Assembly (NCBI GenBank): GCA_007378955.1
Contig: VMGY01000007.1
Location: forward strand, 8,644-72,643
Direction of reading: 5' to 3'
DNA from: Parcubacteria group bacterium Athens0714_12
Lineage (GTDB): Bacteria > Patescibacteriota > Patescibacteriia > UBA2591 > VMGY01
Length of the DNA: 64,000 nucleotides
A model generated the notes under the pieces. The model was not told the origin of the DNA. It saw nothing but the letters and a program-made list of their open reading frames with translations, and ran no database searches. Shown piece after piece: positions 1 to 64,000 of the stretch; position 1 is the first letter of the stretch; every line of letters starts with the position of its first letter. A program made the position numbers and the translations under genes.

Positions 1-150
1 TTAAATACAATAAAAGAATTAAAGGAGATTAATGATAGAAATCTTTTTTTTGACATAATAGATAAAAACAAAAATATTATAAAAGAATGTAGCGGATTTA
101 ATAAAAGTATATATGAAATGAAGAAGAAACTTATTAATTTTTATAAGTCA

Positions 151-190
151 ATCCGACGGCAATGGTAAAATGAAAGATTTATTAGACGGA
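151..190 (+). repeat. 40-nt near-copy (37/40) of the ppdK 5' coding segment at 1048-1087 (encodes SDGNGKMKDLLDG*), not part of a long ORF
   Basis: Direct comparison of the two segments; upstream frame closed by a TGA at 119-121, no start codon. Confidence 0.6.
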
Positions 191-196
191 TAAATT

Positions 197-472
197 TTAT
201 TTTATTATTTTTATCGCCTTGCCGTTTATTAAAGCGTCAGAAATTTTTTTGTAAGCTGAAGATAAAATTCTTTGAAAAGTGCTTTGCGAGGTTTTCATTT
301 GTTCGGCGCATTCAATTTGCTCCAAATTTTTTATATTTTTCAACCTTAAAGCTTCCGCCTCTTCGGTAGTTAACTCAACCATTTCTAAAAACCTCATCGG
401 CACGCCTTGAGGTTTGAAATAAGTTATATTGGGGTTGAATCTAATTTTTCTGCAAAGTTTTGGCCTTGGCAT
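197..472 (-). CDS. DUF134/UPF0251 family predicted DNA-binding protein
   Basis: 91 aa; motif RFNPNITYFKPQGVP ... TTEEAEALRLKNIKNLEQIECAEQMKTSQSTFQRIL typical of DUF134 (sigma-70 region-4-like HTH). Confidence 0.6.
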   Translation of the reverse strand: MPRPKLCRKIRFNPNITYFKPQGVPMRFLEMVELTTEEAEALRLKNIKNLEQIECAEQMKTSQSTFQRILSSAYKKISDALINGKAIKIIK

Positions 473-557
473 AATTTTAAAATAATGTTATTCTTCTAAT
501 AAAAGAAGGTTCCTCAGCCCTTCCTTTTTAAGAAAGGGCCGAGTTCACAGCCTTCTT

Positions 558-779
558 TTATTTTTGCCCTTTTAGTTCGGATAAACGTTCTTTAATCGCC
601 TTTAATTCTTTTTCTAGAGTTTCAACTTCTTCGTTTAATATTTCAGACTCTTCTTTTTTAGTATAAAAATTTCTCCAACCGAATCCTCTGCCTCTGGCCA
701 TGCCGCTACCGCAGGGACCCATTCCCCAGCCAGTTCCCTGGTCGTATCCTAAAGGGCCTGTTCCATTGTATCTTGGCAT
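558..779 (-). CDS. DUF5320 family protein (Gly-rich N-terminus, coiled-coil C-terminus), usual partner of DUF134
   Basis: 73 aa; MPRYNGTGPLGYDQGTGWGMGPCGSGMARGRGFG followed by coiled coil; immediately upstream and co-directional with the DUF134 gene. Confidence 0.5.
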   Translation of the reverse strand: MPRYNGTGPLGYDQGTGWGMGPCGSGMARGRGFGWRNFYTKKEESEILNEEVETLEKELKAIKERLSELKGQK

Positions 780-978
780 AATTTTATCCTCCTGGTAATT
801 TATGATTATATTTAATAACTCGACCTTTATAATAATTATCTATTATGAGTATATACCCATAACTATATTTTGTCAAGTAAACTATTGAGCAAATTTTATT
901 TTTAGTGTAAAATTAAATAATTAAGTTTCTCTCCTTAATTTTTTATCTTAAACAGAAGGGATAAAAAAGGAATTTTTT

Positions 979-3660
979 ATGAAAAAAGGCAAAAAAATGA
1001 ACAAAGCCAAAACAGAGAAGTTCGTCTATTTTTTCGGCGCCGGCAAATCCGACGGCAATGGCAAGATGAAAGATTTATTAGGCGGCAAAGGAGCGAACTT
1101 GGCGGAAATGACCAATATCGGCGTGCCCGTGCCCCCCGGTTTTACGATTATCACAAAGGTTTGCAATTATTTTTCTGCTCAAGGAAAAGTTCCAACCGAG
1201 TTAAACGGCCAGATGAGAACAGCTTTAATAAAATTGGAAAAGATTGCTGAAAAGAAATTCGGCGATGTCGCGAATCCTTTATTGGTTTCTGTCCGTAGCG
1301 GCGCTAAATTTTCTATGCCCGGCATGATGGATACGATTTTAAACCTCGGCCTGAACGATAAAACAGTTGAAGGATTGGCTGAATTGACCAATAACGCCCG
1401 TTTCGCTTACGACGCTTACCGCCGTTTTATTCAGATGTTTGGCAATGTGGTTTTGGGAATTGAAAAAGAAGTTTTTGAAGAAATTTTAACTCACAAAAAA
1501 GAAATTTTAAAAATAAAATTAGACATAGAGATGAATGAAACCGCTTTGAAAGAATTGGTCAGAGAGTTTGAGGAAACGATTAAAGAAAAAACAAAAAAGA
1601 CTTTTCCTCAAGATGTTTATCGCCAGCTGGAAATGGCGCGGGACGCGGTTTTTAAATCATGGAATAATCCGCGGGCCGTCACTTACCGACGGCTTAATAA
1701 AATCGCCGATGATTTGGGCACAGCGGTTAATGTTCAGGCAATGGTTTTCGGCAATATGGGCAATGATTGCGCCACGGGCGTCGGCTTTACCAGAAATCCG
1801 GCCACTGGCGAAAAAGTTTTTTACGGCGAATATTTATTAAACGCGCAGGGCGAAGACGTGGTTGCCGGCATTCGCACTCCTCGCCAAATTGCTGACTTGA
1901 AAAAAGAAATGCCCAAAGTTTTCGAGCAATTAAAAAAGATTACCAATAGATTAGAGAAGGATTATAAAGACGTGCAGGATTTTGAATTTACGGTGGAAAA
2001 AAATAAATTGTATATGCTTCAGACCAGAAACGGAAAAAGAACCGCTCAAGCGGCGGTTAAAATCGCCGTTGATATGGTCAAGGAAAAATTAATCAAAAAA
2101 GAAGAGGCATTGACGCGGCTTGAGCCGGAACAAATAGACCAGTTGCTCCATCCGATTTTTGACCCAAAGATTAAAATTAACGCTATTGTCAAAGGCCTGC
2201 CGGCTTCACCGGGCGCGGCCGTGGGCAAGGTTGTTTTTACGGCTGATGAAGCGGCGGCAGTCGGCGATAAGGAAAAAGTTATTTTAGTCCGCACGGAAAC
2301 TTGCCCTGATGATATACATGGCATGGATGCCGCTCAAGGAATTTTAACTAGCCGCGGAGGAATGACTTCGCACGCCGCGGTTGTCGCCAGAGGTATGGGC
2401 AAATGCTGTGTCGTTGGCTGCGAAGAAGTAAAAGTTAATGAAAAAAAGAAAGAATTAAAAATTAAAGATAAGACAATTAAAGAAGGTGATTGGATTAGTT
2501 TAAATGGTTCAACCGGAGAAGTGATTTTAGGAAAAGTCGCCACGATTGAGCCGAAATTAAGTGGCGAGTTCGGCGAATTTATGAAATGGGCGGACCAAAT
2601 CCGCAAATTAAAAGTTCGGGCCAATGCCGACATCCCCCACGACGCTCAAGTGGCGCGCGGTTTCGGCGCTGAAGGAATCGGCTTATGCCGTACTGAACAT
2701 ATGTTTTTTGCCGAAGACAGGTTGCCGATGATGCAGGAAATGATTTTGGCGGATAATGAAAATGCTCGCCGTAAAGCTTTAAATAAATTATTAAATTTGC
2801 AGAAAAAAGATTTTAAAGGATTGTTTAAAGAAATGAAAGGTTATCCGGTGACGATTCGTTTATTAGACCCTCCTTTACATGAATTTTTGCCCAAAAGGGA
2901 AGAATTAATGAAGGAAGCGGCGGTAATGAAAGCGACGGGAGTTGATAAAAAAGAGCTTGAAAAGAAAGAAAAATTATTAATCAGAGTTGAAGAATTGCAC
3001 GAAGTAAATCCAATGTTAGGCCATCGAGGCTGCAGATTAGGCATTGTTTATCCGGAAATTACCGAGATGCAAGTTAAGGCGATTGTATCAGCCGCTTGCG
3101 AATTAGCCAAGGAAAAAGAAAAAATTATTCCGGAAATAATGGTGCCTTTGGTCGGGCATGTCAATGAATTAAAAAATCAAAAAGAGCTGATTAAAAAAGT
3201 CGCCCAAGAAACGATGAAGAGCTATGGGGTGAAAATAAAATATATGGTCGGCACGATGATTGAAGTTCCGAGAGCGGCGGTGACTGCCAATGAGATTGCT
3301 CAAGAGGCGGAATTTTTCTCTTTCGGCACTAATGATTTGACACAAATGGGTTTTGGTTTCAGCCGCGACGACGCCGGCAAATTCATAAAAATTTATATTA
3401 AAGATAAAATTTTAGAAGAAGACCCATTTCAGGTTTTAGACCAAAATGGCATCGGCCAGTTAGTCAAAATAGGTGTAGAAAAAGGCAGAAAAACCAAAAA
3501 AGATTTAAAGGTGGGAATTTGCGGCGAGCATGGCGGCGAACCAAGCTCGGTGATATTTTGTCACAATGTCGGCTTGAATTATGTAAGTTGTTCGCCTTAT
3601 CGCGTGCCCATTGCCCGCTTAGCGGCCGCTCAAGCGGTGATTTTTGGAAAAAAGAAATAA
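979..3660 (+). CDS. ppdK: pyruvate, phosphate dikinase
   Basis: 893 aa; N-terminal YFFGAGKSDGNGKMKDLLGGKGANLAEM, PEP-utilising and phosphohistidine regions (GGMTSHAAVVARGMGKCCVVG), C-terminal TIM-barrel motifs. Confidence 0.93.
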   Translation: MKKGKKMNKAKTEKFVYFFGAGKSDGNGKMKDLLGGKGANLAEMTNIGVPVPPGFTIITKVCNYFSAQGKVPTELNGQMRTALIKLEKIAEKKFGDVANPLLVSVRSGAKFSMPGMMDTILNLGLNDKTVEGLAELTNNARFAYDAYRRFIQMFGNVVLGIEKEVFEEILTHKKEILKIKLDIEMNETALKELVREFEETIKEKTKKTFPQDVYRQLEMARDAVFKSWNNPRAVTYRRLNKIADDLGTAVNVQAMVFGNMGNDCATGVGFTRNPATGEKVFYGEYLLNAQGEDVVAGIRTPRQIADLKKEMPKVFEQLKKITNRLEKDYKDVQDFEFTVEKNKLYMLQTRNGKRTAQAAVKIAVDMVKEKLIKKEEALTRLEPEQIDQLLHPIFDPKIKINAIVKGLPASPGAAVGKVVFTADEAAAVGDKEKVILVRTETCPDDIHGMDAAQGILTSRGGMTSHAAVVARGMGKCCVVGCEEVKVNEKKKELKIKDKTIKEGDWISLNGSTGEVILGKVATIEPKLSGEFGEFMKWADQIRKLKVRANADIPHDAQVARGFGAEGIGLCRTEHMFFAEDRLPMMQEMILADNENARRKALNKLLNLQKKDFKGLFKEMKGYPVTIRLLDPPLHEFLPKREELMKEAAVMKATGVDKKELEKKEKLLIRVEELHEVNPMLGHRGCRLGIVYPEITEMQVKAIVSAACELAKEKEKIIPEIMVPLVGHVNELKNQKELIKKVAQETMKSYGVKIKYMVGTMIEVPRAAVTANEIAQEAEFFSFGTNDLTQMGFGFSRDDAGKFIKIYIKDKILEEDPFQVLDQNGIGQLVKIGVEKGRKTKKDLKVGICGEHGGEPSSVIFCHNVGLNYVSCSPYRVPIARLAAAQAVIFGKKK

Positions 3661-3666
3661 TTTTAA

Positions 3667-3698
3667 GGCGACTAAAATTTTGCAAAATTTTAGTCGCC
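3667..3698 (+). terminator. perfect 15-bp stem hairpin (ggcgactaaaatttt gca aaaattttagtcgcc) directly after the ppdK stop; terminator or operator-like palindrome
   Basis: Perfect palindrome read from the sequence; no long T-run after it, so intrinsic-terminator assignment is tentative. Confidence 0.45.
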
Positions 3699-3715
3699 GG
3701 TTATAATAAAAATCT

Positions 3716-3913
3716 ATGCCTTACAAAATTGAACAAGATTATGAAAAATGCATTGGCTGCGGGAGTTGTACTTCTGTCTGCGCCGGCAATTGGGAAATGA
3801 AAGACGACGGCAAAGCGCATCCAGTCCAAGAAGAAGTTGAAGAAATTGGTTGCAATAAAGAAGCGGAAGAAATCTGCCCGGTCCAATGCATTAAAATTAG
3901 TCCGCAAAAGTAA
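3716..3913 (+). CDS. small 4Fe-4S ferredoxin
   Basis: 65 aa; CIGCGSCTSVC and C...CP cysteine motifs. Confidence 0.7.
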   Translation: MPYKIEQDYEKCIGCGSCTSVCAGNWEMKDDGKAHPVQEEVEEIGCNKEAEEICPVQCIKISPQK

Positions 3914-4158
3914 TTGAAAATAAAAAACCGGGTGATGTCTTTTTTAGGCCATCGCTCGATTTTTTATTTTATTATTTTTTTACATTTATTTGCCTAAAAG
4001 AATTTTTAGGGAAAACATAGTTAATCCAATAACCAAATGCGTATAAGTTTGCATCTTTTTCACCCTCATTTTTCATTCATTTTTTTAAAAAAGTAAAGAG
4101 CAAAAGATGGCTTTAAAAAATGTAATAATAGACTATGTTTTTGTAAAATTTTATTTTT

Positions 4159-4737
4159 ATGATATTATTTAATTATATGGATATGTTTGAAATAACTATT
4201 TGCGGGCGCGGCGGCCAAGGGTCAAAATTGGCAGCCCAAATTTTAGCCGAAGCGGCGCTGGAAGACGGAAAATACAGCCAGGCTTTTTCCCAATACGGGC
4301 CGGAAAGAACAGGCGCGCCGGTTACCAGCTACGCGAGAATTTCCAATCAGCCGATTTTGACGCATCAGCCGATTATAAAGCCCAACGCGGTTTTGATTTT
4401 AGATTCAAGTTTGTTGAAAGATTTGAATTTTAATAATGACGAAGTTTTGATTATTAATATTTGCCCTAATATAAAATTAGAAAAATTAAAAAATAAAACT
4501 TACAAGATAGACGCTTCTGACATTGCTTTAAAAATTTTAGGCAAGGACTTGCCGAATGTCGCCATGCTGGGAGCTTTGATAAAAATAACCGATTTATTGA
4601 AACTGCCTTCTTTGGAGAAAAGAATAAAAGAATATTTTGCCAAAAAATATAACGACAAAATGGCGGAACAAAATATTAAAGCGTTGCAAGAAGGTTATAA
4701 AACAATTTTATGCCCGGTAGTACAATTTCGAAAATAA
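4159..4737 (+). CDS. porG: pyruvate:ferredoxin oxidoreductase gamma subunit; the C-terminus is extended by 7 codons that read into the inserted element (native end predicted ...KTILC*)
   Basis: ICGRGGQG nucleotide-binding motif, PorG-like length; start uncertain (M at 4159, 4177 or 4183). Confidence 0.8.
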   Translation: MILFNYMDMFEITICGRGGQGSKLAAQILAEAALEDGKYSQAFSQYGPERTGAPVTSYARISNQPILTHQPIIKPNAVLILDSSLLKDLNFNNDEVLIINICPNIKLEKLKNKTYKIDASDIALKILGKDLPNVAMLGALIKITDLLKLPSLEKRIKEYFAKKYNDKMAEQNIKALQEGYKTILCPVVQFRK

Positions 4738-5061
4738 TTGTTAAACAAAAATTCGTCGCATATTACTGGGTTTACATTTTAGAAAGTGTAAACGATAAAA
4801 AAAGATATATAGGATTCGCTACTGATATCAAAAAAAGAATTAGAGAGCATAATAGCGGCATGGTTGTTTCCACAAATTATAGAAAACCGTTAAAATTGAT
4901 TTACGCCGAATTATGTTTAAACCAGAAAGATGCGAGAAGAAGAGAAAATTATTTTAAGAGAACTGGCGGTCGAAGATTTTTAGCCAAAAGACTAAAAGAG
5001 TATTATAAAATAAATAACAATTTTGAATAATAAATAATTCGAAGTTGTACTACCGGGTATG
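4709..5061 (+). mobile_element. small TIR-bounded element (4713-5057, 345 bp) carrying one GIY-YIG ORF, flanked by a duplicated TATG (4709-4712 and 5058-5061). It sits exactly at the porG stop / porD start overlap
   Basis: 20-bp terminal inverted repeats cccggtagtacaatttcgaa / ttcgaagttgtactaccggg (19/20). Removing the element restores an overlapping ...TTATGTTAAAA junction (porG TAA overlapping porD ATG). Confidence 0.75.
4710..5030 (+). CDS. stand-alone GIY-YIG nuclease domain protein (YhbQ/COG2827-like), encoded inside the TIR element; its start codon is the duplicated target ATG
   Basis: 106 aa; YYWVYILES...KRYIGFATDIKKRIREHN...R...N motif order typical of the GIY-YIG catalytic domain. 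Confidence 0.75.
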   Translation: MPGSTISKIIVKQKFVAYYWVYILESVNDKKRYIGFATDIKKRIREHNSGMVVSTNYRKPLKLIYAELCLNQKDARRRENYFKRTGGRRFLAKRLKEYYKINNNFE

Positions 5062-5340
5062 TTAAAATCGTCATCACAAATTCCATTGGGAGGCAATATT
5101 ATAAAGCCGGGTAATTCATCTGAATATAAAACCGGCAATTGGAAAACTTTTTCCCCGGTTTGGGACAAAGATAAATGCGCCCAATGTTTGATTTGTCCCG
5201 TGAATTGCCCGGAAAATTGCATTCCCGTGAAAGAGGGCAAGCGCCTTGAAACTAATTTTGATTTTTGCAAAGGTTGCGGAATATGCAGCCAAGTTTGTCC
5301 ATTCGGAGCGATACATATGAAAAAGTGCCAGACTTCTTAA
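5059..5340 (+). CDS. porD: pyruvate:ferredoxin oxidoreductase delta subunit (2x[4Fe-4S] ferredoxin)
   Basis: 93 aa; CAQCLICPVNCP and CKGCGICSQVCP motifs; start ATG supplied by the TATG at the element's right end. Confidence 0.85.
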   Translation: MLKSSSQIPLGGNIIKPGNSSEYKTGNWKTFSPVWDKDKCAQCLICPVNCPENCIPVKEGKRLETNFDFCKGCGICSQVCPFGAIHMKKCQTS

Positions 5341-5354
5341 ATTTTAAGTTATTT

Positions 5355-6527
5355 ATGAAAAATTTGAATAAAAATAAATATCAGGCGTTAATCGGCGGCC
5401 ACGCGGCGGCCGAAGCCATGCGGCAGATTAATCCGGAAGTAGTGGCCGCTTATCCGATTACGCCGCAAACGCCCATTATAGAAAAATTCGCCGAGTTTGC
5501 GGCTGATAAAAAAGTAGACACTGAATTTATTTGCGCGGAGTCCGAGCATTCGGCTTTAAGCGCCACGGTGGGCGCGTCAGCCGCCGGCGTGAGAGCGATG
5601 ACCGCCACTTCAAGCCAAGGGCTGGCTTTGATGAATGAAATTTTAAGCGTGGCGTCGGGCTTGCGTTTGCCGATTGTGATGCCAATGGTGAATCGCGCTC
5701 TTTCGGCGCCGATTAATATCCATTGCGACCATAGCGATTCAATGTCCGCCCGCGATTTGGGCTGGATTCAGATTTTTTGCGAGACAGCCCAAGAAGTTTA
5801 CGAATATACTTTTTTCGCTTTAAAGTTGGCGGAAAAAGTTTTATTGCCGGCCATGGTGATGCAGGATGGTTTTTCCACTTCTCACAATGTTGAGCCGGTT
5901 AAAATTTATCCTGATAAAATAATTAAAAAATTTATCGGCCAATACAAACCAAAATATTCTTTGCTTGATATAAAAAAACCCATTACTGTCGGGCCTTTGG
6001 TTTTACCTGATTATTATTTTGAAATTAAATATCAAGAAATAGAAGCGATGGAGGAAGCGCGAAAAGTTTATTTGGAAACAGGAAAAGAATTAAAAAAAAT
6101 TACCGGCAATAATTATCCTTATTTTGAGAAATATAAATTAGATGACGCCGAGGCGGCGATAGTAGTCAGCAGCTCTTCCGCCGGCACGGCCAAGGCAGTA
6201 ATAGATAAATTAAGAAAAGAAGGCAAAAAAGTCGGCTTGTTAAAACCAATTTTATTCAGGCCGTTTCCTCAAAAAGAAATAAGGGAAAGCTTAAAAAATT
6301 TAAAAATAATAGCGGTTTTGGACAGATCGGTTTCTTTCGGCGGCGAGGCGCCGCTTTTCAGCGAGATAAAAAATTCTCTTTATCCTTTGGATAAGAAGCC
6401 GTTGTTGCAAAGTTATGTTTTTGGCTTGGGAGGAAGAGATCTTTTTGAACAAGAAGTAGAAGAAGTTTTTGAAGAATTATTAAAAAATAAAACAGGGCAA
6501 GTTAAATATATCGGTCTAAGAAAATAA
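5355..6527 (+). CDS. porA: pyruvate:ferredoxin oxidoreductase alpha subunit
   Basis: N-terminal LIGGHAAAEAMRQINPEVVAAYPITPQT typical of PorA. I chose the ATG at 5355 because the track's 5265 start overlaps porD. Confidence 0.85.
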   Translation: MKNLNKNKYQALIGGHAAAEAMRQINPEVVAAYPITPQTPIIEKFAEFAADKKVDTEFICAESEHSALSATVGASAAGVRAMTATSSQGLALMNEILSVASGLRLPIVMPMVNRALSAPINIHCDHSDSMSARDLGWIQIFCETAQEVYEYTFFALKLAEKVLLPAMVMQDGFSTSHNVEPVKIYPDKIIKKFIGQYKPKYSLLDIKKPITVGPLVLPDYYFEIKYQEIEAMEEARKVYLETGKELKKITGNNYPYFEKYKLDDAEAAIVVSSSSAGTAKAVIDKLRKEGKKVGLLKPILFRPFPQKEIRESLKNLKIIAVLDRSVSFGGEAPLFSEIKNSLYPLDKKPLLQSYVFGLGGRDLFEQEVEEVFEELLKNKTGQVKYIGLRK

Positions 6528-6528
6528 A

Positions 6529-6679
6529 TATGCCCGGTAGGACAATTTTGACCAAGATTTTTCTTTTAGAAAAATCTAAAATTTACCAGGCTTAAAAATA
6601 ATTTATAATTTTATTAAAAGATAATTAATTTAAAAATTTTGACCAAAACAATAATGTCAAAATTGTACTACCGGGTATG
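6529..6679 (+). mobile_element. 143-bp non-coding miniature element (6533-6675) with the same TIRs as the 4713-5057 element, flanked by a duplicated TATG. It is inserted between the porA stop and the porB start
   Basis: TIRs cccggtaggacaattttgac / gtcaaaattgtactaccggg (19/20) share the core cccggtagtacaatt with the GIY-YIG element; contains an internal 9-bp stem hairpin; no ORF. Confidence 0.75.
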
Positions 6680-7585
6680 GATATCAAAACATTAGCTCAA
6701 AAAATAGATTCCGATAAAAAATTGGTTTCAGGCCACAGAACTTGTGCCGGTTGTGCCATTCCTATTATTGTCAGAACAATTTTATCTGCCACTGATAATT
6801 TTTTAGTAGCGGCTAATTCTACGGGTTGCATGGAAGTGACGACAACTATTTATCCTTATACTTCATGGAATATACCTTGGATTCATAATGCTTTTGAAAA
6901 TGTGGCGGCAACTCTTTCCGGAATAGAAGGCGCGTTTAAGGCTTTAAGAAAAAAAGGAAAAATAGACAAAGAAATTAAATTTGTGGCTTTTGGCGGCGAT
7001 GGCGGGCTTTATGATATAGGTTTGCAGTCATTGTCAGGCGCTTTGGAAAGAGGTCATAATTGCCTTTATGTTTGTTATAATAATGAAGCGTATCAGAATA
7101 CCGGCGGCCAACGTTCCTCGGGAACTTCAAAGGGTTCCATTACCACCACTACGCCAAAGGGTAAAAAAGAAGCCCGAAAAGATTTAATGCGGATTGTTTT
7201 GGCGCATCATATAGATTATGCCGCGCAGGCCGCGGTTCATAATATTTTAGACCTTTACCAAAAAGCGGAAAAAGCATTTAACGCAAAAGGCCCCAGTTTT
7301 TTAAATGTTTTATCGCCTTGCACTTTAAATTGGGGATTTATGCCAAATTCAACCATCAAGATTTCAAAATTGGCGGCTGACACTTGCTTTTGGCCGCTTT
7401 ATGAAGTAGAAAAAGGAAAATATAAATTAAATTATAATCCTTTTAAGAAATTGCCTCTTGAAGAATTTTTTAAGCTTCAAAAAAGATTTAGTTATCTTTT
7501 AAAGCCGGAAAATAAAAATTTTCTCAATGAAATTCAAAATGAAGTTGATGATAATTGGGAAGAGCTTCTAAAAAAATCCGGTTAA
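6677..7585 (+). CDS. porB: pyruvate:ferredoxin oxidoreductase beta subunit (TPP-binding)
   Basis: 302 aa; HRTCAGCA and GGDG TPP-binding motifs. Confidence 0.88.
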   Translation: MDIKTLAQKIDSDKKLVSGHRTCAGCAIPIIVRTILSATDNFLVAANSTGCMEVTTTIYPYTSWNIPWIHNAFENVAATLSGIEGAFKALRKKGKIDKEIKFVAFGGDGGLYDIGLQSLSGALERGHNCLYVCYNNEAYQNTGGQRSSGTSKGSITTTTPKGKKEARKDLMRIVLAHHIDYAAQAAVHNILDLYQKAEKAFNAKGPSFLNVLSPCTLNWGFMPNSTIKISKLAADTCFWPLYEVEKGKYKLNYNPFKKLPLEEFFKLQKRFSYLLKPENKNFLNEIQNEVDDNWEELLKKSG

Positions 7586-7665
7586 TTTTAATTTTTTTTA
7601 TTTACTGTTTATTAAAAAGTTGTAAATTGCCATCGCCATGCTGGTGAGTCATGAGTTCATAAATT

Positions 7666-7700
7666 TTTAGTTATAAGTTATTGGTTGTAAGTTGTAAGTT
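7666..7700 (+). repeat. GTTRTAAGTT short tandem motif (gttataagtt attg gttgtaagtt gtaagtt) adjacent to tRNA-Lys
   Basis: Copies of the same motif family at 7785-7820, 26061-26092, 29171-29203 (reverse) and 57511-57548 (reverse). Confidence 0.6.
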
Positions 7701-7705
7701 ATCCC

Positions 7706-7779
7706 TGGTGCCCCCACCAGGATTCGAACCTGGGTTTACTGCTTAAGAGGCAGCTACTCTACCATTGAGTTATGGGGGC
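7706..7779 (-). tRNA. tRNA-Lys (anticodon CTT)
   Basis: Manual fold: acceptor gccccca/tgggggc, anticodon stem ctgc/gcag with loop ctCTTaa, T-loop ttcgaat, encoded CCA. Confidence 0.85.
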
Positions 7780-7784
7780 TAAAA

Positions 7785-7820
7785 ATTTAGTTGTAGGTTG
7801 TTGGTTGTAAGTTGTAAGTT
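7785..7820 (+). repeat. GTTGTAAGTT short tandem motif adjacent to tRNA-Arg
   Basis: ttagttgtaggttgttggttgtaagttgtaagtt. Confidence 0.6.
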
Positions 7821-7826
7821 TATCTG

Positions 7827-7901
7827 TGGTGCCTTCGGAGGGATTCGAACCCCCAACAACTGCTCCGAAGGCAGTCGTGATATCCATTTCACTACGAAGG
7901 C
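7827..7901 (-). tRNA. tRNA-Arg (anticodon TCG)
   Basis: Manual fold: acceptor gccttcg/cgaaggc, anticodon stem actgc/gcagt with loop ctTCGga, T-loop ttcgaat, encoded CCA. Confidence 0.8.
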
Positions 7902-8088
7902 GTAAAATCATTTTTGTATTTTTTATCGCGTTTTGAAAAGTTTATCTCAATTCTACGGTGTTTTGGGCTTATTGTCAATAATTTTCGCGTGCGAAATTAA
8001 TTTTTATTAAATCAAAAAGAATAGTTAAAAAAGACCCTTAAGCGGGCCTTTTTTAGTTTTTAAAAACAAATTCGGCGTTATAATTACC

Positions 8089-8156
8089 TTGAATTACGAA
8101 ATAGAGTGACCCCGAAAGAGGAGGGGGTTTGTGAAAAAACGCGTTTCGTAATTCAA
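8089..8156. repeat. inverted repeat ttgaattacgaaa ... tttcgtaattcaa (13-bp arms, 42-nt spacer); member of a family with a second, larger copy at 48608-48740
   Basis: Read directly; lies between the tRNA cluster and the 3' end of pilT. Confidence 0.55.
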
Positions 8157-8186
8157 AATAATTAAGTTTCGTCGATTTATAAAAAT

Positions 8187-9236
8187 TTATTTCAATTCCT
8201 GCGGATTGAACATATAGGCTAAAGCAATTTGCTTGTCAATTAATTTTTCACTGACGAGCCTTTTTAAATCTTGGTCCATACTGACCATACCTTCCTTAGC
8301 GGAAGTTTGAATCACGGCTTTTATTTGGGAAATTTTATTTTCCCTGATTAAATTTCCTACGGCCGGAGTGTTGATTAAAATTTCCCGCGAGGCGATTCGG
8401 CCATTGTCAATTCTGGGCAATAATTGCTGGGAAATCACTCCTTGCAGGGAAATGGATAATTGCAATCTAACTTGAGTTTGCTGGTGAGGAGGAAAAACAT
8501 CAATAATTCTGTCTATGGTTTGGGAAGCGTTTTGAGTGTGCAGAGTGGCTAAAATCAAATGCCCTGTTTCCGCTAAAGTCAAAGCAGTGCCGATAGTTTC
8601 CAAATCGCGCATTTCGCCGACCATAATTACATTCGGGTCCTCTCTGACTACATGTTTTAAAGCATCTCCAAAAGAGAGTATATCACTTCCTAATTGGCGC
8701 TGGCTGATGATGCTTTTTTTAGGAAGAAAAACATATTCAATCGGGTCTTCCATAGTAACTATATGGCATGAGCGTTCTTCATTGATTAAATTTATCATTG
8801 CCGCCAGAGAAGTGGATTTTCCGCAGCCAGTCGGTCCGGTGATTAAAACCAGCCCTTGATTTAAGCGGGCTAATTTATAAGCGATTTTAGGCATTAAAAT
8901 TTCTTCCATATTAGGAAGAGAAGGAAGGATAACTCTCGCCGCTAAAGCCAAATTGCTTTTTTCCCAATAAACATTTATTCTGAATCTGGCTATCCCGTCT
9001 GATTGGTATGAAGTGTCTAATTCTCTCCGAGCTATTAATTTTTCTTTTTCTTGCGAGGTCAGGATGGAAAAAATTATTTCTTGAATCGTGTCTTTGGTCA
9101 GAATATTAATTTTGTCAATTTCTTTCAATTGCCCGTCAATTCTTAAAACAGGCGGCTTGCCGACTATTAAATGAACGTCAGAAGCTTTATTTTGAGCGGC
9201 AATTTTGAAAATCTCGTTGAGGTTTAAATTTTTCAT
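8187..9236 (-). CDS. pilT: type IV pilus retraction ATPase PilT
   Basis: 349 aa; Walker A GPTGCGKST, Asp box and His box; PilT-like N-terminus ASDVHL. Confidence 0.88.
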   Translation of the reverse strand: MKNLNLNEIFKIAAQNKASDVHLIVGKPPVLRIDGQLKEIDKINILTKDTIQEIIFSILTSQEKEKLIARRELDTSYQSDGIARFRINVYWEKSNLALAARVILPSLPNMEEILMPKIAYKLARLNQGLVLITGPTGCGKSTSLAAMINLINEERSCHIVTMEDPIEYVFLPKKSIISQRQLGSDILSFGDALKHVVREDPNVIMVGEMRDLETIGTALTLAETGHLILATLHTQNASQTIDRIIDVFPPHQQTQVRLQLSISLQGVISQQLLPRIDNGRIASREILINTPAVGNLIRENKISQIKAVIQTSAKEGMVSMDQDLKRLVSEKLIDKQIALAYMFNPQELK

Positions 9237-9443
9237 AAATTTTAATTGAAGTTAAATTTTAAATATAGCCTTATTTTAACATAATATAAAATAATGGTAA
9301 ACTATTTATTTAATTAAATACCGGAATTATGCACAAAAGTCCAAAAATCATATTTTGACAATTTTTAATTCTTATTGCCTACTTTCATTTGATATGTTAG
9401 AATAAAACCATTAAATTTTATTAATTATTTATGAGGCATATTT

Positions 9444-10967
9444 ATGACAATTTTAGAATTTTTGTTTATTTTAGTAATTTTTGCGTTAAGCGTTATTATT
9501 GGTTACAATTTGCGAAGATTAATTGCTTCTAAAAAAGCTCTCTCCGCTGAAATCAGGGCGGAAAAATTAGTTTCTGAAGCAAAAGAAAAGCAAAAGGAAA
9601 TTTTATTTCAAGCCAAGGAAAAAGCTCTTAAATTATTAGAAGAAGCGGAAAAAGAAGAACAAAAAAGGAGAAGAGAATTAAATTATCTCCAGCAAAGATT
9701 ATCAAAGAGAGAATCTCTTTTTGACCAGAAATTGTTGGATTTGGAAAACAAACAGCAGCAGCTTTACGACAAGGCTGATAAAATAGAAAAATTAAAACAG
9801 GAAATTCAGGAGATAAAAAATGAACAGTCTGATAAATTGGAAAAAATCGCTAATTTTTCTAAAGAAGAAGCCAAAAAAGTCTTATTGGAAAACGTGGAAA
9901 AGGAAATTAAAGAGGAAATTGCTCAGAGAATAAGAAAGTTAGAAAGCCAATCGCAGGAAGAACTTGAAAAAAAGGCAAAACATTTATTAAGTTTGGCAAT
10001 AGAAAGATGTTCCACTTCCCACGCGGCCGAAACTACGACCAGCTTGCTTAGCATTCCTTCTGATGAAATGAAAGGAAGGATTATCGGCCGGGAAGGGAGA
10101 AATATAAAAGCCATAGAACAGTTGACTGGCGTGGAAATTATCGTTGATGACACGCCCGAAGCGATTTTAATTTCCGCTTTTAATCCTATCCGCCGCCAAG
10201 TGGCTAAAAAAGCTTTAGAAAAATTAATTTTAGACGGCAGAATTCATCCCGGCAGAATTGAAGAAAAGGTGGAAGAAGCGAAAAAAGAATTAGCTTTGGA
10301 AATAAAAAAAGCCGGCGAGGAAGCGGCGTATGAATTAGGCATTGCCGGTTTAGACCCAAAACTCATTCAGATCGTCGGAAGATTAAAATATAGAACCAGC
10401 TATGGACAAAATGTTTTGCAGCATAGCATAGAAGTGGCTCATTTATCCGCTCTTTTGGCCGGAGAATTAGGCGCCAATGTCAGCATTGCCAAAAAGGCCG
10501 GATTTTTGCATGATATCGGCAAAGCAATAGACCAGGAGACAGAAGGGACCCATCCGGAATTGGGCGCGGAAATAGCAAAAAAATTCAATCTTTCAGAAGA
10601 AATTATCGCGCCGATTTTAACTCACCATCAGGATAATCCGCCAACTTTGGAAGCGATTATCGTCAAATCAGCTGACGCGGTTTCAGGCGCTCGTCCGGGA
10701 GCGAGAAGGGATTCGTACGAGCAATACATAAAACGTTTGGAGGAATTAGAAAATTTGGCTAAAACTTTTGATGGCGTGGAGAGAGTTTACGCCATCCAGG
10801 CAGGCAGAGAAGTAAGGGTTTTTGTGACTCCTTCTAAAATTGACGACGCGCAAGCTTTGAAATTATCCCGCCAAATAGCCAACAAAATAGAACAAGAGCT
10901 GAAATATCCGGGCGAAATAAAAGTCGCGGTTATCAGGGAAACAAGAGTAATTGAGTACGCAAGATAA
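9444..10967 (+). CDS. rny: ribonuclease Y
   Basis: N-terminal TM helix, coiled coil, KH domain (KGRIIGREGRNIKAIE), HD domain (HDIGKA). Confidence 0.9.
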   Translation: MTILEFLFILVIFALSVIIGYNLRRLIASKKALSAEIRAEKLVSEAKEKQKEILFQAKEKALKLLEEAEKEEQKRRRELNYLQQRLSKRESLFDQKLLDLENKQQQLYDKADKIEKLKQEIQEIKNEQSDKLEKIANFSKEEAKKVLLENVEKEIKEEIAQRIRKLESQSQEELEKKAKHLLSLAIERCSTSHAAETTTSLLSIPSDEMKGRIIGREGRNIKAIEQLTGVEIIVDDTPEAILISAFNPIRRQVAKKALEKLILDGRIHPGRIEEKVEEAKKELALEIKKAGEEAAYELGIAGLDPKLIQIVGRLKYRTSYGQNVLQHSIEVAHLSALLAGELGANVSIAKKAGFLHDIGKAIDQETEGTHPELGAEIAKKFNLSEEIIAPILTHHQDNPPTLEAIIVKSADAVSGARPGARRDSYEQYIKRLEELENLAKTFDGVERVYAIQAGREVRVFVTPSKIDDAQALKLSRQIANKIEQELKYPGEIKVAVIRETRVIEYAR

Positions 10968-10981
10968 TTATTTATAATTTT

Positions 10982-11782
10982 ATGAATTTAAGAGTTTTAA
11001 TCTTCGGCGATGTGATGGGAGGAATCGGCAGAAAAGCGATAGCCAAAATATTGCCTAAATTAAAAAAAGAGCTTAAGCCGGATTTAATCATCGCTAACGC
11101 GGAAAATATCGCTCATGGCAAAGGCATTACCCAAAAAACTTTGGAAGAATTGAAAAAAGCCGGAGTGGATTTTTTTACTTCCGGCGACCATGTCTTTGAT
11201 AAAAAAGAAATCATTCCGGTTTTGGAGGATAAAAATTCTCCTCTTATCAGGCCGGCGAATTATCCGCCGCTTGCTTCCGGCTTTGGCTATAAAATAGTTG
11301 AAATCGGCATAAGAAAAATTTTGATGATAAATTTAATTGGCCGGGTTTTTATGAAAGGCGACTATGACTGCCCTTTCAGAAAATTCGATCAGATTTTAGA
11401 AGAAACAAAAAATGAAAAATTGAACGCGGTGATTGTGGATTTTCATACCGAAGCGACTTCGGAAATAAGGGCTTTTAGTTTTTATGCTGATGGCAGAGCA
11501 AGTATAGTGTTTGGAACCCACACTCATGTTCCTACATCCGACAATCAGATTTTAGCGGAAGGAACCGGGTATGTTTCAGATGTGGGAATGGCGGGAGCGA
11601 AAGATTCTGTTTTGGGCGTGGACAAAGAGAATATTATCAAAAATTTTTTAACCCAAATGCCGTTTGAACATCAAATTCCTGAAACCGGCAAAGCGATTAT
11701 CAACGCGATTTTTTTAGAAATCAATCCTAAAAATAAAAAAGCGGAAAAAATCAAAAGGGTTGATAAAGAAGTGGAAATTTAA
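10982..11782 (+). CDS. ymdB: YmdB-like metallophosphoesterase (2',3'-cyclic-nucleotide phosphodiesterase family), conserved partner of RNase Y
   Basis: VLIFGDVMG...ANAEN...GHG motifs; synteny rny-ymdB as in Firmicutes. Confidence 0.8.
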   Translation: MNLRVLIFGDVMGGIGRKAIAKILPKLKKELKPDLIIANAENIAHGKGITQKTLEELKKAGVDFFTSGDHVFDKKEIIPVLEDKNSPLIRPANYPPLASGFGYKIVEIGIRKILMINLIGRVFMKGDYDCPFRKFDQILEETKNEKLNAVIVDFHTEATSEIRAFSFYADGRASIVFGTHTHVPTSDNQILAEGTGYVSDVGMAGAKDSVLGVDKENIIKNFLTQMPFEHQIPETGKAIINAIFLEINPKNKKAEKIKRVDKEVEI

Positions 11783-11805
11783 TAGAATTTAAAAAATAAT
11801 TTGTC

Positions 11806-11890
11806 AGATTAAAATTTTGGTTACAGCCCGCCTTCGTCCTTCGCTTTCAGTCCAGGTTTCGGCGGGCGCTCAATTTTGTAACCAAATTAA
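11806..11890 (+). promoter_or_regulatory. nested GC-rich hairpin (outer tttggttaca/tgtaaccaaa, inner gcccgcc/ggcgggc) between ymdB and hup; terminator and/or 5'-leader structure of hup
   Basis: Inverted repeats read from the sequence; strong RBS (aagggggtg) 8 nt before the hup ATG. Confidence 0.4.
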
Positions 11891-11927
11891 AAATTTGGAC
11901 AAAATTGGCGAAAGGGGGTGAAAATAA

Positions 11928-12200
11928 ATGAATAAAACTGAATTATGCGATAAAATTTCCGAGAAAGAGAATTTGCCTCGAGCCCAAGCTAATAGAGTGG
12001 TGGAATTAATTATTGAAACTATTATTTCCACTTTAAAATCAGGCGATGAAGTGGCTTTAACCGGTTTTGGCACTTTTTCCGCCAAAAATAGAGCCGCCCG
12101 CCAGGGCGTTAATCCTAAAACAGGAGAAAAACTTCAAATTCCGGCGATGACCGTGCCTAAATTCAAAGCAGGCAAATTTTTGAAAGACGCGTTGAAATAA
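11928..12200 (+). CDS. hup: DNA-binding protein HU
   Basis: 90 aa; GFGTF...R.GRNP.TGE beta-arm signature. Confidence 0.92.
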   Translation: MNKTELCDKISEKENLPRAQANRVVELIIETIISTLKSGDEVALTGFGTFSAKNRAARQGVNPKTGEKLQIPAMTVPKFKAGKFLKDALK

Positions 12201-12227
12201 AATAGATATTCATTTCAGATAAAAGCT

Positions 12228-12275
12228 AAAAATCCATACTTTAAAAATTTTAAATTTTTAAGTATGGATTTTTAT
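12228..12275 (+). terminator. rho-independent terminator after hup (stem aaaaatccatactt / aagtatggattttt followed by T-run)
   Basis: 14-bp perfect stem plus T-tract. Confidence 0.7.
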
Positions 12276-12355
12276 TAACAAAAAAATAAAATTTAATTTT
12301 TTAAAATTTATTCAACGATAAAAGTTATAAAATCATTTTATTTTATTAAAAAATT

Positions 12356-12931
12356 ATGATACATTTGAATTTAGACAAGATGATGGCATTAAAAATCAGT
12401 GATAAAAATATAGAAAAAGCGAGAAAGATAATCAAAAAAGGAGGCGTGATTATTTATCCCACGGACACGCTTTACGGCTTAGGAACGGATATTTTTAATT
12501 TGGAAGCAATTGGAAAAATTTTTAAAATTAAAAAAAGGGATTTTGGAAAACCGATTTCAGTAATGGTTTCTGATTTTGAAGAAATAAAAAAACTGGCCTT
12601 TGTGGGCAGGAAGCAGAAAGAAAAAATCAAAGAATTATTGCCCGGTCCTTATACAATTATTTTAAAAAAGAAAAAAATTGTTTCCGGCCTTCTGACCGCG
12701 GGGAGTAGTAAAGTGGGAATTAGGATTCCTGACAATGAATTTTGCCGGGCCTTAGCCAAAGATTTGCCGATCACCACCACCAGCGCCAATATTTCAGGCG
12801 AAAAAGATTTTAATTTTAAAAAATTAAAAGGCGTGGATTTGATTTTTACCGGCGGGAAAATCAGCGGCGAAGCTTCCACGATCATTGATTTAACTAAAAG
12901 GCCGTTTAAAATTTTAGAAAGAAAAAGATGA
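12356..12931 (+). CDS. tsaC: L-threonylcarbamoyladenylate synthase (TsaC/Sua5/YrdC family)
   Basis: 191 aa; IIYPTDTLYGLG and SANISG motifs. Confidence 0.8.
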   Translation: MIHLNLDKMMALKISDKNIEKARKIIKKGGVIIYPTDTLYGLGTDIFNLEAIGKIFKIKKRDFGKPISVMVSDFEEIKKLAFVGRKQKEKIKELLPGPYTIILKKKKIVSGLLTAGSSKVGIRIPDNEFCRALAKDLPITTTSANISGEKDFNFKKLKGVDLIFTGGKISGEASTIIDLTKRPFKILERKR

Positions 12932-13866
12932 TAAAAAAGAAAAAAATCAGAGCGATTGTTTTGTTTTCCGGCGGCCTGGATTCTATTTTGGCGATTAAAA
13001 TTTTGGAAAAACAAAAAATAGAAATTCTGGCTTTGATTTTTGAAAGTTATTTTTTTAACGGCGAGGAGGCGGAAAAAATCGCCAAAGAATTAAAATTTAA
13101 TTTTAGGATTTTTGATTTTTCCGAAGAACATTTGAAGATGGTAAAAAATCCAAAATACGGCTATGGCAGGGCAATGAATCCTTGCGTGGATTGCCACGCC
13201 TTAATGTTGAAAAAAGCCAAGGAAATAATGGAAAAAGAAAAATTTGATTTTGTCGCCACGGGCGAAGTTTTGGGCGAGCGGCCGATGAGCCAGAACGCCG
13301 GCGCGCTTAAATTAATAGAAAAACAATCCGCTTTGGATGGTTATTTGATCAGGCCTTTATCGGCGAAACTTTTAATTGAGTCAATTCCTGAAAAATCAGG
13401 CTGGATAAAAAGAAGCGAGCTTTTGGACATTTCCGGCCGGTCAAGAAAAAGGCAAATTGCTTTAGCTGAAGAATTCGCCATAAAAAATTATCCTTCTCCT
13501 GCCGGCGGCTGTCTTTTGACTGAATCGGCATTTGGGGAACGTTTAAAAAAACTTTTAATCAATTGCCCGAATTGCGGGGGCAATGACATAGAATTATTAA
13601 AATCAGGCAGGCATTTATGGGAAAATGGGGCGAAGATAATAATAGGCAGGAACAAAGATGAAAATGAAAAATTGGGGGAAAGCGCGAAAAAGGGCGATAT
13701 TTTAATTCAATTAAAAGATTATCCCGGGCCTTTGACGATTATTAGGAATTATCAAAAAGGAAAAATTAAAAAAGAAATTTTGGATAAAGCGAGAGAATTA
13801 ACTCAATATTATTCTCTTAAGGCAAGAAATAAAAAAGATTTAAAATTTAAAGAAAAGATTTTTTAA
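12928..13866 (+). CDS. PP-loop (adenine-nucleotide alpha-hydrolase) ATPase, probable tRNA thiolation/modification enzyme (ThiI/MnmA-like); exact family not resolved
   Basis: SGGLDS PP-loop motif, NPCVDCH and C-terminal CPNCG cysteines; sits beside tsaC. Confidence 0.5.
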   Translation: MIKKKKIRAIVLFSGGLDSILAIKILEKQKIEILALIFESYFFNGEEAEKIAKELKFNFRIFDFSEEHLKMVKNPKYGYGRAMNPCVDCHALMLKKAKEIMEKEKFDFVATGEVLGERPMSQNAGALKLIEKQSALDGYLIRPLSAKLLIESIPEKSGWIKRSELLDISGRSRKRQIALAEEFAIKNYPSPAGGCLLTESAFGERLKKLLINCPNCGGNDIELLKSGRHLWENGAKIIIGRNKDENEKLGESAKKGDILIQLKDYPGPLTIIRNYQKGKIKKEILDKARELTQYYSLKARNKKDLKFKEKIF

Positions 13867-14100
13867 AGCGCAATTAAATTTTATTATCAAGCGAGCGAGA
13901 GAAGTGATATGCCTTAAAGCATATCACTTCCGAGCGAGCGCGGATAATACAGGGTTAATACCCCGTCAGCTTGCTCCGGGGTTTAATACCCTTTATTTTG
14001 TGGTAGAATAAAGTCAAATGAATTTTATATGTTCGAATAAAAAAATTCATCCGCGAATATTGAAGCATTTAAAAAATATTTAAACGCGGAATTTTGAAGT

Positions 14101-15579
14101 ATGAAGAACTTGGTTATTTTACTAATTATTCTTGTTTTGATATTTTTAGCCTTATTTTTCATGCCTCATAAAGAAAATATGCCCAAAAAAGAATTATCCG
14201 TTAGAGAGTGCGTGGCGGCCGGAATGTTTTATCCCGCGGAAAAAGAAATTTTAGAAAAGCAAATTAAAGATTTTTTGGCGCGAGTGAAAAAAACGGAAAA
14301 TAACCCTAAAATTTTAATTGTTCCCCATGCCGGCTATGATTATTCCGGCCAAGTTGCCGCTTACGCTTTCAAACAATTGGAAGGGGAAAATTTTGAAAGA
14401 GTTGTTTTAATCGGGCCTTCTCATTACGATTATTTTGACGGCCTCGCGCTTTCCGAAGATGATTTTTGGCAGACGCCTTTGGGAAAAGCGGAAGTGGACC
14501 ATAATTTTTATCAAGAATTATTAAAAGAAAATAAAAATATTTTTTATCGCCAAATCAGCCATCAGCAAGAGCATAGCTTGGAAGTTGAACTGCCGTTTTT
14601 ACAAACTGTTTTAAAAGATTTTAAAATCGCGCCGATTATGATCAGCGGTTTAAACGCGGAAATTTTAGCTGAAGCGCTAAAGAATTTAATAGATGAAAAA
14701 ACTTTGGTTGTAATTTCTTCGGATTTATCGCATTACCCGCCCTATGAAATCGCCAATCAAACAGATAAAAAAACGATTGAAGCGATTTTAAGCGGCAAGG
14801 CGGAAAATTTTGAAAAAGCAATTCAAGAATCAATGAGCCAAAATTCAGAAAACTTGGATACTTGCGCCTGCGGCGGAGAGCCAATAAAAACAGCTTTGCT
14901 TTTAGCCAGAGATTTAGAGATTAAAGATATTAAACTTTTAAAATACGCTAATTCCGGCGATACAAGCAACGATTATTCAAAAGTTGTGGGATACGCGAGT
15001 ATTATTTTTTCAAAAAATGATGAAGATTTTTTGTCTGAAACGGAAAAACAAGAGCTTTTAAAAATCGCCCGCCAAAGCATTGAGAATTATTTTAAAGGAA
15101 ATAAAATGTTGGAATTTGAAGTTGCTTTTAAAAGATTGAAACAGCCGCAAGGGGCTTTTGTAACTTTAAGAAAAGGACAGCAATTAAGAGGATGCATCGG
15201 CATCATTGAAGAAAGGGAAATGCCTTTATATAAAGTGGTGTCGCAAATGGCGATTGCCGCGGCTTTTGAAGACCCGCGATTTATTCCGGTTAGCGCGCAA
15301 GAAATGGATGAGCTTAAAATCGAAATTTCCGTTTTATCGCCTTTGAAAAAAATCAGCGACCCGTTTAAGGAAATTGAAATCAACAAGCATGGCGTGATTA
15401 TAAAAAAAGGTTCTAATTCCGGCGTGTTTTTGCCGCAGGTTGCCGCGGAAAATAATTGGGATTTGGAAACTTTTATGAACGAGCTTTGCCAAAACAAAGC
15501 CGGTTTGCCGAAAACCATCTGGAAAACCGGCAAAGCGGATATTTATATTTTTAGCGCTGAAATTTTTGAGGAGAAATAA
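14101..15579 (+). CDS. fusion of AmmeMemoRadiSam system protein B (MEMO1-like) and protein A (AMMECR1 domain)
   Basis: N-half IVPHAGYDYSGQVAAYAF (MEMO1); C-half GAFVTLRKGQQLRGCIG (AMMECR1); N-terminal TM helix. Confidence 0.75.
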   Translation: MKNLVILLIILVLIFLALFFMPHKENMPKKELSVRECVAAGMFYPAEKEILEKQIKDFLARVKKTENNPKILIVPHAGYDYSGQVAAYAFKQLEGENFERVVLIGPSHYDYFDGLALSEDDFWQTPLGKAEVDHNFYQELLKENKNIFYRQISHQQEHSLEVELPFLQTVLKDFKIAPIMISGLNAEILAEALKNLIDEKTLVVISSDLSHYPPYEIANQTDKKTIEAILSGKAENFEKAIQESMSQNSENLDTCACGGEPIKTALLLARDLEIKDIKLLKYANSGDTSNDYSKVVGYASIIFSKNDEDFLSETEKQELLKIARQSIENYFKGNKMLEFEVAFKRLKQPQGAFVTLRKGQQLRGCIGIIEEREMPLYKVVSQMAIAAAFEDPRFIPVSAQEMDELKIEISVLSPLKKISDPFKEIEINKHGVIIKKGSNSGVFLPQVAAENNWDLETFMNELCQNKAGLPKTIWKTGKADIYIFSAEIFEEK

Positions 15580-17325
15580 ATGAAAGAATCAAAATTAAAA
15601 AAATATCAGCAGAAAAGAAAATTTGAAATCACGCCGGAGCCGGAAGGAAAGATAGAAAAAAGCGAATTAAAAAGGTTTGTCGTCCATAAACACCAAGCTC
15701 GGCATTTGCACTATGATTTTCGTCTGGAAATGGAGGGTGTCTTAAAATCTTGGGCCGTGCCCAAAGGAGTGCCGGAGAAGCCAAATGTAAAAAGACTTGC
15801 CATTGAAGTAGAAAATCATCCGGTTTGTTTGGCTCCTTTTACAAAAGTTAATGCCCCGGGAGGCGAAAAAAGTATTAGAAAAAATTTTTCTAAAATTTTT
15901 TCTTATAATTTTCAAAATAGGAAAGTAGAATCTAAAAAAATAACAGCTTTTTCTAAAAGAGAAATAAATAATGATGAAATTACTTTATATTTTCATCAGG
16001 GAAAACCATTAAAAAAATTGTGTTGTACCCTGAATCATGAAATATTTGCTCCTCAAGGTAAAAAACAAGCATTTCAACTTAAAAAAGATGATTTTATTTT
16101 TATTTTAAAAGAGACATTTCAAAAAAGGAAGAAGGAGTTACTTTTAGGTATGCTTTTGGGAGATGCGGGATTAGAAAGCAACGGTTCTTACAGTAACACA
16201 GCCATTGTTTCTTTTACCCACTCTATTTCTCAAAGAGATTATTTACTTACAAAATGCAGACTGCTTAATTTAAAATTTCATTTTCAGAATTATCCTTCAA
16301 AAATACAAAGAATTAAAAATTATACTGCCTACTTTAAACCATCAATCAGGGCGGTGAGTAAGACTTACCCTTTTCTTTATGATCTTTATCTACTTTGTTA
16401 TAAAAACGGAAGAAAAACTCTTACTAAAGAATGGCTAAATCAATTAAGTGAAGTTTCTCTGGCTTATTTTTATCTCGACGACGGCAGTTTATTAAAAGAT
16501 AAAAATAAAATGAACATTCATGCTATAGAGCTATCTACCCAAGGATTTACAAAGAAAGAACAGTTATTACTTAAAGAAGTGATAGAAAAAAAATTTGGTC
16601 TTAAGACTAATATATATCGAATAAATAGTGGAAGCGGTTGGAGGTTAAGAATTTCTAGCGTAAAAAAATTTTTTTCTTTAATTTCCCCATGGATTCCTTT
16701 AAAAATTATGGATTATAAGATAGGTAAGCATTGTCCTGTTTGTGGAAATTCAGTCCCTGGTTTTAAAAATCATTTTTGTTCTTATTGTTTGTTGAATTAT
16801 TTAAGAAAATTAAAATATCCTTCTTATGCCGATTATTGTAGGTTGAGGTATTATGAGAAAAGAGGTGGCGTTGCCCCAAAAACTTTTCAGAATTATTTTG
16901 GAAGTTGGGCTAACGCCATTAAATTAGCAAAAGAAAATAAATTAGTAGTTTCAGGCCAGAGGGGGAGTAAAGTAAAAGAAATTAAAAATGAAAGAATGAA
17001 AAAGGATATAGGAATAGCCAAAATCAGAGAGATTAGAAAAAAATGGAATCCCGAAAGAAAGTATGCACATGATATTCAAGTTAAGGATAATCATAATTTT
17101 TTTGCAAATGGAGTTTTGGTAGGAAATTCTTACATTGATTTTTTTGGCGTTATTCCCGAAGGTTCTTACGGCGCCGGCAACGTGGAAATTTGGGACAAGG
17201 GAGAATATGAATTATTGGAGAAAAGCAAAAAAACGATTAAATTCAGATTAAAGGGCGAAAAATTAAAAGGCGAATATATTTTGGTTTTAATGAAAGAAAA
17301 TAACTGGCTGATTTATAAATTGTAA
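15580..17325 (+). CDS. stand-alone LigD-type 3'-phosphoesterase (PE) domain protein interrupted by an intein (host exteins 82 + 65 aa)
   Basis: Extein N: RFVVHKHQARHLHYDFRLEMEGVLKSWAVPKG...VENHPV; extein C: SYIDFFGVIPEGSYGAGNVEIWDKGEY - LigD PE domain signatures. Confidence 0.75.
   Translation: MKESKLKKYQQKRKFEITPEPEGKIEKSELKRFVVHKHQARHLHYDFRLEMEGVLKSWAVPKGVPEKPNVKRLAIEVENHPVCLAPFTKVNAPGGEKSIRKNFSKIFSYNFQNRKVESKKITAFSKREINNDEITLYFHQGKPLKKLCCTLNHEIFAPQGKKQAFQLKKDDFIFILKETFQKRKKELLLGMLLGDAGLESNGSYSNTAIVSFTHSISQRDYLLTKCRLLNLKFHFQNYPSKIQRIKNYTAYFKPSIRAVSKTYPFLYDLYLLCYKNGRKTLTKEWLNQLSEVSLAYFYLDDGSLLKDKNKMNIHAIELSTQGFTKKEQLLLKEVIEKKFGLKTNIYRINSGSGWRLRISSVKKFFSLISPWIPLKIMDYKIGKHCPVCGNSVPGFKNHFCSYCLLNYLRKLKYPSYADYCRLRYYEKRGGVAPKTFQNYFGSWANAIKLAKENKLVVSGQRGSKVKEIKNERMKKDIGIAKIREIRKKWNPERKYAHDIQVKDNHNFFANGVLVGNSYIDFFGVIPEGSYGAGNVEIWDKGEYELLEKSKKTIKFRLKGEKLKGEYILVLMKENNWLIYKL
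15826..17127 (+). mobile_element. intein (434 aa) with LAGLIDADG homing endonuclease domain and a C-terminal Cys-rich zinc-finger-like segment
   Basis: Begins at Cys (CLAPF), ends ...DNHNFFANGVLVGN followed by +1 Ser; two LAGLIDADG motifs (LLGMLLGDAGLES, LAYFYLDDGSL); in-frame within the PE-domain gene. Confidence 0.8.
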
Positions 17326-17398
17326 AAAAGTTTGAGATTGATTTTTTTTAAATAATAATTTATTATGTTATTAATCAAATTTTTTATTGATTAAATTC

Positions 17399-17473
17399 GC
17401 GGGTATCGTATAGCGGCTATTATATCTCCTTGCCAAGGAGAAGATACGGGTTCGACTCCCGTTACCCGCTCCA
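17399..17473 (+). tRNA. tRNA-Gly (anticodon GCC)
   Basis: Manual fold: acceptor gcgggta/tacccgc, anticodon stem tctcc/ggaga with loop ttGCCaa, T-loop ttcgact, encoded CCA. Confidence 0.85.
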
Positions 17474-17600
17474 AGATTTGACCTATAAGTCAATTTTACT
17501 CTACTTGACTGTGGATAAGAATTTACTGACCTTTTGGTCTTTTTTTATTGCGTAATTATTTGCAAGAAAAAAGCTATTTGATAGAATTAAAAGAATAGCT

Positions 17601-18455
17601 ATGAAAAATATCATAATATCAAAACCAAAGAATGACTCAGTTATCGCTCAATTAAGTTCGCTTTATAACACCTTTAAAAACGTTAGTTTTGGCGACAATT
17701 TAGAATTTAATTTGTCATTATTGGATTGGGTTTGTCCTTCATTAATATTGCCGATAAGCGCCTATATAAATAGTACTCGGAGCAGTTATAAAACAGATAA
17801 TTGCGGCATTAAGTCTTATTTGGAAAAAATAAGCTTTCCGCGAGGCGTAAATTCTATTTCTTTATTTCAATATAGAACTCAGAAATATAAAAGCTATATC
17901 CCGATAAGTGTCTTAAAAAAAGAATCAGGAATTGAAAGGGAAAGATTAGAATCATTGTTTTCAGAAAAAATTTATGAAACACTTGGCAATGTGCCAGGAG
18001 CGCAAAGCGCCGTAGTTTACCCCATATCAGAATTAGCAACTAATATTTTTGAGCATAGCAAAAAAGATTCAGGTTTTATTTTTGGGCAATTTTATCCCAA
18101 GAAAAATTATCTTGATATCTGCATAGTAGATTGCGGAAGAGGATTTGCCGCGGCTTATAAAGAAGAAAAGAATTTAAATTTGACGGACGCGGAAGCTATT
18201 AACCAGGCAATATTAGGCAACTCGGTTAAAAAAGACAGAGAAAGAGGATATGGAATAAGAACTTCAAAAAATGTGGTGTGTCACGCGCTAAAAGGAGGGA
18301 GTTTTGTTTTAATTTCTGGTTCTTGCGCGTTGCTTTCCACGGGAAAAGCGGAAAAGTTAGTATCTTTACCTAAATTTTATTGGCAAGGAACTATTATTGC
18401 TTATAGGATACCTAAACCATTGGGACCTATTGATATTTCCGGATATTATGAGTAA
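17601..18455 (+). CDS. GHKL (histidine-kinase-like) ATPase domain protein, hypothetical
   Basis: 284 aa; N-box-like ELATNIFEHS and G1-box-like VDCGRGF; no transmitter/HisKA region. Confidence 0.45.
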   Translation: MKNIIISKPKNDSVIAQLSSLYNTFKNVSFGDNLEFNLSLLDWVCPSLILPISAYINSTRSSYKTDNCGIKSYLEKISFPRGVNSISLFQYRTQKYKSYIPISVLKKESGIERERLESLFSEKIYETLGNVPGAQSAVVYPISELATNIFEHSKKDSGFIFGQFYPKKNYLDICIVDCGRGFAAAYKEEKNLNLTDAEAINQAILGNSVKKDRERGYGIRTSKNVVCHALKGGSFVLISGSCALLSTGKAEKLVSLPKFYWQGTIIAYRIPKPLGPIDISGYYE

Positions 18456-18506
18456 TATTAATTAAAATCAATTTTGCGGCGTAAATACTATAATAACTAT
18501 AAATTT

Positions 18507-18881
18507 ATGAAAATCAAAAAAAGTCAAAATTTAACTAAAATCAATATAGCTAATCTAATAGCCCCGATTATAAGTTCCCGGAGCATAGCTGATATATTAG
18601 AAAAAGAAATTAAAGGAGTTGATGCTAAATCAATAAATTTAGATTTTAGCAAGGTTAAATTTATTTCTCGTTCAGCCGCTCACGCTCTGCTTTTATTGAA
18701 GGAAAAAATTGAAACTAAAACTTTTAATAAAAAAGAAGTAAATTTTGTAAATGCCAATAATGATATTGCCGAAATGCTTCGCATTGTAGCCGCGAATAGG
18801 GCATTTCCTAAAGATAAAAAATTCCAATTTAATCCAAAAAAAGTCAGTATAAATTCTTTGTTAAAAAAGGCAGTGATATAG
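18507..18881 (+). CDS. STAS-like (DUF4325-like) small protein, hypothetical; likely partner of the upstream GHKL protein
   Basis: about 124 aa from ATG 18507 (the track's 18474 start is a TTG); INLDFSKVKFISRSAAHALL resembles STAS-like DUF4325; 18-nt gap to the upstream gene. Confidence 0.4.
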   Translation: MKIKKSQNLTKINIANLIAPIISSRSIADILEKEIKGVDAKSINLDFSKVKFISRSAAHALLLLKEKIETKTFNKKEVNFVNANNDIAEMLRIVAANRAFPKDKKFQFNPKKVSINSLLKKAVI

Positions 18882-19039
18882 CTTTAAATTTTTTTAGCGG
18901 TTTTTTTTCATCTGATATTTAAAGCTAATCCAGTCATTTGAATTTCTTACCGCTTTCTGCCAATAGGTTCTAACATTGTCTACCACGGAGCTCCAGAATA
19001 TTAATAAATTTATAAATATGTGGCCAAGAGGAATGTAGC

Positions 19040-19066
19040 AAAAAATTCCGGATTATCCGGAATTTT
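19040..19066. terminator. bidirectional hairpin (aaaattccgga tta tccggaatttt) between convergent genes
   Basis: Perfect 11-bp palindrome flanked by A/T runs on both sides. Confidence 0.6.
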
Positions 19067-19286
19067 TGTTTTGATTTCCTTTAAAACAGTCACACCCCTC
19101 CCATTTTTTGTATTTCATTTTTTCTATGCAAGGATTTCCATTGTTGCAATACCAAGCTCTGGCGCTCTCTATATCCATTAGGCAAAAACTTTGGAAATAA
19201 TTGTTGCATTTCGATGGTTCTTTAGTAAGACTTTCCTCATAACTTTCCCTTTCAAACCTACCTAATTCATTAGGATTTTTATGCAT
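19053..19286 (-). CDS. small Cys-rich hypothetical protein (6 Cys in the C-terminal half)
   Basis: 77 aa ORF, no recognisable domain. Confidence 0.35.
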   Translation of the reverse strand: MHKNPNELGRFERESYEESLTKEPSKCNNYFQSFCLMDIESARAWYCNNGNPCIEKMKYKKWEGCDCFKGNQNKNSG

Positions 19287-19434
19287 TTTATCCTCCTTTT
19301 TCAGTTTTCCACACTCTTTAAAGATTATTATTTTAATTTTTCAAGGTGTAAAATTGTTTTTATATCTTAACACAAATCAAAAAAAAATGAAAGAGTTTTG
19401 ATATATGATTTTTTTAGTGATTTTAAACTATTTT

Positions 19435-20979
19435 TTAATACGCTTTTTTTATCTCAATGTCGGTATAATAATATTTTAAAATCTGGCCGAAGCTGTATTC
19501 TTTTCCCAGAAGCAAAGCGCCGCGGGAACTCATTCCCACGCCGTGGCCGAGCATTGTTTTGCCTTTCATGTAAGGGTCGGGCTTGCTGACTAACCATGGC
19601 TTGCTGCCCGACCAGACTTCGCTCCAGCTTCTTGTTCGTCCGTCGCTTTGGGAAAAATAAGGCGTAATCGCCAAAGTATTATTGTAAAAAACCATCATTC
19701 CTTTTGTTTCATCAACCGCTTTGGTAATATTCGGCGAACGTTTTTCCATCCCATAACCGCGGTAGACTTGGTCGCCTTCCGTGGCAGTGACGGTAAAAAT
19801 TCCATGTTTAAAGGGTTCAAGGACATGGTAGGTGGCGTAAGCGCGGGCGGCGACAACCAAAGATTTAAGAAATTCAAAAGGCGAAACATCAACCGCCTCC
19901 GCCAAACCTTTCAGATAATCTTCCATTTTCAATTCATTAATCACCCAAAGCCGGCCAGACCCGCCTTCCGCCGGGTCGGCATAATGAGTTTCTAAAACTC
20001 CTTTGAATTGATTATCGTTCAAATTTTGATTCCAGCTTGGCGAATTTTGATAACTTGAAATTTCCAAAATTGTGTTTTCGTCTTTAGGAGCAAATCTCAA
20101 AATAGAATCAGTGCTTAAAATTCTTTGACCGCTGATATTTAAAAATTGCCTTTCAAGGGAAAAATCAAAAACTATTTCAATTTCTTCGCCTTCGGTTTGA
20201 GTGACTAATAATTTATTATTTTCATCCCTGATTTCGTAAGGCCCGTTAGCTTTAATTTTTATCGGTTTTTCACTGTGGAGAAGCCCGACGCGCACGTTCG
20301 GCTCTTCCATGTTTAATAAATTGGAATCTTCTTTTATTTCAGACAAGTCAAAATCAGGCATATCATAGGTGCCGGCGGAAGAGCTGGTGATTTGGCTGTT
20401 ATTGTTTTCAGTTGGCGCGGGAGTTTCTGTTTTTTTAACAATAGTTGTCGGCGCTAAAACCCTGATTGGCACTTCTATTTCTCCGCCGCCAATTTTTTCT
20501 TCGCCTCTCATTAAGTCAAGTTTTACCCAATACAAGCCGCTGTCAGCAGGCGCGGTCAGGGCGAATTTAAAAGTTCCTTCCTGGCCCGGTTTAATCGAGC
20601 CTTCCGAAAGTTTGGCCGGCTCCCGGCCATTCAGCCAAAATTTATGATAAAAAGCGCTTTGGTTTATTATACTGCGGTGTCTGATGGTTACCATATTGTT
20701 GCCGGTATTGTACCAAGTGTTACTTCCGCTGTTTTTGAACTTGAACCAAAAGGTAAAGGATTTGCCCGGTTCAAGATTGATGATATAGGGATAGCTTTGG
20801 TTAGTTTTTTGCGCTTGATAGTTTTGCGCCTTAACTCCAACAGGCAAAAGCGTTAATAAAGCCAAAGATAAAATTAAATAATTTTTTAATTTCACCCCGT
20901 TAGAAACCTTTTTTAAGAAAGGCATTTTACGGAGTTTTTTGATATAATTATTTTTCATAAAATTTCTAACGGGGTTCAT
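19435..20979 (-). CDS. SpoIID/LytB domain protein (secreted, peptidoglycan-remodelling), N-terminal Ig-like domain
   Basis: Signal peptide; C-terminal SpoIID signature ...VYRGYGMEKRSPNITKAVDETKG. Confidence 0.75.
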   Translation of the reverse strand: MNPVRNFMKNNYIKKLRKMPFLKKVSNGVKLKNYLILSLALLTLLPVGVKAQNYQAQKTNQSYPYIINLEPGKSFTFWFKFKNSGSNTWYNTGNNMVTIRHRSIINQSAFYHKFWLNGREPAKLSEGSIKPGQEGTFKFALTAPADSGLYWVKLDLMRGEEKIGGGEIEVPIRVLAPTTIVKKTETPAPTENNNSQITSSSAGTYDMPDFDLSEIKEDSNLLNMEEPNVRVGLLHSEKPIKIKANGPYEIRDENNKLLVTQTEGEEIEIVFDFSLERQFLNISGQRILSTDSILRFAPKDENTILEISSYQNSPSWNQNLNDNQFKGVLETHYADPAEGGSGRLWVINELKMEDYLKGLAEAVDVSPFEFLKSLVVAARAYATYHVLEPFKHGIFTVTATEGDQVYRGYGMEKRSPNITKAVDETKGMMVFYNNTLAITPYFSQSDGRTRSWSEVWSGSKPWLVSKPDPYMKGKTMLGHGVGMSSRGALLLGKEYSFGQILKYYYTDIEIKKAY

Positions 20980-21113
20980 ATATTATTATTTTACCATAAG
21001 ATTAACCAAGGTCAAACATTGACAAAATAAAAAAAAATGTGATAGATTGAATTTCAATAATTGTTCCTTGAAATATTAACATTAACCCTAAAAATCAGGA
21101 GGTGAAAGATAGG

Positions 21114-21560
21114 ATGAATCATTCAAAAGGTTTAGTTATATGTGTATTAGTTTTATGGTTAATAGCAGTTTTAATGGTAGTAGTATTGCCTCTATTAGGG
21201 AATAAACGAATTATGCAAGGACTGCATGATTTGAAACGAATTAGAGTAGTTGGAGGTCCTGAAATAAGTGGTTCTTTTTTTCTGGGCTGTGGTTCAGTTT
21301 CAAGCGGTAATTTCAACAGTGTGCGGTTTTGGTGGCAAGATAATACTGCGCCAGAAATTTATTACTGCACCACGCTTGATTTTGATTCAGTGATTGTAGT
21401 GGAAGATGAGACGTTGGAATTTCCCAAAGTCGAATTTATTGATTACGAAAAATATTGCGGAATAAGATCCTTATATGGAAAGCTTCCTGAATCCGCAAAG
21501 ATTTACACCCCTTCAAAATATTGGGAGTTTCAAATTGAGGATTTAAAAACAAAGTTTTAA
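21114..21560 (+). CDS. hypothetical membrane-anchored protein
   Basis: N-terminal TM helix; RBS aggagg upstream; the track's GTG start at 21102 is also possible. Confidence 0.5.
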   Translation: MNHSKGLVICVLVLWLIAVLMVVVLPLLGNKRIMQGLHDLKRIRVVGGPEISGSFFLGCGSVSSGNFNSVRFWWQDNTAPEIYYCTTLDFDSVIVVEDETLEFPKVEFIDYEKYCGIRSLYGKLPESAKIYTPSKYWEFQIEDLKTKF

Positions 21561-21575
21561 CAGAATTTTTAACAC

Positions 21576-21609
21576 GCCCGCTTTGCAAAACAGCAAAGCG
21601 GGTTTTTTA
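21576..21609 (+). terminator. rho-independent terminator (gcccgctttgc aaaaca gcaaagcgggc + T-run)
   Basis: Stem plus T6 read directly. Confidence 0.75.
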
Positions 21610-21638
21610 TTATCAAAATTTAATGTTATGATAGAAAT

Positions 21639-22877
21639 ATGAATTTTGTGTTTTTAATTTTATTTTCGCTATTTTTTCTTTATTTATCATGGAAAAAGCC
21701 GATTGTGGCTTTGGCTTTTATTGTCGCTTTTCTACCGAGTTATTTAATCCGCTTTAAAATCGGATTTTTGCCGATGACTTTGTTGGAATTGATGATTTTG
21801 ATTTTATTTGTTATCTGGTTGATTAAAAAAAAAGAAAAATGGAATTTAAGCCATTTTAAATACCCGATTATTTTTTGGCTAGTTGCGGCGACAATCGCTG
21901 TTTTTGTTTCGCCTGATTGGTGGCCTGCTTTGGGAATCTGGAAAGCGTATTTTATTGAGCCGATTTTATTTTTTATTGTTTTTATTAATGTTGTGAAAAC
22001 AACGGGATCCTTCGCTGGCGCTCAGGATGACATAGGCTTGAATTTAATTTTCAGGGCTTTGGGATTTTCCGCGCTTTATATTTCCCTTTTCGCCATTTGG
22101 CAAAAAATTACCGGACAAGGAATTTTGAGTTTGCAGTCCTGGCAGGGCGAGAAAATTTTAAGAGCAACTTCCATCTTTGAATACCCGAATGCCGTCGGAT
22201 TATTTTTAGCCCCTTTGATTTTAATTTTTATCGGCCAGAAAAAGCAAAAAATTTTTTATTGGCTGGTGGCATTTTTATCCTTGATGGCGATTATTTTCGC
22301 CCAATCCGAAGGGGCTATTGCAGGAATTTTGGCGGGATTAATTTTTATCGGCTTAGCGATAAAATCCGCGAGAAAATTTACGCTTGCCGGATTGTTTATT
22401 TCCATGATTATAATTTTTTCTTTCGCGCCTTTGAAAAATTATCTTTGGCAGAAAGCGAGCTTGAATGATTTTTCCGGCCAAATCAGAAAAGAAATGTGGA
22501 GCGAAACTTGGCAGATGCTGAAAGAAAAACCGATTTTCGGCGCTGGTTTGGCTGGTTACCAAAAAGCAGTGGAGCCATACCATAAAAAAGATTACATAGA
22601 AATTTATCTCTATCCTCATAATATTTTTTTTAATTTTTGGAGCGAATTGGGAATTATCGGGTTATTCGTTTTCCTTTGGCTTGTTTTTAAATTTTTTCGC
22701 CTTGGCTTCAAATCAAAATCGTCATTTTTTATTATGGCCGCGATGATTGCCATACTCGTTCATGGCTTGGTTGATGTTCCTTATTTCAAAAATGATTTAT
22801 CAGTGTTATTTTGGCTGATTATTGGCTTGATGCAAATTAGCAGTAATCAAGAAGATAAAAAAATCCCTATTGTTTAA
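21639..22877 (+). CDS. O-antigen ligase (Wzy_C) family polytopic membrane protein
   Basis: 412 aa, about 10-12 TM helices, central periplasmic loop with conserved H/R pattern. Confidence 0.6.
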   Translation: MNFVFLILFSLFFLYLSWKKPIVALAFIVAFLPSYLIRFKIGFLPMTLLELMILILFVIWLIKKKEKWNLSHFKYPIIFWLVAATIAVFVSPDWWPALGIWKAYFIEPILFFIVFINVVKTTGSFAGAQDDIGLNLIFRALGFSALYISLFAIWQKITGQGILSLQSWQGEKILRATSIFEYPNAVGLFLAPLILIFIGQKKQKIFYWLVAFLSLMAIIFAQSEGAIAGILAGLIFIGLAIKSARKFTLAGLFISMIIIFSFAPLKNYLWQKASLNDFSGQIRKEMWSETWQMLKEKPIFGAGLAGYQKAVEPYHKKDYIEIYLYPHNIFFNFWSELGIIGLFVFLWLVFKFFRLGFKSKSSFFIMAAMIAILVHGLVDVPYFKNDLSVLFWLIIGLMQISSNQEDKKIPIV

Positions 22878-22930
22878 AACAAAAAAAATAACGCCAAAGG
22901 ATTATTCCTCTGGCGTTTTGATTTTAAATT

Positions 22931-23923
22931 TTAGTTAAATCTCCTCAACCTCCTTTGTTTTTTTGATTCTTTATATTTACTATATTCATTGATGCCAAAA
23001 TCTTTTAATCGCTCCCAATTATTTTTAGTTCGCAGTTTGGACAGCGCTTTTTTAATGTTTTGCTCGACCCGTTGCCAGCTGATGGAGAGGTCTTCGCTAA
23101 TTTTTTTTAAAGTTCGTTCCAAGTAAAAATACTCTCTAAGACAACATTGCTCCGTCTTAGACAACTTGCTTTCCAAAAAAATTTTTTCTAATCCTTTTTT
23201 TAGTTGGAATTGAAAAATATTTTTTTCTACAACCTTGTCTGTTTGGAAGATTGAAATTTCTCCGGTTAATGTTCCGTTGGGAATTTTTTCATAAAGCCGC
23301 ATCCCGTCATTATCTGGATATGTTTGGCTGTCCAAGGAAAATAATCGATTTTCAAAATTCATTACCTCGGTGATGTTTTCAAATCTTTTATTTGTCCAGC
23401 GCAGGCTTTTTTTTATTTCTTCCTCTGTCGGCTCTCTCATTAAAATGTTTTTTAGCCTATTTTTACTTTTTTTAAATTTAGCTATGCAATCGCAAGCATA
23501 GACAGGAATTCGTATCGCTTTGCCATTTTTTATTGAATATTCCATGCCCTGCTTGATTTCCCACCAAAGATAGGTGCTATATCGGCAACCCCTTAAATAA
23601 TTAAATTTTTTAGTACCACTTATTAACCCAATCATTCCTTCTTGAAATAAATCGTCCGCATCCATTGATGGATCATAGAGTTTATTCAGGCAGTGATTAG
23701 AAATATTTATGACTAATTTAAAATTCTTAGCCATAATTTGACCGAGTATTTTTTTCCTCTTTTTCTCATTTTTAGTTTTTTTAAAAGCTTTAAGCAAAGA
23801 AAACATAATTTCGCCCAAAATTTCTTTAGCTTTTTTTTCCGCTGGCGTGGCGGGATGCAAAATTTTTACTGAATTATTACTTGATTCATAAGCAATACTG
23901 TTTAAATTCAACATCTTCAACAC
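22931..23923 (-). CDS. RNA polymerase sigma factor, sigma-70 family
   Basis: Region 2 (DADDLFQEGMIGLISGTKKF) and region 4.2 HTH (SISWQRVEQNIKKALSKLR). Confidence 0.75.
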   Translation of the reverse strand: MLKMLNLNSIAYESSNNSVKILHPATPAEKKAKEILGEIMFSLLKAFKKTKNEKKRKKILGQIMAKNFKLVINISNHCLNKLYDPSMDADDLFQEGMIGLISGTKKFNYLRGCRYSTYLWWEIKQGMEYSIKNGKAIRIPVYACDCIAKFKKSKNRLKNILMREPTEEEIKKSLRWTNKRFENITEVMNFENRLFSLDSQTYPDNDGMRLYEKIPNGTLTGEISIFQTDKVVEKNIFQFQLKKGLEKIFLESKLSKTEQCCLREYFYLERTLKKISEDLSISWQRVEQNIKKALSKLRTKNNWERLKDFGINEYSKYKESKKQRRLRRFN

Positions 23924-24112
23924 CTCCTTTAAAGGTTAAATTTTTTGTTTTTTATTTATTTTTTTCAAAGGACTGTCATTTTTTAAATTTAAGAAGAGTA
24001 TATCATAAAATAATAATTTGTCAACTGCTGATACCTCCGCAGAAAGATTTTTTTTGATTCGCGACTAATGTTTTTATTTGATAAATTATGAAAAATTTAA
24101 TATCATAAAGAG

Positions 24113-25099
24113 ATGATGTTAAAAAATAAGGCAAAAAAATATTTAATCGCTTTTTTTATTGTTTTGGGAATAATTAGTTTTTCGTTTAAAAAAGTTAACG
24201 GGCAGGAATTAAGAATAATTCCTCGCGCTGAATGGGGAGCGAACGAGAGTTTGAGATTTAATGAAAAAGGAGAAGATAAATGGCCGGAAGAATACGCTCC
24301 GGTTCAGAAGTTTATCATTCACCATAGCGGCACGACTTTAAAAGACAATGATAAAAACGGCGCGGTTGACCAAGAAGATTATAAAGCCACCATCAGGGCG
24401 ATTTATAATTGGCACGCTCAAGTTTTAAATTGGGGCGATATCGGGTATAACTATTTAATTGACCCGCTGGGGAATATTTATCAAGGCAGATATGGCAGCG
24501 ATGGCGTGGTTGGCGGGCATGCTTTGGATGATGTTAAAAATATTGGCTATAACCGGGGCAGTGTCGGCATTGTAATTTTAGGCACTTACGGCGGTTGGGT
24601 TTATGAGCAGGAACAAGGAGAATATTTAAAAAAGCCGGAACAATTTCCGGAAATTGGCGGCATCCAAAAAATCGGCCAAGAAGAGCAACATAACGGCAGA
24701 TGGCGCGTTCGGGTCGAGGGCAATATTTCCCAAGCCGCGAAAGACAGCTTGTCTTCTTTAATTTCTTCAAAATCAAAAAAGTTTAATATCTCCCCGAATG
24801 GCTATAGTGATTTTGTTGATTTAATTAATATCCCAAATATAATAGGTCATCGCGACGTAGACAGGACGACTTGCCCGGGCGAAAATTTGTATGCTTCGTT
24901 GCCGGAAATCAGAAATTTAGCGCAAAGTAAATATGGCCAATCAGTTAAAGCAGCTAATATTAATCGTATTTTTGCCGCCAGTTTGCAGGGGCAAAGCGAT
25001 TCGGAAATTACTTTAAAGCCCAATGAAACAAAAGAGATTTATCTTGAGTATAAAAATGAGGGCAATACGGCGGCGATGAAGTTTATTTGGCCAGCATAG
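24113..25099 (+). CDS. N-acetylmuramoyl-L-alanine amidase (PGRP / Amidase_2 family), secreted; the C-terminal part probably continues in the next ORF
   Basis: IIHHSGT, NYLIDPLGNIYQGR, IGHRDVDRTTCPG motifs; signal peptide. Confidence 0.8.
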   Translation: MMLKNKAKKYLIAFFIVLGIISFSFKKVNGQELRIIPRAEWGANESLRFNEKGEDKWPEEYAPVQKFIIHHSGTTLKDNDKNGAVDQEDYKATIRAIYNWHAQVLNWGDIGYNYLIDPLGNIYQGRYGSDGVVGGHALDDVKNIGYNRGSVGIVILGTYGGWVYEQEQGEYLKKPEQFPEIGGIQKIGQEEQHNGRWRVRVEGNISQAAKDSLSSLISSKSKKFNISPNGYSDFVDLINIPNIIGHRDVDRTTCPGENLYASLPEIRNLAQSKYGQSVKAANINRIFAASLQGQSDSEITLKPNETKEIYLEYKNEGNTAAMKFIWPA

Positions 25100-26058
25100 A
25101 AAAAAAAGAACAAATGCTGGGGAATAAAATCGCCAGCGAACCGGAGATTATAAAACTGACTCATTCCGTCGCGCCGGGAGAAAAAATAAAATTTAATCTT
25201 ACTTTGAAACCGCCTGCCGCAGGAACAAAAATAGAAAAAATTTATTTACTTTTTTGGGGAAATAAAGCTTGGCTGCCGTCCACCGAAGGAAAAATTTTAA
25301 TGAATGTCAGAAGAGACAATTATGCCGCGGCAATGAGTTTTTCCAATTTGCCGGAAAAAATTTGGGCGAAGGACATTATTCCCGGACAAATTAAATTTAA
25401 AAATGTCGGCTTAAAGTCTTGGATTGTGGATAAATTAAAATTAAAGATTTTTGACAGCGGCTATAAGTCGTCTCTCTTTAAAAATTTCGATTGGCCGGAT
25501 AAAGACGGCAGTTTTAAAGCAATTTCTGATTTAAAAGAAATCAAGCCGGATGAAGAAATAACTTTTAATTTTAATTTAAAAGCGCCGACTTTGCCGTGGC
25601 TGTTTAAAAATATTTTTAAATTAGAGATAGAAGGAGTAGAAAAAATGGTGGACGCGGAGGCGGAAAATTTTATTCAAGTGGAACCGGATTTAAAAGCGGG
25701 ATTAACCACCCATTCCTTTCCACACGCGATGCTTAATGTTTGGCGGCCATCGGTGATGCTGAAATTCAAGAACACAGGCAGAAAAGCGTGGGATAAAAAT
25801 TTAATTTTGAAGTCTTTCAGCAGTGATAATAAAACCAGCCCTTTTTATCATTCTTCTTGGGAAAGTTCCATGATAATAGAGAAATTAGACGGAAAAGTGG
25901 AGCCCGGGCAAGAAGTCACTTTTATTTTTAAATTAAAAGCGCCCAGCAAGGCGAATCTTTATCAGCATAAATTCAGCTTATTCCAAGGCAATGAAAGAGT
26001 TTATATTAATGAAAAACCGGAATTGATATTTTCTACCCGCGTTGACTCGGCTCAATAG
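25087..26058 (+). pseudogene. repeat-domain region (about 100-aa Ig-like repeats with KFKNxG..W motif) in a different frame from the upstream amidase. It has no ATG (TTG only) and no signal peptide. It is probably one gene with 24113-25099 split by a frameshift (true or sequencing error)
   Basis: 13-nt overlap; the repeat motif already begins in the amidase ORF tail (LEYKNEGNTAAMKFIW); an A8 homopolymer sits at 25100-25107 just after the stop. Confidence 0.5.
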
Positions 26059-26060
26059 AA

Positions 26061-26092
26061 GTTATAAGTTATTAGTTGTAAGTTATGAGTTG
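26061..26092 (+). repeat. GTTATAAGTT-type short tandem motif immediately upstream of tRNA-Ser
   Basis: gaagttataagttattagttgtaagttatgagtt. Confidence 0.6.
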
Positions 26093-26097
26093 CCCCC

Positions 26098-26188
26098 GGT
26101 GGGGTGCGAGAGTGGTTTAATCGGGCGGTCTCGAAAACCGCTGTCGCCTCATCGGCGACCGCAGGTTCAAATCCTGCCCCCACCGCCA
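26098..26188 (+). tRNA. tRNA-Ser (anticodon CGA), long variable arm
   Basis: Manual fold: acceptor ggtgggg/ccccacc, anticodon stem gcggt/accgc with loop ctCGAaa, 18-nt variable arm, T-loop ttcaaat, encoded CCA. Confidence 0.8.
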
Positions 26189-26207
26189 ATTTTCAGAATT
26201 ATAATTT

Positions 26208-26240
26208 AAAAGCCAAAGCGATTAAGCTTTGGCTTTTTTG
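26208..26240. terminator. bidirectional terminator hairpin (aaagccaaagc gattaa gctttggcttttttg)
   Basis: 11-bp stem plus T-run; serves tRNA-Ser (+) and the convergent small gene (-). Confidence 0.7.
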
Positions 26241-26242
26241 AT

Positions 26243-26467
26243 TTATTTAACAATGGTCGGGCATAAGAAGCATGGTTTGCGCAGGTCGCGGTCGTAAACA
26301 GGATGATGGTCATTAACTCCCTTTCTACAATGTTTATTTTTCGCTTTTTTTCTTTTAAGAGCCTTTTTGATTTCTTTTTCAAGATTTTTTTCTTGAAAGG
26401 CAATAACCATTCCATGCGAGTTATCAACAAATTTTTTAACCATTTTGCCAATTTTTCTTCGGCTCAT
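26243..26467 (-). CDS. small basic hypothetical protein with a C-terminal C-x17-C-x2-C motif
   Basis: 74 aa; strong RBS aaggagg 8 nt upstream of the ATG; the overlapping 26206-26451 ORF was rejected. Confidence 0.5.
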   Translation of the reverse strand: MSRRKIGKMVKKFVDNSHGMVIAFQEKNLEKEIKKALKRKKAKNKHCRKGVNDHHPVYDRDLRKPCFLCPTIVK

Positions 26468-26622
26468 TATCTTCCTCCTTCTTAATATTTGTAAATGAAC
26501 ATTTTTGATATTTATTGCAATTGAATTTAATTACAGGTAATATTAATTTATTATCACAGTATTGTCAATGATTCGCGTTTCAGGCGAATTTAAAATAAAA
26601 TTTAGCATTTAATTAGTTAAAA

Positions 26623-27744
26623 ATGAAAAAAGATAAATTTAAAAAAATTTTAAAAGAAATATTGTCTTCGGCGGGAATAAAAATCAATGGTCGCAATCCT
26701 TGGGACATAAAAGTTCGTCACGAAAAATTTTATCAAAGAGTTTTAGTTCAGGGCTCTCTCGGCCTTGGCGAATCTTATATGGATAAATGGTGGGATTGCC
26801 AGAAAATTGACCAATTGTTTGAACGGATTTTTATTTTTCAATTGGAAGATAAAATTAAAAAAAATTGGGCGTTGATTTTTGAACTTTTAATAGCGAAGAT
26901 TTTTAACAGGCAATCAAAAAAGAGAGCGTTTCAAGTCGGGGAGAAGCATTATAATTTAGGCAACGAGCTCTATGAAAATATGCTTGATAAGCGGATGGTT
27001 TATACTTGCGCTTACTGGAAAGAGGCGCGTAATCTTGACCATGCCCAGGAAAATAAATTAGATTTAGTCTGCCGCAAATTAGGATTGCGAGAAGGAATGA
27101 AAATACTTGATATCGGCTGCGGTTGGGGGAGTTTTGCCAAATATGCCGCGGAAAAATACAAAGTTGAAGTAGTCGGGGTTACCGTCTCCGAGGAGCAAGT
27201 AAAACTCGGAAAAAAATTATGCCGAGGATTGCCGGTGGAAATCAGGCTACAAGATTACAGGGATATAAATGATAAGTTTGACCACGTTGTTTCTTTGGGC
27301 ATGTTTGAGCATGTTGGTTGTAAAAATTACCGGATATATATGGAAGTTGTCGAGCGATGCTTAAAGGACGAGGGATTGTTTTTATTGCATACCATTGGCG
27401 GGAACAAATCAAGAAATTTTGGCGAGGCATGGGTGGATAAATACATTTTTCCCAATTCAATGCTGCCTTCAATCAAGCAGATAGGATTATCAACCGAAGG
27501 ATTGTTTGTGATGGAAGATTGGCATAATTTTAGCGCTGATTACGACAAAACATTAATGGCTTGGTATGAAAATTTTGATAAAAATTGGCATAAGATAAAA
27601 TCAAATTACGACGAAAGATTTTGCAGGATGTGGAAATATTATTTATTGATAAGCGCCGGTGCGTTCCGTTCAAGGAATAATCAGTTATGGCAAATTGTTT
27701 TTTCCAAGAAAGGCGTTAGAGGAGGATATAAATCTATACGTTAA
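26623..27744 (+). CDS. cfa: cyclopropane-fatty-acyl-phospholipid synthase family SAM-dependent methyltransferase
   Basis: LDIGCGWGSFAKYAAEKY SAM motif, CFA-synthase-like length and C-terminal region. Confidence 0.8.
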   Translation: MKKDKFKKILKEILSSAGIKINGRNPWDIKVRHEKFYQRVLVQGSLGLGESYMDKWWDCQKIDQLFERIFIFQLEDKIKKNWALIFELLIAKIFNRQSKKRAFQVGEKHYNLGNELYENMLDKRMVYTCAYWKEARNLDHAQENKLDLVCRKLGLREGMKILDIGCGWGSFAKYAAEKYKVEVVGVTVSEEQVKLGKKLCRGLPVEIRLQDYRDINDKFDHVVSLGMFEHVGCKNYRIYMEVVERCLKDEGLFLLHTIGGNKSRNFGEAWVDKYIFPNSMLPSIKQIGLSTEGLFVMEDWHNFSADYDKTLMAWYENFDKNWHKIKSNYDERFCRMWKYYLLISAGAFRSRNNQLWQIVFSKKGVRGGYKSIR

Positions 27745-27802
27745 TTTAGAGCGGTTGTTTAAATTAAAAGTATTGTGTTATAATAAAAGAAAATATTTTT
27801 TT

Positions 27803-29170
27803 ATGAAAAGTATAAAATTCAAAATTATCTTTTTAGGTTTGGTAACGATAATGTTTTTAACTTCTGGTTTTGGCTGTAAATGGACCGAAAGCAGAATTAA
27901 GCAAACCTTGAAGCCGGTTAATTTGGTTATTTGGCGGGTTTGGGACGACGAGGATACTTTTAATGATATTCTGACCGCTTATAAACAAATTCACCCCAAT
28001 GTTACTTTTACTTATAAAAATCTTCGTTATGAAGAATATGAAAATGAGCTTTTAAAAGCCTGGGCTAAAGACGAGGGTCCTGATATTTTTTCTATTCCCA
28101 ATGCTTGGCTTAGAAAATATCAGGATTATATTGTTCCTTTGCCGGAAAAAATCACTCTTTCTTATAAAGAAACCTCTGGTTTTTTAAAAAAAGAAGTAAA
28201 GATTACGCAAAAAACTAAAAAAAGCCTATCTTTAAAAGATTTAAAAAGTAATTTTATAGACGTGGTTTATGATGACGCGGTTATTAGCGATAAAATTTAT
28301 GGTTTGCCGTTAAGCGTAGATACTTTGGCTTTATTTTATAATCGCGACCTTTTAAATCAAGCTCAAATTTCCGAAGCGCCGCAGAATTGGAATCAATTTA
28401 TTGAAGCGATAAAAAAATTAACCGTCCAAGATTATTTAGGCAATATAATTCAATCCGGCGCCGCTTTAGGAACAGCGAGCAATGTAAACAGAAACGTTGA
28501 TATTTTATCTTGCCTGATGTTGCAAACTGGAACAAAAATGGAAGACGGAAATAAAGTTGTTTTTGATAAGCATTCTGAAATATATAAAGATTATTTTCCC
28601 GGCGAAAGAGCTTTGGAATTTTATACCGATTTTGCCAATCCGAGCAAAGAAACATATACTTGGAATGAAAAAATGCCTGATTCTTTGCAAGCTTTTATTG
28701 AAGGGAAAACAGCTTTTTTCTTTGGCTATTCTTATCATCTTCTCCAAATCCAACAACAAGCGCCTAAGTTGAATTTTGACGTAACATTAATGCCTCAAAT
28801 TGAAAGCAGTGGCTACAAAGTAAATTATGCCAATTATTGGATAGAAACTGCCGCGAAAAAAACAAAATTTTCTAATGAGGCTTGGGATTTCATCCAGTTC
28901 GCGGCTTCGCAAGAGCAAGCGGACAAATTTCTTAGCCGCGCCAAAAAGCCGACCGCTTTAAGAAGTTTAATTGAAAAGCAATCAGAAGATTTTGATTTAA
29001 TGTCTTTTGCCAAACAGTTGCTTTCCGCTAAAAGCTGGTATCATGGCAAAGATTTTAACGCCGTGGAAGAAATTTTTAAAGAAATGATTAATCAAACTCT
29101 CAAGGGAGAATTATCCGTGAAAGATATAGTTAAATTGGGAGTGCAAAAGGTTAATCAAACATACAAATAA
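27803..29170 (+). CDS. ABC transporter solute-binding lipoprotein (family 1, sugar type); no permease or ATPase genes adjacent
   Basis: Lipobox LTSGFGC; SBP_bac_1-like sequence; start ATG at 27803 chosen over the track's 27659. Confidence 0.65.
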   Translation: MKSIKFKIIFLGLVTIMFLTSGFGCKWTESRIKQTLKPVNLVIWRVWDDEDTFNDILTAYKQIHPNVTFTYKNLRYEEYENELLKAWAKDEGPDIFSIPNAWLRKYQDYIVPLPEKITLSYKETSGFLKKEVKITQKTKKSLSLKDLKSNFIDVVYDDAVISDKIYGLPLSVDTLALFYNRDLLNQAQISEAPQNWNQFIEAIKKLTVQDYLGNIIQSGAALGTASNVNRNVDILSCLMLQTGTKMEDGNKVVFDKHSEIYKDYFPGERALEFYTDFANPSKETYTWNEKMPDSLQAFIEGKTAFFFGYSYHLLQIQQQAPKLNFDVTLMPQIESSGYKVNYANYWIETAAKKTKFSNEAWDFIQFAASQEQADKFLSRAKKPTALRSLIEKQSEDFDLMSFAKQLLSAKSWYHGKDFNAVEEIFKEMINQTLKGELSVKDIVKLGVQKVNQTYK

Positions 29171-29203
29171 CCCATAACTGACAACTTACAACTTACAACT
29201 AAA
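29171..29203 (-). repeat. GTTGTAAGTT short tandem motif (reverse orientation: cccataactgacaacttacaacttacaactaaa)
   Basis: Same motif family as at the tRNA genes. Confidence 0.6.
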
Positions 29204-29710
29204 ATGACAAAAAAACTAAAAAATAAAAAAATTAAAATTATTTACTTTACTTTAAGTTTCTTATTATTTACTTTTTTATTTTTTAGCGCCGCGCCTATTT
29301 TTGCCCAGGAGCCGCAAGGAATTTTTTCCGACGTGCCTTGTTTTAGGCCGGCCGGGGAGTGCGTTAGCGCGCCCGGCGAACCTTCGCCATGCGAATGCGG
29401 TTTATGCGATTTTCTTTACGTTCTCCTTAAAGTCGCTAATTGGGGTTTAAACGGCATTGGCGCCTTAGCTTTGCTTTTTTTTGTCTTCGGCGGCCTTGTC
29501 TGGCTCACTTCCGCCGGCGATAAAAATCGCGTGGCCGCCGGCAAGAAAATTTTGACAGGAACCGCGCTAGGGATTATAATAATTTTAAGCGCTTATCTGG
29601 TTATAAATTTTACTATTTCCACTTTGACCGGAAAACCGGGACAATTTTATATTAAAAGCGACCAATTAAAAGAATGGTATAATGTCTGTGAAATTAAACC
29701 AAATCAATAA
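29204..29710 (+). CDS. TrbC/VirB2-like small membrane (pilin-like) protein, paralog 1, with an extra Cys-rich insert
   Basis: Signal peptide, hydrophobic helix, conserved GGLVWLTSAGD motif, second TM helix. Confidence 0.5.
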   Translation: MTKKLKNKKIKIIYFTLSFLLFTFLFFSAAPIFAQEPQGIFSDVPCFRPAGECVSAPGEPSPCECGLCDFLYVLLKVANWGLNGIGALALLFFVFGGLVWLTSAGDKNRVAAGKKILTGTALGIIIILSAYLVINFTISTLTGKPGQFYIKSDQLKEWYNVCEIKPNQ

Positions 29711-30056
29711 AAATTTTCTAAAAAAAATTATTTCTTTAATTTTAATAATTATCTTTTTTAATTTGTTTCTTATTCAAATTGACGCCCAGGAAACCCTGCC
29801 AAATCCCATTGGCACGACGGATATTAAAGAATTAATTGCTAGAATTATTACTACTATTTTAGGATTGACCGGCGCGATTGCTTTGGTTTTGTTTGTTTAT
29901 GGCGGGTTGGTTTGGATGACTTCCGGCGGCAGTTCGGAAAAGATAAAAGAGGGAAAAAATATTTTAGTTTGGGCAATATTGGGATTAGTGGTGATTTTTA
30001 CCAGTTATATTATTCTTAATTTTGTTTTTGAAACTTTAGAAAAGGTGACAAAATAA
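29682..30056 (+). CDS. TrbC/VirB2-like small membrane protein, paralog 2
   Basis: GGLVWMTSGGSSEKIKEGKNIL motif followed by a TM helix. Confidence 0.5.
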   Translation: MSVKLNQINKNFLKKIISLILIIIFFNLFLIQIDAQETLPNPIGTTDIKELIARIITTILGLTGAIALVLFVYGGLVWMTSGGSSEKIKEGKNILVWAILGLVVIFTSYIILNFVFETLEKVTK

Positions 30057-30126
30057 ATAATAATTTGCGCGAATTCACATTGAATTTATAGAATGTTGCA
30101 ATTTTTATGAGAGGGGGTGAAAAAAA

Positions 30127-30495
30127 ATGACAAAAAAATATTTATTAGCTGGAATTTTAAGCTTAAGTTTAATGGTTGTGTTAGCTGTGCCCGTGTTAGT
30201 CGGAGCCCAGGATATCGTTGATTGGGATAAAGTGGACGTTGGCTTGAGTAGAAGAGATTTAATTGAGGTAGTTAACGCTGTGATTAGAATTGTTTTAAGC
30301 TTTTTGGGAATAATCGCGGTGGTGATTATTTTGATTGGCGGATTTAATTGGATGACTTCCGGCGGCAGTCAAGAGAAGATAGATGGGGCGAGAAAGGCAA
30401 TAAGCGCGGGCGCGATAGGCTTGGTAATCATATTTACGGCTTACGCGATTGCTTACTTTGTTATTGAACAATTGGCCAGTGTAACCGCTGAATAA
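30127..30495 (+). CDS. TrbC/VirB2-like small membrane protein, paralog 3
   Basis: GGFNWMTSGGSQEKIDGARKAI motif followed by a TM helix; RBS gagggggtg. Confidence 0.5.
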   Translation: MTKKYLLAGILSLSLMVVLAVPVLVGAQDIVDWDKVDVGLSRRDLIEVVNAVIRIVLSFLGIIAVVIILIGGFNWMTSGGSQEKIDGARKAISAGAIGLVIIFTAYAIAYFVIEQLASVTAE

Positions 30496-30504
30496 AATTA
30501 ATTT

Positions 30505-30921
30505 ATGAAGAAATTTTTATCTTTTTGGCTGTATAAAGTATTTTTAATTATACTTTTTACGGGTTTAATTTTGCCGGTTTTCGCGGCTGATGACCATGGT
30601 TTGACGGATATGGCGGAAAAAACAGGATTATATACTTCAAGGACTGATGTATATCTTTTGGTGAGCCAGATAATAAATTTGATTTTGAGTTTTTTGGGTT
30701 TAATAACTGTCATTATAATATTTGTGGCAGGTTTTCAGTGGCTCACTTCCGGCGGAAATTCCGAAACAATTCAAAAGGCCAAAGGGAATATTACCAATGC
30801 CGTAATAGGACTGATAATCATTTTATCCGCTTTAAGTATCAGTATTTTTATAACCGATCAGATAAAAATAGCCACCGGAGTGGAAGGTTCGCGAGGCGGC
30901 AGAGGAATATTGCAGCAATAA
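30505..30921 (+). CDS. TrbC/VirB2-like small membrane protein, paralog 4
   Basis: AGFQWLTSGGNSETIQKAKGNI motif followed by a TM helix. Confidence 0.5.
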   Translation: MKKFLSFWLYKVFLIILFTGLILPVFAADDHGLTDMAEKTGLYTSRTDVYLLVSQIINLILSFLGLITVIIIFVAGFQWLTSGGNSETIQKAKGNITNAVIGLIIILSALSISIFITDQIKIATGVEGSRGGRGILQQ

Positions 30922-30992
30922 ATAAAATTTGTTTTCATAAAAAAATACTCCAACTTTGTTAAGTCGGAGTATTTTATTTTTTTTATCTTCTC

Positions 30993-31487
30993 TTATAGAA
31001 TATATCTCCAGTCGCATATAATGCCGTTGTGAATAATGCCCCCCTTTTTATTTTTAATAATTTTTTTATCAATATATAGTTTTTTTCTATGGCCGTCGCC
31101 CCCATAATATTCAGAATAAAAGTATACTTCTACCTCAGAATTTTCTTTAGGTAAAAGTATTTTAGCGATTTGATACTTTCCCGCTTTAACTTTGTATTCC
31201 CCGCCGAAAGAAGTTCTGACTTTGATGGTATAATTCCACGGGTTAACGATTACACCAATCAGACAATCCACTTCTTTAGAGGCACTAGAGGCGCTGATTT
31301 CTCCATTTTTTGTCATCCTCATAATAGCGTCAGCCGAAGCCACGTCTATCGGGTCTTCAGTCCCAAGCCCTCTTCTTAAATATTCTGTTTCTATTGAGCC
31401 GTCCGGCGAGCTTTTCATTTTTAGCGTGCTGGAACAACCAGTAACAATCAATAAAAAAACCAAAAGAAAGACAATTTTACTTTTCAT
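30993..31487 (-). CDS. hypothetical lipoprotein
   Basis: Lipobox VTGCSS after a signal peptide. Confidence 0.5.
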   Translation of the reverse strand: MKSKIVFLLVFLLIVTGCSSTLKMKSSPDGSIETEYLRRGLGTEDPIDVASADAIMRMTKNGEISASSASKEVDCLIGVIVNPWNYTIKVRTSFGGEYKVKAGKYQIAKILLPKENSEVEVYFYSEYYGGDGHRKKLYIDKKIIKNKKGGIIHNGIICDWRYIL

Positions 31488-31567
31488 TTTTTCACCTCCT
31501 TAATTTTTGATTTTGAAGAACATTTTTTAATTAAAATAATAACAGAAATTTATATTTTTGTCAAATA

Positions 31568-32278
31568 TTATCCCTTGGCCAAGACCAAGCCCCAAACATT
31601 TTTAAAACCCGCTTTTTTAAGAATTTTAGCCGCTTCCCTTAAAGTGGAGCCAGTCGTGGTTACATCGTCAATTAAGATAATTTTTTTATAAAGCGTTTCT
31701 TGAGGAAGCGAGAATGAGATGGAAAAAATATTTTTTACATTTTTTTGCCGTTCTTTTCTTTTTAATTTGGTTTGCGGTTTAGTATTTTTTATTCGTTTCA
31801 AAATTCCGGCCGCCGTTTTTATTTTAAAAAAAGTTCCAATTTCTTCGGCTAAAAGTTCGCTTTGGTTAAAACCGCGCCAGCTAAAGCGTTTTTTATGCAA
31901 GGGAATCGGAACGATTAAAAAATCGTCTTTTTCGGATAAATCAAATTGTCGCAAAAAATTGATTAAAATTTTCCCCAATGGTCTTGATAGGTCAAAAGCA
32001 AAATTATATTTAAAAATTTTGATTGATTTGTTTAATAAAATATTTTCATAAGAAGAAGCGATTAAAATGCCGTCTAATTCACAGGATGAAGTTTTTGAAT
32101 TACTGAAAGAATTAAAAAAATCCCCAGCTTGAGGAAAGAAAAATTTTTGGTTGACAGGGATGTTATTCAAGCATTTTTCACACAACCAGACATCCGCCTT
32201 GCCGCATCCTATACAGGAAATGGGGAATAATAAGTCTAAAAAATATTTTTTTATATTTTGAAGTTTTTTTATTATCAA
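31568..32278 (-). CDS. comFC: ComF family protein (phosphoribosyltransferase domain with N-terminal zinc finger)
   Basis: CIGCG...CEKC zinc finger; PRTase motif IILIDDVTTTGSTL. Confidence 0.75.
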   Translation of the reverse strand: MIIKKLQNIKKYFLDLLFPISCIGCGKADVWLCEKCLNNIPVNQKFFFPQAGDFFNSFSNSKTSSCELDGILIASSYENILLNKSIKIFKYNFAFDLSRPLGKILINFLRQFDLSEKDDFLIVPIPLHKKRFSWRGFNQSELLAEEIGTFFKIKTAAGILKRIKNTKPQTKLKRKERQKNVKNIFSISFSLPQETLYKKIILIDDVTTTGSTLREAAKILKKAGFKNVWGLVLAKG

Positions 32279-32279
32279 A

Positions 32280-33173
32280 TTAATTTTTTATCATTTTTCT
32301 TAAAGCATTCACCCTTTCTTCAATCGGCGGGTGAGTGGAGAAAAGTTTTGTCAGCCATGACTTTTTTTTGCCGAAAGGACTGGCGATATATAAATGCGCG
32401 GTCGCGTTAGAAGCTTTTTGAACAGGAGGAGATTGGGAAATTTTTTCCAACGCTCTTGCCAATCCCTCGGGATAACGGGTTAAAAGGGCGGCGTCGGCGT
32501 CGGCTAAAAATTCTCTTTTGCGGGAAATAGTTAATTGGATAATTTGGGCGATTAAAGGGGAAAGAATCGCCAGAATTAAACCGATTATTAAGAAGATGGC
32601 CATAATTTGTCCGCCCTCCTTGCCGCGCCTTCTGTTTCCGCCCCAAAGAAAACTTCTCATCATCCAATCGGAAAGGAGTACGATAACGCCGGCTAAAACC
32701 GCCGTAATGGTCATTAATTTAATATCAAAATTTTTTATATGGGAAAGTTCGTGGCTGATTACGCCCTCCAATTCTTCATTTTCTAATTTTTCCACGATGC
32801 CGGTGGTTAAGGCGATTGAACTGCGCCGAGGGTCTCGGCCGCAGGCAAAAGCATTCATTGCTTGGTCGGGAATAAGATAAATTTTAGGCGCGGGTAAGCC
32901 GGCGGCAATGCATAAATTTTCTACTAAGCGATAAACATATGGATTTTCTTCTTTTTTTATTGGCTTGGCGCCGCTGACCGACAAAGCTATTTTATCCCCT
33001 TTATAATAGCTAACCAAAGCCATCATTAAAGAAATAACTATTGCCATTATCAAGCCGCCATAGCCATAACCGGTTATTTTGCCGAAAATCCATCCCAAGA
33101 GCAGGATAAAAAGAATAAAAAAGAAAATGAGGAAAAAAGATTTTCTTTTATTGGAAGTAATTTGGGAATACAT
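32280..33173 (-). CDS. htpX: M48 family zinc metalloprotease HtpX-like
   Basis: HELSHIKNFD (HExxH) plus TM helices. Confidence 0.8.
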   Translation of the reverse strand: MYSQITSNKRKSFFLIFFFILFILLLGWIFGKITGYGYGGLIMAIVISLMMALVSYYKGDKIALSVSGAKPIKKEENPYVYRLVENLCIAAGLPAPKIYLIPDQAMNAFACGRDPRRSSIALTTGIVEKLENEELEGVISHELSHIKNFDIKLMTITAVLAGVIVLLSDWMMRSFLWGGNRRRGKEGGQIMAIFLIIGLILAILSPLIAQIIQLTISRKREFLADADAALLTRYPEGLARALEKISQSPPVQKASNATAHLYIASPFGKKKSWLTKLFSTHPPIEERVNALRKMIKN

Positions 33174-33277
33174 AGGAGTAATTGCTTATTGCTAATTGAA
33201 TAAAATTAAAAAAATATAACTAACTATTAACAATTATCAATAATAATATATATTTATTTTAATTCTATTGTGGTATA

Positions 33278-33595
33278 ATGTTATTGTCAATCCCGCACCT
33301 TTTAAGCACTAAGCTATGCATTGGGTTTATTATCAAAAGTAAAAAGAATAATTTATTATATATTGGCAGCACTCTTAATTTAGAAAAAAGATTTAAAGAG
33401 TTTTGTAACCATCTCAAAGAACATAATGAAGGGAAATCATTGTCAACTAAAAAATATAAACCTTGGGTTTTAGTTTATGCCGAATGTTATTTTTTAAAAG
33501 AAGATGCTTTATCTCGTGAACGAAATCTAAAATATTTTGGAAAAATTTACGCCCAACTTAAAAGAAGAATAAAAAATAGCATTCAGGGTGCTTAA
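33278..33595 (+). CDS. stand-alone GIY-YIG nuclease domain protein (YhbQ/COG2827-like), second copy; start and stop codons lie within the element termini
   Basis: 105 aa; IGFIIKSKKNNLLYIGSTLNLEKRFKEH...R...N GIY-YIG motif pattern; about 25% identity to the 4710-5030 protein. Confidence 0.7.
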   Translation: MLLSIPHLLSTKLCIGFIIKSKKNNLLYIGSTLNLEKRFKEFCNHLKEHNEGKSLSTKKYKPWVLVYAECYFLKEDALSRERNLKYFGKIYAQLKRRIKNSIQGA

Positions 33596-33613
33596 GAGGT
33601 GCGGGATCAATAA
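33281..33613 (+). mobile_element. second small TIR-bounded GIY-YIG element (about 333 bp), different TIR sequence family, inserted about 22 bp upstream of the pilM start
   Basis: Imperfect about 27-bp inverted repeats ttattgtcaatcccgcaccttttaagcac / gtgcttaagaggtgcgggatcaataa; ATG-containing flanks (taATG / ctttATG). Confidence 0.6.
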
Positions 33614-33635
33614 CTTTATGCTATAATATTTATAT

Positions 33636-34697
33636 ATGAGTATTTTATCGTTTAAAGAAAAAAGTTATTTAGGAGTTGATTTAGGAAGGGGAAGTATTAA
33701 AGTAGTGGAAATGAAAAATGAAAAAGGCAAACCGCAGCTTGTAACTTATGGTTATATAGAAAAAGGAATTGATTTTATTAAAGACGACTCTGAAGATAAA
33801 ATAAAGCAAGCAGCTTTTTACTTGAAAGAAGTTTGCCAAAAATCTCGTGTCGCCACTTCGCAAGTTATCGCTTCTTTGCCGGGATTTTCTGTTTTTAGCG
33901 CCGTGATTAATTTGCCTGTTATGCCGCATAAAGAATTAGTTTCCGCCATTTATTGGGAGGCTAAAAAGTTTATTCCCTTGCCCATAGAAGAAGTGGTTTT
34001 GGATTGGAAAATATTAGAAAATTTAGATAGCCATGACGTTCAAAAAAATGGGAATAATAAAAAAAATTTTAAAATTTTATTAACCGCCGCTTCTCGGAAA
34101 TTAGTTAAAAAATATTTAGAATTATTTAAATTAGCTAATCTGGAATTAATGAGCTTGGAAACAGAGGTTTTTGCCTTGACCCGTTCTCTGATCGGGTACG
34201 ACCCTTCCACGATTATGATTTGCGATATCGGAGCCAAAGTTTCCGATGTGATTATAGTTGAAAATAGCATTCCTGTTTTAAATAGAAGTTTCAACATCGG
34301 CGGAGAATCCATCACAAAAACTATCGCTTCAAATTTAAATATTGATTTTAAAAGAGCGGAACAATTCAAGGTTGATATTGGATTAAACAGCCAGGGCGAC
34401 GGAGTAATTCCGAAAGTAATAGAAGATATTTTAACATCAATAATTAATGAGATTAATTATACGATAGAGCTTTATCAGAGCCAGGGCGCGAAAAAGATAG
34501 AAAAGATAATTTTAACCGGCGGTTCCGCTTTTTTGCCCAATTTATCTTCTTATTTTTCCGAAATTACTAATTTAAAAACATTAATAGGCGATCCTTGGTC
34601 AAGGGTGATTTATCCGTTAGAATTAAAACCGGTCTTAGAAGAATTAGGTCCAAGATTAGCGGTGGCTATTGGTTTAGCGATGAGGGAAGTAGTGTAA
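33636..34697 (+). CDS. pilM: type IV pilus assembly protein PilM
   Basis: Actin-like ATPase fold motifs (LGVDLGRGSIKVV ... ILTGGSA). Confidence 0.85.
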   Translation: MSILSFKEKSYLGVDLGRGSIKVVEMKNEKGKPQLVTYGYIEKGIDFIKDDSEDKIKQAAFYLKEVCQKSRVATSQVIASLPGFSVFSAVINLPVMPHKELVSAIYWEAKKFIPLPIEEVVLDWKILENLDSHDVQKNGNNKKNFKILLTAASRKLVKKYLELFKLANLELMSLETEVFALTRSLIGYDPSTIMICDIGAKVSDVIIVENSIPVLNRSFNIGGESITKTIASNLNIDFKRAEQFKVDIGLNSQGDGVIPKVIEDILTSIINEINYTIELYQSQGAKKIEKIILTGGSAFLPNLSSYFSEITNLKTLIGDPWSRVIYPLELKPVLEELGPRLAVAIGLAMREVV

Positions 34698-34739
34698 ATG
34701 TCTAATAATCATTAGGATTTAGGATTTAATATTATTTTT

Positions 34740-35756
34740 ATGTCCAAAAAAGACATTAATTTATTACCCGAAGATCTTCGGGGGAGAATAAAAATTAATA
34801 CACCCAAAATAAAAATTGAGAAAAGTTTTGAATTGAACGACCCTCAAAAGTCAGAAAAGTTTAAGAATGATAAAATTGAACTTAAAAAAACTTCTCCCAC
34901 CCCTATTTTTACTGAAATCAAAGAAGTTGAAGATATCGCCCCGCTGCCTGGAAAAGAGAGCAGTCGTGAAGAAAAAACAGAAAAGAAAAAAGAATTTTCT
35001 TCTGAAAATGATTTAAAATATCCGGAAGAGAAAACAGAAAATAAAGGCGAAAGCGGCAAAAAAGGAGTTTTAATTATTTCTAAAAAAAAGCCAAATATTT
35101 TTTCTAAATTAAGGCTCATTTTTTCTAAATTTGAAAAAGAAAATTTTTCTTTCAAGAAATTATTTGATTTAACAAAGAAAAAGGATAAGCGCCACTTCCA
35201 TTTAGATGTCAATTTAATTTTTAAAGAAAACGAGTTTTTAAAATCAAAAGAAAAAGAAATATTAGTCAAGATTTATTTAGAAATTATCGCAAGTTTATTT
35301 ATAGTTTTTATTTTTTATTTTTATTTAATTTTTTTAGAATGGAAAATAGGAGACGAAGGCAAAAAAACCGAAGGAGAAATATTAAAAATAGAAGCTCAGA
35401 TAAATAATTTTAAAAAAGAGGAAAAAGATTTGCTTAGCATCCAAGAAAAATTTTTATACGTTAAAGACTTATTTGAAAAACATATTTATTGGACGAAATT
35501 TTTTGATTTTTTAGAAAAATACACCCTTTCCGATGTTTATTACAGTAAATTTGAATATTCTTTAGACAATCCACTTGAATTATCCGGCATCGCCAAGAAC
35601 TCGGAAACTTTAGCGCGCCAAGTCATTTCTCTCCGCAACGCCTCTGATTTTATAGAAAAATTAGAAATAAAACAAATTGACATATTAAAAGAAAAAGAAG
35701 TTTCTTTTGTGTTAAATATAATTTTAGCGCCTGATATTTTTTTAATTAAAGATTAA
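34740..35756 (+). CDS. pilN: PilN-like protein (expanded, with a low-complexity Lys/Glu-rich insert)
   Basis: N-terminal INLLPEDL motif typical of PilN, single TM helix, position after pilM. Confidence 0.55.
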   Translation: MSKKDINLLPEDLRGRIKINTPKIKIEKSFELNDPQKSEKFKNDKIELKKTSPTPIFTEIKEVEDIAPLPGKESSREEKTEKKKEFSSENDLKYPEEKTENKGESGKKGVLIISKKKPNIFSKLRLIFSKFEKENFSFKKLFDLTKKKDKRHFHLDVNLIFKENEFLKSKEKEILVKIYLEIIASLFIVFIFYFYLIFLEWKIGDEGKKTEGEILKIEAQINNFKKEEKDLLSIQEKFLYVKDLFEKHIYWTKFFDFLEKYTLSDVYYSKFEYSLDNPLELSGIAKNSETLARQVISLRNASDFIEKLEIKQIDILKEKEVSFVLNIILAPDIFLIKD

Positions 35757-35757
35757 A

Positions 35758-36315
35758 ATGGAAATAAAAAATAAATTTAAAAATTTTTTAGTTGCTAATT
35801 TTGGCTTATTTAGTTTTATTATCCCTTTGGTTCTTTTATCTTTCAGCTATTTTTATTTATTAGCGCCAAAATATGCTTATTTAAAAGAGATAGGCGGTTT
35901 GACTTTGCAATCTTTAAAGGAAGCAGTTTTAACTAAAGGCGAATATTTATCAAATTTAAAAGAATTAAAAGAAGTTTATAATCGCTTGAGCGATGACGAA
36001 AAAGAGAGATTAAAACAAATTCTTCCTAAAAATAAAGATATTACGAATTTATTCATTCATTTTGAAAACTTGGTTGAGAAAAACGGGCTGGAGTTAGGCG
36101 GGATAAATTTTACTGACTTAAAGTCGGAGGGAAAGATCAAAATTTTAAATATTAAATTGTCTTTAAAAGGCGGCAATTATCAAATTTTTAAGAAATTTTT
36201 ACAAAATTTGGAAAAAGACGTGAAAATATTAGATGTCAATTCGGTTAATTTTTCTGTAGACGGCTATGATTTAAGCATCAATACTTATTATTTGGAAGAT
36301 TCTTCCGGGCAATAA
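35758..36315 (+). CDS. pilO: PilO-like protein
   Basis: Single N-terminal TM helix plus coiled coil; position in pilMNO order. Confidence 0.5.
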   Translation: MEIKNKFKNFLVANFGLFSFIIPLVLLSFSYFYLLAPKYAYLKEIGGLTLQSLKEAVLTKGEYLSNLKELKEVYNRLSDDEKERLKQILPKNKDITNLFIHFENLVEKNGLELGGINFTDLKSEGKIKILNIKLSLKGGNYQIFKKFLQNLEKDVKILDVNSVNFSVDGYDLSINTYYLEDSSGQ

Positions 36316-36342
36316 TTTGATTAATAAGATAAATAATTTAGA

Positions 36343-36645
36343 ATGTCTATTCAACAAGTAATTAATAAAAAGAGACAAAAGATGGAAATAACGGCTTTAG
36401 TCGTTCTTTTGGTTGTAATTATTTTTTTTGTTTATAAAAATTTTTTAGAAAAAAATTTTGTTTATGAAAAAGCGGAAAAAATAGGATTTATTGAATCGCC
36501 GCAAACAGAGCTCTATCCGCCTTTTTCAATCAAGATTTCAGATGTTTTGAACAACTCTAAATTTAATAGCCTAAAAGTTTTTAGCCGGCTGATAGAAGAT
36601 TCGGGTTTAGCCGGCAACCCGAACCCTTTCGTGCCTTTTAAATAG
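36343..36645 (+). CDS. small membrane-anchored hypothetical protein (possible PilP-like)
   Basis: 100 aa, one TM helix, position between pilO and pilB. Confidence 0.35.
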   Translation: MSIQQVINKKRQKMEITALVVLLVVIIFFVYKNFLEKNFVYEKAEKIGFIESPQTELYPPFSIKISDVLNNSKFNSLKVFSRLIEDSGLAGNPNPFVPFK

Positions 36646-36656
36646 CAATATTATTT

Positions 36657-38393
36657 ATGATTAAAAGAGATTATCAAAATAAATTACTCAGTATTTTTTT
36701 GGAAGAAGGATTGCTTTCACCAGATCAAATAAATGAATTAAAGAAAGAATCTTTAAAAACCAAACAAAGCATCGAGGATTTAATTAAAACTAAAAAATTA
36801 ATAAAAGAGGATGAATTATTAATGGCAAAAAGCAAATTTTTTAACCTTCCGACAGTGGATCTTTCTAGGGAAATTATTAAAAAAGATGTTTTGGAAATTA
36901 TTCCCAAAGAATTAGCTGAAAATTATCAGATGATCGCTTTTGGTAAAATAGGAAATAAATTAAAGGTGGCAATTGAAGACCCTGATAATTTAAAAGCCAA
37001 AGAGGCAATAGAGTTTTTAGCGCGCAGTAAGGATTTAAAGGTAGAATATTATTTAGCCAGTAAAGAAGTATTATCCAATATTTTACAACGGCACGAAGAG
37101 TCAAAAAAAGAAATAGAAGAAGCTTTGTCAGTGGCCGAAGGCAAGGCAAAAGTTGTTTCAAGAACATCATTAAAGGAGAAAGGTTTTGAGGAAATAATAA
37201 AAGGCGCTCCCATTTCCAAAATAATAAGCGTAATTTTAAGGGACGCGGTGGAGGGGGGAGCTTCTGATGTGCATATTGAGCCAGAGGGAGAGGTAAGTCG
37301 GGTGAGATACAGGGTTGACGGAGTTTTGCGCGTGGTTCTTACCTTGCCTAAATATATACACAGTTCCCTTATTTCAAGAATTAAAGTTTTAGCTAATTTA
37401 AAATTAGATGAAACAAGAATTCCTCAAGATGGAAGAATCAGAGAAATATTTGATAACAAAATAATTGATTTTAGAGTTTCTACCTTTCCTTTATTGGATA
37501 ATGAAAAAGCGGTAATGAGAATTTTAAAAACCGGGGAAGCTCTTACTTTGGAAGAGCTTGGTTTTTGGGGCAAGGGATTGCAAGTAATCGAAAGAAATAT
37601 TCAGAGGCCTTCGGGATTGTTTTTGGTTACCGGGCCGACGGGCAGCGGGAAAACTACCAGCCTTTATTCTGTTTTAAATATACTTAATAAAGAAAGCATT
37701 AATATTATTACCTTGGAAGATCCAATAGAATATTATTTAGAAGGTGTTAATCAGTCGCAGGTAAGGCCGGAAATAGGATTTAATTTTGCTTCCGGCTTAA
37801 GGGCAATTTTGAGGCAAGACCCGAATGTCGTCATGGTGGGAGAAATCAGGGATTTTGAAACAGCGGAATTGGCTATTCACGCGGGTTTAACCGGTCATAT
37901 CGTTCTTTCAACTTTGCACACCAATGATACTTTCGGGGCCGTTCCTCGTTTGATTGATATGAAAATAGAGCCATTTTTAATCGCTTCCACTTTAAATATA
38001 ATAATCGCGCAAAGATTAGTAAGAAAAATTTGTCCTGATTGCAAAGAAGAAGATGTTTTGCCAAAGGGGGTAATAAAAGAAATTTACGCGGAAATAGAAA
38101 ATATTCCTAATTTAGAAAAATATTTGCCTCAAAAAACAGAAAAAATGAAATTTTACAAAGGCAAGGGATGCTCTAATTGTCAAAATAGAGGGTATCAAGG
38201 AAGAATAGCGATTACCGAAGTATTGGATATAACAGACGAGATGAAAGAAATTATTACCAACGGCTGTAAAATAGATGAAGTAAAAAAAGAATTCAAAAAT
38301 CAAGAAATGCTTTCTATGAAGCAAGACGGGATTATAAAAGCAATTAAAGGATTTACTTCTTTGGAAGAAATAATAACCGCGACAAGGACATAG
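36657..38393 (+). CDS. pilB: type IV pilus assembly ATPase PilB (GspE family)
   Basis: Walker A GPTGSGKT, Asp/His boxes, tetracysteine C..C...C..C, N-terminal GspE_N domain. Confidence 0.9.
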   Translation: MIKRDYQNKLLSIFLEEGLLSPDQINELKKESLKTKQSIEDLIKTKKLIKEDELLMAKSKFFNLPTVDLSREIIKKDVLEIIPKELAENYQMIAFGKIGNKLKVAIEDPDNLKAKEAIEFLARSKDLKVEYYLASKEVLSNILQRHEESKKEIEEALSVAEGKAKVVSRTSLKEKGFEEIIKGAPISKIISVILRDAVEGGASDVHIEPEGEVSRVRYRVDGVLRVVLTLPKYIHSSLISRIKVLANLKLDETRIPQDGRIREIFDNKIIDFRVSTFPLLDNEKAVMRILKTGEALTLEELGFWGKGLQVIERNIQRPSGLFLVTGPTGSGKTTSLYSVLNILNKESINIITLEDPIEYYLEGVNQSQVRPEIGFNFASGLRAILRQDPNVVMVGEIRDFETAELAIHAGLTGHIVLSTLHTNDTFGAVPRLIDMKIEPFLIASTLNIIIAQRLVRKICPDCKEEDVLPKGVIKEIYAEIENIPNLEKYLPQKTEKMKFYKGKGCSNCQNRGYQGRIAITEVLDITDEMKEIITNGCKIDEVKKEFKNQEMLSMKQDGIIKAIKGFTSLEEIITATRT

Positions 38394-38461
38394 AATAAGA
38401 AATTTCTAATGTTAAATTTCTAATTTCTAATAGAAGATATTAAAATTTAGGATTTTTAATT

Positions 38462-39661
38462 ATGATATTCCAACATAGGTCTAAAAATAAAATAGGAGAA
38501 GATTTTGGCGGATTGGTAGAAGCCTCTTCCATAGATGAAGCAAGCGATCTTTTAAGAGACCGAGGTTTAGTGGTCATTTTTTTAAAAGAGCAAGAATCAG
38601 CGAAATTAGGGCAATTAAAAGTTTTTACCAAAATAAAAAGCAAAGATTTGGTGATTTTTTTTAGGCAATTGTCAGTAATGATTTCATCCGCTTTTCCTAT
38701 AGTCCAAGCCTTGAGAATAGTCGGCAAACAAGTTGAAAATTCTAATTTGAAAATAATAATTTCTGAAATTGCCGATGAGGTTGAAGGAGGAAACAAACTT
38801 TCATCTTCTTTGGCCAAATATTCAAAGATTTTCAGTAATTTTTTTGTTAATATGATAAAAATAGGCGAAAGTTCCGGCAAATTAGATGAAATTCTTAATT
38901 ATTTGGCTGACCAGCAGGAAAAAGATTATGAATTAATGAGTAAGGTAAAAGGAGCAATGACTTATCCAATTTTTGTTTTGTCGGCATCCGTAGTCTTGGG
39001 AATTTTTATGATGACTTTTATGATCCCAAGATTATCAGGCATTTTAGAGGAAACTGGCGCTACGCTTCCTTTGCCTACAAGGATGTTAATTGGGGTAAGT
39101 AATATATTTACTAATTATGGGATAATTCTTTTTATGCTCGTTTTATTTTTCTTTATTTTTTTCAGGCTTTATTTAAAAACCCCCCAAGGAAAATACCAAT
39201 GGGATTATTTTAAGCTGAAAATTCCTGTTTTCGGAATCTTTTTTCAAAAAATTTGCTTAATCCGCTTTACGAGAAGTTTAAATACTTTAATTATCGGGGG
39301 CGTTCCTTTGACAAATAGTTTGGAAATAGTCAGCGAGGTGGTGGATAATAGCGTTTACAGAGATTTAATTAAAAAAACTATCAAAGAAGTGGAAGACGGC
39401 AATCCAATAGCCACTGTTTTTTTGCAAAACAAAACTATCCCCACGATGCTTTCGCAAATGTTGGACGCCGGGGAGCAAACAGGAAAATTAGATGTTGTCC
39501 TAAGCAAATTATCCAGTTTTTATGGGAGGGAAATAGATATTATGATTGATAATTTAATGACTCTTATTGAGCCGATTATTCTTATCGTGATGGGTATAGG
39601 CGTGGGCTTGATGGTGGCGGCGTTTATTTTGCCAATGTATAATTTAGCCGGCAGTTTTTGA
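38462..39661 (+). CDS. pilC: type IV pilus platform protein PilC (GspF family)
   Basis: 399 aa, two GspF-type repeats, 3 TM helices. Confidence 0.85.
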   Translation: MIFQHRSKNKIGEDFGGLVEASSIDEASDLLRDRGLVVIFLKEQESAKLGQLKVFTKIKSKDLVIFFRQLSVMISSAFPIVQALRIVGKQVENSNLKIIISEIADEVEGGNKLSSSLAKYSKIFSNFFVNMIKIGESSGKLDEILNYLADQQEKDYELMSKVKGAMTYPIFVLSASVVLGIFMMTFMIPRLSGILEETGATLPLPTRMLIGVSNIFTNYGIILFMLVLFFFIFFRLYLKTPQGKYQWDYFKLKIPVFGIFFQKICLIRFTRSLNTLIIGGVPLTNSLEIVSEVVDNSVYRDLIKKTIKEVEDGNPIATVFLQNKTIPTMLSQMLDAGEQTGKLDVVLSKLSSFYGREIDIMIDNLMTLIEPIILIVMGIGVGLMVAAFILPMYNLAGSF

Positions 39662-39803
39662 TTCATTTATTTTATTTTTTAGCTGTGGATAACTAAAAGG
39701 TTTTAAAATAATGTTTTTTATTGTATAATAAAGATAATAATTAATATTCGCGATAATAAGAATACATTAATTCGCGATCAAGGAGAGGGGGTGAAAAAAA
39801 TAA

Positions 39804-40259
39804 ATGAAAAGAAAAGGTTTTACGTTAATTGAGTTATTGGTGGTTATCGCTATCATTGGCTTGCTTTCCACTTTAGCAGTCACTGCTTTAGGCGGAGCAA
39901 GAAAGAAAGCGAGAGACGCCAGAAGATTGTCTGATATTAAGCAGATTCAAACAGCCTTGGAAATGTACGCGTCAGATTCAGGAACTTATCCGATCACGGC
40001 TGGCGGCATCACTTACACAGACATAGGTGTAACTGGAGGAAGTCTTGTCTGTTTGAGCAGCGGCGGTTTCGGAGCAACGGGTTGCGCGAATGCTTATATG
40101 GCAAAAATCCCCGCGGGTCCCAATACCAGTGAATATTATAAATATTCAGCAGCGGCAGCCAGCACTACTTATAATATCCGCTACACCTTAGAGCAAGCCG
40201 TAGGAGACATCACGGAAGGCATGCATTATGCCAATCCCGGAGGCGTTGCTAATCCATAA
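39804..40259 (+). CDS. pilA: type IV major pilin (prepilin with class III signal peptide)
   Basis: MKRKGFTLIELLVVIAIIG prepilin cleavage/methylation motif; strong RBS gagagggggtg. Confidence 0.88.
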   Translation: MKRKGFTLIELLVVIAIIGLLSTLAVTALGGARKKARDARRLSDIKQIQTALEMYASDSGTYPITAGGITYTDIGVTGGSLVCLSSGGFGATGCANAYMAKIPAGPNTSEYYKYSAAAASTTYNIRYTLEQAVGDITEGMHYANPGGVANP

Positions 40260-40358
40260 TAACATTTAAGTCCTAGGCCTTAGGTGTTTTAATCCCCATT
40301 GTTCTCTATAAGCAATGGGGATTTGCTTTGTTTTTCCAAGATAGCATATAATTAAAAT

Positions 40359-42551
40359 ATGCGGGAAAGAATAGAAAAATATATTGAAATAATTTTAGAA
40401 GTTTTTTGGCTTCTAATTATTTTTTTGATTCCCATTTATTTTAACTGGTATCATAGTTATTCTGTTTTTGAGCTGGGCAAAATCGTTGTTTTCAGGGTCT
40501 TGGTTGAAATAATGCTTTTGTTTTTTTTGCTTAAAATTTTGTTTTTTAAATTAAAAACAAAGGTATATTTCAAAAAACTTTTACCATTTTTTGCCTTTTT
40601 TTTAGTTGTTTCTTTGGCTACTTTTTTCTCTTCGCATTTTTATATCAGCTTCTGGGGCTCTTTTTTTAGATATTTGGGGCTTTTTAGCTTATTCCATTAT
40701 TTTATTTTTTTCTTAATTTTAGTTTTTTGTTTAAAAACAGAAGCGCAGATAAAAAGAATTATTTTAGCTGTTTTATTTTCTTCTTTGGTTGTTTGTTTAT
40801 ACGCTTGTTTGCAAATATTCGGATTAGACCTTTTTTCTTGGTCAGAAGAAGGTTTGCGCGCGACTTCTACTTTCGGCCAGCCGAATTTTTTAGGAAGTTT
40901 TTTAATTTTAGTTTTTCCTTTAACGATTGCCGGCTTTAAGTTTTGGCAATCTTCCCTAATGAGGCTTTTTTTGATTGTCAGCGGCTTGCTGCAAATTTTT
41001 GTTTTGATTTTTACTTTCAGCCGAAGTTCTTGGCTGGGTTTTCTGGGTGCTATTTTTTTTCTCCTCGCCTTTTATTTTTATTTGGCGGGAAAAAGAAAAT
41101 CGCGCCTTTTAATTTATTTAATAATATTTTTAAGTTTATTGGCGTCAATTTTTTTAATTTCCAATAATTATTTAGTTAATTCAGACAATCTTTTTTTTAG
41201 CAGGATTGCCTCTGTTGTTGATTTTAACGCCCCGACGGCGAAAATAAGGTTATTGTATTGGAAAGCGGCCCCGCAAATTATAAAGGAATGGCCGGTTTTG
41301 GGATATGGGCCAGACACTCAAATTTTTCCTTTTGTTGAGCATTATTCGCCAGAAGCTTCTATTTATGAAGCGATAAATTCCCATCCGGACAGGGCGCATA
41401 ATGAAATTTTGGATATTTTGATCACCACCGGCATTTTAGGTTTAATAAGCTATCTTTTTTTGATTGGCGGTATTTTTTATCAAGGCTTGAAGAAAAAATC
41501 GTTTTTTGCCGCGATTCTGCTTTCTGCTCTTTTTGGACATTTTATCGCCAACCAATTTGGCTTTTTTACCATCGCGGATTTGCTTTATTTCTGGTTGATT
41601 TTAGCTTTGATTACGATTATAGTTAATAAAGATAATCAAGAGAAAGAATACCGATTGAATTTTAGTTTAATTTCCAAATTATTGATTTTATCCGCTTTTT
41701 TGGGCGCTTCTTTTATTTTAATTAAGTATAAAAATATAAATTTACTGATTGCGGATTATCATTTTTATCAAAGCAGAAAAGAGGTTAGAGACAAGGAATT
41801 AGTAAAACTTTTAGACCGATATGAAGAAATATATAAATATAATTTTTACGAATCTTATTATTACCGCCAGGAAGCGGAAGATGTTTTAAATTTAACGGCT
41901 AAATTTAAAGACAAGAATTTAAAAAAAGACATTTTAGAAATTGTTTTTAAAAATTTTAATGATATACCCGAAGATACGCAAGCAATTGAGTTTTTGCTTT
42001 TAAAAGGGCAATTATTATCTGCCTATGGAGAAATAGAGCCGGCTAAATTTGAGGAAGCGGAAGAAGTGTTTTTAAAGCTTTCGCAAACAGCGCCGCGAAT
42101 GGCGGTCATTTACAATGATTGGGGAAGGATGTATTTATTGAAAAAAGATTATGAAAAAGCGATAGAAAAGCTGGAAAAAGCATTAATTTTATACCCGATA
42201 AATCATCCTGACATAGATTGCTGCAACCGCAGGTCGCAGATTGAAAAAGAAATGAGCGTGGTTTATCATAATTTAGGCGATGTTTATTTTTTTCAGAAAG
42301 ATTACCAAAAAGCGATAGAAAATTATGAATCAGGGCTTAAATTACAACCTCTTGAACCTTTATTTCATAAAAAACTGGCCGACGTTTATTATTTGGAAGG
42401 AAATTTAGAGCAAGCAATCAAAGAAAATTTGAACGGTTTGAGATTGGAGCCGAAAAATAAAGATTGGTATGAAAATTTGATTTTGCTTTATCAAGAAAAA
42501 AAAGATTTAAAGAAAGTTAAAGAATACCAAGATAAAATTTCAAAGTTATGA
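40359..42551 (+). CDS. O-antigen ligase (Wzy_C) family membrane protein with C-terminal TPR repeats; candidate pilin O-oligosaccharyltransferase (TfpO/PglL-like) by position
   Basis: 12 or more TM helices, Wzy_C-type loop, TPR region after residue 480; immediately downstream of pilA. Confidence 0.55.
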   Translation: MRERIEKYIEIILEVFWLLIIFLIPIYFNWYHSYSVFELGKIVVFRVLVEIMLLFFLLKILFFKLKTKVYFKKLLPFFAFFLVVSLATFFSSHFYISFWGSFFRYLGLFSLFHYFIFFLILVFCLKTEAQIKRIILAVLFSSLVVCLYACLQIFGLDLFSWSEEGLRATSTFGQPNFLGSFLILVFPLTIAGFKFWQSSLMRLFLIVSGLLQIFVLIFTFSRSSWLGFLGAIFFLLAFYFYLAGKRKSRLLIYLIIFLSLLASIFLISNNYLVNSDNLFFSRIASVVDFNAPTAKIRLLYWKAAPQIIKEWPVLGYGPDTQIFPFVEHYSPEASIYEAINSHPDRAHNEILDILITTGILGLISYLFLIGGIFYQGLKKKSFFAAILLSALFGHFIANQFGFFTIADLLYFWLILALITIIVNKDNQEKEYRLNFSLISKLLILSAFLGASFILIKYKNINLLIADYHFYQSRKEVRDKELVKLLDRYEEIYKYNFYESYYYRQEAEDVLNLTAKFKDKNLKKDILEIVFKNFNDIPEDTQAIEFLLLKGQLLSAYGEIEPAKFEEAEEVFLKLSQTAPRMAVIYNDWGRMYLLKKDYEKAIEKLEKALILYPINHPDIDCCNRRSQIEKEMSVVYHNLGDVYFFQKDYQKAIENYESGLKLQPLEPLFHKKLADVYYLEGNLEQAIKENLNGLRLEPKNKDWYENLILLYQEKKDLKKVKEYQDKISKL

Positions 42552-43426
42552 TTAGTTATCTTATAAATTTTTTAAAAGTAAAATTGCATAAATTAAAAAG
42601 GATGCTTTCTTTGCCGAGGGAATGGCTTGTTTTAGATATTGGGAGCGGCAATGGTCCTTTTCCGAGAGCGGACGTTTTGTGCGATAAATACATTGAAGAT
42701 ACGCAAAGGGTTGATAAATTAGTTATTGACCGGCCGTTTGTCATTGGGGACATAAACGCTTTGCCTTTTTTGGATAATAGTTTTGATTTTATATTTTGTT
42801 CGCATATATTGGAGCATACGGATAATCCGGAAATAGCCATAAAAGAACTTATGAGAGTGGGGAAAAGAGGATATATTGAAGCACCGACCGAATTCCAGGA
42901 AAAAATGCAAAGCACTTTTTCGCATAAATGGCTTATCAAAAAAGAGGGAGAAGCTCTCATTTTTTGGGAAAAAGAAAAAGAGATCTTTGATGAATGCCTT
43001 CAGAAAAATATTAGAAATTTAATAGATAAAAACGACAAAGCGTATTTAACTTTTTTTTATAGACATCATAATTTATTTAACATAGAGCATTATTGGGAAA
43101 AAGAAATAAAATTTAAAGTTTTGAGGCGAAATATTGACACAAAAGATGATATAAAAGAATCTGTATTTTCTCGCCAACAACTTCTGGCGCAGATAGATAA
43201 AAATAGCTCTAAAATTCCTTTTGGTTTTAGGCGTTTTTTAAAATTTATGATAAAAATTATTTTTACTAAAGGGAAAAATATTGATTTATTACAACTTTTA
43301 GCTTGCCCAAAGTGTAAAAATAAAATGAGTCTTTTAGAAAAAGACGTATTAGCATGCAGCTCTTGTGATAGTAAATTTTTAATTCATAAAAATATACCAA
43401 TTATGCTAAAAGAATATATTTTATGA
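42548..43426 (+). CDS. class I SAM-dependent methyltransferase with C-terminal Trm112-like zinc ribbon
   Basis: LDIGSGNGPF motif; C-terminal CPKC...CSSC. Confidence 0.6.
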   Translation: MISYLINFLKVKLHKLKRMLSLPREWLVLDIGSGNGPFPRADVLCDKYIEDTQRVDKLVIDRPFVIGDINALPFLDNSFDFIFCSHILEHTDNPEIAIKELMRVGKRGYIEAPTEFQEKMQSTFSHKWLIKKEGEALIFWEKEKEIFDECLQKNIRNLIDKNDKAYLTFFYRHHNLFNIEHYWEKEIKFKVLRRNIDTKDDIKESVFSRQQLLAQIDKNSSKIPFGFRRFLKFMIKIIFTKGKNIDLLQLLACPKCKNKMSLLEKDVLACSSCDSKFLIHKNIPIMLKEYIL

Positions 43427-44316
43427 CCGGTATCAGACTTTCTATAATAATCGTAAATTATAATACAGACACGCTTTTGAAAGATTGCTTGAATTCTATT
43501 TTTCAATATCCGCCGAAAAAGCAGTTTGAAATAATAGTTATAGACAATGGTTCCACGGATGATAGTGTTATAATGCTCGAAAAAGATTTCTCTAATATTC
43601 AATTGATAAAAAATAATTCTAATCTTGGGTTTGCCAAAGCAAATAATATAGGAATAAAATTAAGCCAAGGCGACTATGTTCTTCTTTTAAATAGCGATAC
43701 CTTAATTTTGCCTGAATCCCTTAATAAAATAATAAATTATATGGACTCTCATTTGTCGGTGGGAATATTGGGTCCAAGATTGACAGGGTTGAATGGAGAA
43801 ACTTTGCAGATGTCTTGGTGCGGAGCGCCCATTTCTTTAAGCGGGGAGATTGTTATAAAACTTTTTTCGCCAAAATATATTTCTAAATACAGGTTCGCGC
43901 GTTTTATAGTAGATTATATCCAAAGACGAGAAAGGAAAGTCATGCATATTGCGGGAGCTAGTATGATAATCAGAAAAAAAGTTTTTAAAGATATTGGCTT
44001 GCTTGATGAGAATTTTTTTCTTTTTTTCGAGGAACCTGATTTTTGTTGGCGAGCGCGAAAAAAATGTTGGGATGTAGTTTTTAATCCAGACATTAAAGTT
44101 ATTCATAAATTAGGTTCATCAACGAAAAAATTGGGCAGTTCAGTTATGATACATTATAGAAAGAGTCAACTTTATTTTTACAAAAAACACCATTCAAAAT
44201 ATCAACAAAATTGCTTAAGATTATATTTACTGATTAAGTTTCACGCCTTAAAAATTTTACATCAAAAAAACGCGGAAATTTATAATCAACTAATTAAATT
44301 AGTGAAAGAGTCATAA
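43423..44316 (+). CDS. family 2 glycosyltransferase
   Basis: LSIIIVNYNT...DNGSTDDS, DxD, GT2 fold motifs. Confidence 0.8.
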   Translation: MTGIRLSIIIVNYNTDTLLKDCLNSIFQYPPKKQFEIIVIDNGSTDDSVIMLEKDFSNIQLIKNNSNLGFAKANNIGIKLSQGDYVLLLNSDTLILPESLNKIINYMDSHLSVGILGPRLTGLNGETLQMSWCGAPISLSGEIVIKLFSPKYISKYRFARFIVDYIQRRERKVMHIAGASMIIRKKVFKDIGLLDENFFLFFEEPDFCWRARKKCWDVVFNPDIKVIHKLGSSTKKLGSSVMIHYRKSQLYFYKKHHSKYQQNCLRLYLLIKFHALKILHQKNAEIYNQLIKLVKES

Positions 44317-44498
44317 AATAAAGCCAATTTATTTTTTTAAAGGAATTCAGCATCCAATGAGGTTTTGATAATAATATTATTTTTGGCGGAACGAGGCGCG
44401 TCAAAAAATGTATGAAAATTTTTGTAATAAGTTTATAATTAATAATAAAAAGAGCGGTTGTCAGATGTTGGCGACTGCGCGGGATATTTTAAAAAGCA

Positions 44499-45293
44499 AT
44501 GAAAATAACAAGCGAGCAAATAAAAAAAATTAGAAAAATTAGTTTTGGAAAGAAATTGCCGTTAAATAGCAAGCTGTTGGAAATAGCGGATAATGTTGAT
44601 AGCCATTTTTTTTTAAAAAATCCGGCGGGACAAAATATTTTTATATATTTAATTGAGTACGTGAAAAATTTTTCTGAATACTGGTTTGATAAAAATTTAG
44701 GCCAGCTAAAAATATTGGATTGGGGATGCGGCAAGGGACAAGTTTCATTTCTCCTTAAAGAAAATGGCGCCAAGGCGGTTAGCTGCGACATAAAAATAGA
44801 GACAGATGATTCATCGTTTGGGCAAGAAACGCCAATTATAAAGAAAGCCGGCATTGAAGTAATTCCATTAAAACATGAATATGTTCTGCCTTTTCAGCGC
44901 GAGGAATTTGATGTCGTATTAAGTTTCGGGGTTTTGGAACATACTTCCAATGATCTCGAGTCATTGAAAGAAATTAATAGAATTTTGAAGCCCTCGGGAT
45001 TGTTTTTCTGTTTCAATCTCCCTTATTTTTTATCATGGACGCAAAGATTATCGCATCTTTTGGGTAATTTTTATCATCATAGATTATATAGTAAAAAATT
45101 AACCAAAAATCTTCTTAATAAAAGCGGTTTTAATTTAATTGATATATGGCGCAGGCAGCTTTTTCCTAAAAACACGGTAAAATATCCCGAATATCATCTA
45201 TTTGAGAGTTTAGATCAATTTTTAACCAATTATACTTTCTTAAAATATTTTGCCACGAATATAGAATTTGTGGCTGAAAAAAGATATTTTTAA
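44499..45293 (+). CDS. class I SAM-dependent methyltransferase
   Basis: ILDWGCGKGQVS SAM-binding motif. Confidence 0.65.
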   Translation: MKITSEQIKKIRKISFGKKLPLNSKLLEIADNVDSHFFLKNPAGQNIFIYLIEYVKNFSEYWFDKNLGQLKILDWGCGKGQVSFLLKENGAKAVSCDIKIETDDSSFGQETPIIKKAGIEVIPLKHEYVLPFQREEFDVVLSFGVLEHTSNDLESLKEINRILKPSGLFFCFNLPYFLSWTQRLSHLLGNFYHHRLYSKKLTKNLLNKSGFNLIDIWRRQLFPKNTVKYPEYHLFESLDQFLTNYTFLKYFATNIEFVAEKRYF

Positions 45294-45296
45294 AAA

Positions 45297-46130
45297 ATGA
45301 TTTTTATAATTTTTATTTTTGGTTTAATGGCGGGCAGTTTTATCAACTGTATCCTTTATCGCCTTGAACAGAACCAGTCTTTTATTAAAGGCCGTTCTTA
45401 TTGCCCTCATTGCAAGCATCAATTGGGTTTTTGGGATTTGATTCCGATTTTCAGCTTTATTTTTTTAAAAGCCAAATGCCGCTATTGCCAGAAAAAAATT
45501 TCCTGGCAATATCCCTTAATAGAAATTATTACCGGCATAATTTTTATTTTTGTTTATTTAGAGACTAAAGTCTCTATTCCTTTTATAGGCGAGATGATTA
45601 TATCCAAGGGAATAGAGGCTTTAGCCTCTTTTAATTATTTAATTTTATTCCGGAATTTATTTTTTAGCGCGGTTTTGATTATAATTTTTGTTTATGACCT
45701 AAAACATCAGCTTGTTTCTGAGAAAATTGTTATTCCGGCAATAATTATTGCCTTGACATTTAATTTTTTTATGAAAATCAGCCCCATAGGAATCCCTGCG
45801 GGATCTTACGGGGTGAACTGGCTTGATTTGCTTTTAGGAGTTATAATAGGAAGTAGTTTCTTTTTATCGCAATATTTAATTTCCAAAGGCAGATGGATCG
45901 GTTTTGGCGATGTTTATCTCGGTTTTATGATGGGCGCGATGCTTGGCTGGCAAAAAGTGATTTTGGCGATTATTTTAGCTTATTTTATTGGCGCGATGAT
46001 CGCTGTAATTTTAATTATTCTTAAAAAAGAATCTTGGAAAAGCAAAATTGCCCTAGGCCCATTTCTGATGATAGGAACATTTATCGCCTTGCTGTATGGA
46101 AATAAAATTTTAGAATGGTATTTGGGATAA
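45297..46130 (+). CDS. pilD: prepilin peptidase PilD (A24 family)
   Basis: N-terminal zinc motif CPHC...C..C, 8 TM helices, catalytic Asp motifs. Confidence 0.85.
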   Translation: MIFIIFIFGLMAGSFINCILYRLEQNQSFIKGRSYCPHCKHQLGFWDLIPIFSFIFLKAKCRYCQKKISWQYPLIEIITGIIFIFVYLETKVSIPFIGEMIISKGIEALASFNYLILFRNLFFSAVLIIIFVYDLKHQLVSEKIVIPAIIIALTFNFFMKISPIGIPAGSYGVNWLDLLLGVIIGSSFFLSQYLISKGRWIGFGDVYLGFMMGAMLGWQKVILAIILAYFIGAMIAVILIILKKESWKSKIALGPFLMIGTFIALLYGNKILEWYLG

Positions 46131-46201
46131 AATTTAAATTTTATTTATCATTTGTTTTTAATAATTAAACATAGTCTTAAATTTGAAAATAGAAAAATAA
46201 C

Positions 46202-46714
46202 ATGGAGCAAGATATCAACATCGCAATAAAAAAAGGCTTCACTTTGATTGAATTAATAGTAACAATATCTATTATGACCCTTTTGATTACTTTGTCGATG
46301 GCTAATTATAAAGAAGAGGGAGTTAAAAATGATGTAAATTTTCAAGCTCAAAAATTTTCCGGCGTCTTGAAAGAAGCGCAAATAATGGCTTTAACGGGAG
46401 AAAAAGTGGATGGTTCGCGTCCCGCAAGTTATGGGGTTTATATTTTAGATTTTAATACATATATACTTTTCGCCGATAAAGACGGCAGTTATAGCAGAAA
46501 TGTTGGCGATAAAGACATTAAATCATTTGATTTGCCAAGAGGCGTCAATATTGATTCCATTGGAGAGGACGCGGTTTTTATACCGCCAAGCGCGGATATT
46601 TATATCGGCCCGGCATTAACAACCCATACTTTTAAATTTAATTTTAATGCTCGATGCCGAATGGTTTATATTAATTCTATAAGCGGAAGAATTGACATAG
46701 AAAATTGCCCATAA
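46202..46714 (+). CDS. minor pilin / pseudopilin (prepilin-type N-terminus)
   Basis: KKGFTLIELIVTISIMTLL. Confidence 0.7.
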   Translation: MEQDINIAIKKGFTLIELIVTISIMTLLITLSMANYKEEGVKNDVNFQAQKFSGVLKEAQIMALTGEKVDGSRPASYGVYILDFNTYILFADKDGSYSRNVGDKDIKSFDLPRGVNIDSIGEDAVFIPPSADIYIGPALTTHTFKFNFNARCRMVYINSISGRIDIENCP

Positions 46715-46761
46715 ATAATTGGTTTATAATTTTTAAATATTGTGTTAAAATTTATAAAGAT

Positions 46762-47259
46762 ATGTTTGCTTTTAAAAAAGCTCAAACCTTAATAGAAGTT
46801 ATCACAGTTTTGGGAATTATTACTATGGCCTTAGTGGCTATTTTATCATTAGGCGCGGCGAGTATTAATTTCAGCGGGCAAAGCAAAGAAGAGGTAATCG
46901 CCAGTAATTTAGCAAGAGAAGGGATAGAAATATTAAGAAGTTTTAGGGACGATAATTGGCTTATTAATGAAGATGCTTTTAAAAATTTGGATGATGGGTA
47001 TTGGGTAATTAATTATAATGATCCAGGGTTGGAAGATTTAGCGGATTCAAACGATATAAGCGCTTGTGCTAACTGCCAGCTTTATTTTAAAGAAGGTTTT
47101 TATAATCATGATTCCGAGGGTGTGATTACTCCTTATAAGCGCCTTATTAATATTATTACTAACGGAGATGGCAAAAAAGTGATTTCTCGAGTTTCATGGA
47201 TCGCGAAAAATCAAACCAAAAATTTTAGCTTGGAGACTTATTTAACTGATTGGCGATGA
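46762..47259 (+). CDS. minor pilin (prepilin-type N-terminus)
   Basis: MFAFKKAQTLIEVITVLGII; start moved to the internal ATG at 46762. Confidence 0.6.
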   Translation: MFAFKKAQTLIEVITVLGIITMALVAILSLGAASINFSGQSKEEVIASNLAREGIEILRSFRDDNWLINEDAFKNLDDGYWVINYNDPGLEDLADSNDISACANCQLYFKEGFYNHDSEGVITPYKRLINIITNGDGKKVISRVSWIAKNQTKNFSLETYLTDWR

Positions 47260-47819
47260 ATAAAAAAATGGGAAATCATAATTCAAAAGGTTTTACTTTG
47301 GTTGAAATGTTAATTTCAGCCGCTATTTTAGCAATCATCATTGTTAGCGCTTGCGGCATTTATTTGTCTACCGTTGGTTCGCAAAAGAAAGTAGGGCGAA
47401 TGATTAATATTTTGCAAGACGCGCAATTTGTAATGGAAAGCATGGTAAAAAGAATAAGGTCGCTGGAAATTGATTACAGCTATACTTATAATTTTGACGG
47501 AGATACGGGGATTAACGGCGATGAAGCGGAATTGGCCCTTAAAGACATGTCCAACCCTTTATTTCATTTATATTACAGGTTAAATGGGACAAAGCTGGAA
47601 CAAAATAATGGCAGCGGCTGGCTACCGGTCACGATGTCAACTATAGAAATTAATTCTTTAAAGTTTTATATTAATCCCGTAACTGATCCTTTTCGGCACA
47701 GCAGTCCGGGCAGCAAACAGCCAAGAGTTACTATTGTGATAACGATGAAGCCATTACAGGGCGAAGATTGGCTGGTTTTACAGCAGACTATTCCGCAGAG
47801 ATTCACCCAAAAAAAATAA
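47250..47819 (+). CDS. minor pilin (prepilin-type N-terminus)
   Basis: NSKGFTLVEMLISAAILAIIIV; start may be one of the downstream ATGs (47256 or 47268). Confidence 0.65.
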   Translation: MAMNKKMGNHNSKGFTLVEMLISAAILAIIIVSACGIYLSTVGSQKKVGRMINILQDAQFVMESMVKRIRSLEIDYSYTYNFDGDTGINGDEAELALKDMSNPLFHLYYRLNGTKLEQNNGSGWLPVTMSTIEINSLKFYINPVTDPFRHSSPGSKQPRVTIVITMKPLQGEDWLVLQQTIPQRFTQKK

Positions 47820-47829
47820 TAATTTAAAA

Positions 47830-48582
47830 ATGGAATTTAATAATTTAAAAATTCAACAAAAAGCATTTTCTTTATTAATGGCGATTTTGATATTAAGCAT
47901 CATGCTAACAGCTGTTTTGATAGTCAGCGATATGATGCTTCGCCAAGGGAAAATAATGAAAAATATTACTACTTCGGAAAGAGCGTATCTTGCCGCCGAA
48001 GCAGGCGCGGAAAGAACTTTATATGAAATAAATAAAGCAAGGCAGAAGAATATAAACACCGAGCTTTCAGGATGCTGGTGCGGAGTTGATTGTAATAATT
48101 GTCAGATAAATTATTCTGATAGCAATGCCCTGTGGCAGGTTATAAGCATAGTAGAGGACAAAAAAACCGTCAGCGATCCTTTAGAAGTTAGCTTGGCCGA
48201 AGGAGAATCTTTTCAGTTAAATTTAGATATGGCGGGAGCGACTTATCCTGATAAGTCTGGAGATGATTTGGTTTTTGAAAGAATATCGGGGAGCGCGGGC
48301 GGGTTGATTGTTTTTAAAGAGAATAAAAGCACCGGGGAAGTTATCCAATATGGCCCTGATAATAGCACTCCTACGAGTACGGATTTAGACATTGCTAATT
48401 ATTATTATATATTTAAAATTCGCAATCCTTTAGGTAGCGGCGAATTAATAAATTATCAAGTTAAGCCATTAGGCACTGAAAATTTAGCTGTCGGTGTAAC
48501 CGCGATTATTTCTTCTGTTTATAAGGGAGTTGAGCGGAGAATTGAAACTAATAATTCAAAATGGCAGATTTACGGGCAATAG
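47830..48582 (+). CDS. pilin-like / PilX-like protein
   Basis: Hydrophobic N-terminal helix QQKAFSLLMAILILSIML (degenerate prepilin motif), position in the minor-pilin cluster. Confidence 0.45.
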   Translation: MEFNNLKIQQKAFSLLMAILILSIMLTAVLIVSDMMLRQGKIMKNITTSERAYLAAEAGAERTLYEINKARQKNINTELSGCWCGVDCNNCQINYSDSNALWQVISIVEDKKTVSDPLEVSLAEGESFQLNLDMAGATYPDKSGDDLVFERISGSAGGLIVFKENKSTGEVIQYGPDNSTPTSTDLDIANYYYIFKIRNPLGSGELINYQVKPLGTENLAVGVTAIISSVYKGVERRIETNNSKWQIYGQ

Positions 48583-48607
48583 TTGGCCGCCTTTAAAATT
48601 TATTACT

Positions 48608-48740
48608 TTGAATTACGAAACACTTAAAACTAAACCGTCATTGCGAGCGAGCCAGCAAGTATGCGAAGCAGGAATTTCGTCAAAAGCGAAATTATTTAAT
48701 AGGGCGAGCAATGACACCTTTGGAGCGTTTCGTAATTCAA
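48608..48740. repeat. about 130-bp composite palindromic element: outer arms ttgaattacgaaacac / gcgtttcgtaattcaa, inner arms ccgtcattgcgagcgagcc / gggcgagcaatgacacc, central hairpin gaatttcg...cgaaatt
   Basis: Nested inverted repeats read directly; shares outer arms with 8089-8156 and the GTCATTGCGAG motif with the 58102/62037/63937 repeats. Confidence 0.6.
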
Positions 48741-48777
48741 GGTTATTAAGAAATTAAAATTAATTAATTTTATCAAT

Positions 48778-50211
48778 ATGCGCAAAAAAATTGTATTTTT
48801 GGCTGGCATCTTTCTTTTTACAGCCGTGATTTTAGGTTTGTTTTATTACTATGGTTTTTTAAATTTTTCCGGAAATGAAGCGCGGGCGGTTTCCACGGAT
48901 AATACCATCGGCTGGGCCTGGAGCGAAAATATCGGCTGGATTTCTATGAATTGCTATAATGATTTTGATGGCAATGGTACTTTAGAAACTCATGCGAGCA
49001 ATCCTAACTGTAGTAATTCTATCTATGGAGTAAATATTGATTTAATAAATGGACCGGTTACTGGTTATGCTTGGAGTAAAAATATCGGCTGGATTAGTTT
49101 TAATTCATTAGATTTAACTGGTTGTCCGGTTGGTACTTGCGAGGCAAGAGTTAATTTAGGAACTAAAGCGCTTTCCGGCTGGGCAAAAATTTTAAATTTA
49201 GGAGAAAATGGCTGGTTGAGGTTACAGGGGCCTGTGGTTGCGGCGCCTGCTAGTTATGCTTTGTGTCGGAATTGTATGGGAGGCAATTGCGATTTTTGTT
49301 ATGAGTTAAGCGCTAATAGTGGAAGCGGAAAAATAGGAACCGCGTGTAGTTCTTGCGCTGGCACGCCTCCATCTTGTGGTAGTTGTAGTAATATTTATCA
49401 ATACGGGGTTTCTGCTTTACCTTACTCAATTAAAGATTTGGGAAATAGATATGTTTTAGAGGGCTGGGCTTGGAACGGGGAAAAGGACGCGGCAGTTTCT
49501 GAAAAACCTATTGGCTGGATTCATTTTAATTATGCTTACGCGAATGAAAATCTTCCTTTTAGTTTTAATAGTTTTACTGCCACGCCTTCCCAAGTTCCCC
49601 CTCCCAGCGCTTGCATCAGCGCGGATTTAAGTTGGGAGCTCGCTTCCTGGTCTACTGGCTATGAAATAAAGAAAGCGGATAATAGCGGTTTAGGTTATAA
49701 TGTTTCGCAAAATTGCGGCGCCTTGCCAGCCGGCGATTACTCCACGATTATTCCGGTTAATCTTTCAAATTGCAGCGCTATTAGCTGTTTATACCAAGAT
49801 TCTACTTTAAGAGAAAATAGATATTATTGTTATAAAGTTTTTGCCCTTAATGACAGTGGTTTAATAGAAAATACCGATGGTCCTAAACAAGTGAAAACGC
49901 CTCTTTGCGCGCCTTCTAATTTAACTGCTATTGAGACAATTTGCGGCGAGATTACTTTAAACTGGAGTGATAAAGCCGAAGAGACTGGTTATAAAGTTTA
50001 TCATAGTCTCGCGGATACGGATTCTACTTCCACGGCTACTTTAATTGCCACTTTAGGAGCGAATATTATCTCCTATAAAGATGAAGATATAATTCCGCGT
50101 AAGACTTATTATTATTTACTTACAGCTTTGACTAACACTGATGAATCCCCGCCTTCAAAAATTTCCGCCGAAACTCTTTGTTACAAAGGCGCGGAATGGG
50201 AAGAAAAATAA
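48778..50211 (+). CDS. secreted Cys-rich protein with internal NIGWIS(M/F)N repeats and a C-terminal FN3-like region; candidate pilus-associated adhesin
   Basis: N-terminal TM/signal; repeats ENIGWISMNCYN, KNIGWISFNSLD, KPIGWIHFNYAY; location after the minor pilins. Confidence 0.4.
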   Translation: MRKKIVFLAGIFLFTAVILGLFYYYGFLNFSGNEARAVSTDNTIGWAWSENIGWISMNCYNDFDGNGTLETHASNPNCSNSIYGVNIDLINGPVTGYAWSKNIGWISFNSLDLTGCPVGTCEARVNLGTKALSGWAKILNLGENGWLRLQGPVVAAPASYALCRNCMGGNCDFCYELSANSGSGKIGTACSSCAGTPPSCGSCSNIYQYGVSALPYSIKDLGNRYVLEGWAWNGEKDAAVSEKPIGWIHFNYAYANENLPFSFNSFTATPSQVPPPSACISADLSWELASWSTGYEIKKADNSGLGYNVSQNCGALPAGDYSTIIPVNLSNCSAISCLYQDSTLRENRYYCYKVFALNDSGLIENTDGPKQVKTPLCAPSNLTAIETICGEITLNWSDKAEETGYKVYHSLADTDSTSTATLIATLGANIISYKDEDIIPRKTYYYLLTALTNTDESPPSKISAETLCYKGAEWEEK

Positions 50212-50276
50212 TAAATATAATTATTTTTAAAAAACCTCCTCAAAAAGGAGGTTTTTTGTTATAATAAAAGAAAAAT

Positions 50277-52286
50277 ATGTTAAAGCAAGAAGCAAAACAA
50301 CGAATAGAAAAATTAAAAAAAGAAATTAATCACCATCGCTATTTATATCATGTTTTAGACAAACAGGAGATCAGCGAGGCGGCTTTGGATTCTCTAAAAC
50401 ATGAACTTTATAAATTAGAGCAACAATACCCGGAATTTATCACTCCTGATTCACCAACTCAAAGAGTGGGCGGCCAGCCGTTAAAGGAATTTAAAAAAGT
50501 AGAGCATAAAATCAGGATGCTTTCTTTGCAGGATGTTTTTGACGAGCAAGAAATTGAAGATTGGCAAAAGAGAATTAAAAAATTAATTCCTAATGAAAAA
50601 TTGGATTATTACGCGGAGGTAAAAATGGACGGCTTGGCCGTAAGCTTGATTTACAAAAAAGGAATTTTTTTTCAAGGCTCAACCAGAGGCAATGGAATTA
50701 TCGGCGAAGATATCACTCAAAATCTTAAAGTGATTGAAGCCATACCCTTGAAATTAGAAACAGAAAATTTTTTTAAAGAAATGAAAAAAAACCTTCCGGA
50801 AGAAATAGAAATCAGGGGCGAAGTTTTTATGAGTAAAAAAAGTTTTGGAGAATTGAATAAAATTCAGAAAAAAAATAATCAGCCGCTTTTTGCCAATCCA
50901 AGAAATGCCGCCGCCGGCTCTTTAAGGCAATTGGATTCCAAAATTGTTCTTTCCCGTAAATTGGATTTTTACGCTTATGATTTGGTTGCTGATTTAAGCC
51001 AAAAGACGCATCAAGAAAGCCATCAATTGGCAAAGTTGCTCGGCGTTAAGGTAAATCCTGAAAGCAGATATTGCCGCGACTTAACGGATGTCGCGGAGTA
51101 TTATCGTTATATCGGAAAAATAAGGCAAAATTTGCCATATTTGACAGATGGCATCGTGGTTAATGTTAATAATATTTTTCTCTTTAAAAAATTAGGCATC
51201 GTGGGAAAGGCGCCAAGAGCCGCTGTTGCCTTTAAATATCCCGCCGAGCAAGCAACCACCATCGTGGAGGATATTATCATTCAAATAGGCCGGACCGGCG
51301 CTTTGACTCCGGTGGCTATTTTAGAGCCGGTGAAAGTGGCCGGTTCCACGGTTTCCCGCGCCACTTTACATAATGAAGATGAAATTAATCGTTTGGGAAT
51401 AAAAATAGGCGATAGCGTCATTGTCCAAAAAGCAGGCGACGTTATTCCTGATATCGTCAAAGTCTTGCTTAATTTAAGAACAGGCAAAGAAAAAAAATTC
51501 AAATTTCCCAGCCAATGTCCGGTTTGCGGCAGCGCGGTCATCAGAAAAAAAGGCGAAGTCGCCCATTATTGCGCTAATAAAAATTGTTTCGCCCAAAATA
51601 AAGAAAATCTTTATCATTTTGTTTCAAAAAGCGCTTTTGATATCAAACATTTGGGCCCGAAAATCATAGACAAACTTTTAGAAAATGGATTAATTGAAGA
51701 CGCGGCGGATATTTTTAAATTAAAACGAGGCGACCTTGAGCCGATAGAAAGGTTCGCGGAAAAATCGGCTGTTAATTTGATAGAAGCGATTAATCAAAGC
51801 GGAAAAATTTCTTTGGCGCGTTTAATTTACGCTTTGGGTATCAGGCACATAGGCGAGGAAACAGCTATTGATTTGGCCGATTATTTCGGTTCTTTGGAAA
51901 AAATAAAAAACGCGGGCGAGGAAGAATTGAAATCAGTTCAAAGTGTCGGCGAGGTGATGGCGAAAAGCATTTATGAATGGTTTAGGGATAAAAAGAATTC
52001 GCGATTATTGGATAAATTATCAAGAGAGATAGAAATAGAAAATATAAAAGTTAAAAAATTAAAATTAAAAGGAAAAATTTTTGTTTTAACCGGCAACTTG
52101 CAAAGCATGACCCGCGAAGAAGCAAAAAATAAAATCAGAGATTTGGGCGGCGAGATTTCTTCTTCGGCGGGCAAAAACACTGATTTTGCGGTGGCAGGCG
52201 CGGAACCGGGTTCCAAATACGAGAAAGCGGAACGGCTTGGCGTAAAAATAATTGGCGAAAAAGAGTTTCTTGATATATTAAAGTAA
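50277..52286 (+). CDS. ligA: NAD-dependent DNA ligase
   Basis: KxDG adenylation motif (EVKMDGLAVSL), Zn finger CPVCGS...C, HhH and BRCT regions. Confidence 0.92.
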   Translation: MLKQEAKQRIEKLKKEINHHRYLYHVLDKQEISEAALDSLKHELYKLEQQYPEFITPDSPTQRVGGQPLKEFKKVEHKIRMLSLQDVFDEQEIEDWQKRIKKLIPNEKLDYYAEVKMDGLAVSLIYKKGIFFQGSTRGNGIIGEDITQNLKVIEAIPLKLETENFFKEMKKNLPEEIEIRGEVFMSKKSFGELNKIQKKNNQPLFANPRNAAAGSLRQLDSKIVLSRKLDFYAYDLVADLSQKTHQESHQLAKLLGVKVNPESRYCRDLTDVAEYYRYIGKIRQNLPYLTDGIVVNVNNIFLFKKLGIVGKAPRAAVAFKYPAEQATTIVEDIIIQIGRTGALTPVAILEPVKVAGSTVSRATLHNEDEINRLGIKIGDSVIVQKAGDVIPDIVKVLLNLRTGKEKKFKFPSQCPVCGSAVIRKKGEVAHYCANKNCFAQNKENLYHFVSKSAFDIKHLGPKIIDKLLENGLIEDAADIFKLKRGDLEPIERFAEKSAVNLIEAINQSGKISLARLIYALGIRHIGEETAIDLADYFGSLEKIKNAGEEELKSVQSVGEVMAKSIYEWFRDKKNSRLLDKLSREIEIENIKVKKLKLKGKIFVLTGNLQSMTREEAKNKIRDLGGEISSSAGKNTDFAVAGAEPGSKYEKAERLGVKIIGEKEFLDILK

Positions 52287-52377
52287 AAAATACAGGATTT
52301 ATTTATAGTAAGACAGACGAAATTTATCGCCAGAACTTCGATTTGGCTACGGACAAAATTAAGAATAAAAATAATAA

Positions 52378-52405
52378 AAATGCCGGTTTTTAACGGCATT
52401 TTTTG
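52378..52405 (+). terminator. putative rho-independent terminator after ligA (aatgccg gtttttaa cggcatt + T-run)
   Basis: 7-bp stem plus T5. Confidence 0.5.
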
Positions 52406-52536
52406 GGGAGTGGGAATTTTTTTAAGCAAAGGTCTTTTGCTGCGTTCCCACTCCCTTTTTACTAAGGAGGTATATTTAAAAATACTTTATTACGGGGGAT
52501 TTGTCAAGACTTATTTTTTATATTATACTTTAATTT

Positions 52537-52818
52537 ATGCTTACGATTCAAATAGTTGAATATATCGCTAAATTAGCCCGTTTGGGCCTGAATAAAAAAG
52601 AAAAAGAAAAATTCGGGGAACAGCTTTCCAAAATTTTGGATTTTGTCGAGCAATTGCAAAAAGTAGAAGTTAAAAATATAGAGCCAATCGCCCAAATTAC
52701 AGGTTTGGAAAATAGAGAAAGAATTGATGAAGTGGAGCAATTTGCCGGTGAAAAAAAATTATTAGATTTAGCTCCTGATACGGATAACGGTTATTTTAAA
52801 ATTAAAACCGTTTTTTGA
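52537..52818 (+). CDS. gatC: Asp-tRNA(Asn)/Glu-tRNA(Gln) amidotransferase subunit C
   Basis: 93 aa GatC-like sequence (VEYIAKLARLGL...). Confidence 0.85.
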   Translation: MLTIQIVEYIAKLARLGLNKKEKEKFGEQLSKILDFVEQLQKVEVKNIEPIAQITGLENRERIDEVEQFAGEKKLLDLAPDTDNGYFKIKTVF

Positions 52819-52874
52819 TTTATTTGTCTAAATTTTTAAAATTGTTTTAGTGGCTAAAAAATAGTAATAAATTC

Positions 52875-54305
52875 ATGATGTTAAATAAATTGACAATTAA
52901 ACAAGCCCATCAAGGCCTGATTGATAAAAAATTTTCCAGTTTAGAATTGACCGAAGATTGTTTATCGGAAATTAAAAAAAGAAATAAAAAAATTAATGCT
53001 TTTATCTCTATTGATTCGGATTTAGCTTTGGAAAAAGCAAAAGAAGCGGATAAAAAAATCGGGCAAGGAGTTGAAATTGGTGTCTTGGAAGGCATTCCTT
53101 TGGCGATTAAAGATAATATTTTAATAGAAGGAATAAAAACGACGGCTGGTTCCAAGATTTTGGAAAATTATATCGCTCCTTATGACGCGACCGTGATAAA
53201 AAAGTTGAAAAACGCCGGCGCTATTTTTTTAGGAAAAACAAATATGGACGAATTCGCCATGGGGTCAAGCACGGAAAACTCTTATTTCGGTCCGACAAAA
53301 AATCCCAGGGATTTGGAGCGCGTGCCCGGAGGCAGTTCAGGCGGCAGCGCGGCCGCGGTCGCGGCGAATTTTTGTTTGGGCGCTTTGGGGTCTGACACAG
53401 GCGGCAGTATCAGACAGCCGGCTTCTTTTTGCGGCATAGTCGGCTTTAAGCCCACTTACGGCTGTGTTTCAAGATATGGCTTGATGGCAATGGCGTCTTC
53501 TTTGGACCAAATCGGGCCTTTAACAAAAAATGTGGAAGACGCGGAAATTTTATTTCATGAAATTAAAGGGAGAGACGGCAAAGATTCAACAAGCATTGAA
53601 TTAAATTCAAAACTTGAAATTAAAAACAAATTCAAAGTCCAAGGCATTAAAATCGGAATTCCTAAAGAATATTTTATAAAGGGAATGGATAAAGAAGTTG
53701 AAGAAACATTAAAAAAAGCGATTAAAAAATTTGAAAATTTGGGGGCGAAAATAGAAAAAGTCAGTTTGCCTCATACTGATTACGCTTTGGCTTGTTATTA
53801 TATTATTATGCCTTCCGAGGTGAGTTCTAATTTAGCCCGTTATGACGGTATAAAATACGGCTATTCGGCGAAAGAAAAAATAAAAGATTTGCTTGATGTC
53901 TATTTGCGGTCAAGAGAAAAGGGCTTTGGCGATGAAGCGAGAAGAAGAATAATGCTGGGAACTTATTCTTTGTCTTCGGGATATTATGAAGCGTATTACT
54001 TGCAAGCGCAGAAAATTCGTGCTTTAATTAAAAAAGATTTTGTTCAGGTTTTTAATAAAGTTGATTGTTTAATCGCGCCCACTTCTCCCACTATTGCCTT
54101 TAAAATAGGAGAAAAAATTGACGACCCTTTAAAAATGTATCTTTCGGATATTTTTACGATTTCCGCCAATTTAGCCGGTTTGCCGGCAATATCTCTGCCG
54201 TGCGGCTTGGTTAATAATTTGCCGGCGGGATTGCAAATAATCGGAAATCAATTTGAAGATGAAAAAGTTTTGGCAATCGCCGATATTTATGAACGGTCTG
54301 AATAA
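52875..54305 (+). CDS. gatA: Asp-tRNA(Asn)/Glu-tRNA(Gln) amidotransferase subunit A
   Basis: Amidase signature GGSSGGSAAAVAA, 476 aa. Confidence 0.92.
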   Translation: MMLNKLTIKQAHQGLIDKKFSSLELTEDCLSEIKKRNKKINAFISIDSDLALEKAKEADKKIGQGVEIGVLEGIPLAIKDNILIEGIKTTAGSKILENYIAPYDATVIKKLKNAGAIFLGKTNMDEFAMGSSTENSYFGPTKNPRDLERVPGGSSGGSAAAVAANFCLGALGSDTGGSIRQPASFCGIVGFKPTYGCVSRYGLMAMASSLDQIGPLTKNVEDAEILFHEIKGRDGKDSTSIELNSKLEIKNKFKVQGIKIGIPKEYFIKGMDKEVEETLKKAIKKFENLGAKIEKVSLPHTDYALACYYIIMPSEVSSNLARYDGIKYGYSAKEKIKDLLDVYLRSREKGFGDEARRRIMLGTYSLSSGYYEAYYLQAQKIRALIKKDFVQVFNKVDCLIAPTSPTIAFKIGEKIDDPLKMYLSDIFTISANLAGLPAISLPCGLVNNLPAGLQIIGNQFEDEKVLAIADIYERSE

Positions 54306-54332
54306 TTTAATAATTTTAATAAAATAAATTTT

Positions 54333-54938
54333 ATGACAGAAAACAACCAGACAAAATTTTCCTCAAAATCAAATTTCTTTTTTGGTTTTTTCGCGGGCTT
54401 AGCCATTTTCAGTTTAATTGGTTTTCTAAGCCTGTCTTTTGCCTTTAAGAAAGCCAATAACCAATCAACAATTGGTAAAGAAAATCAAGAAACCAATCAA
54501 GATAATAGCCAGCAAGAAGTAAGTCAAGGACCTAAAATTATCAGCAGTATAGGCACATTTGGCGAGGTTGAAAGCGAAATTTGCAAAGACGGAGACAAAC
54601 CAATAATCAGATTATTTTCTTCCACTACCTGTCCCCATTGCGTTTGGATAAAGAAAACTTTTGACAAAGTCGCCAAAGAATATGTTGGCACAGGCAAGAT
54701 TAAAGCTTACCATTGGGAGCTTGACCAGCAAGACAATACCTTGACTGAAGAAAAAGAAACGCAAATTCCCGATTCAGAAATTAAAATTCTTACGGATTTT
54801 AATCCCGAAGGATATGTCCCGGTTTTTATTTTTGGCTGCAAATATTTCAGAATTGGCACTGGCTATGAAAGAGAAAATGATTTAGCCAAGGAAGAAGCGG
54901 AATTTAAAGAAATAATTGACGAACTTTTAAAATCATAA
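54333..54938 (+). CDS. membrane-anchored thioredoxin-fold protein
   Basis: N-terminal TM helix; TCPHC active-site motif. Confidence 0.55.
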   Translation: MTENNQTKFSSKSNFFFGFFAGLAIFSLIGFLSLSFAFKKANNQSTIGKENQETNQDNSQQEVSQGPKIISSIGTFGEVESEICKDGDKPIIRLFSSTTCPHCVWIKKTFDKVAKEYVGTGKIKAYHWELDQQDNTLTEEKETQIPDSEIKILTDFNPEGYVPVFIFGCKYFRIGTGYERENDLAKEEAEFKEIIDELLKS

Positions 54939-54948
54939 TCAAGCATAT

Positions 54949-55794
54949 TTGTTTATGCTGAATTTTTTTCATACCTATAATCCATCGCCGATAATCTTTC
55001 AAATCAGCAGAATAGCTTTTTATTGGTATGGCTTATTTATGATTTTGGGAATGCTATTCGGTTTATTTGTAATTTTAAAATTAGCCAAACTATATAAAAT
55101 TGAAAAAGAGAGAGTTTTAGACCTCTCTTTTTTGTTGATTATTTTTGGCATTATCGGCGCCAGATTATTCGCCATTTTTTATTATTGGGATTATTTTTGT
55201 AAATATCCTTTGGACGCGTTTAAAATTTGGCAAGGCGGATTGAGTATTCATGGCGCCATCATCGCCGGCATAATAGTTTTATTTTTTCATTTTAAGCGCC
55301 ACAAAGATTCTTTTTGGCTTTTGGCCGATCTGATTGTCCCAGGCTTAATTTTAGGTCAGGCGATAGGCAGATGGGGTAATTACTTTAATCAAGAATTATA
55401 CGGAAAGCCAACCTCTTTATTTTTTGGAATACCCATTAGTTTGGCGAATAGAGTTTTTGGTTATGAAAGTTTTAATTATTTTCATCCCGCGTTTTTGTAT
55501 GAATCAGCTTTAAATTTAATCATTTTCGCCGTTCTAATTTATTTACACAAAAGAAGGCTGAAAAATAATAAAAAAACAGGAGAAAATATTTATGGCGGCA
55601 TTTTTTTGGCTTATTTGATTTTATATTCCGTTAATAGATTTTTCCTTGAATTTTTAAGAATTGATATCCAGCCGGCATTTTTGAGCCTGCGTTTCGCGCA
55701 GTGGATAAGTTTATTGATTGTCGCGATTAGTTCTGTTATAATTATTAATAGGTGCCCCATGCTTTTTGTCTCTAAAAAAGGTCACAAATCCTAA
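54949..55794 (+). CDS. lgt: prolipoprotein diacylglyceryl transferase
   Basis: GRWGNYFNQELYG signature, polytopic membrane protein. Confidence 0.85.
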   Translation: MFMLNFFHTYNPSPIIFQISRIAFYWYGLFMILGMLFGLFVILKLAKLYKIEKERVLDLSFLLIIFGIIGARLFAIFYYWDYFCKYPLDAFKIWQGGLSIHGAIIAGIIVLFFHFKRHKDSFWLLADLIVPGLILGQAIGRWGNYFNQELYGKPTSLFFGIPISLANRVFGYESFNYFHPAFLYESALNLIIFAVLIYLHKRRLKNNKKTGENIYGGIFLAYLILYSVNRFFLEFLRIDIQPAFLSLRFAQWISLLIVAISSVIIINRCPMLFVSKKGHKS

Positions 55795-55863
55795 GCCATA
55801 ATGGCTGGATAAAAAGATCGAATTAGTATTGCAAAAAGAATCTAAGAAAAGACTTAAAAAAAC

Positions 55864-55896
55864 AAAAACCAGTCGTTAAAACGACTGGTTTTTTTG
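55864..55896 (+). terminator. rho-independent terminator after lgt (aaaaaccagtcgt taaa acgactggttttttt)
   Basis: Stem plus T7. Confidence 0.75.
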
Positions 55897-55938
55897 TTGC
55901 GCGTTTATCGTATACTAATTCGTATAATTAAATATTAA

Positions 55939-56016
55939 TGGCGCAGCGGACGGGATTCGAACCCGCGATCTCCGCCGTGACAGGGCGGCGCTTTAAGCCA
56001 GCTAAGCTACCGCTGC
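55939..56016 (-). tRNA. tRNA-Asp (anticodon GTC)
   Basis: Manual fold: acceptor gcagcgg/ccgctgc, anticodon stem ccgcc/ggcgg with loop ctGTCac, T-loop ttcgaat, encoded CCA. Confidence 0.85.
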
Positions 56017-56018
56017 TT

Positions 56019-56381
56019 TTAGGTTTTTAAATAATCTTGTTTGGCAAATTCAATAATTTTATTGAAAACAACAGGATTATTTTCAGCTAAGTCGGCTAAT
56101 ATTTTTCTGTCCAATTTAATTTTAGCTTTTTTTATTCCACCGATTAATTTGCTGTAACTTAATCCTTGTTCTCGGCCGGCGGCATTGATTTTAATCAGCC
56201 ATAAGTTCCTTGATTCTCTTTTTTTATTTTTTCTATCGCGATAGGCGTAGACACCCGCCTTTAAAACAGCTATTCTTGCTAATTTAATTTTATTTTTTCT
56301 TCCGCTGCGATAGCCTTTAGCCGCTTTTAGGAGCTTATTTCTTTTTTTAAGATGAATTTTACCTCTTTTTACTCTTGGCAT
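56019..56381 (-). CDS. rplT: 50S ribosomal protein L20
   Basis: MPRVKRG... typical L20 N-terminus. Confidence 0.9.
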   Translation of the reverse strand: MPRVKRGKIHLKKRNKLLKAAKGYRSGRKNKIKLARIAVLKAGVYAYRDRKNKKRESRNLWLIKINAAGREQGLSYSKLIGGIKKAKIKLDRKILADLAENNPVVFNKIIEFAKQDYLKT

Positions 56382-56401
56382 AATATTATATTAATTTGAG
56401 T

Positions 56402-56584
56402 CTATTTGATATAAGTTTTAACGGTTTTTTCAAAAGATTTTGATAATTTTTGGGGCTGGCGTTTTTTAAGAATAATTTTTCCCGCTTTTCTGGACCTAAA
56501 ATGATCCTGTCCGCAAAAGCGATGGATGACTTTTTTATTTTTGGTTATCCTAAATCTTTTTTTGATTGTTTTTGAACTTTTCAT
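56402..56584 (-). CDS. rpmI: 50S ribosomal protein L35
   Basis: 60 aa basic protein; KKRFRITKNKKVIHR pattern; infC-rpmI-rplT synteny. Confidence 0.85.
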   Translation of the reverse strand: MKSSKTIKKRFRITKNKKVIHRFCGQDHFRSRKAGKIILKKRQPQKLSKSFEKTVKTYIK

Positions 56585-56586
56585 AA

Positions 56587-57135
56587 TTATTTTTTTCCAA
56601 TTAAGGCGATTAGCTTGTTTCCCTGCTTGCTTATCGGCTGTTCAATATTTATTTCTCCCAATTCTTTGATAAAATTTTCAACGATTACTCTCGCTATGTC
56701 AAAGCGGCTTTTCTCTCTTCCTCTTAAAATCATTTCTATTTTTACCTTATTGCCTTGCCCCAAAAATTTTTTTGATTGATTTAATTTTAATTGTATATCT
56801 CCTTTTCCGATTTTAAAACTCAGTCTGATTCCTTTTATTTTTATTTTTTCCTGTTTTGTTTTTTGTTTCTGCTCTTTTTTCTTTATTTCGTATTTAAATT
56901 GTCCAAAATTTAAAAGTTTTGCTACCGGAGGCGCGGCTTTGGGCGAGATTTCCACTAAGTCAAATCCTTTTTCTTTCGCCATATTTAAAGCTTCGGAGAT
57001 GGAGACAATGCCAAGATAGCTTCCTTTTTCGTCTATTAGGCGGACTTGAGGAACTCTAATTTGATTGTTAATTCGATAACGTTGTTGAATATTTTTTAAA
57101 TTAAAAATAAGATGGCTTGCCGTCCGAAGCCCCAA
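56587..57135 (-). CDS. infC: translation initiation factor IF-3; true start probably an atypical codon downstream of the track's ATG
   Basis: IRVPQVRLIDEKGSYLGIVSISEALNMAKEKGFDLVEISP typical of IF-3. Confidence 0.85.
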   Translation of the reverse strand: MGLRTASHLIFNLKNIQQRYRINNQIRVPQVRLIDEKGSYLGIVSISEALNMAKEKGFDLVEISPKAAPPVAKLLNFGQFKYEIKKKEQKQKTKQEKIKIKGIRLSFKIGKGDIQLKLNQSKKFLGQGNKVKIEMILRGREKSRFDIARVIVENFIKELGEINIEQPISKQGNKLIALIGKK

Positions 57136-57157
57136 GTGATAGCTTAGGGGCGAAGGA

Positions 57158-57503
57158 TGGTGGAGATGATGGGAATTTAACCCATATCCAAAAAAGAGAG
57201 AGAAAAACTTCTACCAACGTAGTTTGATTTAAGTTTTCGGATTAGAAGTAGAAATCAAACAAAAATTCTTTCCAATCCAAACCTATTTTATTTCAGCAGC
57301 TTAAATTAGGTTTTTTAAGTTGCCTAATCCTATAAATATAATATCTAATTTCTTAATAGGAATAGGAAATTAAACAGCGACTTGCTTTACGCAGTCGCGT
57401 ATGCATAAGCGTTGTTTTTGGCACTTATGTTTTTAGCGGCTTTACGAACCGCCCAACGATTGGCCATTTTTGCCTCTGTTTTTTGTCGATTTAGATCATC
57501 CCC
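57158..57503 (-). ncRNA. ssrA: tmRNA (SsrA); predicted tag peptide (A)KNNAYAYATA* (tentative)
   Basis: 5' end GGGGATGATCTAAATCGAC, tRNA-like 3' end ...GGGTTAAATTCCCATCATCTCCACCA pairing with the 5' end, internal ORF GCC AAA AAC AAC GCT TAT GCA TAC GCG ACT GCG TAA; adjacent to smpB. Confidence 0.75.
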
Positions 57504-57510
57504 GCGTAAA

Positions 57511-57548
57511 TAACTTATAACTAATAACCTATAACTAACAATTTATAC
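57511..57548 (-). repeat. GTTATAAGTT-type short tandem motif (reverse orientation) between smpB and tmRNA
   Basis: taacttataactaataacctataactaacaatt. Confidence 0.55.
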
Positions 57549-57998
57549 TTAAAATTGTTTCATTTTTTGTTTTATTTTTTTGTCTAAATCTCGTTTTTTA
57601 ATGAACTCTTTTTTATTCCACTTTTTTCTGCCCTTGGCTAAGCCGATTTCAATCTTTATCAGTCCGTTTTTAGTATATACTTTTAAAGGCAGGGCTGTCA
57701 AGCCTTTCTGTTGCAGACTGCCGATTAAAGAAGCGATTTCCCGTTTATGAAGCAGGAGCTTTTTGTTTTTTAGCGGATTGTAATTTTTTTGAGCCGTAAA
57801 AGCCGGCGGGTAAGGCGCGATATGGCACTTAATGAGCCAAGCTTCGCGCCCAATAAGTTCAACATAACTGCCTTGAAGGTTTATTCCGCTCATTTTGGCG
57901 GATTTAACCTCTGGTCCGGAAAGAACCAGCCCGGCCTCATATTTTTTTAAGATTTCGTAATCAAAATAAGCTCGCTTGTTTTCAGCTAAAATAGGCAT
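57549..57998 (-). CDS. smpB: SsrA-binding protein SmpB
   Basis: MPILAENKRAYFDYEILKKYEAGLVLSGPEVKS typical SmpB N-terminus; start set at ATG 57998 (the track's ORF extends to 58106 through repeat DNA). Confidence 0.88.
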   Translation of the reverse strand: MPILAENKRAYFDYEILKKYEAGLVLSGPEVKSAKMSGINLQGSYVELIGREAWLIKCHIAPYPPAFTAQKNYNPLKNKKLLLHKREIASLIGSLQQKGLTALPLKVYTKNGLIKIEIGLAKGRKKWNKKEFIKKRDLDKKIKQKMKQF

Positions 57999-58101
57999 AA
58001 TTTTTATAAATTTTTTGAATCGCGAAACATTTAAAATCAATCTGTCATCGCGAGGAGCTTCCGGATTGCTTCCTGCCTCACCCCAGCGCAGGCGTTTCGT
58101 T

Positions 58102-58195
58102 CGCAATGACAGGGTAAAAGATTGTCATTGCGAGGAGCCCAGCAGGGCGACGCGGCAATCCCGTTCGTTAAGCCGCGGGATTGCTTCGGCTGACG
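58102..58195. repeat. left copy of a perfect 94-bp inverted repeat (partner 62037-62130), itself built of two hairpins (cgcaatgaca...tgtcattgcg and gcaatcccg...cgggattgc)
   Basis: 94/94 identity with the reverse complement of 62037-62130, verified base by base; related partial units at 58021-58101, 48637-48717 and 63937-64000. Confidence 0.9.
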
Positions 58196-58307
58196 GTATT
58201 TAGTATTTCGGATTTATTCCCATTATACCATCTTGCTTTGATTTTTAAAATTAGTTATTATAAAGGTATAGCATGATTCGTTTTAATTCATAATAATTCG
58301 CGAATTT

Positions 58308-59450
58308 ATGAAAATAGGAATTGATTGTCGGACAATTTTAAACCCTGAAAAAGGAGAAAGAGGCGGAGTGGGGCATTATACATATCAATTAGTCAGACAT
58401 TTGCTTAAAATTGATAAAGAAAATCAATACGTTCTTTTTTTTGACCGAAAAATAAGAGAACATAAAATGGCCAAGTTCCTCCAGCCCAATTCGCGGGTTA
58501 AATTTTTTCCCTTTATTCAATACGCTAAATTCTTGCCTCTCAAATATAATAATTATTTAATCAGCGCTGTTTTAGAGAGCGAGAAATTGGATATATTTCA
58601 TTCCCCGATTTTGTCGCTTCCTTCAAGTTATAAAGGCAATTGCGTGATTACCGCCCATGGCTTCGCCAGATACAGGGGTTTGAAATATTTTCCCAAAGAA
58701 GAATTTTCCAAAGCTAAAAAAATAAAGCCCTTGGCGATAAATCAAGCAAAGAAAATAATCGCTCCTTCTAAATTCGTCCAAAAAGAATTGCTTGAATTAT
58801 TTGATTTTAAAAAATCCGATATCTCAGTGATTCATCATGGCTTGGATGAAAGATTTCTCGTAAGGGGATCTGAAGCGGAAAGAAAAAAAATATTGGATAA
58901 GTATAAAATTAGTAAAAAATATATATTTTTTCTGGGCACTTTAGAGGCTCGCAAAAATATCGCTGGTTTGATTGAAACTTTTGAATTTTTAAGAGAAGAG
59001 TTGAAATTGGACTGGCAATTGGTTTTGGCCGGCCACCGAGGATTTGGGTTTAAAAATATTGATAACAGGATTAAAAAAAGCAAGCATAAAAAGAATATTA
59101 TTTTAACCGGTTATGTTTCCGGCGATGATTTAGACGCTTTATTCGGTGAGGCAGAGGTTTACATTTTCCCTTCTTTTTATGAAGGTTTTGGTTTGAGCGT
59201 TATTGAAGCGATGGCAAAGGGAGCGCCAATAATTACTTCCAATACCACCGCTTTTCCGGAGATTGCCCATAATGCCGCTTTATTAGTCAGTCCCGATAAT
59301 TCCAAGGAAATGAAAGAAGCGTTAAAAAGAATTTTATTTGATGAAGATTTAAAACAAAATTTAAAAAATAAAGGGATAAAGAGGGCTAAGGAATTTTCTT
59401 GGGATAAATGCGCTAAGCAGACTTTACAAGTTTATAAAGAATCTTTATAA
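58308..59450 (+). CDS. glycosyltransferase family 4 (GT-B fold, group 1)
   Basis: C-terminal EGFGLSVIEAMAKGAPII motif. Confidence 0.8.
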   Translation: MKIGIDCRTILNPEKGERGGVGHYTYQLVRHLLKIDKENQYVLFFDRKIREHKMAKFLQPNSRVKFFPFIQYAKFLPLKYNNYLISAVLESEKLDIFHSPILSLPSSYKGNCVITAHGFARYRGLKYFPKEEFSKAKKIKPLAINQAKKIIAPSKFVQKELLELFDFKKSDISVIHHGLDERFLVRGSEAERKKILDKYKISKKYIFFLGTLEARKNIAGLIETFEFLREELKLDWQLVLAGHRGFGFKNIDNRIKKSKHKKNIILTGYVSGDDLDALFGEAEVYIFPSFYEGFGLSVIEAMAKGAPIITSNTTAFPEIAHNAALLVSPDNSKEMKEALKRILFDEDLKQNLKNKGIKRAKEFSWDKCAKQTLQVYKESL

Positions 59451-59550
59451 TAATTTTAAGCAGCATTCGCGCTCAGTAAAAATTTTATTAATTTAATTTA
59501 TAATTTATTTACGCGAAATTAAAATCTCGCGTAAAACAAAGGAGATAATT

Positions 59551-60093
59551 ATGCCGATTAGAAAATCTTCCGTGGATGAAAGAGAAAAAATATTAAATCT
59601 CGTTCATCGGGCGGAAAAAGAAGAAGCGAGTGTTCCCTTTATGCCCGCGGCTAAAAAAAGGTCGAATGGTTTTTTAAAAACATTGGCAATTGTCGCGATG
59701 TTGATATTGGTTGTTTTTATTATTATTTATGGCGTTTCAAAATATACCAAAACAGACTTTTTAAAATTAGGAAACTTAGGAAAGCAGACAGGCGAAACAT
59801 GGCAAGCTGTTTTTTTAAGCAACGGGCAAGTCTATTTTGGGCACATAACCAAACGAACCAAAGAAGAAATAACTTTGAAGGATATTTATTATTTGCAGGT
59901 TAACAAGCAAATTCAACCCAGTGAAGAAAACCAAGATATCCAGCCAGAGTTGAGTTTAGTGAAATTGGGAAATGAATTGCACGGCCCGGTGGATGAAATG
60001 AAAATTAATCGTTTCCATATTTTATTTACCGAAGGATTAAAAGATGATTCGCGAGTGGTCGGCGCTATTAAAGATTATAACACGAAAAAATAA
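59551..60093 (+). CDS. hypothetical bitopic membrane protein
   Basis: 180 aa, single TM helix (residues about 42-62). Confidence 0.45.
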   Translation: MPIRKSSVDEREKILNLVHRAEKEEASVPFMPAAKKRSNGFLKTLAIVAMLILVVFIIIYGVSKYTKTDFLKLGNLGKQTGETWQAVFLSNGQVYFGHITKRTKEEITLKDIYYLQVNKQIQPSEENQDIQPELSLVKLGNELHGPVDEMKINRFHILFTEGLKDDSRVVGAIKDYNTKK

Positions 60094-60249
60094 AAGCCTG
60101 CTTTTTCAGTAAAAATTATCCCATCATTTAATAAAAAAATGATGGGATTTTGTTTTGAAAATTTATTCACGTAAAAAATAAATCACCATTATTTTTTGAA
60201 ATTAATTTTTTGCTGTGGATAACTCAATTTATTTTTTTAAAGCAATATT

Positions 60250-60278
60250 CCCGTATCGCTCAGCCGATACGGTTTTTT
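60250..60278 (+). terminator. rho-independent terminator (ccgtatcg ctcagc cgatacgg + T6)
   Basis: 8-bp stem plus T-run. Confidence 0.65.
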
Positions 60279-60446
60279 CGCTTAAAATAAGGGTTTTTTA
60301 CTCTTTTATTTTTTTTTAGATGATTTTTTCATTTCTCGTTTTTTTATTCTTTTTCCATATGGTAAAAGAACATTTTTTGTTTTATAATAAAGATAAGGAA
60401 AATAATAGAATAAAAGATTAAAAAATAACAATATCGCTTATCCGAT

Positions 60447-62018
60447 ATGGAAGAAAATAAAAGAAAAAACAATTCAAAAAATTTTTATTTTAAAACCTTG
60501 AAAGAAGAGGAAATTTTAACATTGAGAGATTTCCAAGGTGATAGAAATAAGCGTATTTTATTGTCCGAAATTTACCGATACACCCCTTACTCCCAAGAGT
60601 ACCTTTCTTTGAGGGCGAGGCAGGGAAAATTGAAAGCGGTTAAACTGGGAAGGGATTGGATGACCACGGTTAATTGGATGAGGGATTATTTGGACGGAGT
60701 TGATAATAATAAAAATATTGATAGCAAAACGCGGAGCGATAAAAAAATAGTTTTTCCATCTTTCAATAAAGTTTTTTTAGGGTATGGCGTTTTGGCGTTA
60801 ATCGTTTTTTGCCTCGTCTCTTACTCGGCGTTTTATTGGCGAAATTGGGCGCCGCAAGTAAAAAATAATTTTTTATCTTTGAGTTCGGCGGCGGAAAGAA
60901 ATTTTACGGACATATCAAAAATTTTTAAATCCGATTATCGCGATAAAACTGAAAAAATAGGAATGATGATTGTTGGCTCTTTAAAGCCAATGAAAAAATT
61001 TCCAAAAGTTTTATCAGAGGAAAGCGATTTGGCGAAAAATAAAATAATAACATTTAAAAAAAATATATTTTCTTTTTCCCAAAAATTAACAAAAGGAATT
61101 AAAGAAGAAATTAAAAAATCAATCGTAAAAGTAAAAGAAGAAAATTTAAAAGCTCGCTGCGCGGTTTTGCGAGCCGTAAATTTTAACTATAGAAAAATAA
61201 AGCAAATTATGGTTTCCAGCCAAAGAACCATTCGGCAAGTTGGCAATTTTGCGGACAATAGCCGATTAGCGGTTAGGGACAATTTTTTTAAAGCCGCGGC
61301 AAGATTATTTTTTTCTTTGGACAAGAGTTCAGAAATTTTAATTCTTGCCGGTAAAAATGCAAATCAATTTTTGGGAAATGGGACGGCAAATTTAATCTTC
61401 GCGGGCGAAAGAGGAACAAAAAATTTATTTTCCGCGTTAGATAATGGAGCAGAGGTTTTAATTTTTACTGTTGAAAAAGGAAAACAAAGTTTAGATAAAG
61501 GATTGGCAATTTTAGTTTCAATTAGCAGAAGCGGAACAAAAAGTTTGTTTTTCGCTTTAGACAGGGGGTCGGAAAGTTTAATTTCTTTTGGCGGGAATAT
61601 TCGTTGTTCCGTGAATGATAAAGGATATATGATTCAAGGTTCGGTAAAAAAAGGATGGTCAATTTCTAATAGTTTTCTGAGTAGAGCATGGAATAAATTC
61701 AGCGATAAGTTAAGCGATGGCTATTTAACCCTTTTGAATTATTTAATTCCGGAAAGAACTTTATACGGCTATCCTTCGCTGATTGCGAAATCGGAAAATG
61801 GCGGCGCGGCTGAAAACGGTATGGTTATTTTTCCTTTAATGGGGCAGGAGGGCATTTCGCGGAATAAATATCTTTTAGCCAAGATAGAAAAAGCTTTCAG
61901 CGACGAGGTGATATTAAAACCGTCAGAACAAAAAGGAGTGGGAATTGTGGAGCCGACCGAGCCGGCTGTTCCAGGCGAAAAATATCTTTATATGATGGTG
62001 CCGATTAATGAAAAATAA
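60447..62018 (+). CDS. membrane protein with N-terminal excisionase-family (HTH_17-like) DNA-binding domain, one TM helix and a C-terminal region of short tandem peptide repeats
   Basis: YSQEYLSLRARQGKLKAVKLGRDWMTTVNWMRDYL resembles the Xis/AlpA-type HTH; repeats ...GTKNLFSALDNGAEVLIF / GTKSLFFALDRGSESLISF. Confidence 0.45.
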   Translation: MEENKRKNNSKNFYFKTLKEEEILTLRDFQGDRNKRILLSEIYRYTPYSQEYLSLRARQGKLKAVKLGRDWMTTVNWMRDYLDGVDNNKNIDSKTRSDKKIVFPSFNKVFLGYGVLALIVFCLVSYSAFYWRNWAPQVKNNFLSLSSAAERNFTDISKIFKSDYRDKTEKIGMMIVGSLKPMKKFPKVLSEESDLAKNKIITFKKNIFSFSQKLTKGIKEEIKKSIVKVKEENLKARCAVLRAVNFNYRKIKQIMVSSQRTIRQVGNFADNSRLAVRDNFFKAAARLFFSLDKSSEILILAGKNANQFLGNGTANLIFAGERGTKNLFSALDNGAEVLIFTVEKGKQSLDKGLAILVSISRSGTKSLFFALDRGSESLISFGGNIRCSVNDKGYMIQGSVKKGWSISNSFLSRAWNKFSDKLSDGYLTLLNYLIPERTLYGYPSLIAKSENGGAAENGMVIFPLMGQEGISRNKYLLAKIEKAFSDEVILKPSEQKGVGIVEPTEPAVPGEKYLYMMVPINEK

Positions 62019-62036
62019 AATAGTGTCATCGCGAGG

Positions 62037-62130
62037 CGTCAGCCGAAGCAATCCCGCGGCTTAACGAACGGGATTGCCGCGTCGCCCTGCTGGGCTCCTC
62101 GCAATGACAATCTTTTACCCTGTCATTGCG
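62037..62130. repeat. right copy of the perfect 94-bp inverted repeat (partner 58102-58195)
   Basis: See the left copy. Confidence 0.9.
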
Positions 62131-62169
62131 GCAAGAAGCAATCCCGAAGATAAATAATTTATAAAAATA

Positions 62170-63918
62170 ATGAGACAGAAAATATTAGTAATAGTATTAA
62201 TAATTTACCTGCTCTTTCCAATTCATTTAATTTTGGCCGAAATGACCAGCAGTAATTATAAAATAGAAGTTGATTCCCTGAATTTCAGCGGCGCCGAGCT
62301 TGACGCGGGCGATATTTATAAAATGAGTTCTACTTTGGGAGAAGTGGCAGTAGGTTATGGAAGTTCTGGTTACGCGATTTTTTCCGGCTACAGATATATG
62401 GTCAATGTATATTCTAATCCGGTTGAAGAAGCGGGAGCCGTTCCATCGGTTCCCGGGTCGGGACCGTTATCTCCGGAAACCATCCCCCCGCTTATTTCAG
62501 AAATTAAATATTCCAGCCCTGATAGCGAAACTATTATTATTGAATGGGAAACTAACGAGCCGACTACCTCGGAATTGGATTTCGGCCTGACACCGGAATA
62601 TGAATTGGGGAGATTGAAATCAAGGCCGGAAGATTTAACAAAAAAGCATAAAATTATTATTAAAGATTTAAAACCGGACACAAAATATTATTTCCGGCCG
62701 CGGGCGAAAGATTTGCAGGGCAACGAAACTCTAAGTAAAGGATTTATTTACGATACGCCGGATAATATCGCGCCAGCCAATGTAAGCTCTTTAAAAGCAA
62801 GATCAAATGATAAACAAATAACTTTGCGATGGATTAATCCTTTTGATGAAGATTTCGCGGGCGTAAAAATCCAGAGAAGTTTGGAATATTTTCCCTTGTC
62901 CGTTGACGAAGGCGAAACGGTTTATCAGGGCGAGGCAATGAGTTTTATAGATAAATATTTGGAGAACAACAGAAAATATTATTACACGATTTTTAGCTAT
63001 GACGGCAATAATAATTTTTCATCAGGCGCGATTATCAGCGCCGCGCCGCAAAGCCGGTATGTCCCGCCTGTCGCTCCGCCTGAAATTCCGCCAGGAGTCA
63101 TTCCTTCTGAAGTGGTCCCATTTTTACCGCCAGAATTTGCTCCGCCTATTCCGGAAGAAAATATAGAAATTTTGGATTTTAGCGATATTATATCTTTTGA
63201 AATGGCAAAAGGGACATTAAAGATTGAGCCGGATGAAAAAAATAAAATAAAAATTTTGCCTAATGTCGCCTTAAATCTTTTCATCGCCAAAGAAAAATTA
63301 TCGCCTTTTTTGAAAAGCATTATTGCGACTGTCGGGGAATCTTCTTATTTATTAAAAATTAATCAAGAAAAAAGCGTTTATGAAGTTTCCTTTATTACGC
63401 CCGGAAATGTCGGCAAATACGCTTTAAACGCTTTGGTTTTAATTTATAAAGACGGAAAAATTCAAGTGGCAAAAGGCGAGTTGGAAGTGGAAGAACCGGG
63501 TTATGTCTGCCGGCAATCAACGGCCAAAAGACTTCCCGGCGCCGAAGTAACGCTTTATCATTTTAATCAAGAAAAAAACGTTTGGGAAAAATGGCCAGCC
63601 AGCCAATATTTTCAAGTTAATCCGGAAATCACTGACAATAAAGGAGAATATATTTTTATGGTTAACCCCGGTGAATATTATTTAACAGTTTCAAAAGAAG
63701 GATATGATTTTAAAAAAACAGAAATTTTTGAAGCGAAAAATATAATCAATCAAAAAGTCGGTTTAGAGCCAATTCCGTTTTTTTCCAAAATTAAATCATA
63801 TTTTGACTGGCAGCCCATTATTGATTTTTTCGGCAACAGCGCAAGAGTCCTAATCGCGATAATAGTTTTTATAATAATTTTTTTGCTATTTAAATTAATC
63901 CCGTCGTGGAAATCATAA
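62170..63918 (+). CDS. large surface protein: signal peptide, two FN3-like domains, Pro-rich linker, C-terminal Ig/CarboxypepD_reg-like domain and C-terminal TM anchor
   Basis: Domain-like motifs (TIIIEWETNEPTTSELDFGLT...YYFRPRAKD; ITLRWINPFDEDFAGVKIQR...YYYTIFSYDGNNN), PPVAPPEIPP linker, C-terminal hydrophobic helix. Confidence 0.5.
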   Translation: MRQKILVIVLIIYLLFPIHLILAEMTSSNYKIEVDSLNFSGAELDAGDIYKMSSTLGEVAVGYGSSGYAIFSGYRYMVNVYSNPVEEAGAVPSVPGSGPLSPETIPPLISEIKYSSPDSETIIIEWETNEPTTSELDFGLTPEYELGRLKSRPEDLTKKHKIIIKDLKPDTKYYFRPRAKDLQGNETLSKGFIYDTPDNIAPANVSSLKARSNDKQITLRWINPFDEDFAGVKIQRSLEYFPLSVDEGETVYQGEAMSFIDKYLENNRKYYYTIFSYDGNNNFSSGAIISAAPQSRYVPPVAPPEIPPGVIPSEVVPFLPPEFAPPIPEENIEILDFSDIISFEMAKGTLKIEPDEKNKIKILPNVALNLFIAKEKLSPFLKSIIATVGESSYLLKINQEKSVYEVSFITPGNVGKYALNALVLIYKDGKIQVAKGELEVEEPGYVCRQSTAKRLPGAEVTLYHFNQEKNVWEKWPASQYFQVNPEITDNKGEYIFMVNPGEYYLTVSKEGYDFKKTEIFEAKNIINQKVGLEPIPFFSKIKSYFDWQPIIDFFGNSARVLIAIIVFIIIFLLFKLIPSWKS

Positions 63919-63936
63919 AAAAGTTCATTTCCCTGT

Positions 63937-64000
63937 CATTGCGAGCGAGGTCGCCAGTAGGCGGCCGACGAAGCAATCCCGTTGTCTATCGCGTCCCCGC
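63937..64000. repeat. another unit of the GTCATTGCGAG ... GAAGCAATCCC repeat family (runs to the window end)
   Basis: cctgtcattgcgagcgaggtcgccagtaggcggccgacgaagcaatcccg. Confidence 0.6.

Follow-up and report, generated by a model that had tools for sequence, protein, structure and literature searches.

The two arms of the perfect 94-nt inverted repeat analysed here, which bracket three genes in a 64,000-nt stretch of Parcubacteria group bacterium Athens0714_12 DNA (the window), are probably CGTC-type REP clusters that were recently copied or homogenised and that flank an ancestral Parcubacteria gene block, rather than parts of a programmed switch or a mobile cassette. On this interpretation the arms would be oppositely oriented copies of a ~150-bp cluster of three GC-rich extragenic palindromes, filling both intergenic spaces beside an ordinary, ancestrally placed three-gene block.

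Extent of the inverted repeat in the window and in sibling assemblies

A repeat search, together with reading of the sequence, places the left arm at 58102..58195 (+ strand) and the right arm at 62037..62130 (- strand), each of 94 nt, 100% complementary and 3841 nt apart, so that the exact reverse complementarity reported by the sequence-only reading is upheld at 94/94 positions. The left arm runs from the head box of unit s1 through an 11-nt spacer (gggtaaaagat) and unit s2 into unit s3, of which it contains the tail half, and the right arm has the same content in reverse complement. No other inverted repeat in the whole window reaches 40 nt at more than 80% complementarity, so that chance is excluded. 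Folding of the 94-mer gives local hairpins (z = -4.4 and -4.8), namely one of 10 bp in head-to-head arrangement, a GCCC/GGGC mini-hairpin and one of 11 bp, which supports the earlier description of each copy as a composite of hairpins.

Three MEGAHIT assemblies of the same population (L001, L002 and L176) span both junctions and contain a longer form, an inverted repeat of 151 nt and 96.7% identity that is perfect over a core of 106 nt; its 5 mismatches all lie near the ends (P ~0.012 under random placement). A 3.9-kb unitig-level Logan contig (L003), which ends inside both arms, likewise carries the full-length form at both inner flanks. Compared with its sibling assemblies the window is shorter by 37 nt and by 25 nt at precisely the two borders of the 94-mer. 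The 37 nt missing after 58195 (relative to L001, L002, L176 and L003) correspond to the s3 head box and the right arm of an enclosing hairpin of a second family (family A, below), whilst the 25 nt missing after 62130 (relative to L001, L002, L176 and L174) fall inside unit s1'. The 94-mer is perfect and abruptly bordered because these nucleotides are absent from the window assembly, and its exact 94-bp extent and sharp borders are a property of that assembly only. The statement that the flanking sequences are unrelated holds for the window as assembled, but the abrupt borders behind it result from two deletions private to this assembly.

Unit architecture and family assignment

In each arm three palindromic units alternate in orientation, as -,+,- in the left cluster and +,-,+ in the right one; long and short units occur, as do both HH (s1-s2) and TT (s2-s3) dimers. 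The units take the form Y-GTC-ATTGC-GAG, followed by a mini-hairpin that covaries and frequently has the form GCGNAGC, and then by GA(C)GAAGCAAT-CC(A). The ATTGC with which the stem starts pairs with GCAAT in 50/50 sequences; beyond it come a G/A internal loop and an inner helix that covaries and differs in length between units, two column pairs showing 18 and 11 compensatory, both-side changes (n = 50 sequences).

The left cluster begins with an orphan REP head box, TGTCATCGCGAGGAGC (58043..58058, + strand), which forms the 5' arm of hairpin 1 and is missing from the right-hand cluster. It continues with unit s1 (58064..58111, - strand), a long CGTC/TGTC-tagged singlet reading TGTCATTGCGAACGAAACGCC...GGAAGCAATC, unit s2 (58123..58163, + strand), reading TGTCATTGCGAG-GAGCCCAGCAGGGCGAC-GCGGCAATCCC and containing the GCCC/GGGC mini-hairpin, and a remnant of unit s3 (58177..58195, - strand) that consists of the tail box CGAAGCAATCCC and CGTCAGC. 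In the full-length form it is enclosed by an AT-rich family-A hairpin, the left arm of which, TTGAATCGCGAAAC, lies at 58015..58028 (+ strand). On the right, s3' (62024..62056, + strand) is complete and of the short type (TGTCATCGCGAGGCGTCAGCCGAAGCAATCCC), s2' (62069..62109, - strand) is identical to s2, and s1' (62121..62146, + strand) has the 25-nt internal deletion after 62130. A diverged CGTC-REP dimer at 48638..48717 (+ strand) is nested in a further family-A hairpin (arms at 48608-48621 and 48727-48740), and a REP singlet of the family occupies 63935..63981 (+ strand), with a second singlet in direct orientation just beyond the window end (L001 15721-15762). The diverged relatives that had been noted are accordingly found at ~58043-58111, 48638-48717 and 63935-64000; window and L001 together contain four intergenic sites with at least nine units. 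Those in the window begin with TGTC or CGTC and have CCC or CCG tails.

The units match the CGTC-tagged REP superfamily, to which Neisseria dRS3 and Rickettsia RPE-4/RPE-6 belong and for which four families, CGTC-1 to CGTC-4, are published (Di Nocera, De Gregorio and Rocco 2013, BMC Genomics 14:522), and we place them at superfamily level. CGTC REPs are defined by an unpaired terminal CGTC (variants TGTC and CCTC) and a short unpaired tail, mostly CCA; their stems, of 8-9 bp with 4-5 nt loops, start with complementary A-T residues, and they are multi-copy and extragenic, lie mostly between unidirectional and convergent ORFs and frequently form HH or TT dimers, often heterodimers (PMC3733652). 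Among 236 units collected here the unpaired head is CGTC in 156 and TGTC in 66, and the tail is CCA in 126, with CTC and CCC next; the units are likewise multi-copy and extragenic and form HH and TT dimers. The family extends to a published host species, since Novosphingobium aromaticivorans is listed as carrying CGTC REPs (PMC3733652, supplement) and pNL2 of N. aromaticivorans DSM 12444 bears a family unit, CGTCATTGCGAGCGTCGCGAAGCAATCCAG... It is also present on metagenomic contigs (at least 120, with 35-72% GC), on a Sulfurimonas-like contig, on plasmids of Novosphingobium, Methylosinus, Methylocystis, Aulosira, Fischerella and Calothrix, and in at least 40 places on an N. resinovorum replicon. 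Exact head and tail boxes are conserved across Patescibacteria, Alphaproteobacteria, Cyanobacteria, Campylobacterota-like contigs and high-GC soil contigs.

Against the covariance models of Rfam 15, the gathering score was reached only by tRNAs and tmRNA, and over the full-length locus nothing relevant appeared at E<=10. No RAYT or Y1_Tnp is encoded among the window ORFs. The 609 kb of REP-bearing contigs contain one Y1_Tnp, 450 nt from a unit (L108), and 8 loci with homologues 70-96% identical to it carry no REP unit; no recurrent gene was found to neighbour the family units. Assignment to a REPIN/RAYT system was rejected on the CGTC/TGTC head and on the lack of a REP-flanked Y1 (HUH) transposase among the window ORFs. 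For CGTC REPs no dedicated transposase is known.

Bracketed genes and alternative explanations

To the left of the repeat lies smpB (57549..57998, - strand), close to the tmRNA gene (57158-57503) and divergent from the first bracketed gene (58308..59450, + strand). The latter, syntenic with smpB in relatives, had been labelled a GT4 glycosyltransferase, with which Pfam agrees. It is followed by a gene for a 180-aa protein with one hydrophobic segment (59551..60093, + strand), by terminator-like hairpins at 60118-60148 and 60251-60272, and by a gene for a 523-aa protein with an HTH_17-like N-terminus (60447..62018, + strand), 100% identical to Athens101410_442 of Parcubacteria bacterium Athens1014_10. 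Neither the 180-aa nor the 523-aa protein has a direct Pfam match at E<=0.01; homologues of the 523-aa N-terminus carry PF12728 (HTH_17), so that the earlier HTH_17 label is plausible by way of these homologues but not by direct match. In a relative with ~45-53% protein identity (L005), smpB is divergent from GT4, which is followed by the 180-aa homologue, and such repeats are absent; GT4 is also near smpB in L004. Since the gene order is kept in a distant relative without repeats, the bracketed "cargo" is ancestral chromosome.

This arrangement bears directly on the proposal that the arms are terminal inverted repeats mobilising the three enclosed genes as a composite element, here a surface-modification cassette. 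A discrete gene set does lie between inverted terminal repeats, and a tmRNA gene, a frequent island target, is nearby; however, smpB separates the tmRNA 3' end from the segment, and L005 has GT4 and the 180-aa gene beside smpB in the same relative orientation. Moreover, the GC content of the bracketed segment resembles that of the remainder of the window, the outer borders lack direct repeats, the right arm is a truncated copy without one head box, and no target-site duplication of 2-9 nt was detected in 133 units. As the sequence-only reading had said of recombinases, none is present in the window, and neither integrase, resolvase nor transposase occurs among its ORFs. On comparative grounds a composite mobile element appears largely refuted by synteny, and we consider it extremely improbable; a DDE-type MITE or composite transposon was rejected on the same synteny and missing duplications. 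The related suggestion of recent MITE transposition comes closest to the findings in invoking the recent spread of a small repeat, but does not accord with units that lack target-site duplications. Another proposal was that the 3.8-kb GT4/membrane-protein block inverts by recombination between the arms, so that the population would be heterogeneous or phase-variable in a surface glycosylation function. The perfect core, 94 nt in the window and 106 nt in the full-length form, is long enough for homologous recombination, the end-clustered mismatches are as expected were the centre exchanged between copies, and L003 breaks in both arms, as either a plain repeat or a flip-flop would cause. Nevertheless, all five spanning assemblies (window, L001, L002, L174 and L176) have one and the same orientation at assembly level, GT4 retains its ancestral orientation relative to smpB, and there is no invertase in the window. 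In addition, the segment itself contains both the 112-nt region upstream of GT4, in which any promoter of that gene must be situated, and the terminators at 60118-60272, so that inversion would not switch expression or alter the connection between promoter and gene. Inversion and phase variation are therefore unsupported, and we regard them as very unlikely, although RecA-type recombination between the arms could occasionally invert the 3.8 kb as a neutral by-product.

It is at the clusters that assemblies of this population differ from one another, two of them showing four distinct small deletions between them: besides those in the window, the NCBI MAG Parcubacteria bacterium Athens1014_10, from the same organism, has two different deletions, of 60 nt and 53 nt, with the same internal boundaries. 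These private deletions (37/25 nt and 60/53 nt) may be real, i.e. products of REP-unit excision or processing analogous to REPIN excisions, with clusters actively processed in the population, a possibility we view as somewhat doubtful. All four deletions, allowing for microhomology, use two common internal boundaries, immediately before GCAATGACAGGG and between GGCTGAC and GCCTCGC, and the indels are confined to REP clusters within ~15 kb that is otherwise 99.9-100% identical. REPIN excisions, incomplete ones included, are recorded in Pseudomonas population data (PMC3337134), and hairpin- or cruciform-driven deletion is expected for REP dimers (PMC3733652). Against this, the full-length form is found at both junctions in the three MEGAHIT assemblies and at both inner flanks in the Logan contig, and one of the deletions costs a gene its final 11 codons. 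Furthermore, only the duplicated pair is affected, the single-copy units at 48638 and 63935 being spared, which points to repeat handling by the assembler; and as the two boundaries fall at different positions in their units and the far ends have no common motif, no site-specific cleavage is evident. Were the micro-deletions real, CGTC-tagged REPs would be undergoing active cutting or excision in the streamlined genome of a Patescibacteria member and, taken with the conservation of their boxes across phyla, this would point to some widely shared trans-acting enzyme, a reading that we think unlikely.

Proposed origin and comparison with known systems

Recent copying of one REP cluster to the other site, or gene conversion homogenising both, would have left the 151-nt inverted repeat with its perfect core. 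The earlier suggestion of recent duplication or gene conversion fits the data, the two arms being far more alike than other family members, with few differences, all terminal. By analogy with other REPs any action of the clusters would be as DNA or RNA hairpins, which may protect the 523-aa gene mRNA at its 3' end or cause attenuation there, or may serve as structure in the smpB/GT4 divergent region; the clusters may also be local sources of instability. A switch or a mobile surface-modification cassette would have mattered, and the evidence lends support to neither; the significance of the locus lies instead in a new host phylum, Patescibacteria, for a known kind of repeat, the presence of CGTC-type REP clusters in a streamlined Parcubacteria genome of ~35% GC implying a wider host range of the superfamily. 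The locus also shows that comparison with sibling assemblies should precede any biological reading of abruptly bordered perfect repeats in MAG-derived sequence.

Programmed invertible segments such as hin, fimS, shufflons and Bacteroides promoter inversions have short inverted repeats of ~14-30 bp and an adjacent dedicated recombinase, and switch a promoter or a coding end. The present locus resembles them in having inverted repeats around a few kb with surface-related genes, but its repeats are 94-151-bp REP clusters, with neither recombinase nor switching logic and in a single observed orientation; among the window ORFs and the five spanning assemblies, neither an adjacent site-specific recombinase nor both orientations were found. 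With MITEs and composite transposons the units have in common that they are short, structured, non-coding, multi-copy and intergenic, and that insertions are nested (CGTC units inside the second hairpin family), but they differ in lacking target-site duplications and a relationship of terminal inverted repeats to a transposase, and in enclosing syntenic chromosome.

Closer parallels are offered by E. coli REP/BIME and Pseudomonas REPINs, in which small imperfect palindromes likewise alternate in orientation and units of two size classes form dimers that can fold into one long hairpin, with copies more alike within than between genomes, no target-site duplication and, as here, local micro-deletions resembling excisions; the head, however, is CGTC/TGTC rather than the GTAG/GTGG, i.e. 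GT(A/G)G, of RAYT-associated REPs. The units differ from CGTC-tagged REPs in a host, Patescibacteria, outside the five phyla given for these (PMC3733652), in having an outer stem of 5 bp, an internal G/A loop and an inner mini-hairpin that varies where those have simply a stem of 8-9 bp and a loop of 4-5 nt, in the CCC or CCG tails of the Athens0714_12 genome in place of a mostly CCA tail, and in the position of the left cluster between divergently transcribed genes. They nevertheless share with CGTC-tagged REPs the unpaired CGTC, often TGTC, head, the A-T stem start and the CCA-type tail, HH and TT dimers that are often short-long heterodimers, extragenic and multi-copy occurrence in several phyla without a flanking transposase, and sequence common to N. 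aromaticivorans.

The inverted repeat and its neighbourhood

The exact 94-nt inverted repeat seen in the sequence-only reading is real: positions 58102-58195 are the reverse complement of 62037-62130 (94/94 nt), with 3841 nt separating the arms. No other inverted repeat of ≥40 nt with >80% complementarity occurs in the whole 64-kb window, and the pair is therefore not a chance occurrence. The repeats are GC-rich in a window of ~35% GC, the 3.8-kb segment between them is unremarkable in this respect, and folding of the 94-mer gives three local hairpins (z ~ -4.4). To the left lie, in gene order, tRNA-Asp, L20, IF3, tmRNA (57158-57503, minus strand) and smpB (57549-57998, minus strand), the last directly before the left arm. 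The bracketed genes encode a GT4 glycosyltransferase (58308-59450), a 180-aa protein (59551-60093) and a 523-aa protein (60447-62018); the right arm follows, and beyond it a 582-aa fn3/prealbumin-like protein (62170-63918).

The window is otherwise ordinary CPR chromosome, with genes for PFOR, RNase Y, type IV pilus components, Wzy-like ligases and glycosyltransferases. A 42-nt repeat (AGTTATAAGTTATTGGTTGTAAGTTGTAAGTT..., 74-86% identity; 7669-7710, 7789-7830, 26060-26101) abuts tRNA genes (Lys, Arg, Ser), on the 3' side of two minus-strand genes and the 5' side of a plus-strand gene, and at 15580-17325 an intein carrying a LAGLIDADG endonuclease splits a LigD_N (3'-phosphoesterase)-like protein: Pfam places LigD_N in two separate parts, together with LAGLIDADG_2 and Intein_splicing.

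Full-length and deleted forms of the repeat

Athens101410_442 of "Parcubacteria group bacterium Athens1014_10" matches the 523-aa protein at 100% identity, and exact-protein look-up identified five further assemblies of the same population: three ENA MEGAHIT contigs (L001, L002, L176), the NCBI MAG contig VMGP01000009.1 (L174) and a Logan contig of 3927 nt (L003), which corresponds exactly to the bracketed segment with both ends inside the arms. Flanks are 99.9-100% identical to those of the window over 7-10 kb; the repeat regions nonetheless differ. Past window position 58195, L001, L002, L176 and L003 carry 37 additional nt (cctcgcaatgacattttccgctcatttcgtaattcaag), and past 62130 the first three carry 25 additional nt (aacgaagcgcctgcgccggggtgag). 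Since both pieces complete hairpins and lengthen the homology, the window form is the deleted form. At full length the inverted repeat spans 151 nt (96.7%), with five mismatches (positions 4, 15, 27, 37 and 144) and a perfect run of 106 nt, for which P is ~0.012 if mismatches are placed at random. The description of a perfect 94-bp repeat with unrelated flanks is thus true of the window, but arises because two assembly-specific deletions have cut down a longer, slightly imperfect repeat.

A fuzzy two-box scan (GTCATTGCGAG, 2-34 nt gap, GAAGCAATC; shuffle expectation 0.5 hits per window) resolves the full-length locus into three repeat units per arm with alternating orientations: s1(-), s2(+), s3(-) and an orphan head box on the left, and s3'(+), s2'(-), s1'(+) on the right. 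Such units recur at 48638-48717 and 63935-63978, and again just past the window end. A second, AT-rich hairpin family, in which the arms are conserved (TTGAATTACGAAAC / GTTTCGTAATTCAA) and the interior varies, encloses such units twice, in a nested arrangement: around the 48638 unit (arms 48608-48621 with 48727-48740) and around the left cluster (left arm 58015-58028, right arm only in L001, at 9871-9887). A solitary AT-rich hairpin lies at 8089-8156, downstream of a T2SSE ATPase gene.

The NCBI MAG carries a different pair of deletions, one of 60 nt that takes out most of the first hairpin and one of 53 nt that takes out a head box together with the final 11 codons for the 523-aa protein. Owing to the latter (VMGP01000009.1 11500-11560 compared with window 61985-62037), this protein is only 512 aa long in the deposited MAG, possibly through an assembly error that matters for annotation. 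If 1-2 nt of microhomology is allowed, all four deletions have a pair of internal boundaries in common, |GCAATGACAGGG and GGCTGAC|GCCTCGC; no shared cleavage motif was found at the four deletion ends in alignments checked by eye. These variants could be assembler artefacts or real alleles. Occurrence of the full-length form in other assemblies, confinement of the indels to the duplicated pair and truncation of a gene by one deletion speak for artefact, and documented REPIN excisions (PMC3337134) and hairpin-driven deletion (PMC3733652) provide precedent for real alleles; on balance we lean modestly towards artefact.

Inversion, mobility and ancestral gene order

The sequence-only reading offered an invertible segment, a composite mobile element or recent MITE transposition, and took inversion by homologous recombination as the conservative interpretation. 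With regard to inversion, the segment has the same orientation in all five assemblies that span it. The earlier remark that the window holds no recombinase gene stands: its ORFs include neither a Y1 transposase nor an integrase or resolvase. Moreover, the segment contains both the region upstream of GT4 (58196-58307) and the terminator-like hairpins that follow the gene for the 180-aa protein (60118-60148, 60251-60272), so that inversion would not rewire expression; these two hairpins apart, promoter and terminator scans performed no better than shuffles. The invertible segment is thus not borne out.

The proposed comparison of synteny with relatives argues against the cassette. A SmpB search of genome contigs gave 50 loci, none with the repeat; as even the closest species representative shows no more than 49-53% identity, no close-relative synteny is available. 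In a Patescibacteria MAG (L005; SmpB 53% identical to that of the window), smpB and a GT4 homologue (45% identity) are divergently oriented, the gene after GT4 encodes a counterpart of the 180-aa protein (36% identity), and the smpB-GT4 intergenic region has no CGTC unit. In another relative (L004), a GT4 homologue likewise lies close to smpB, and the two genes are oriented to each other as in the window. The first two supposed cargo genes are accordingly in their ancestral place and orientation, and the GC content of the segment, as noted, does not set it apart. Where the window has its repeat cluster, the L005 intergenic region (3760-3880) contains unrelated AT-rich tandem repeats, four copies of a ~28-nt unit (tagatctaaataaaaaccatgttttat). 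The third gene in L005 was considered as a counterpart of the 523-aa or the 582-aa protein and is unrelated to both; the sole partial relative of the 523-aa protein (P0002) sits in a different, short context.

The best explanation is that the pair consists of CGTC-type REP clusters, recently copied or gene-converted, that flank ancestral genes. Copying of one cluster to the other site, or gene conversion between both, would give an inverted pair, and the earlier suggestion of recent duplication or gene conversion is partly borne out. Neighbouring copies within other contigs, in either orientation, resemble each other more than copies across contigs. Two similar copies separated by a few kb are therefore normal for such repeat populations, although a value of 96.7% (151 nt) ranks high. 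Tandem arrays also occur, of eight near-identical dimers with a 121-nt period (Ga0207055_1035, 3969-5019) and of three at 124 nt (L116, 1897-2223). A further contig (Ga0137414_1173597), considered as an analogue for its inverted copies 3.5 kb apart, proved to be a 5.4-kb whole-contig palindrome with many nested inverted repeats (90-100% identity), in all likelihood an artefact of fold-back assembly or of amplification.

Relation to CGTC-tagged REPs

A metagenome scan with the pattern GTCATTGCGAG-N40-70-CTCGCAATGAC matched at least 120 contigs; a 28-mer specific to the window's cluster had 0 hits. Among the matches listed, contig GC ranges from 35% to 72%, the family boundary is sharp (Y|GTCAT...ATGAC|R), and target-site duplications, looked for at every length from 2 to 9 nt, are absent. 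Half-units in these listed matches fall into two size classes, 28 nt and 34-36 nt. They fold into a hairpin whose ATTGC/GCAAT stem is invariant and whose inner helix shows many compensatory changes, often as the GCGNAGC mini-hairpin; heads are CGTC (66%) or TGTC (28%), and tails mainly CCA (53%). Around 119 metagenomic copies among the matches listed, neighbour-gene enrichment returned only generic families and no recurrent one; the intergenic-class test was crude, stop-to-stop ORFs being unreliable in high-GC contigs. The consensus dimer matches plasmids of Novosphingobium, Methylosinus, Methylocystis, Aulosira, Fischerella and Calothrix, annotated in none, the family thus being present on cyanobacterial plasmids too. 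One Novosphingobium replicon has at least 40 matching places, and the copy on N. aromaticivorans pNL2 (CGTCATTGCGAGCGTCGCGAAGCAATCCAG...CTCGCAATGACG) lies between two dioxygenase genes.

E. coli RayT matched no REP-bearing plasmid and, among the ORFs of the collected contigs, only L108 (Ga0074197_1000066), a Sulfurimonas-like contig of 36% GC with seven CGTC-REP units in 8.6 kb (units and transposase at 700-860, 2222-2250, 2699-3439 and 8046-8612). One of these units is 450 nt away from the RayT-type Y1_Tnp of the contig. However, RAYT was rejected as a partner, because close homologues of this transposase in Sulfurimonas, Sulfuricurvum and Sulfurospirillum lack such REPs nearby (none at eight loci, 70-96% identical).

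No Rfam family was found for the repeat (gathering score and E≤10), its DNA boxes and the peptides that they would encode had no full-text match in the literature, and the literature searched held nothing specific on REPs or MITEs in CPR. The repeat family analysed here fits the published description of the CGTC-tagged REP superfamily (Di Nocera et al. 2013, PMC3733652), in which the CGTC head is frequently replaced by TGTC, stems begin A-T, tails are CCA, and units form head-to-head and tail-to-tail dimers, frequently heterodimers; the heads of the family here differ from the GTAG/GTGG of RAYT-associated REPs. [quoted passage not shown] They are known from five phyla, with N. aromaticivorans listed among their hosts (PMC3733652); Patescibacteria are absent from the phyla reported, and the new element is therefore the host.
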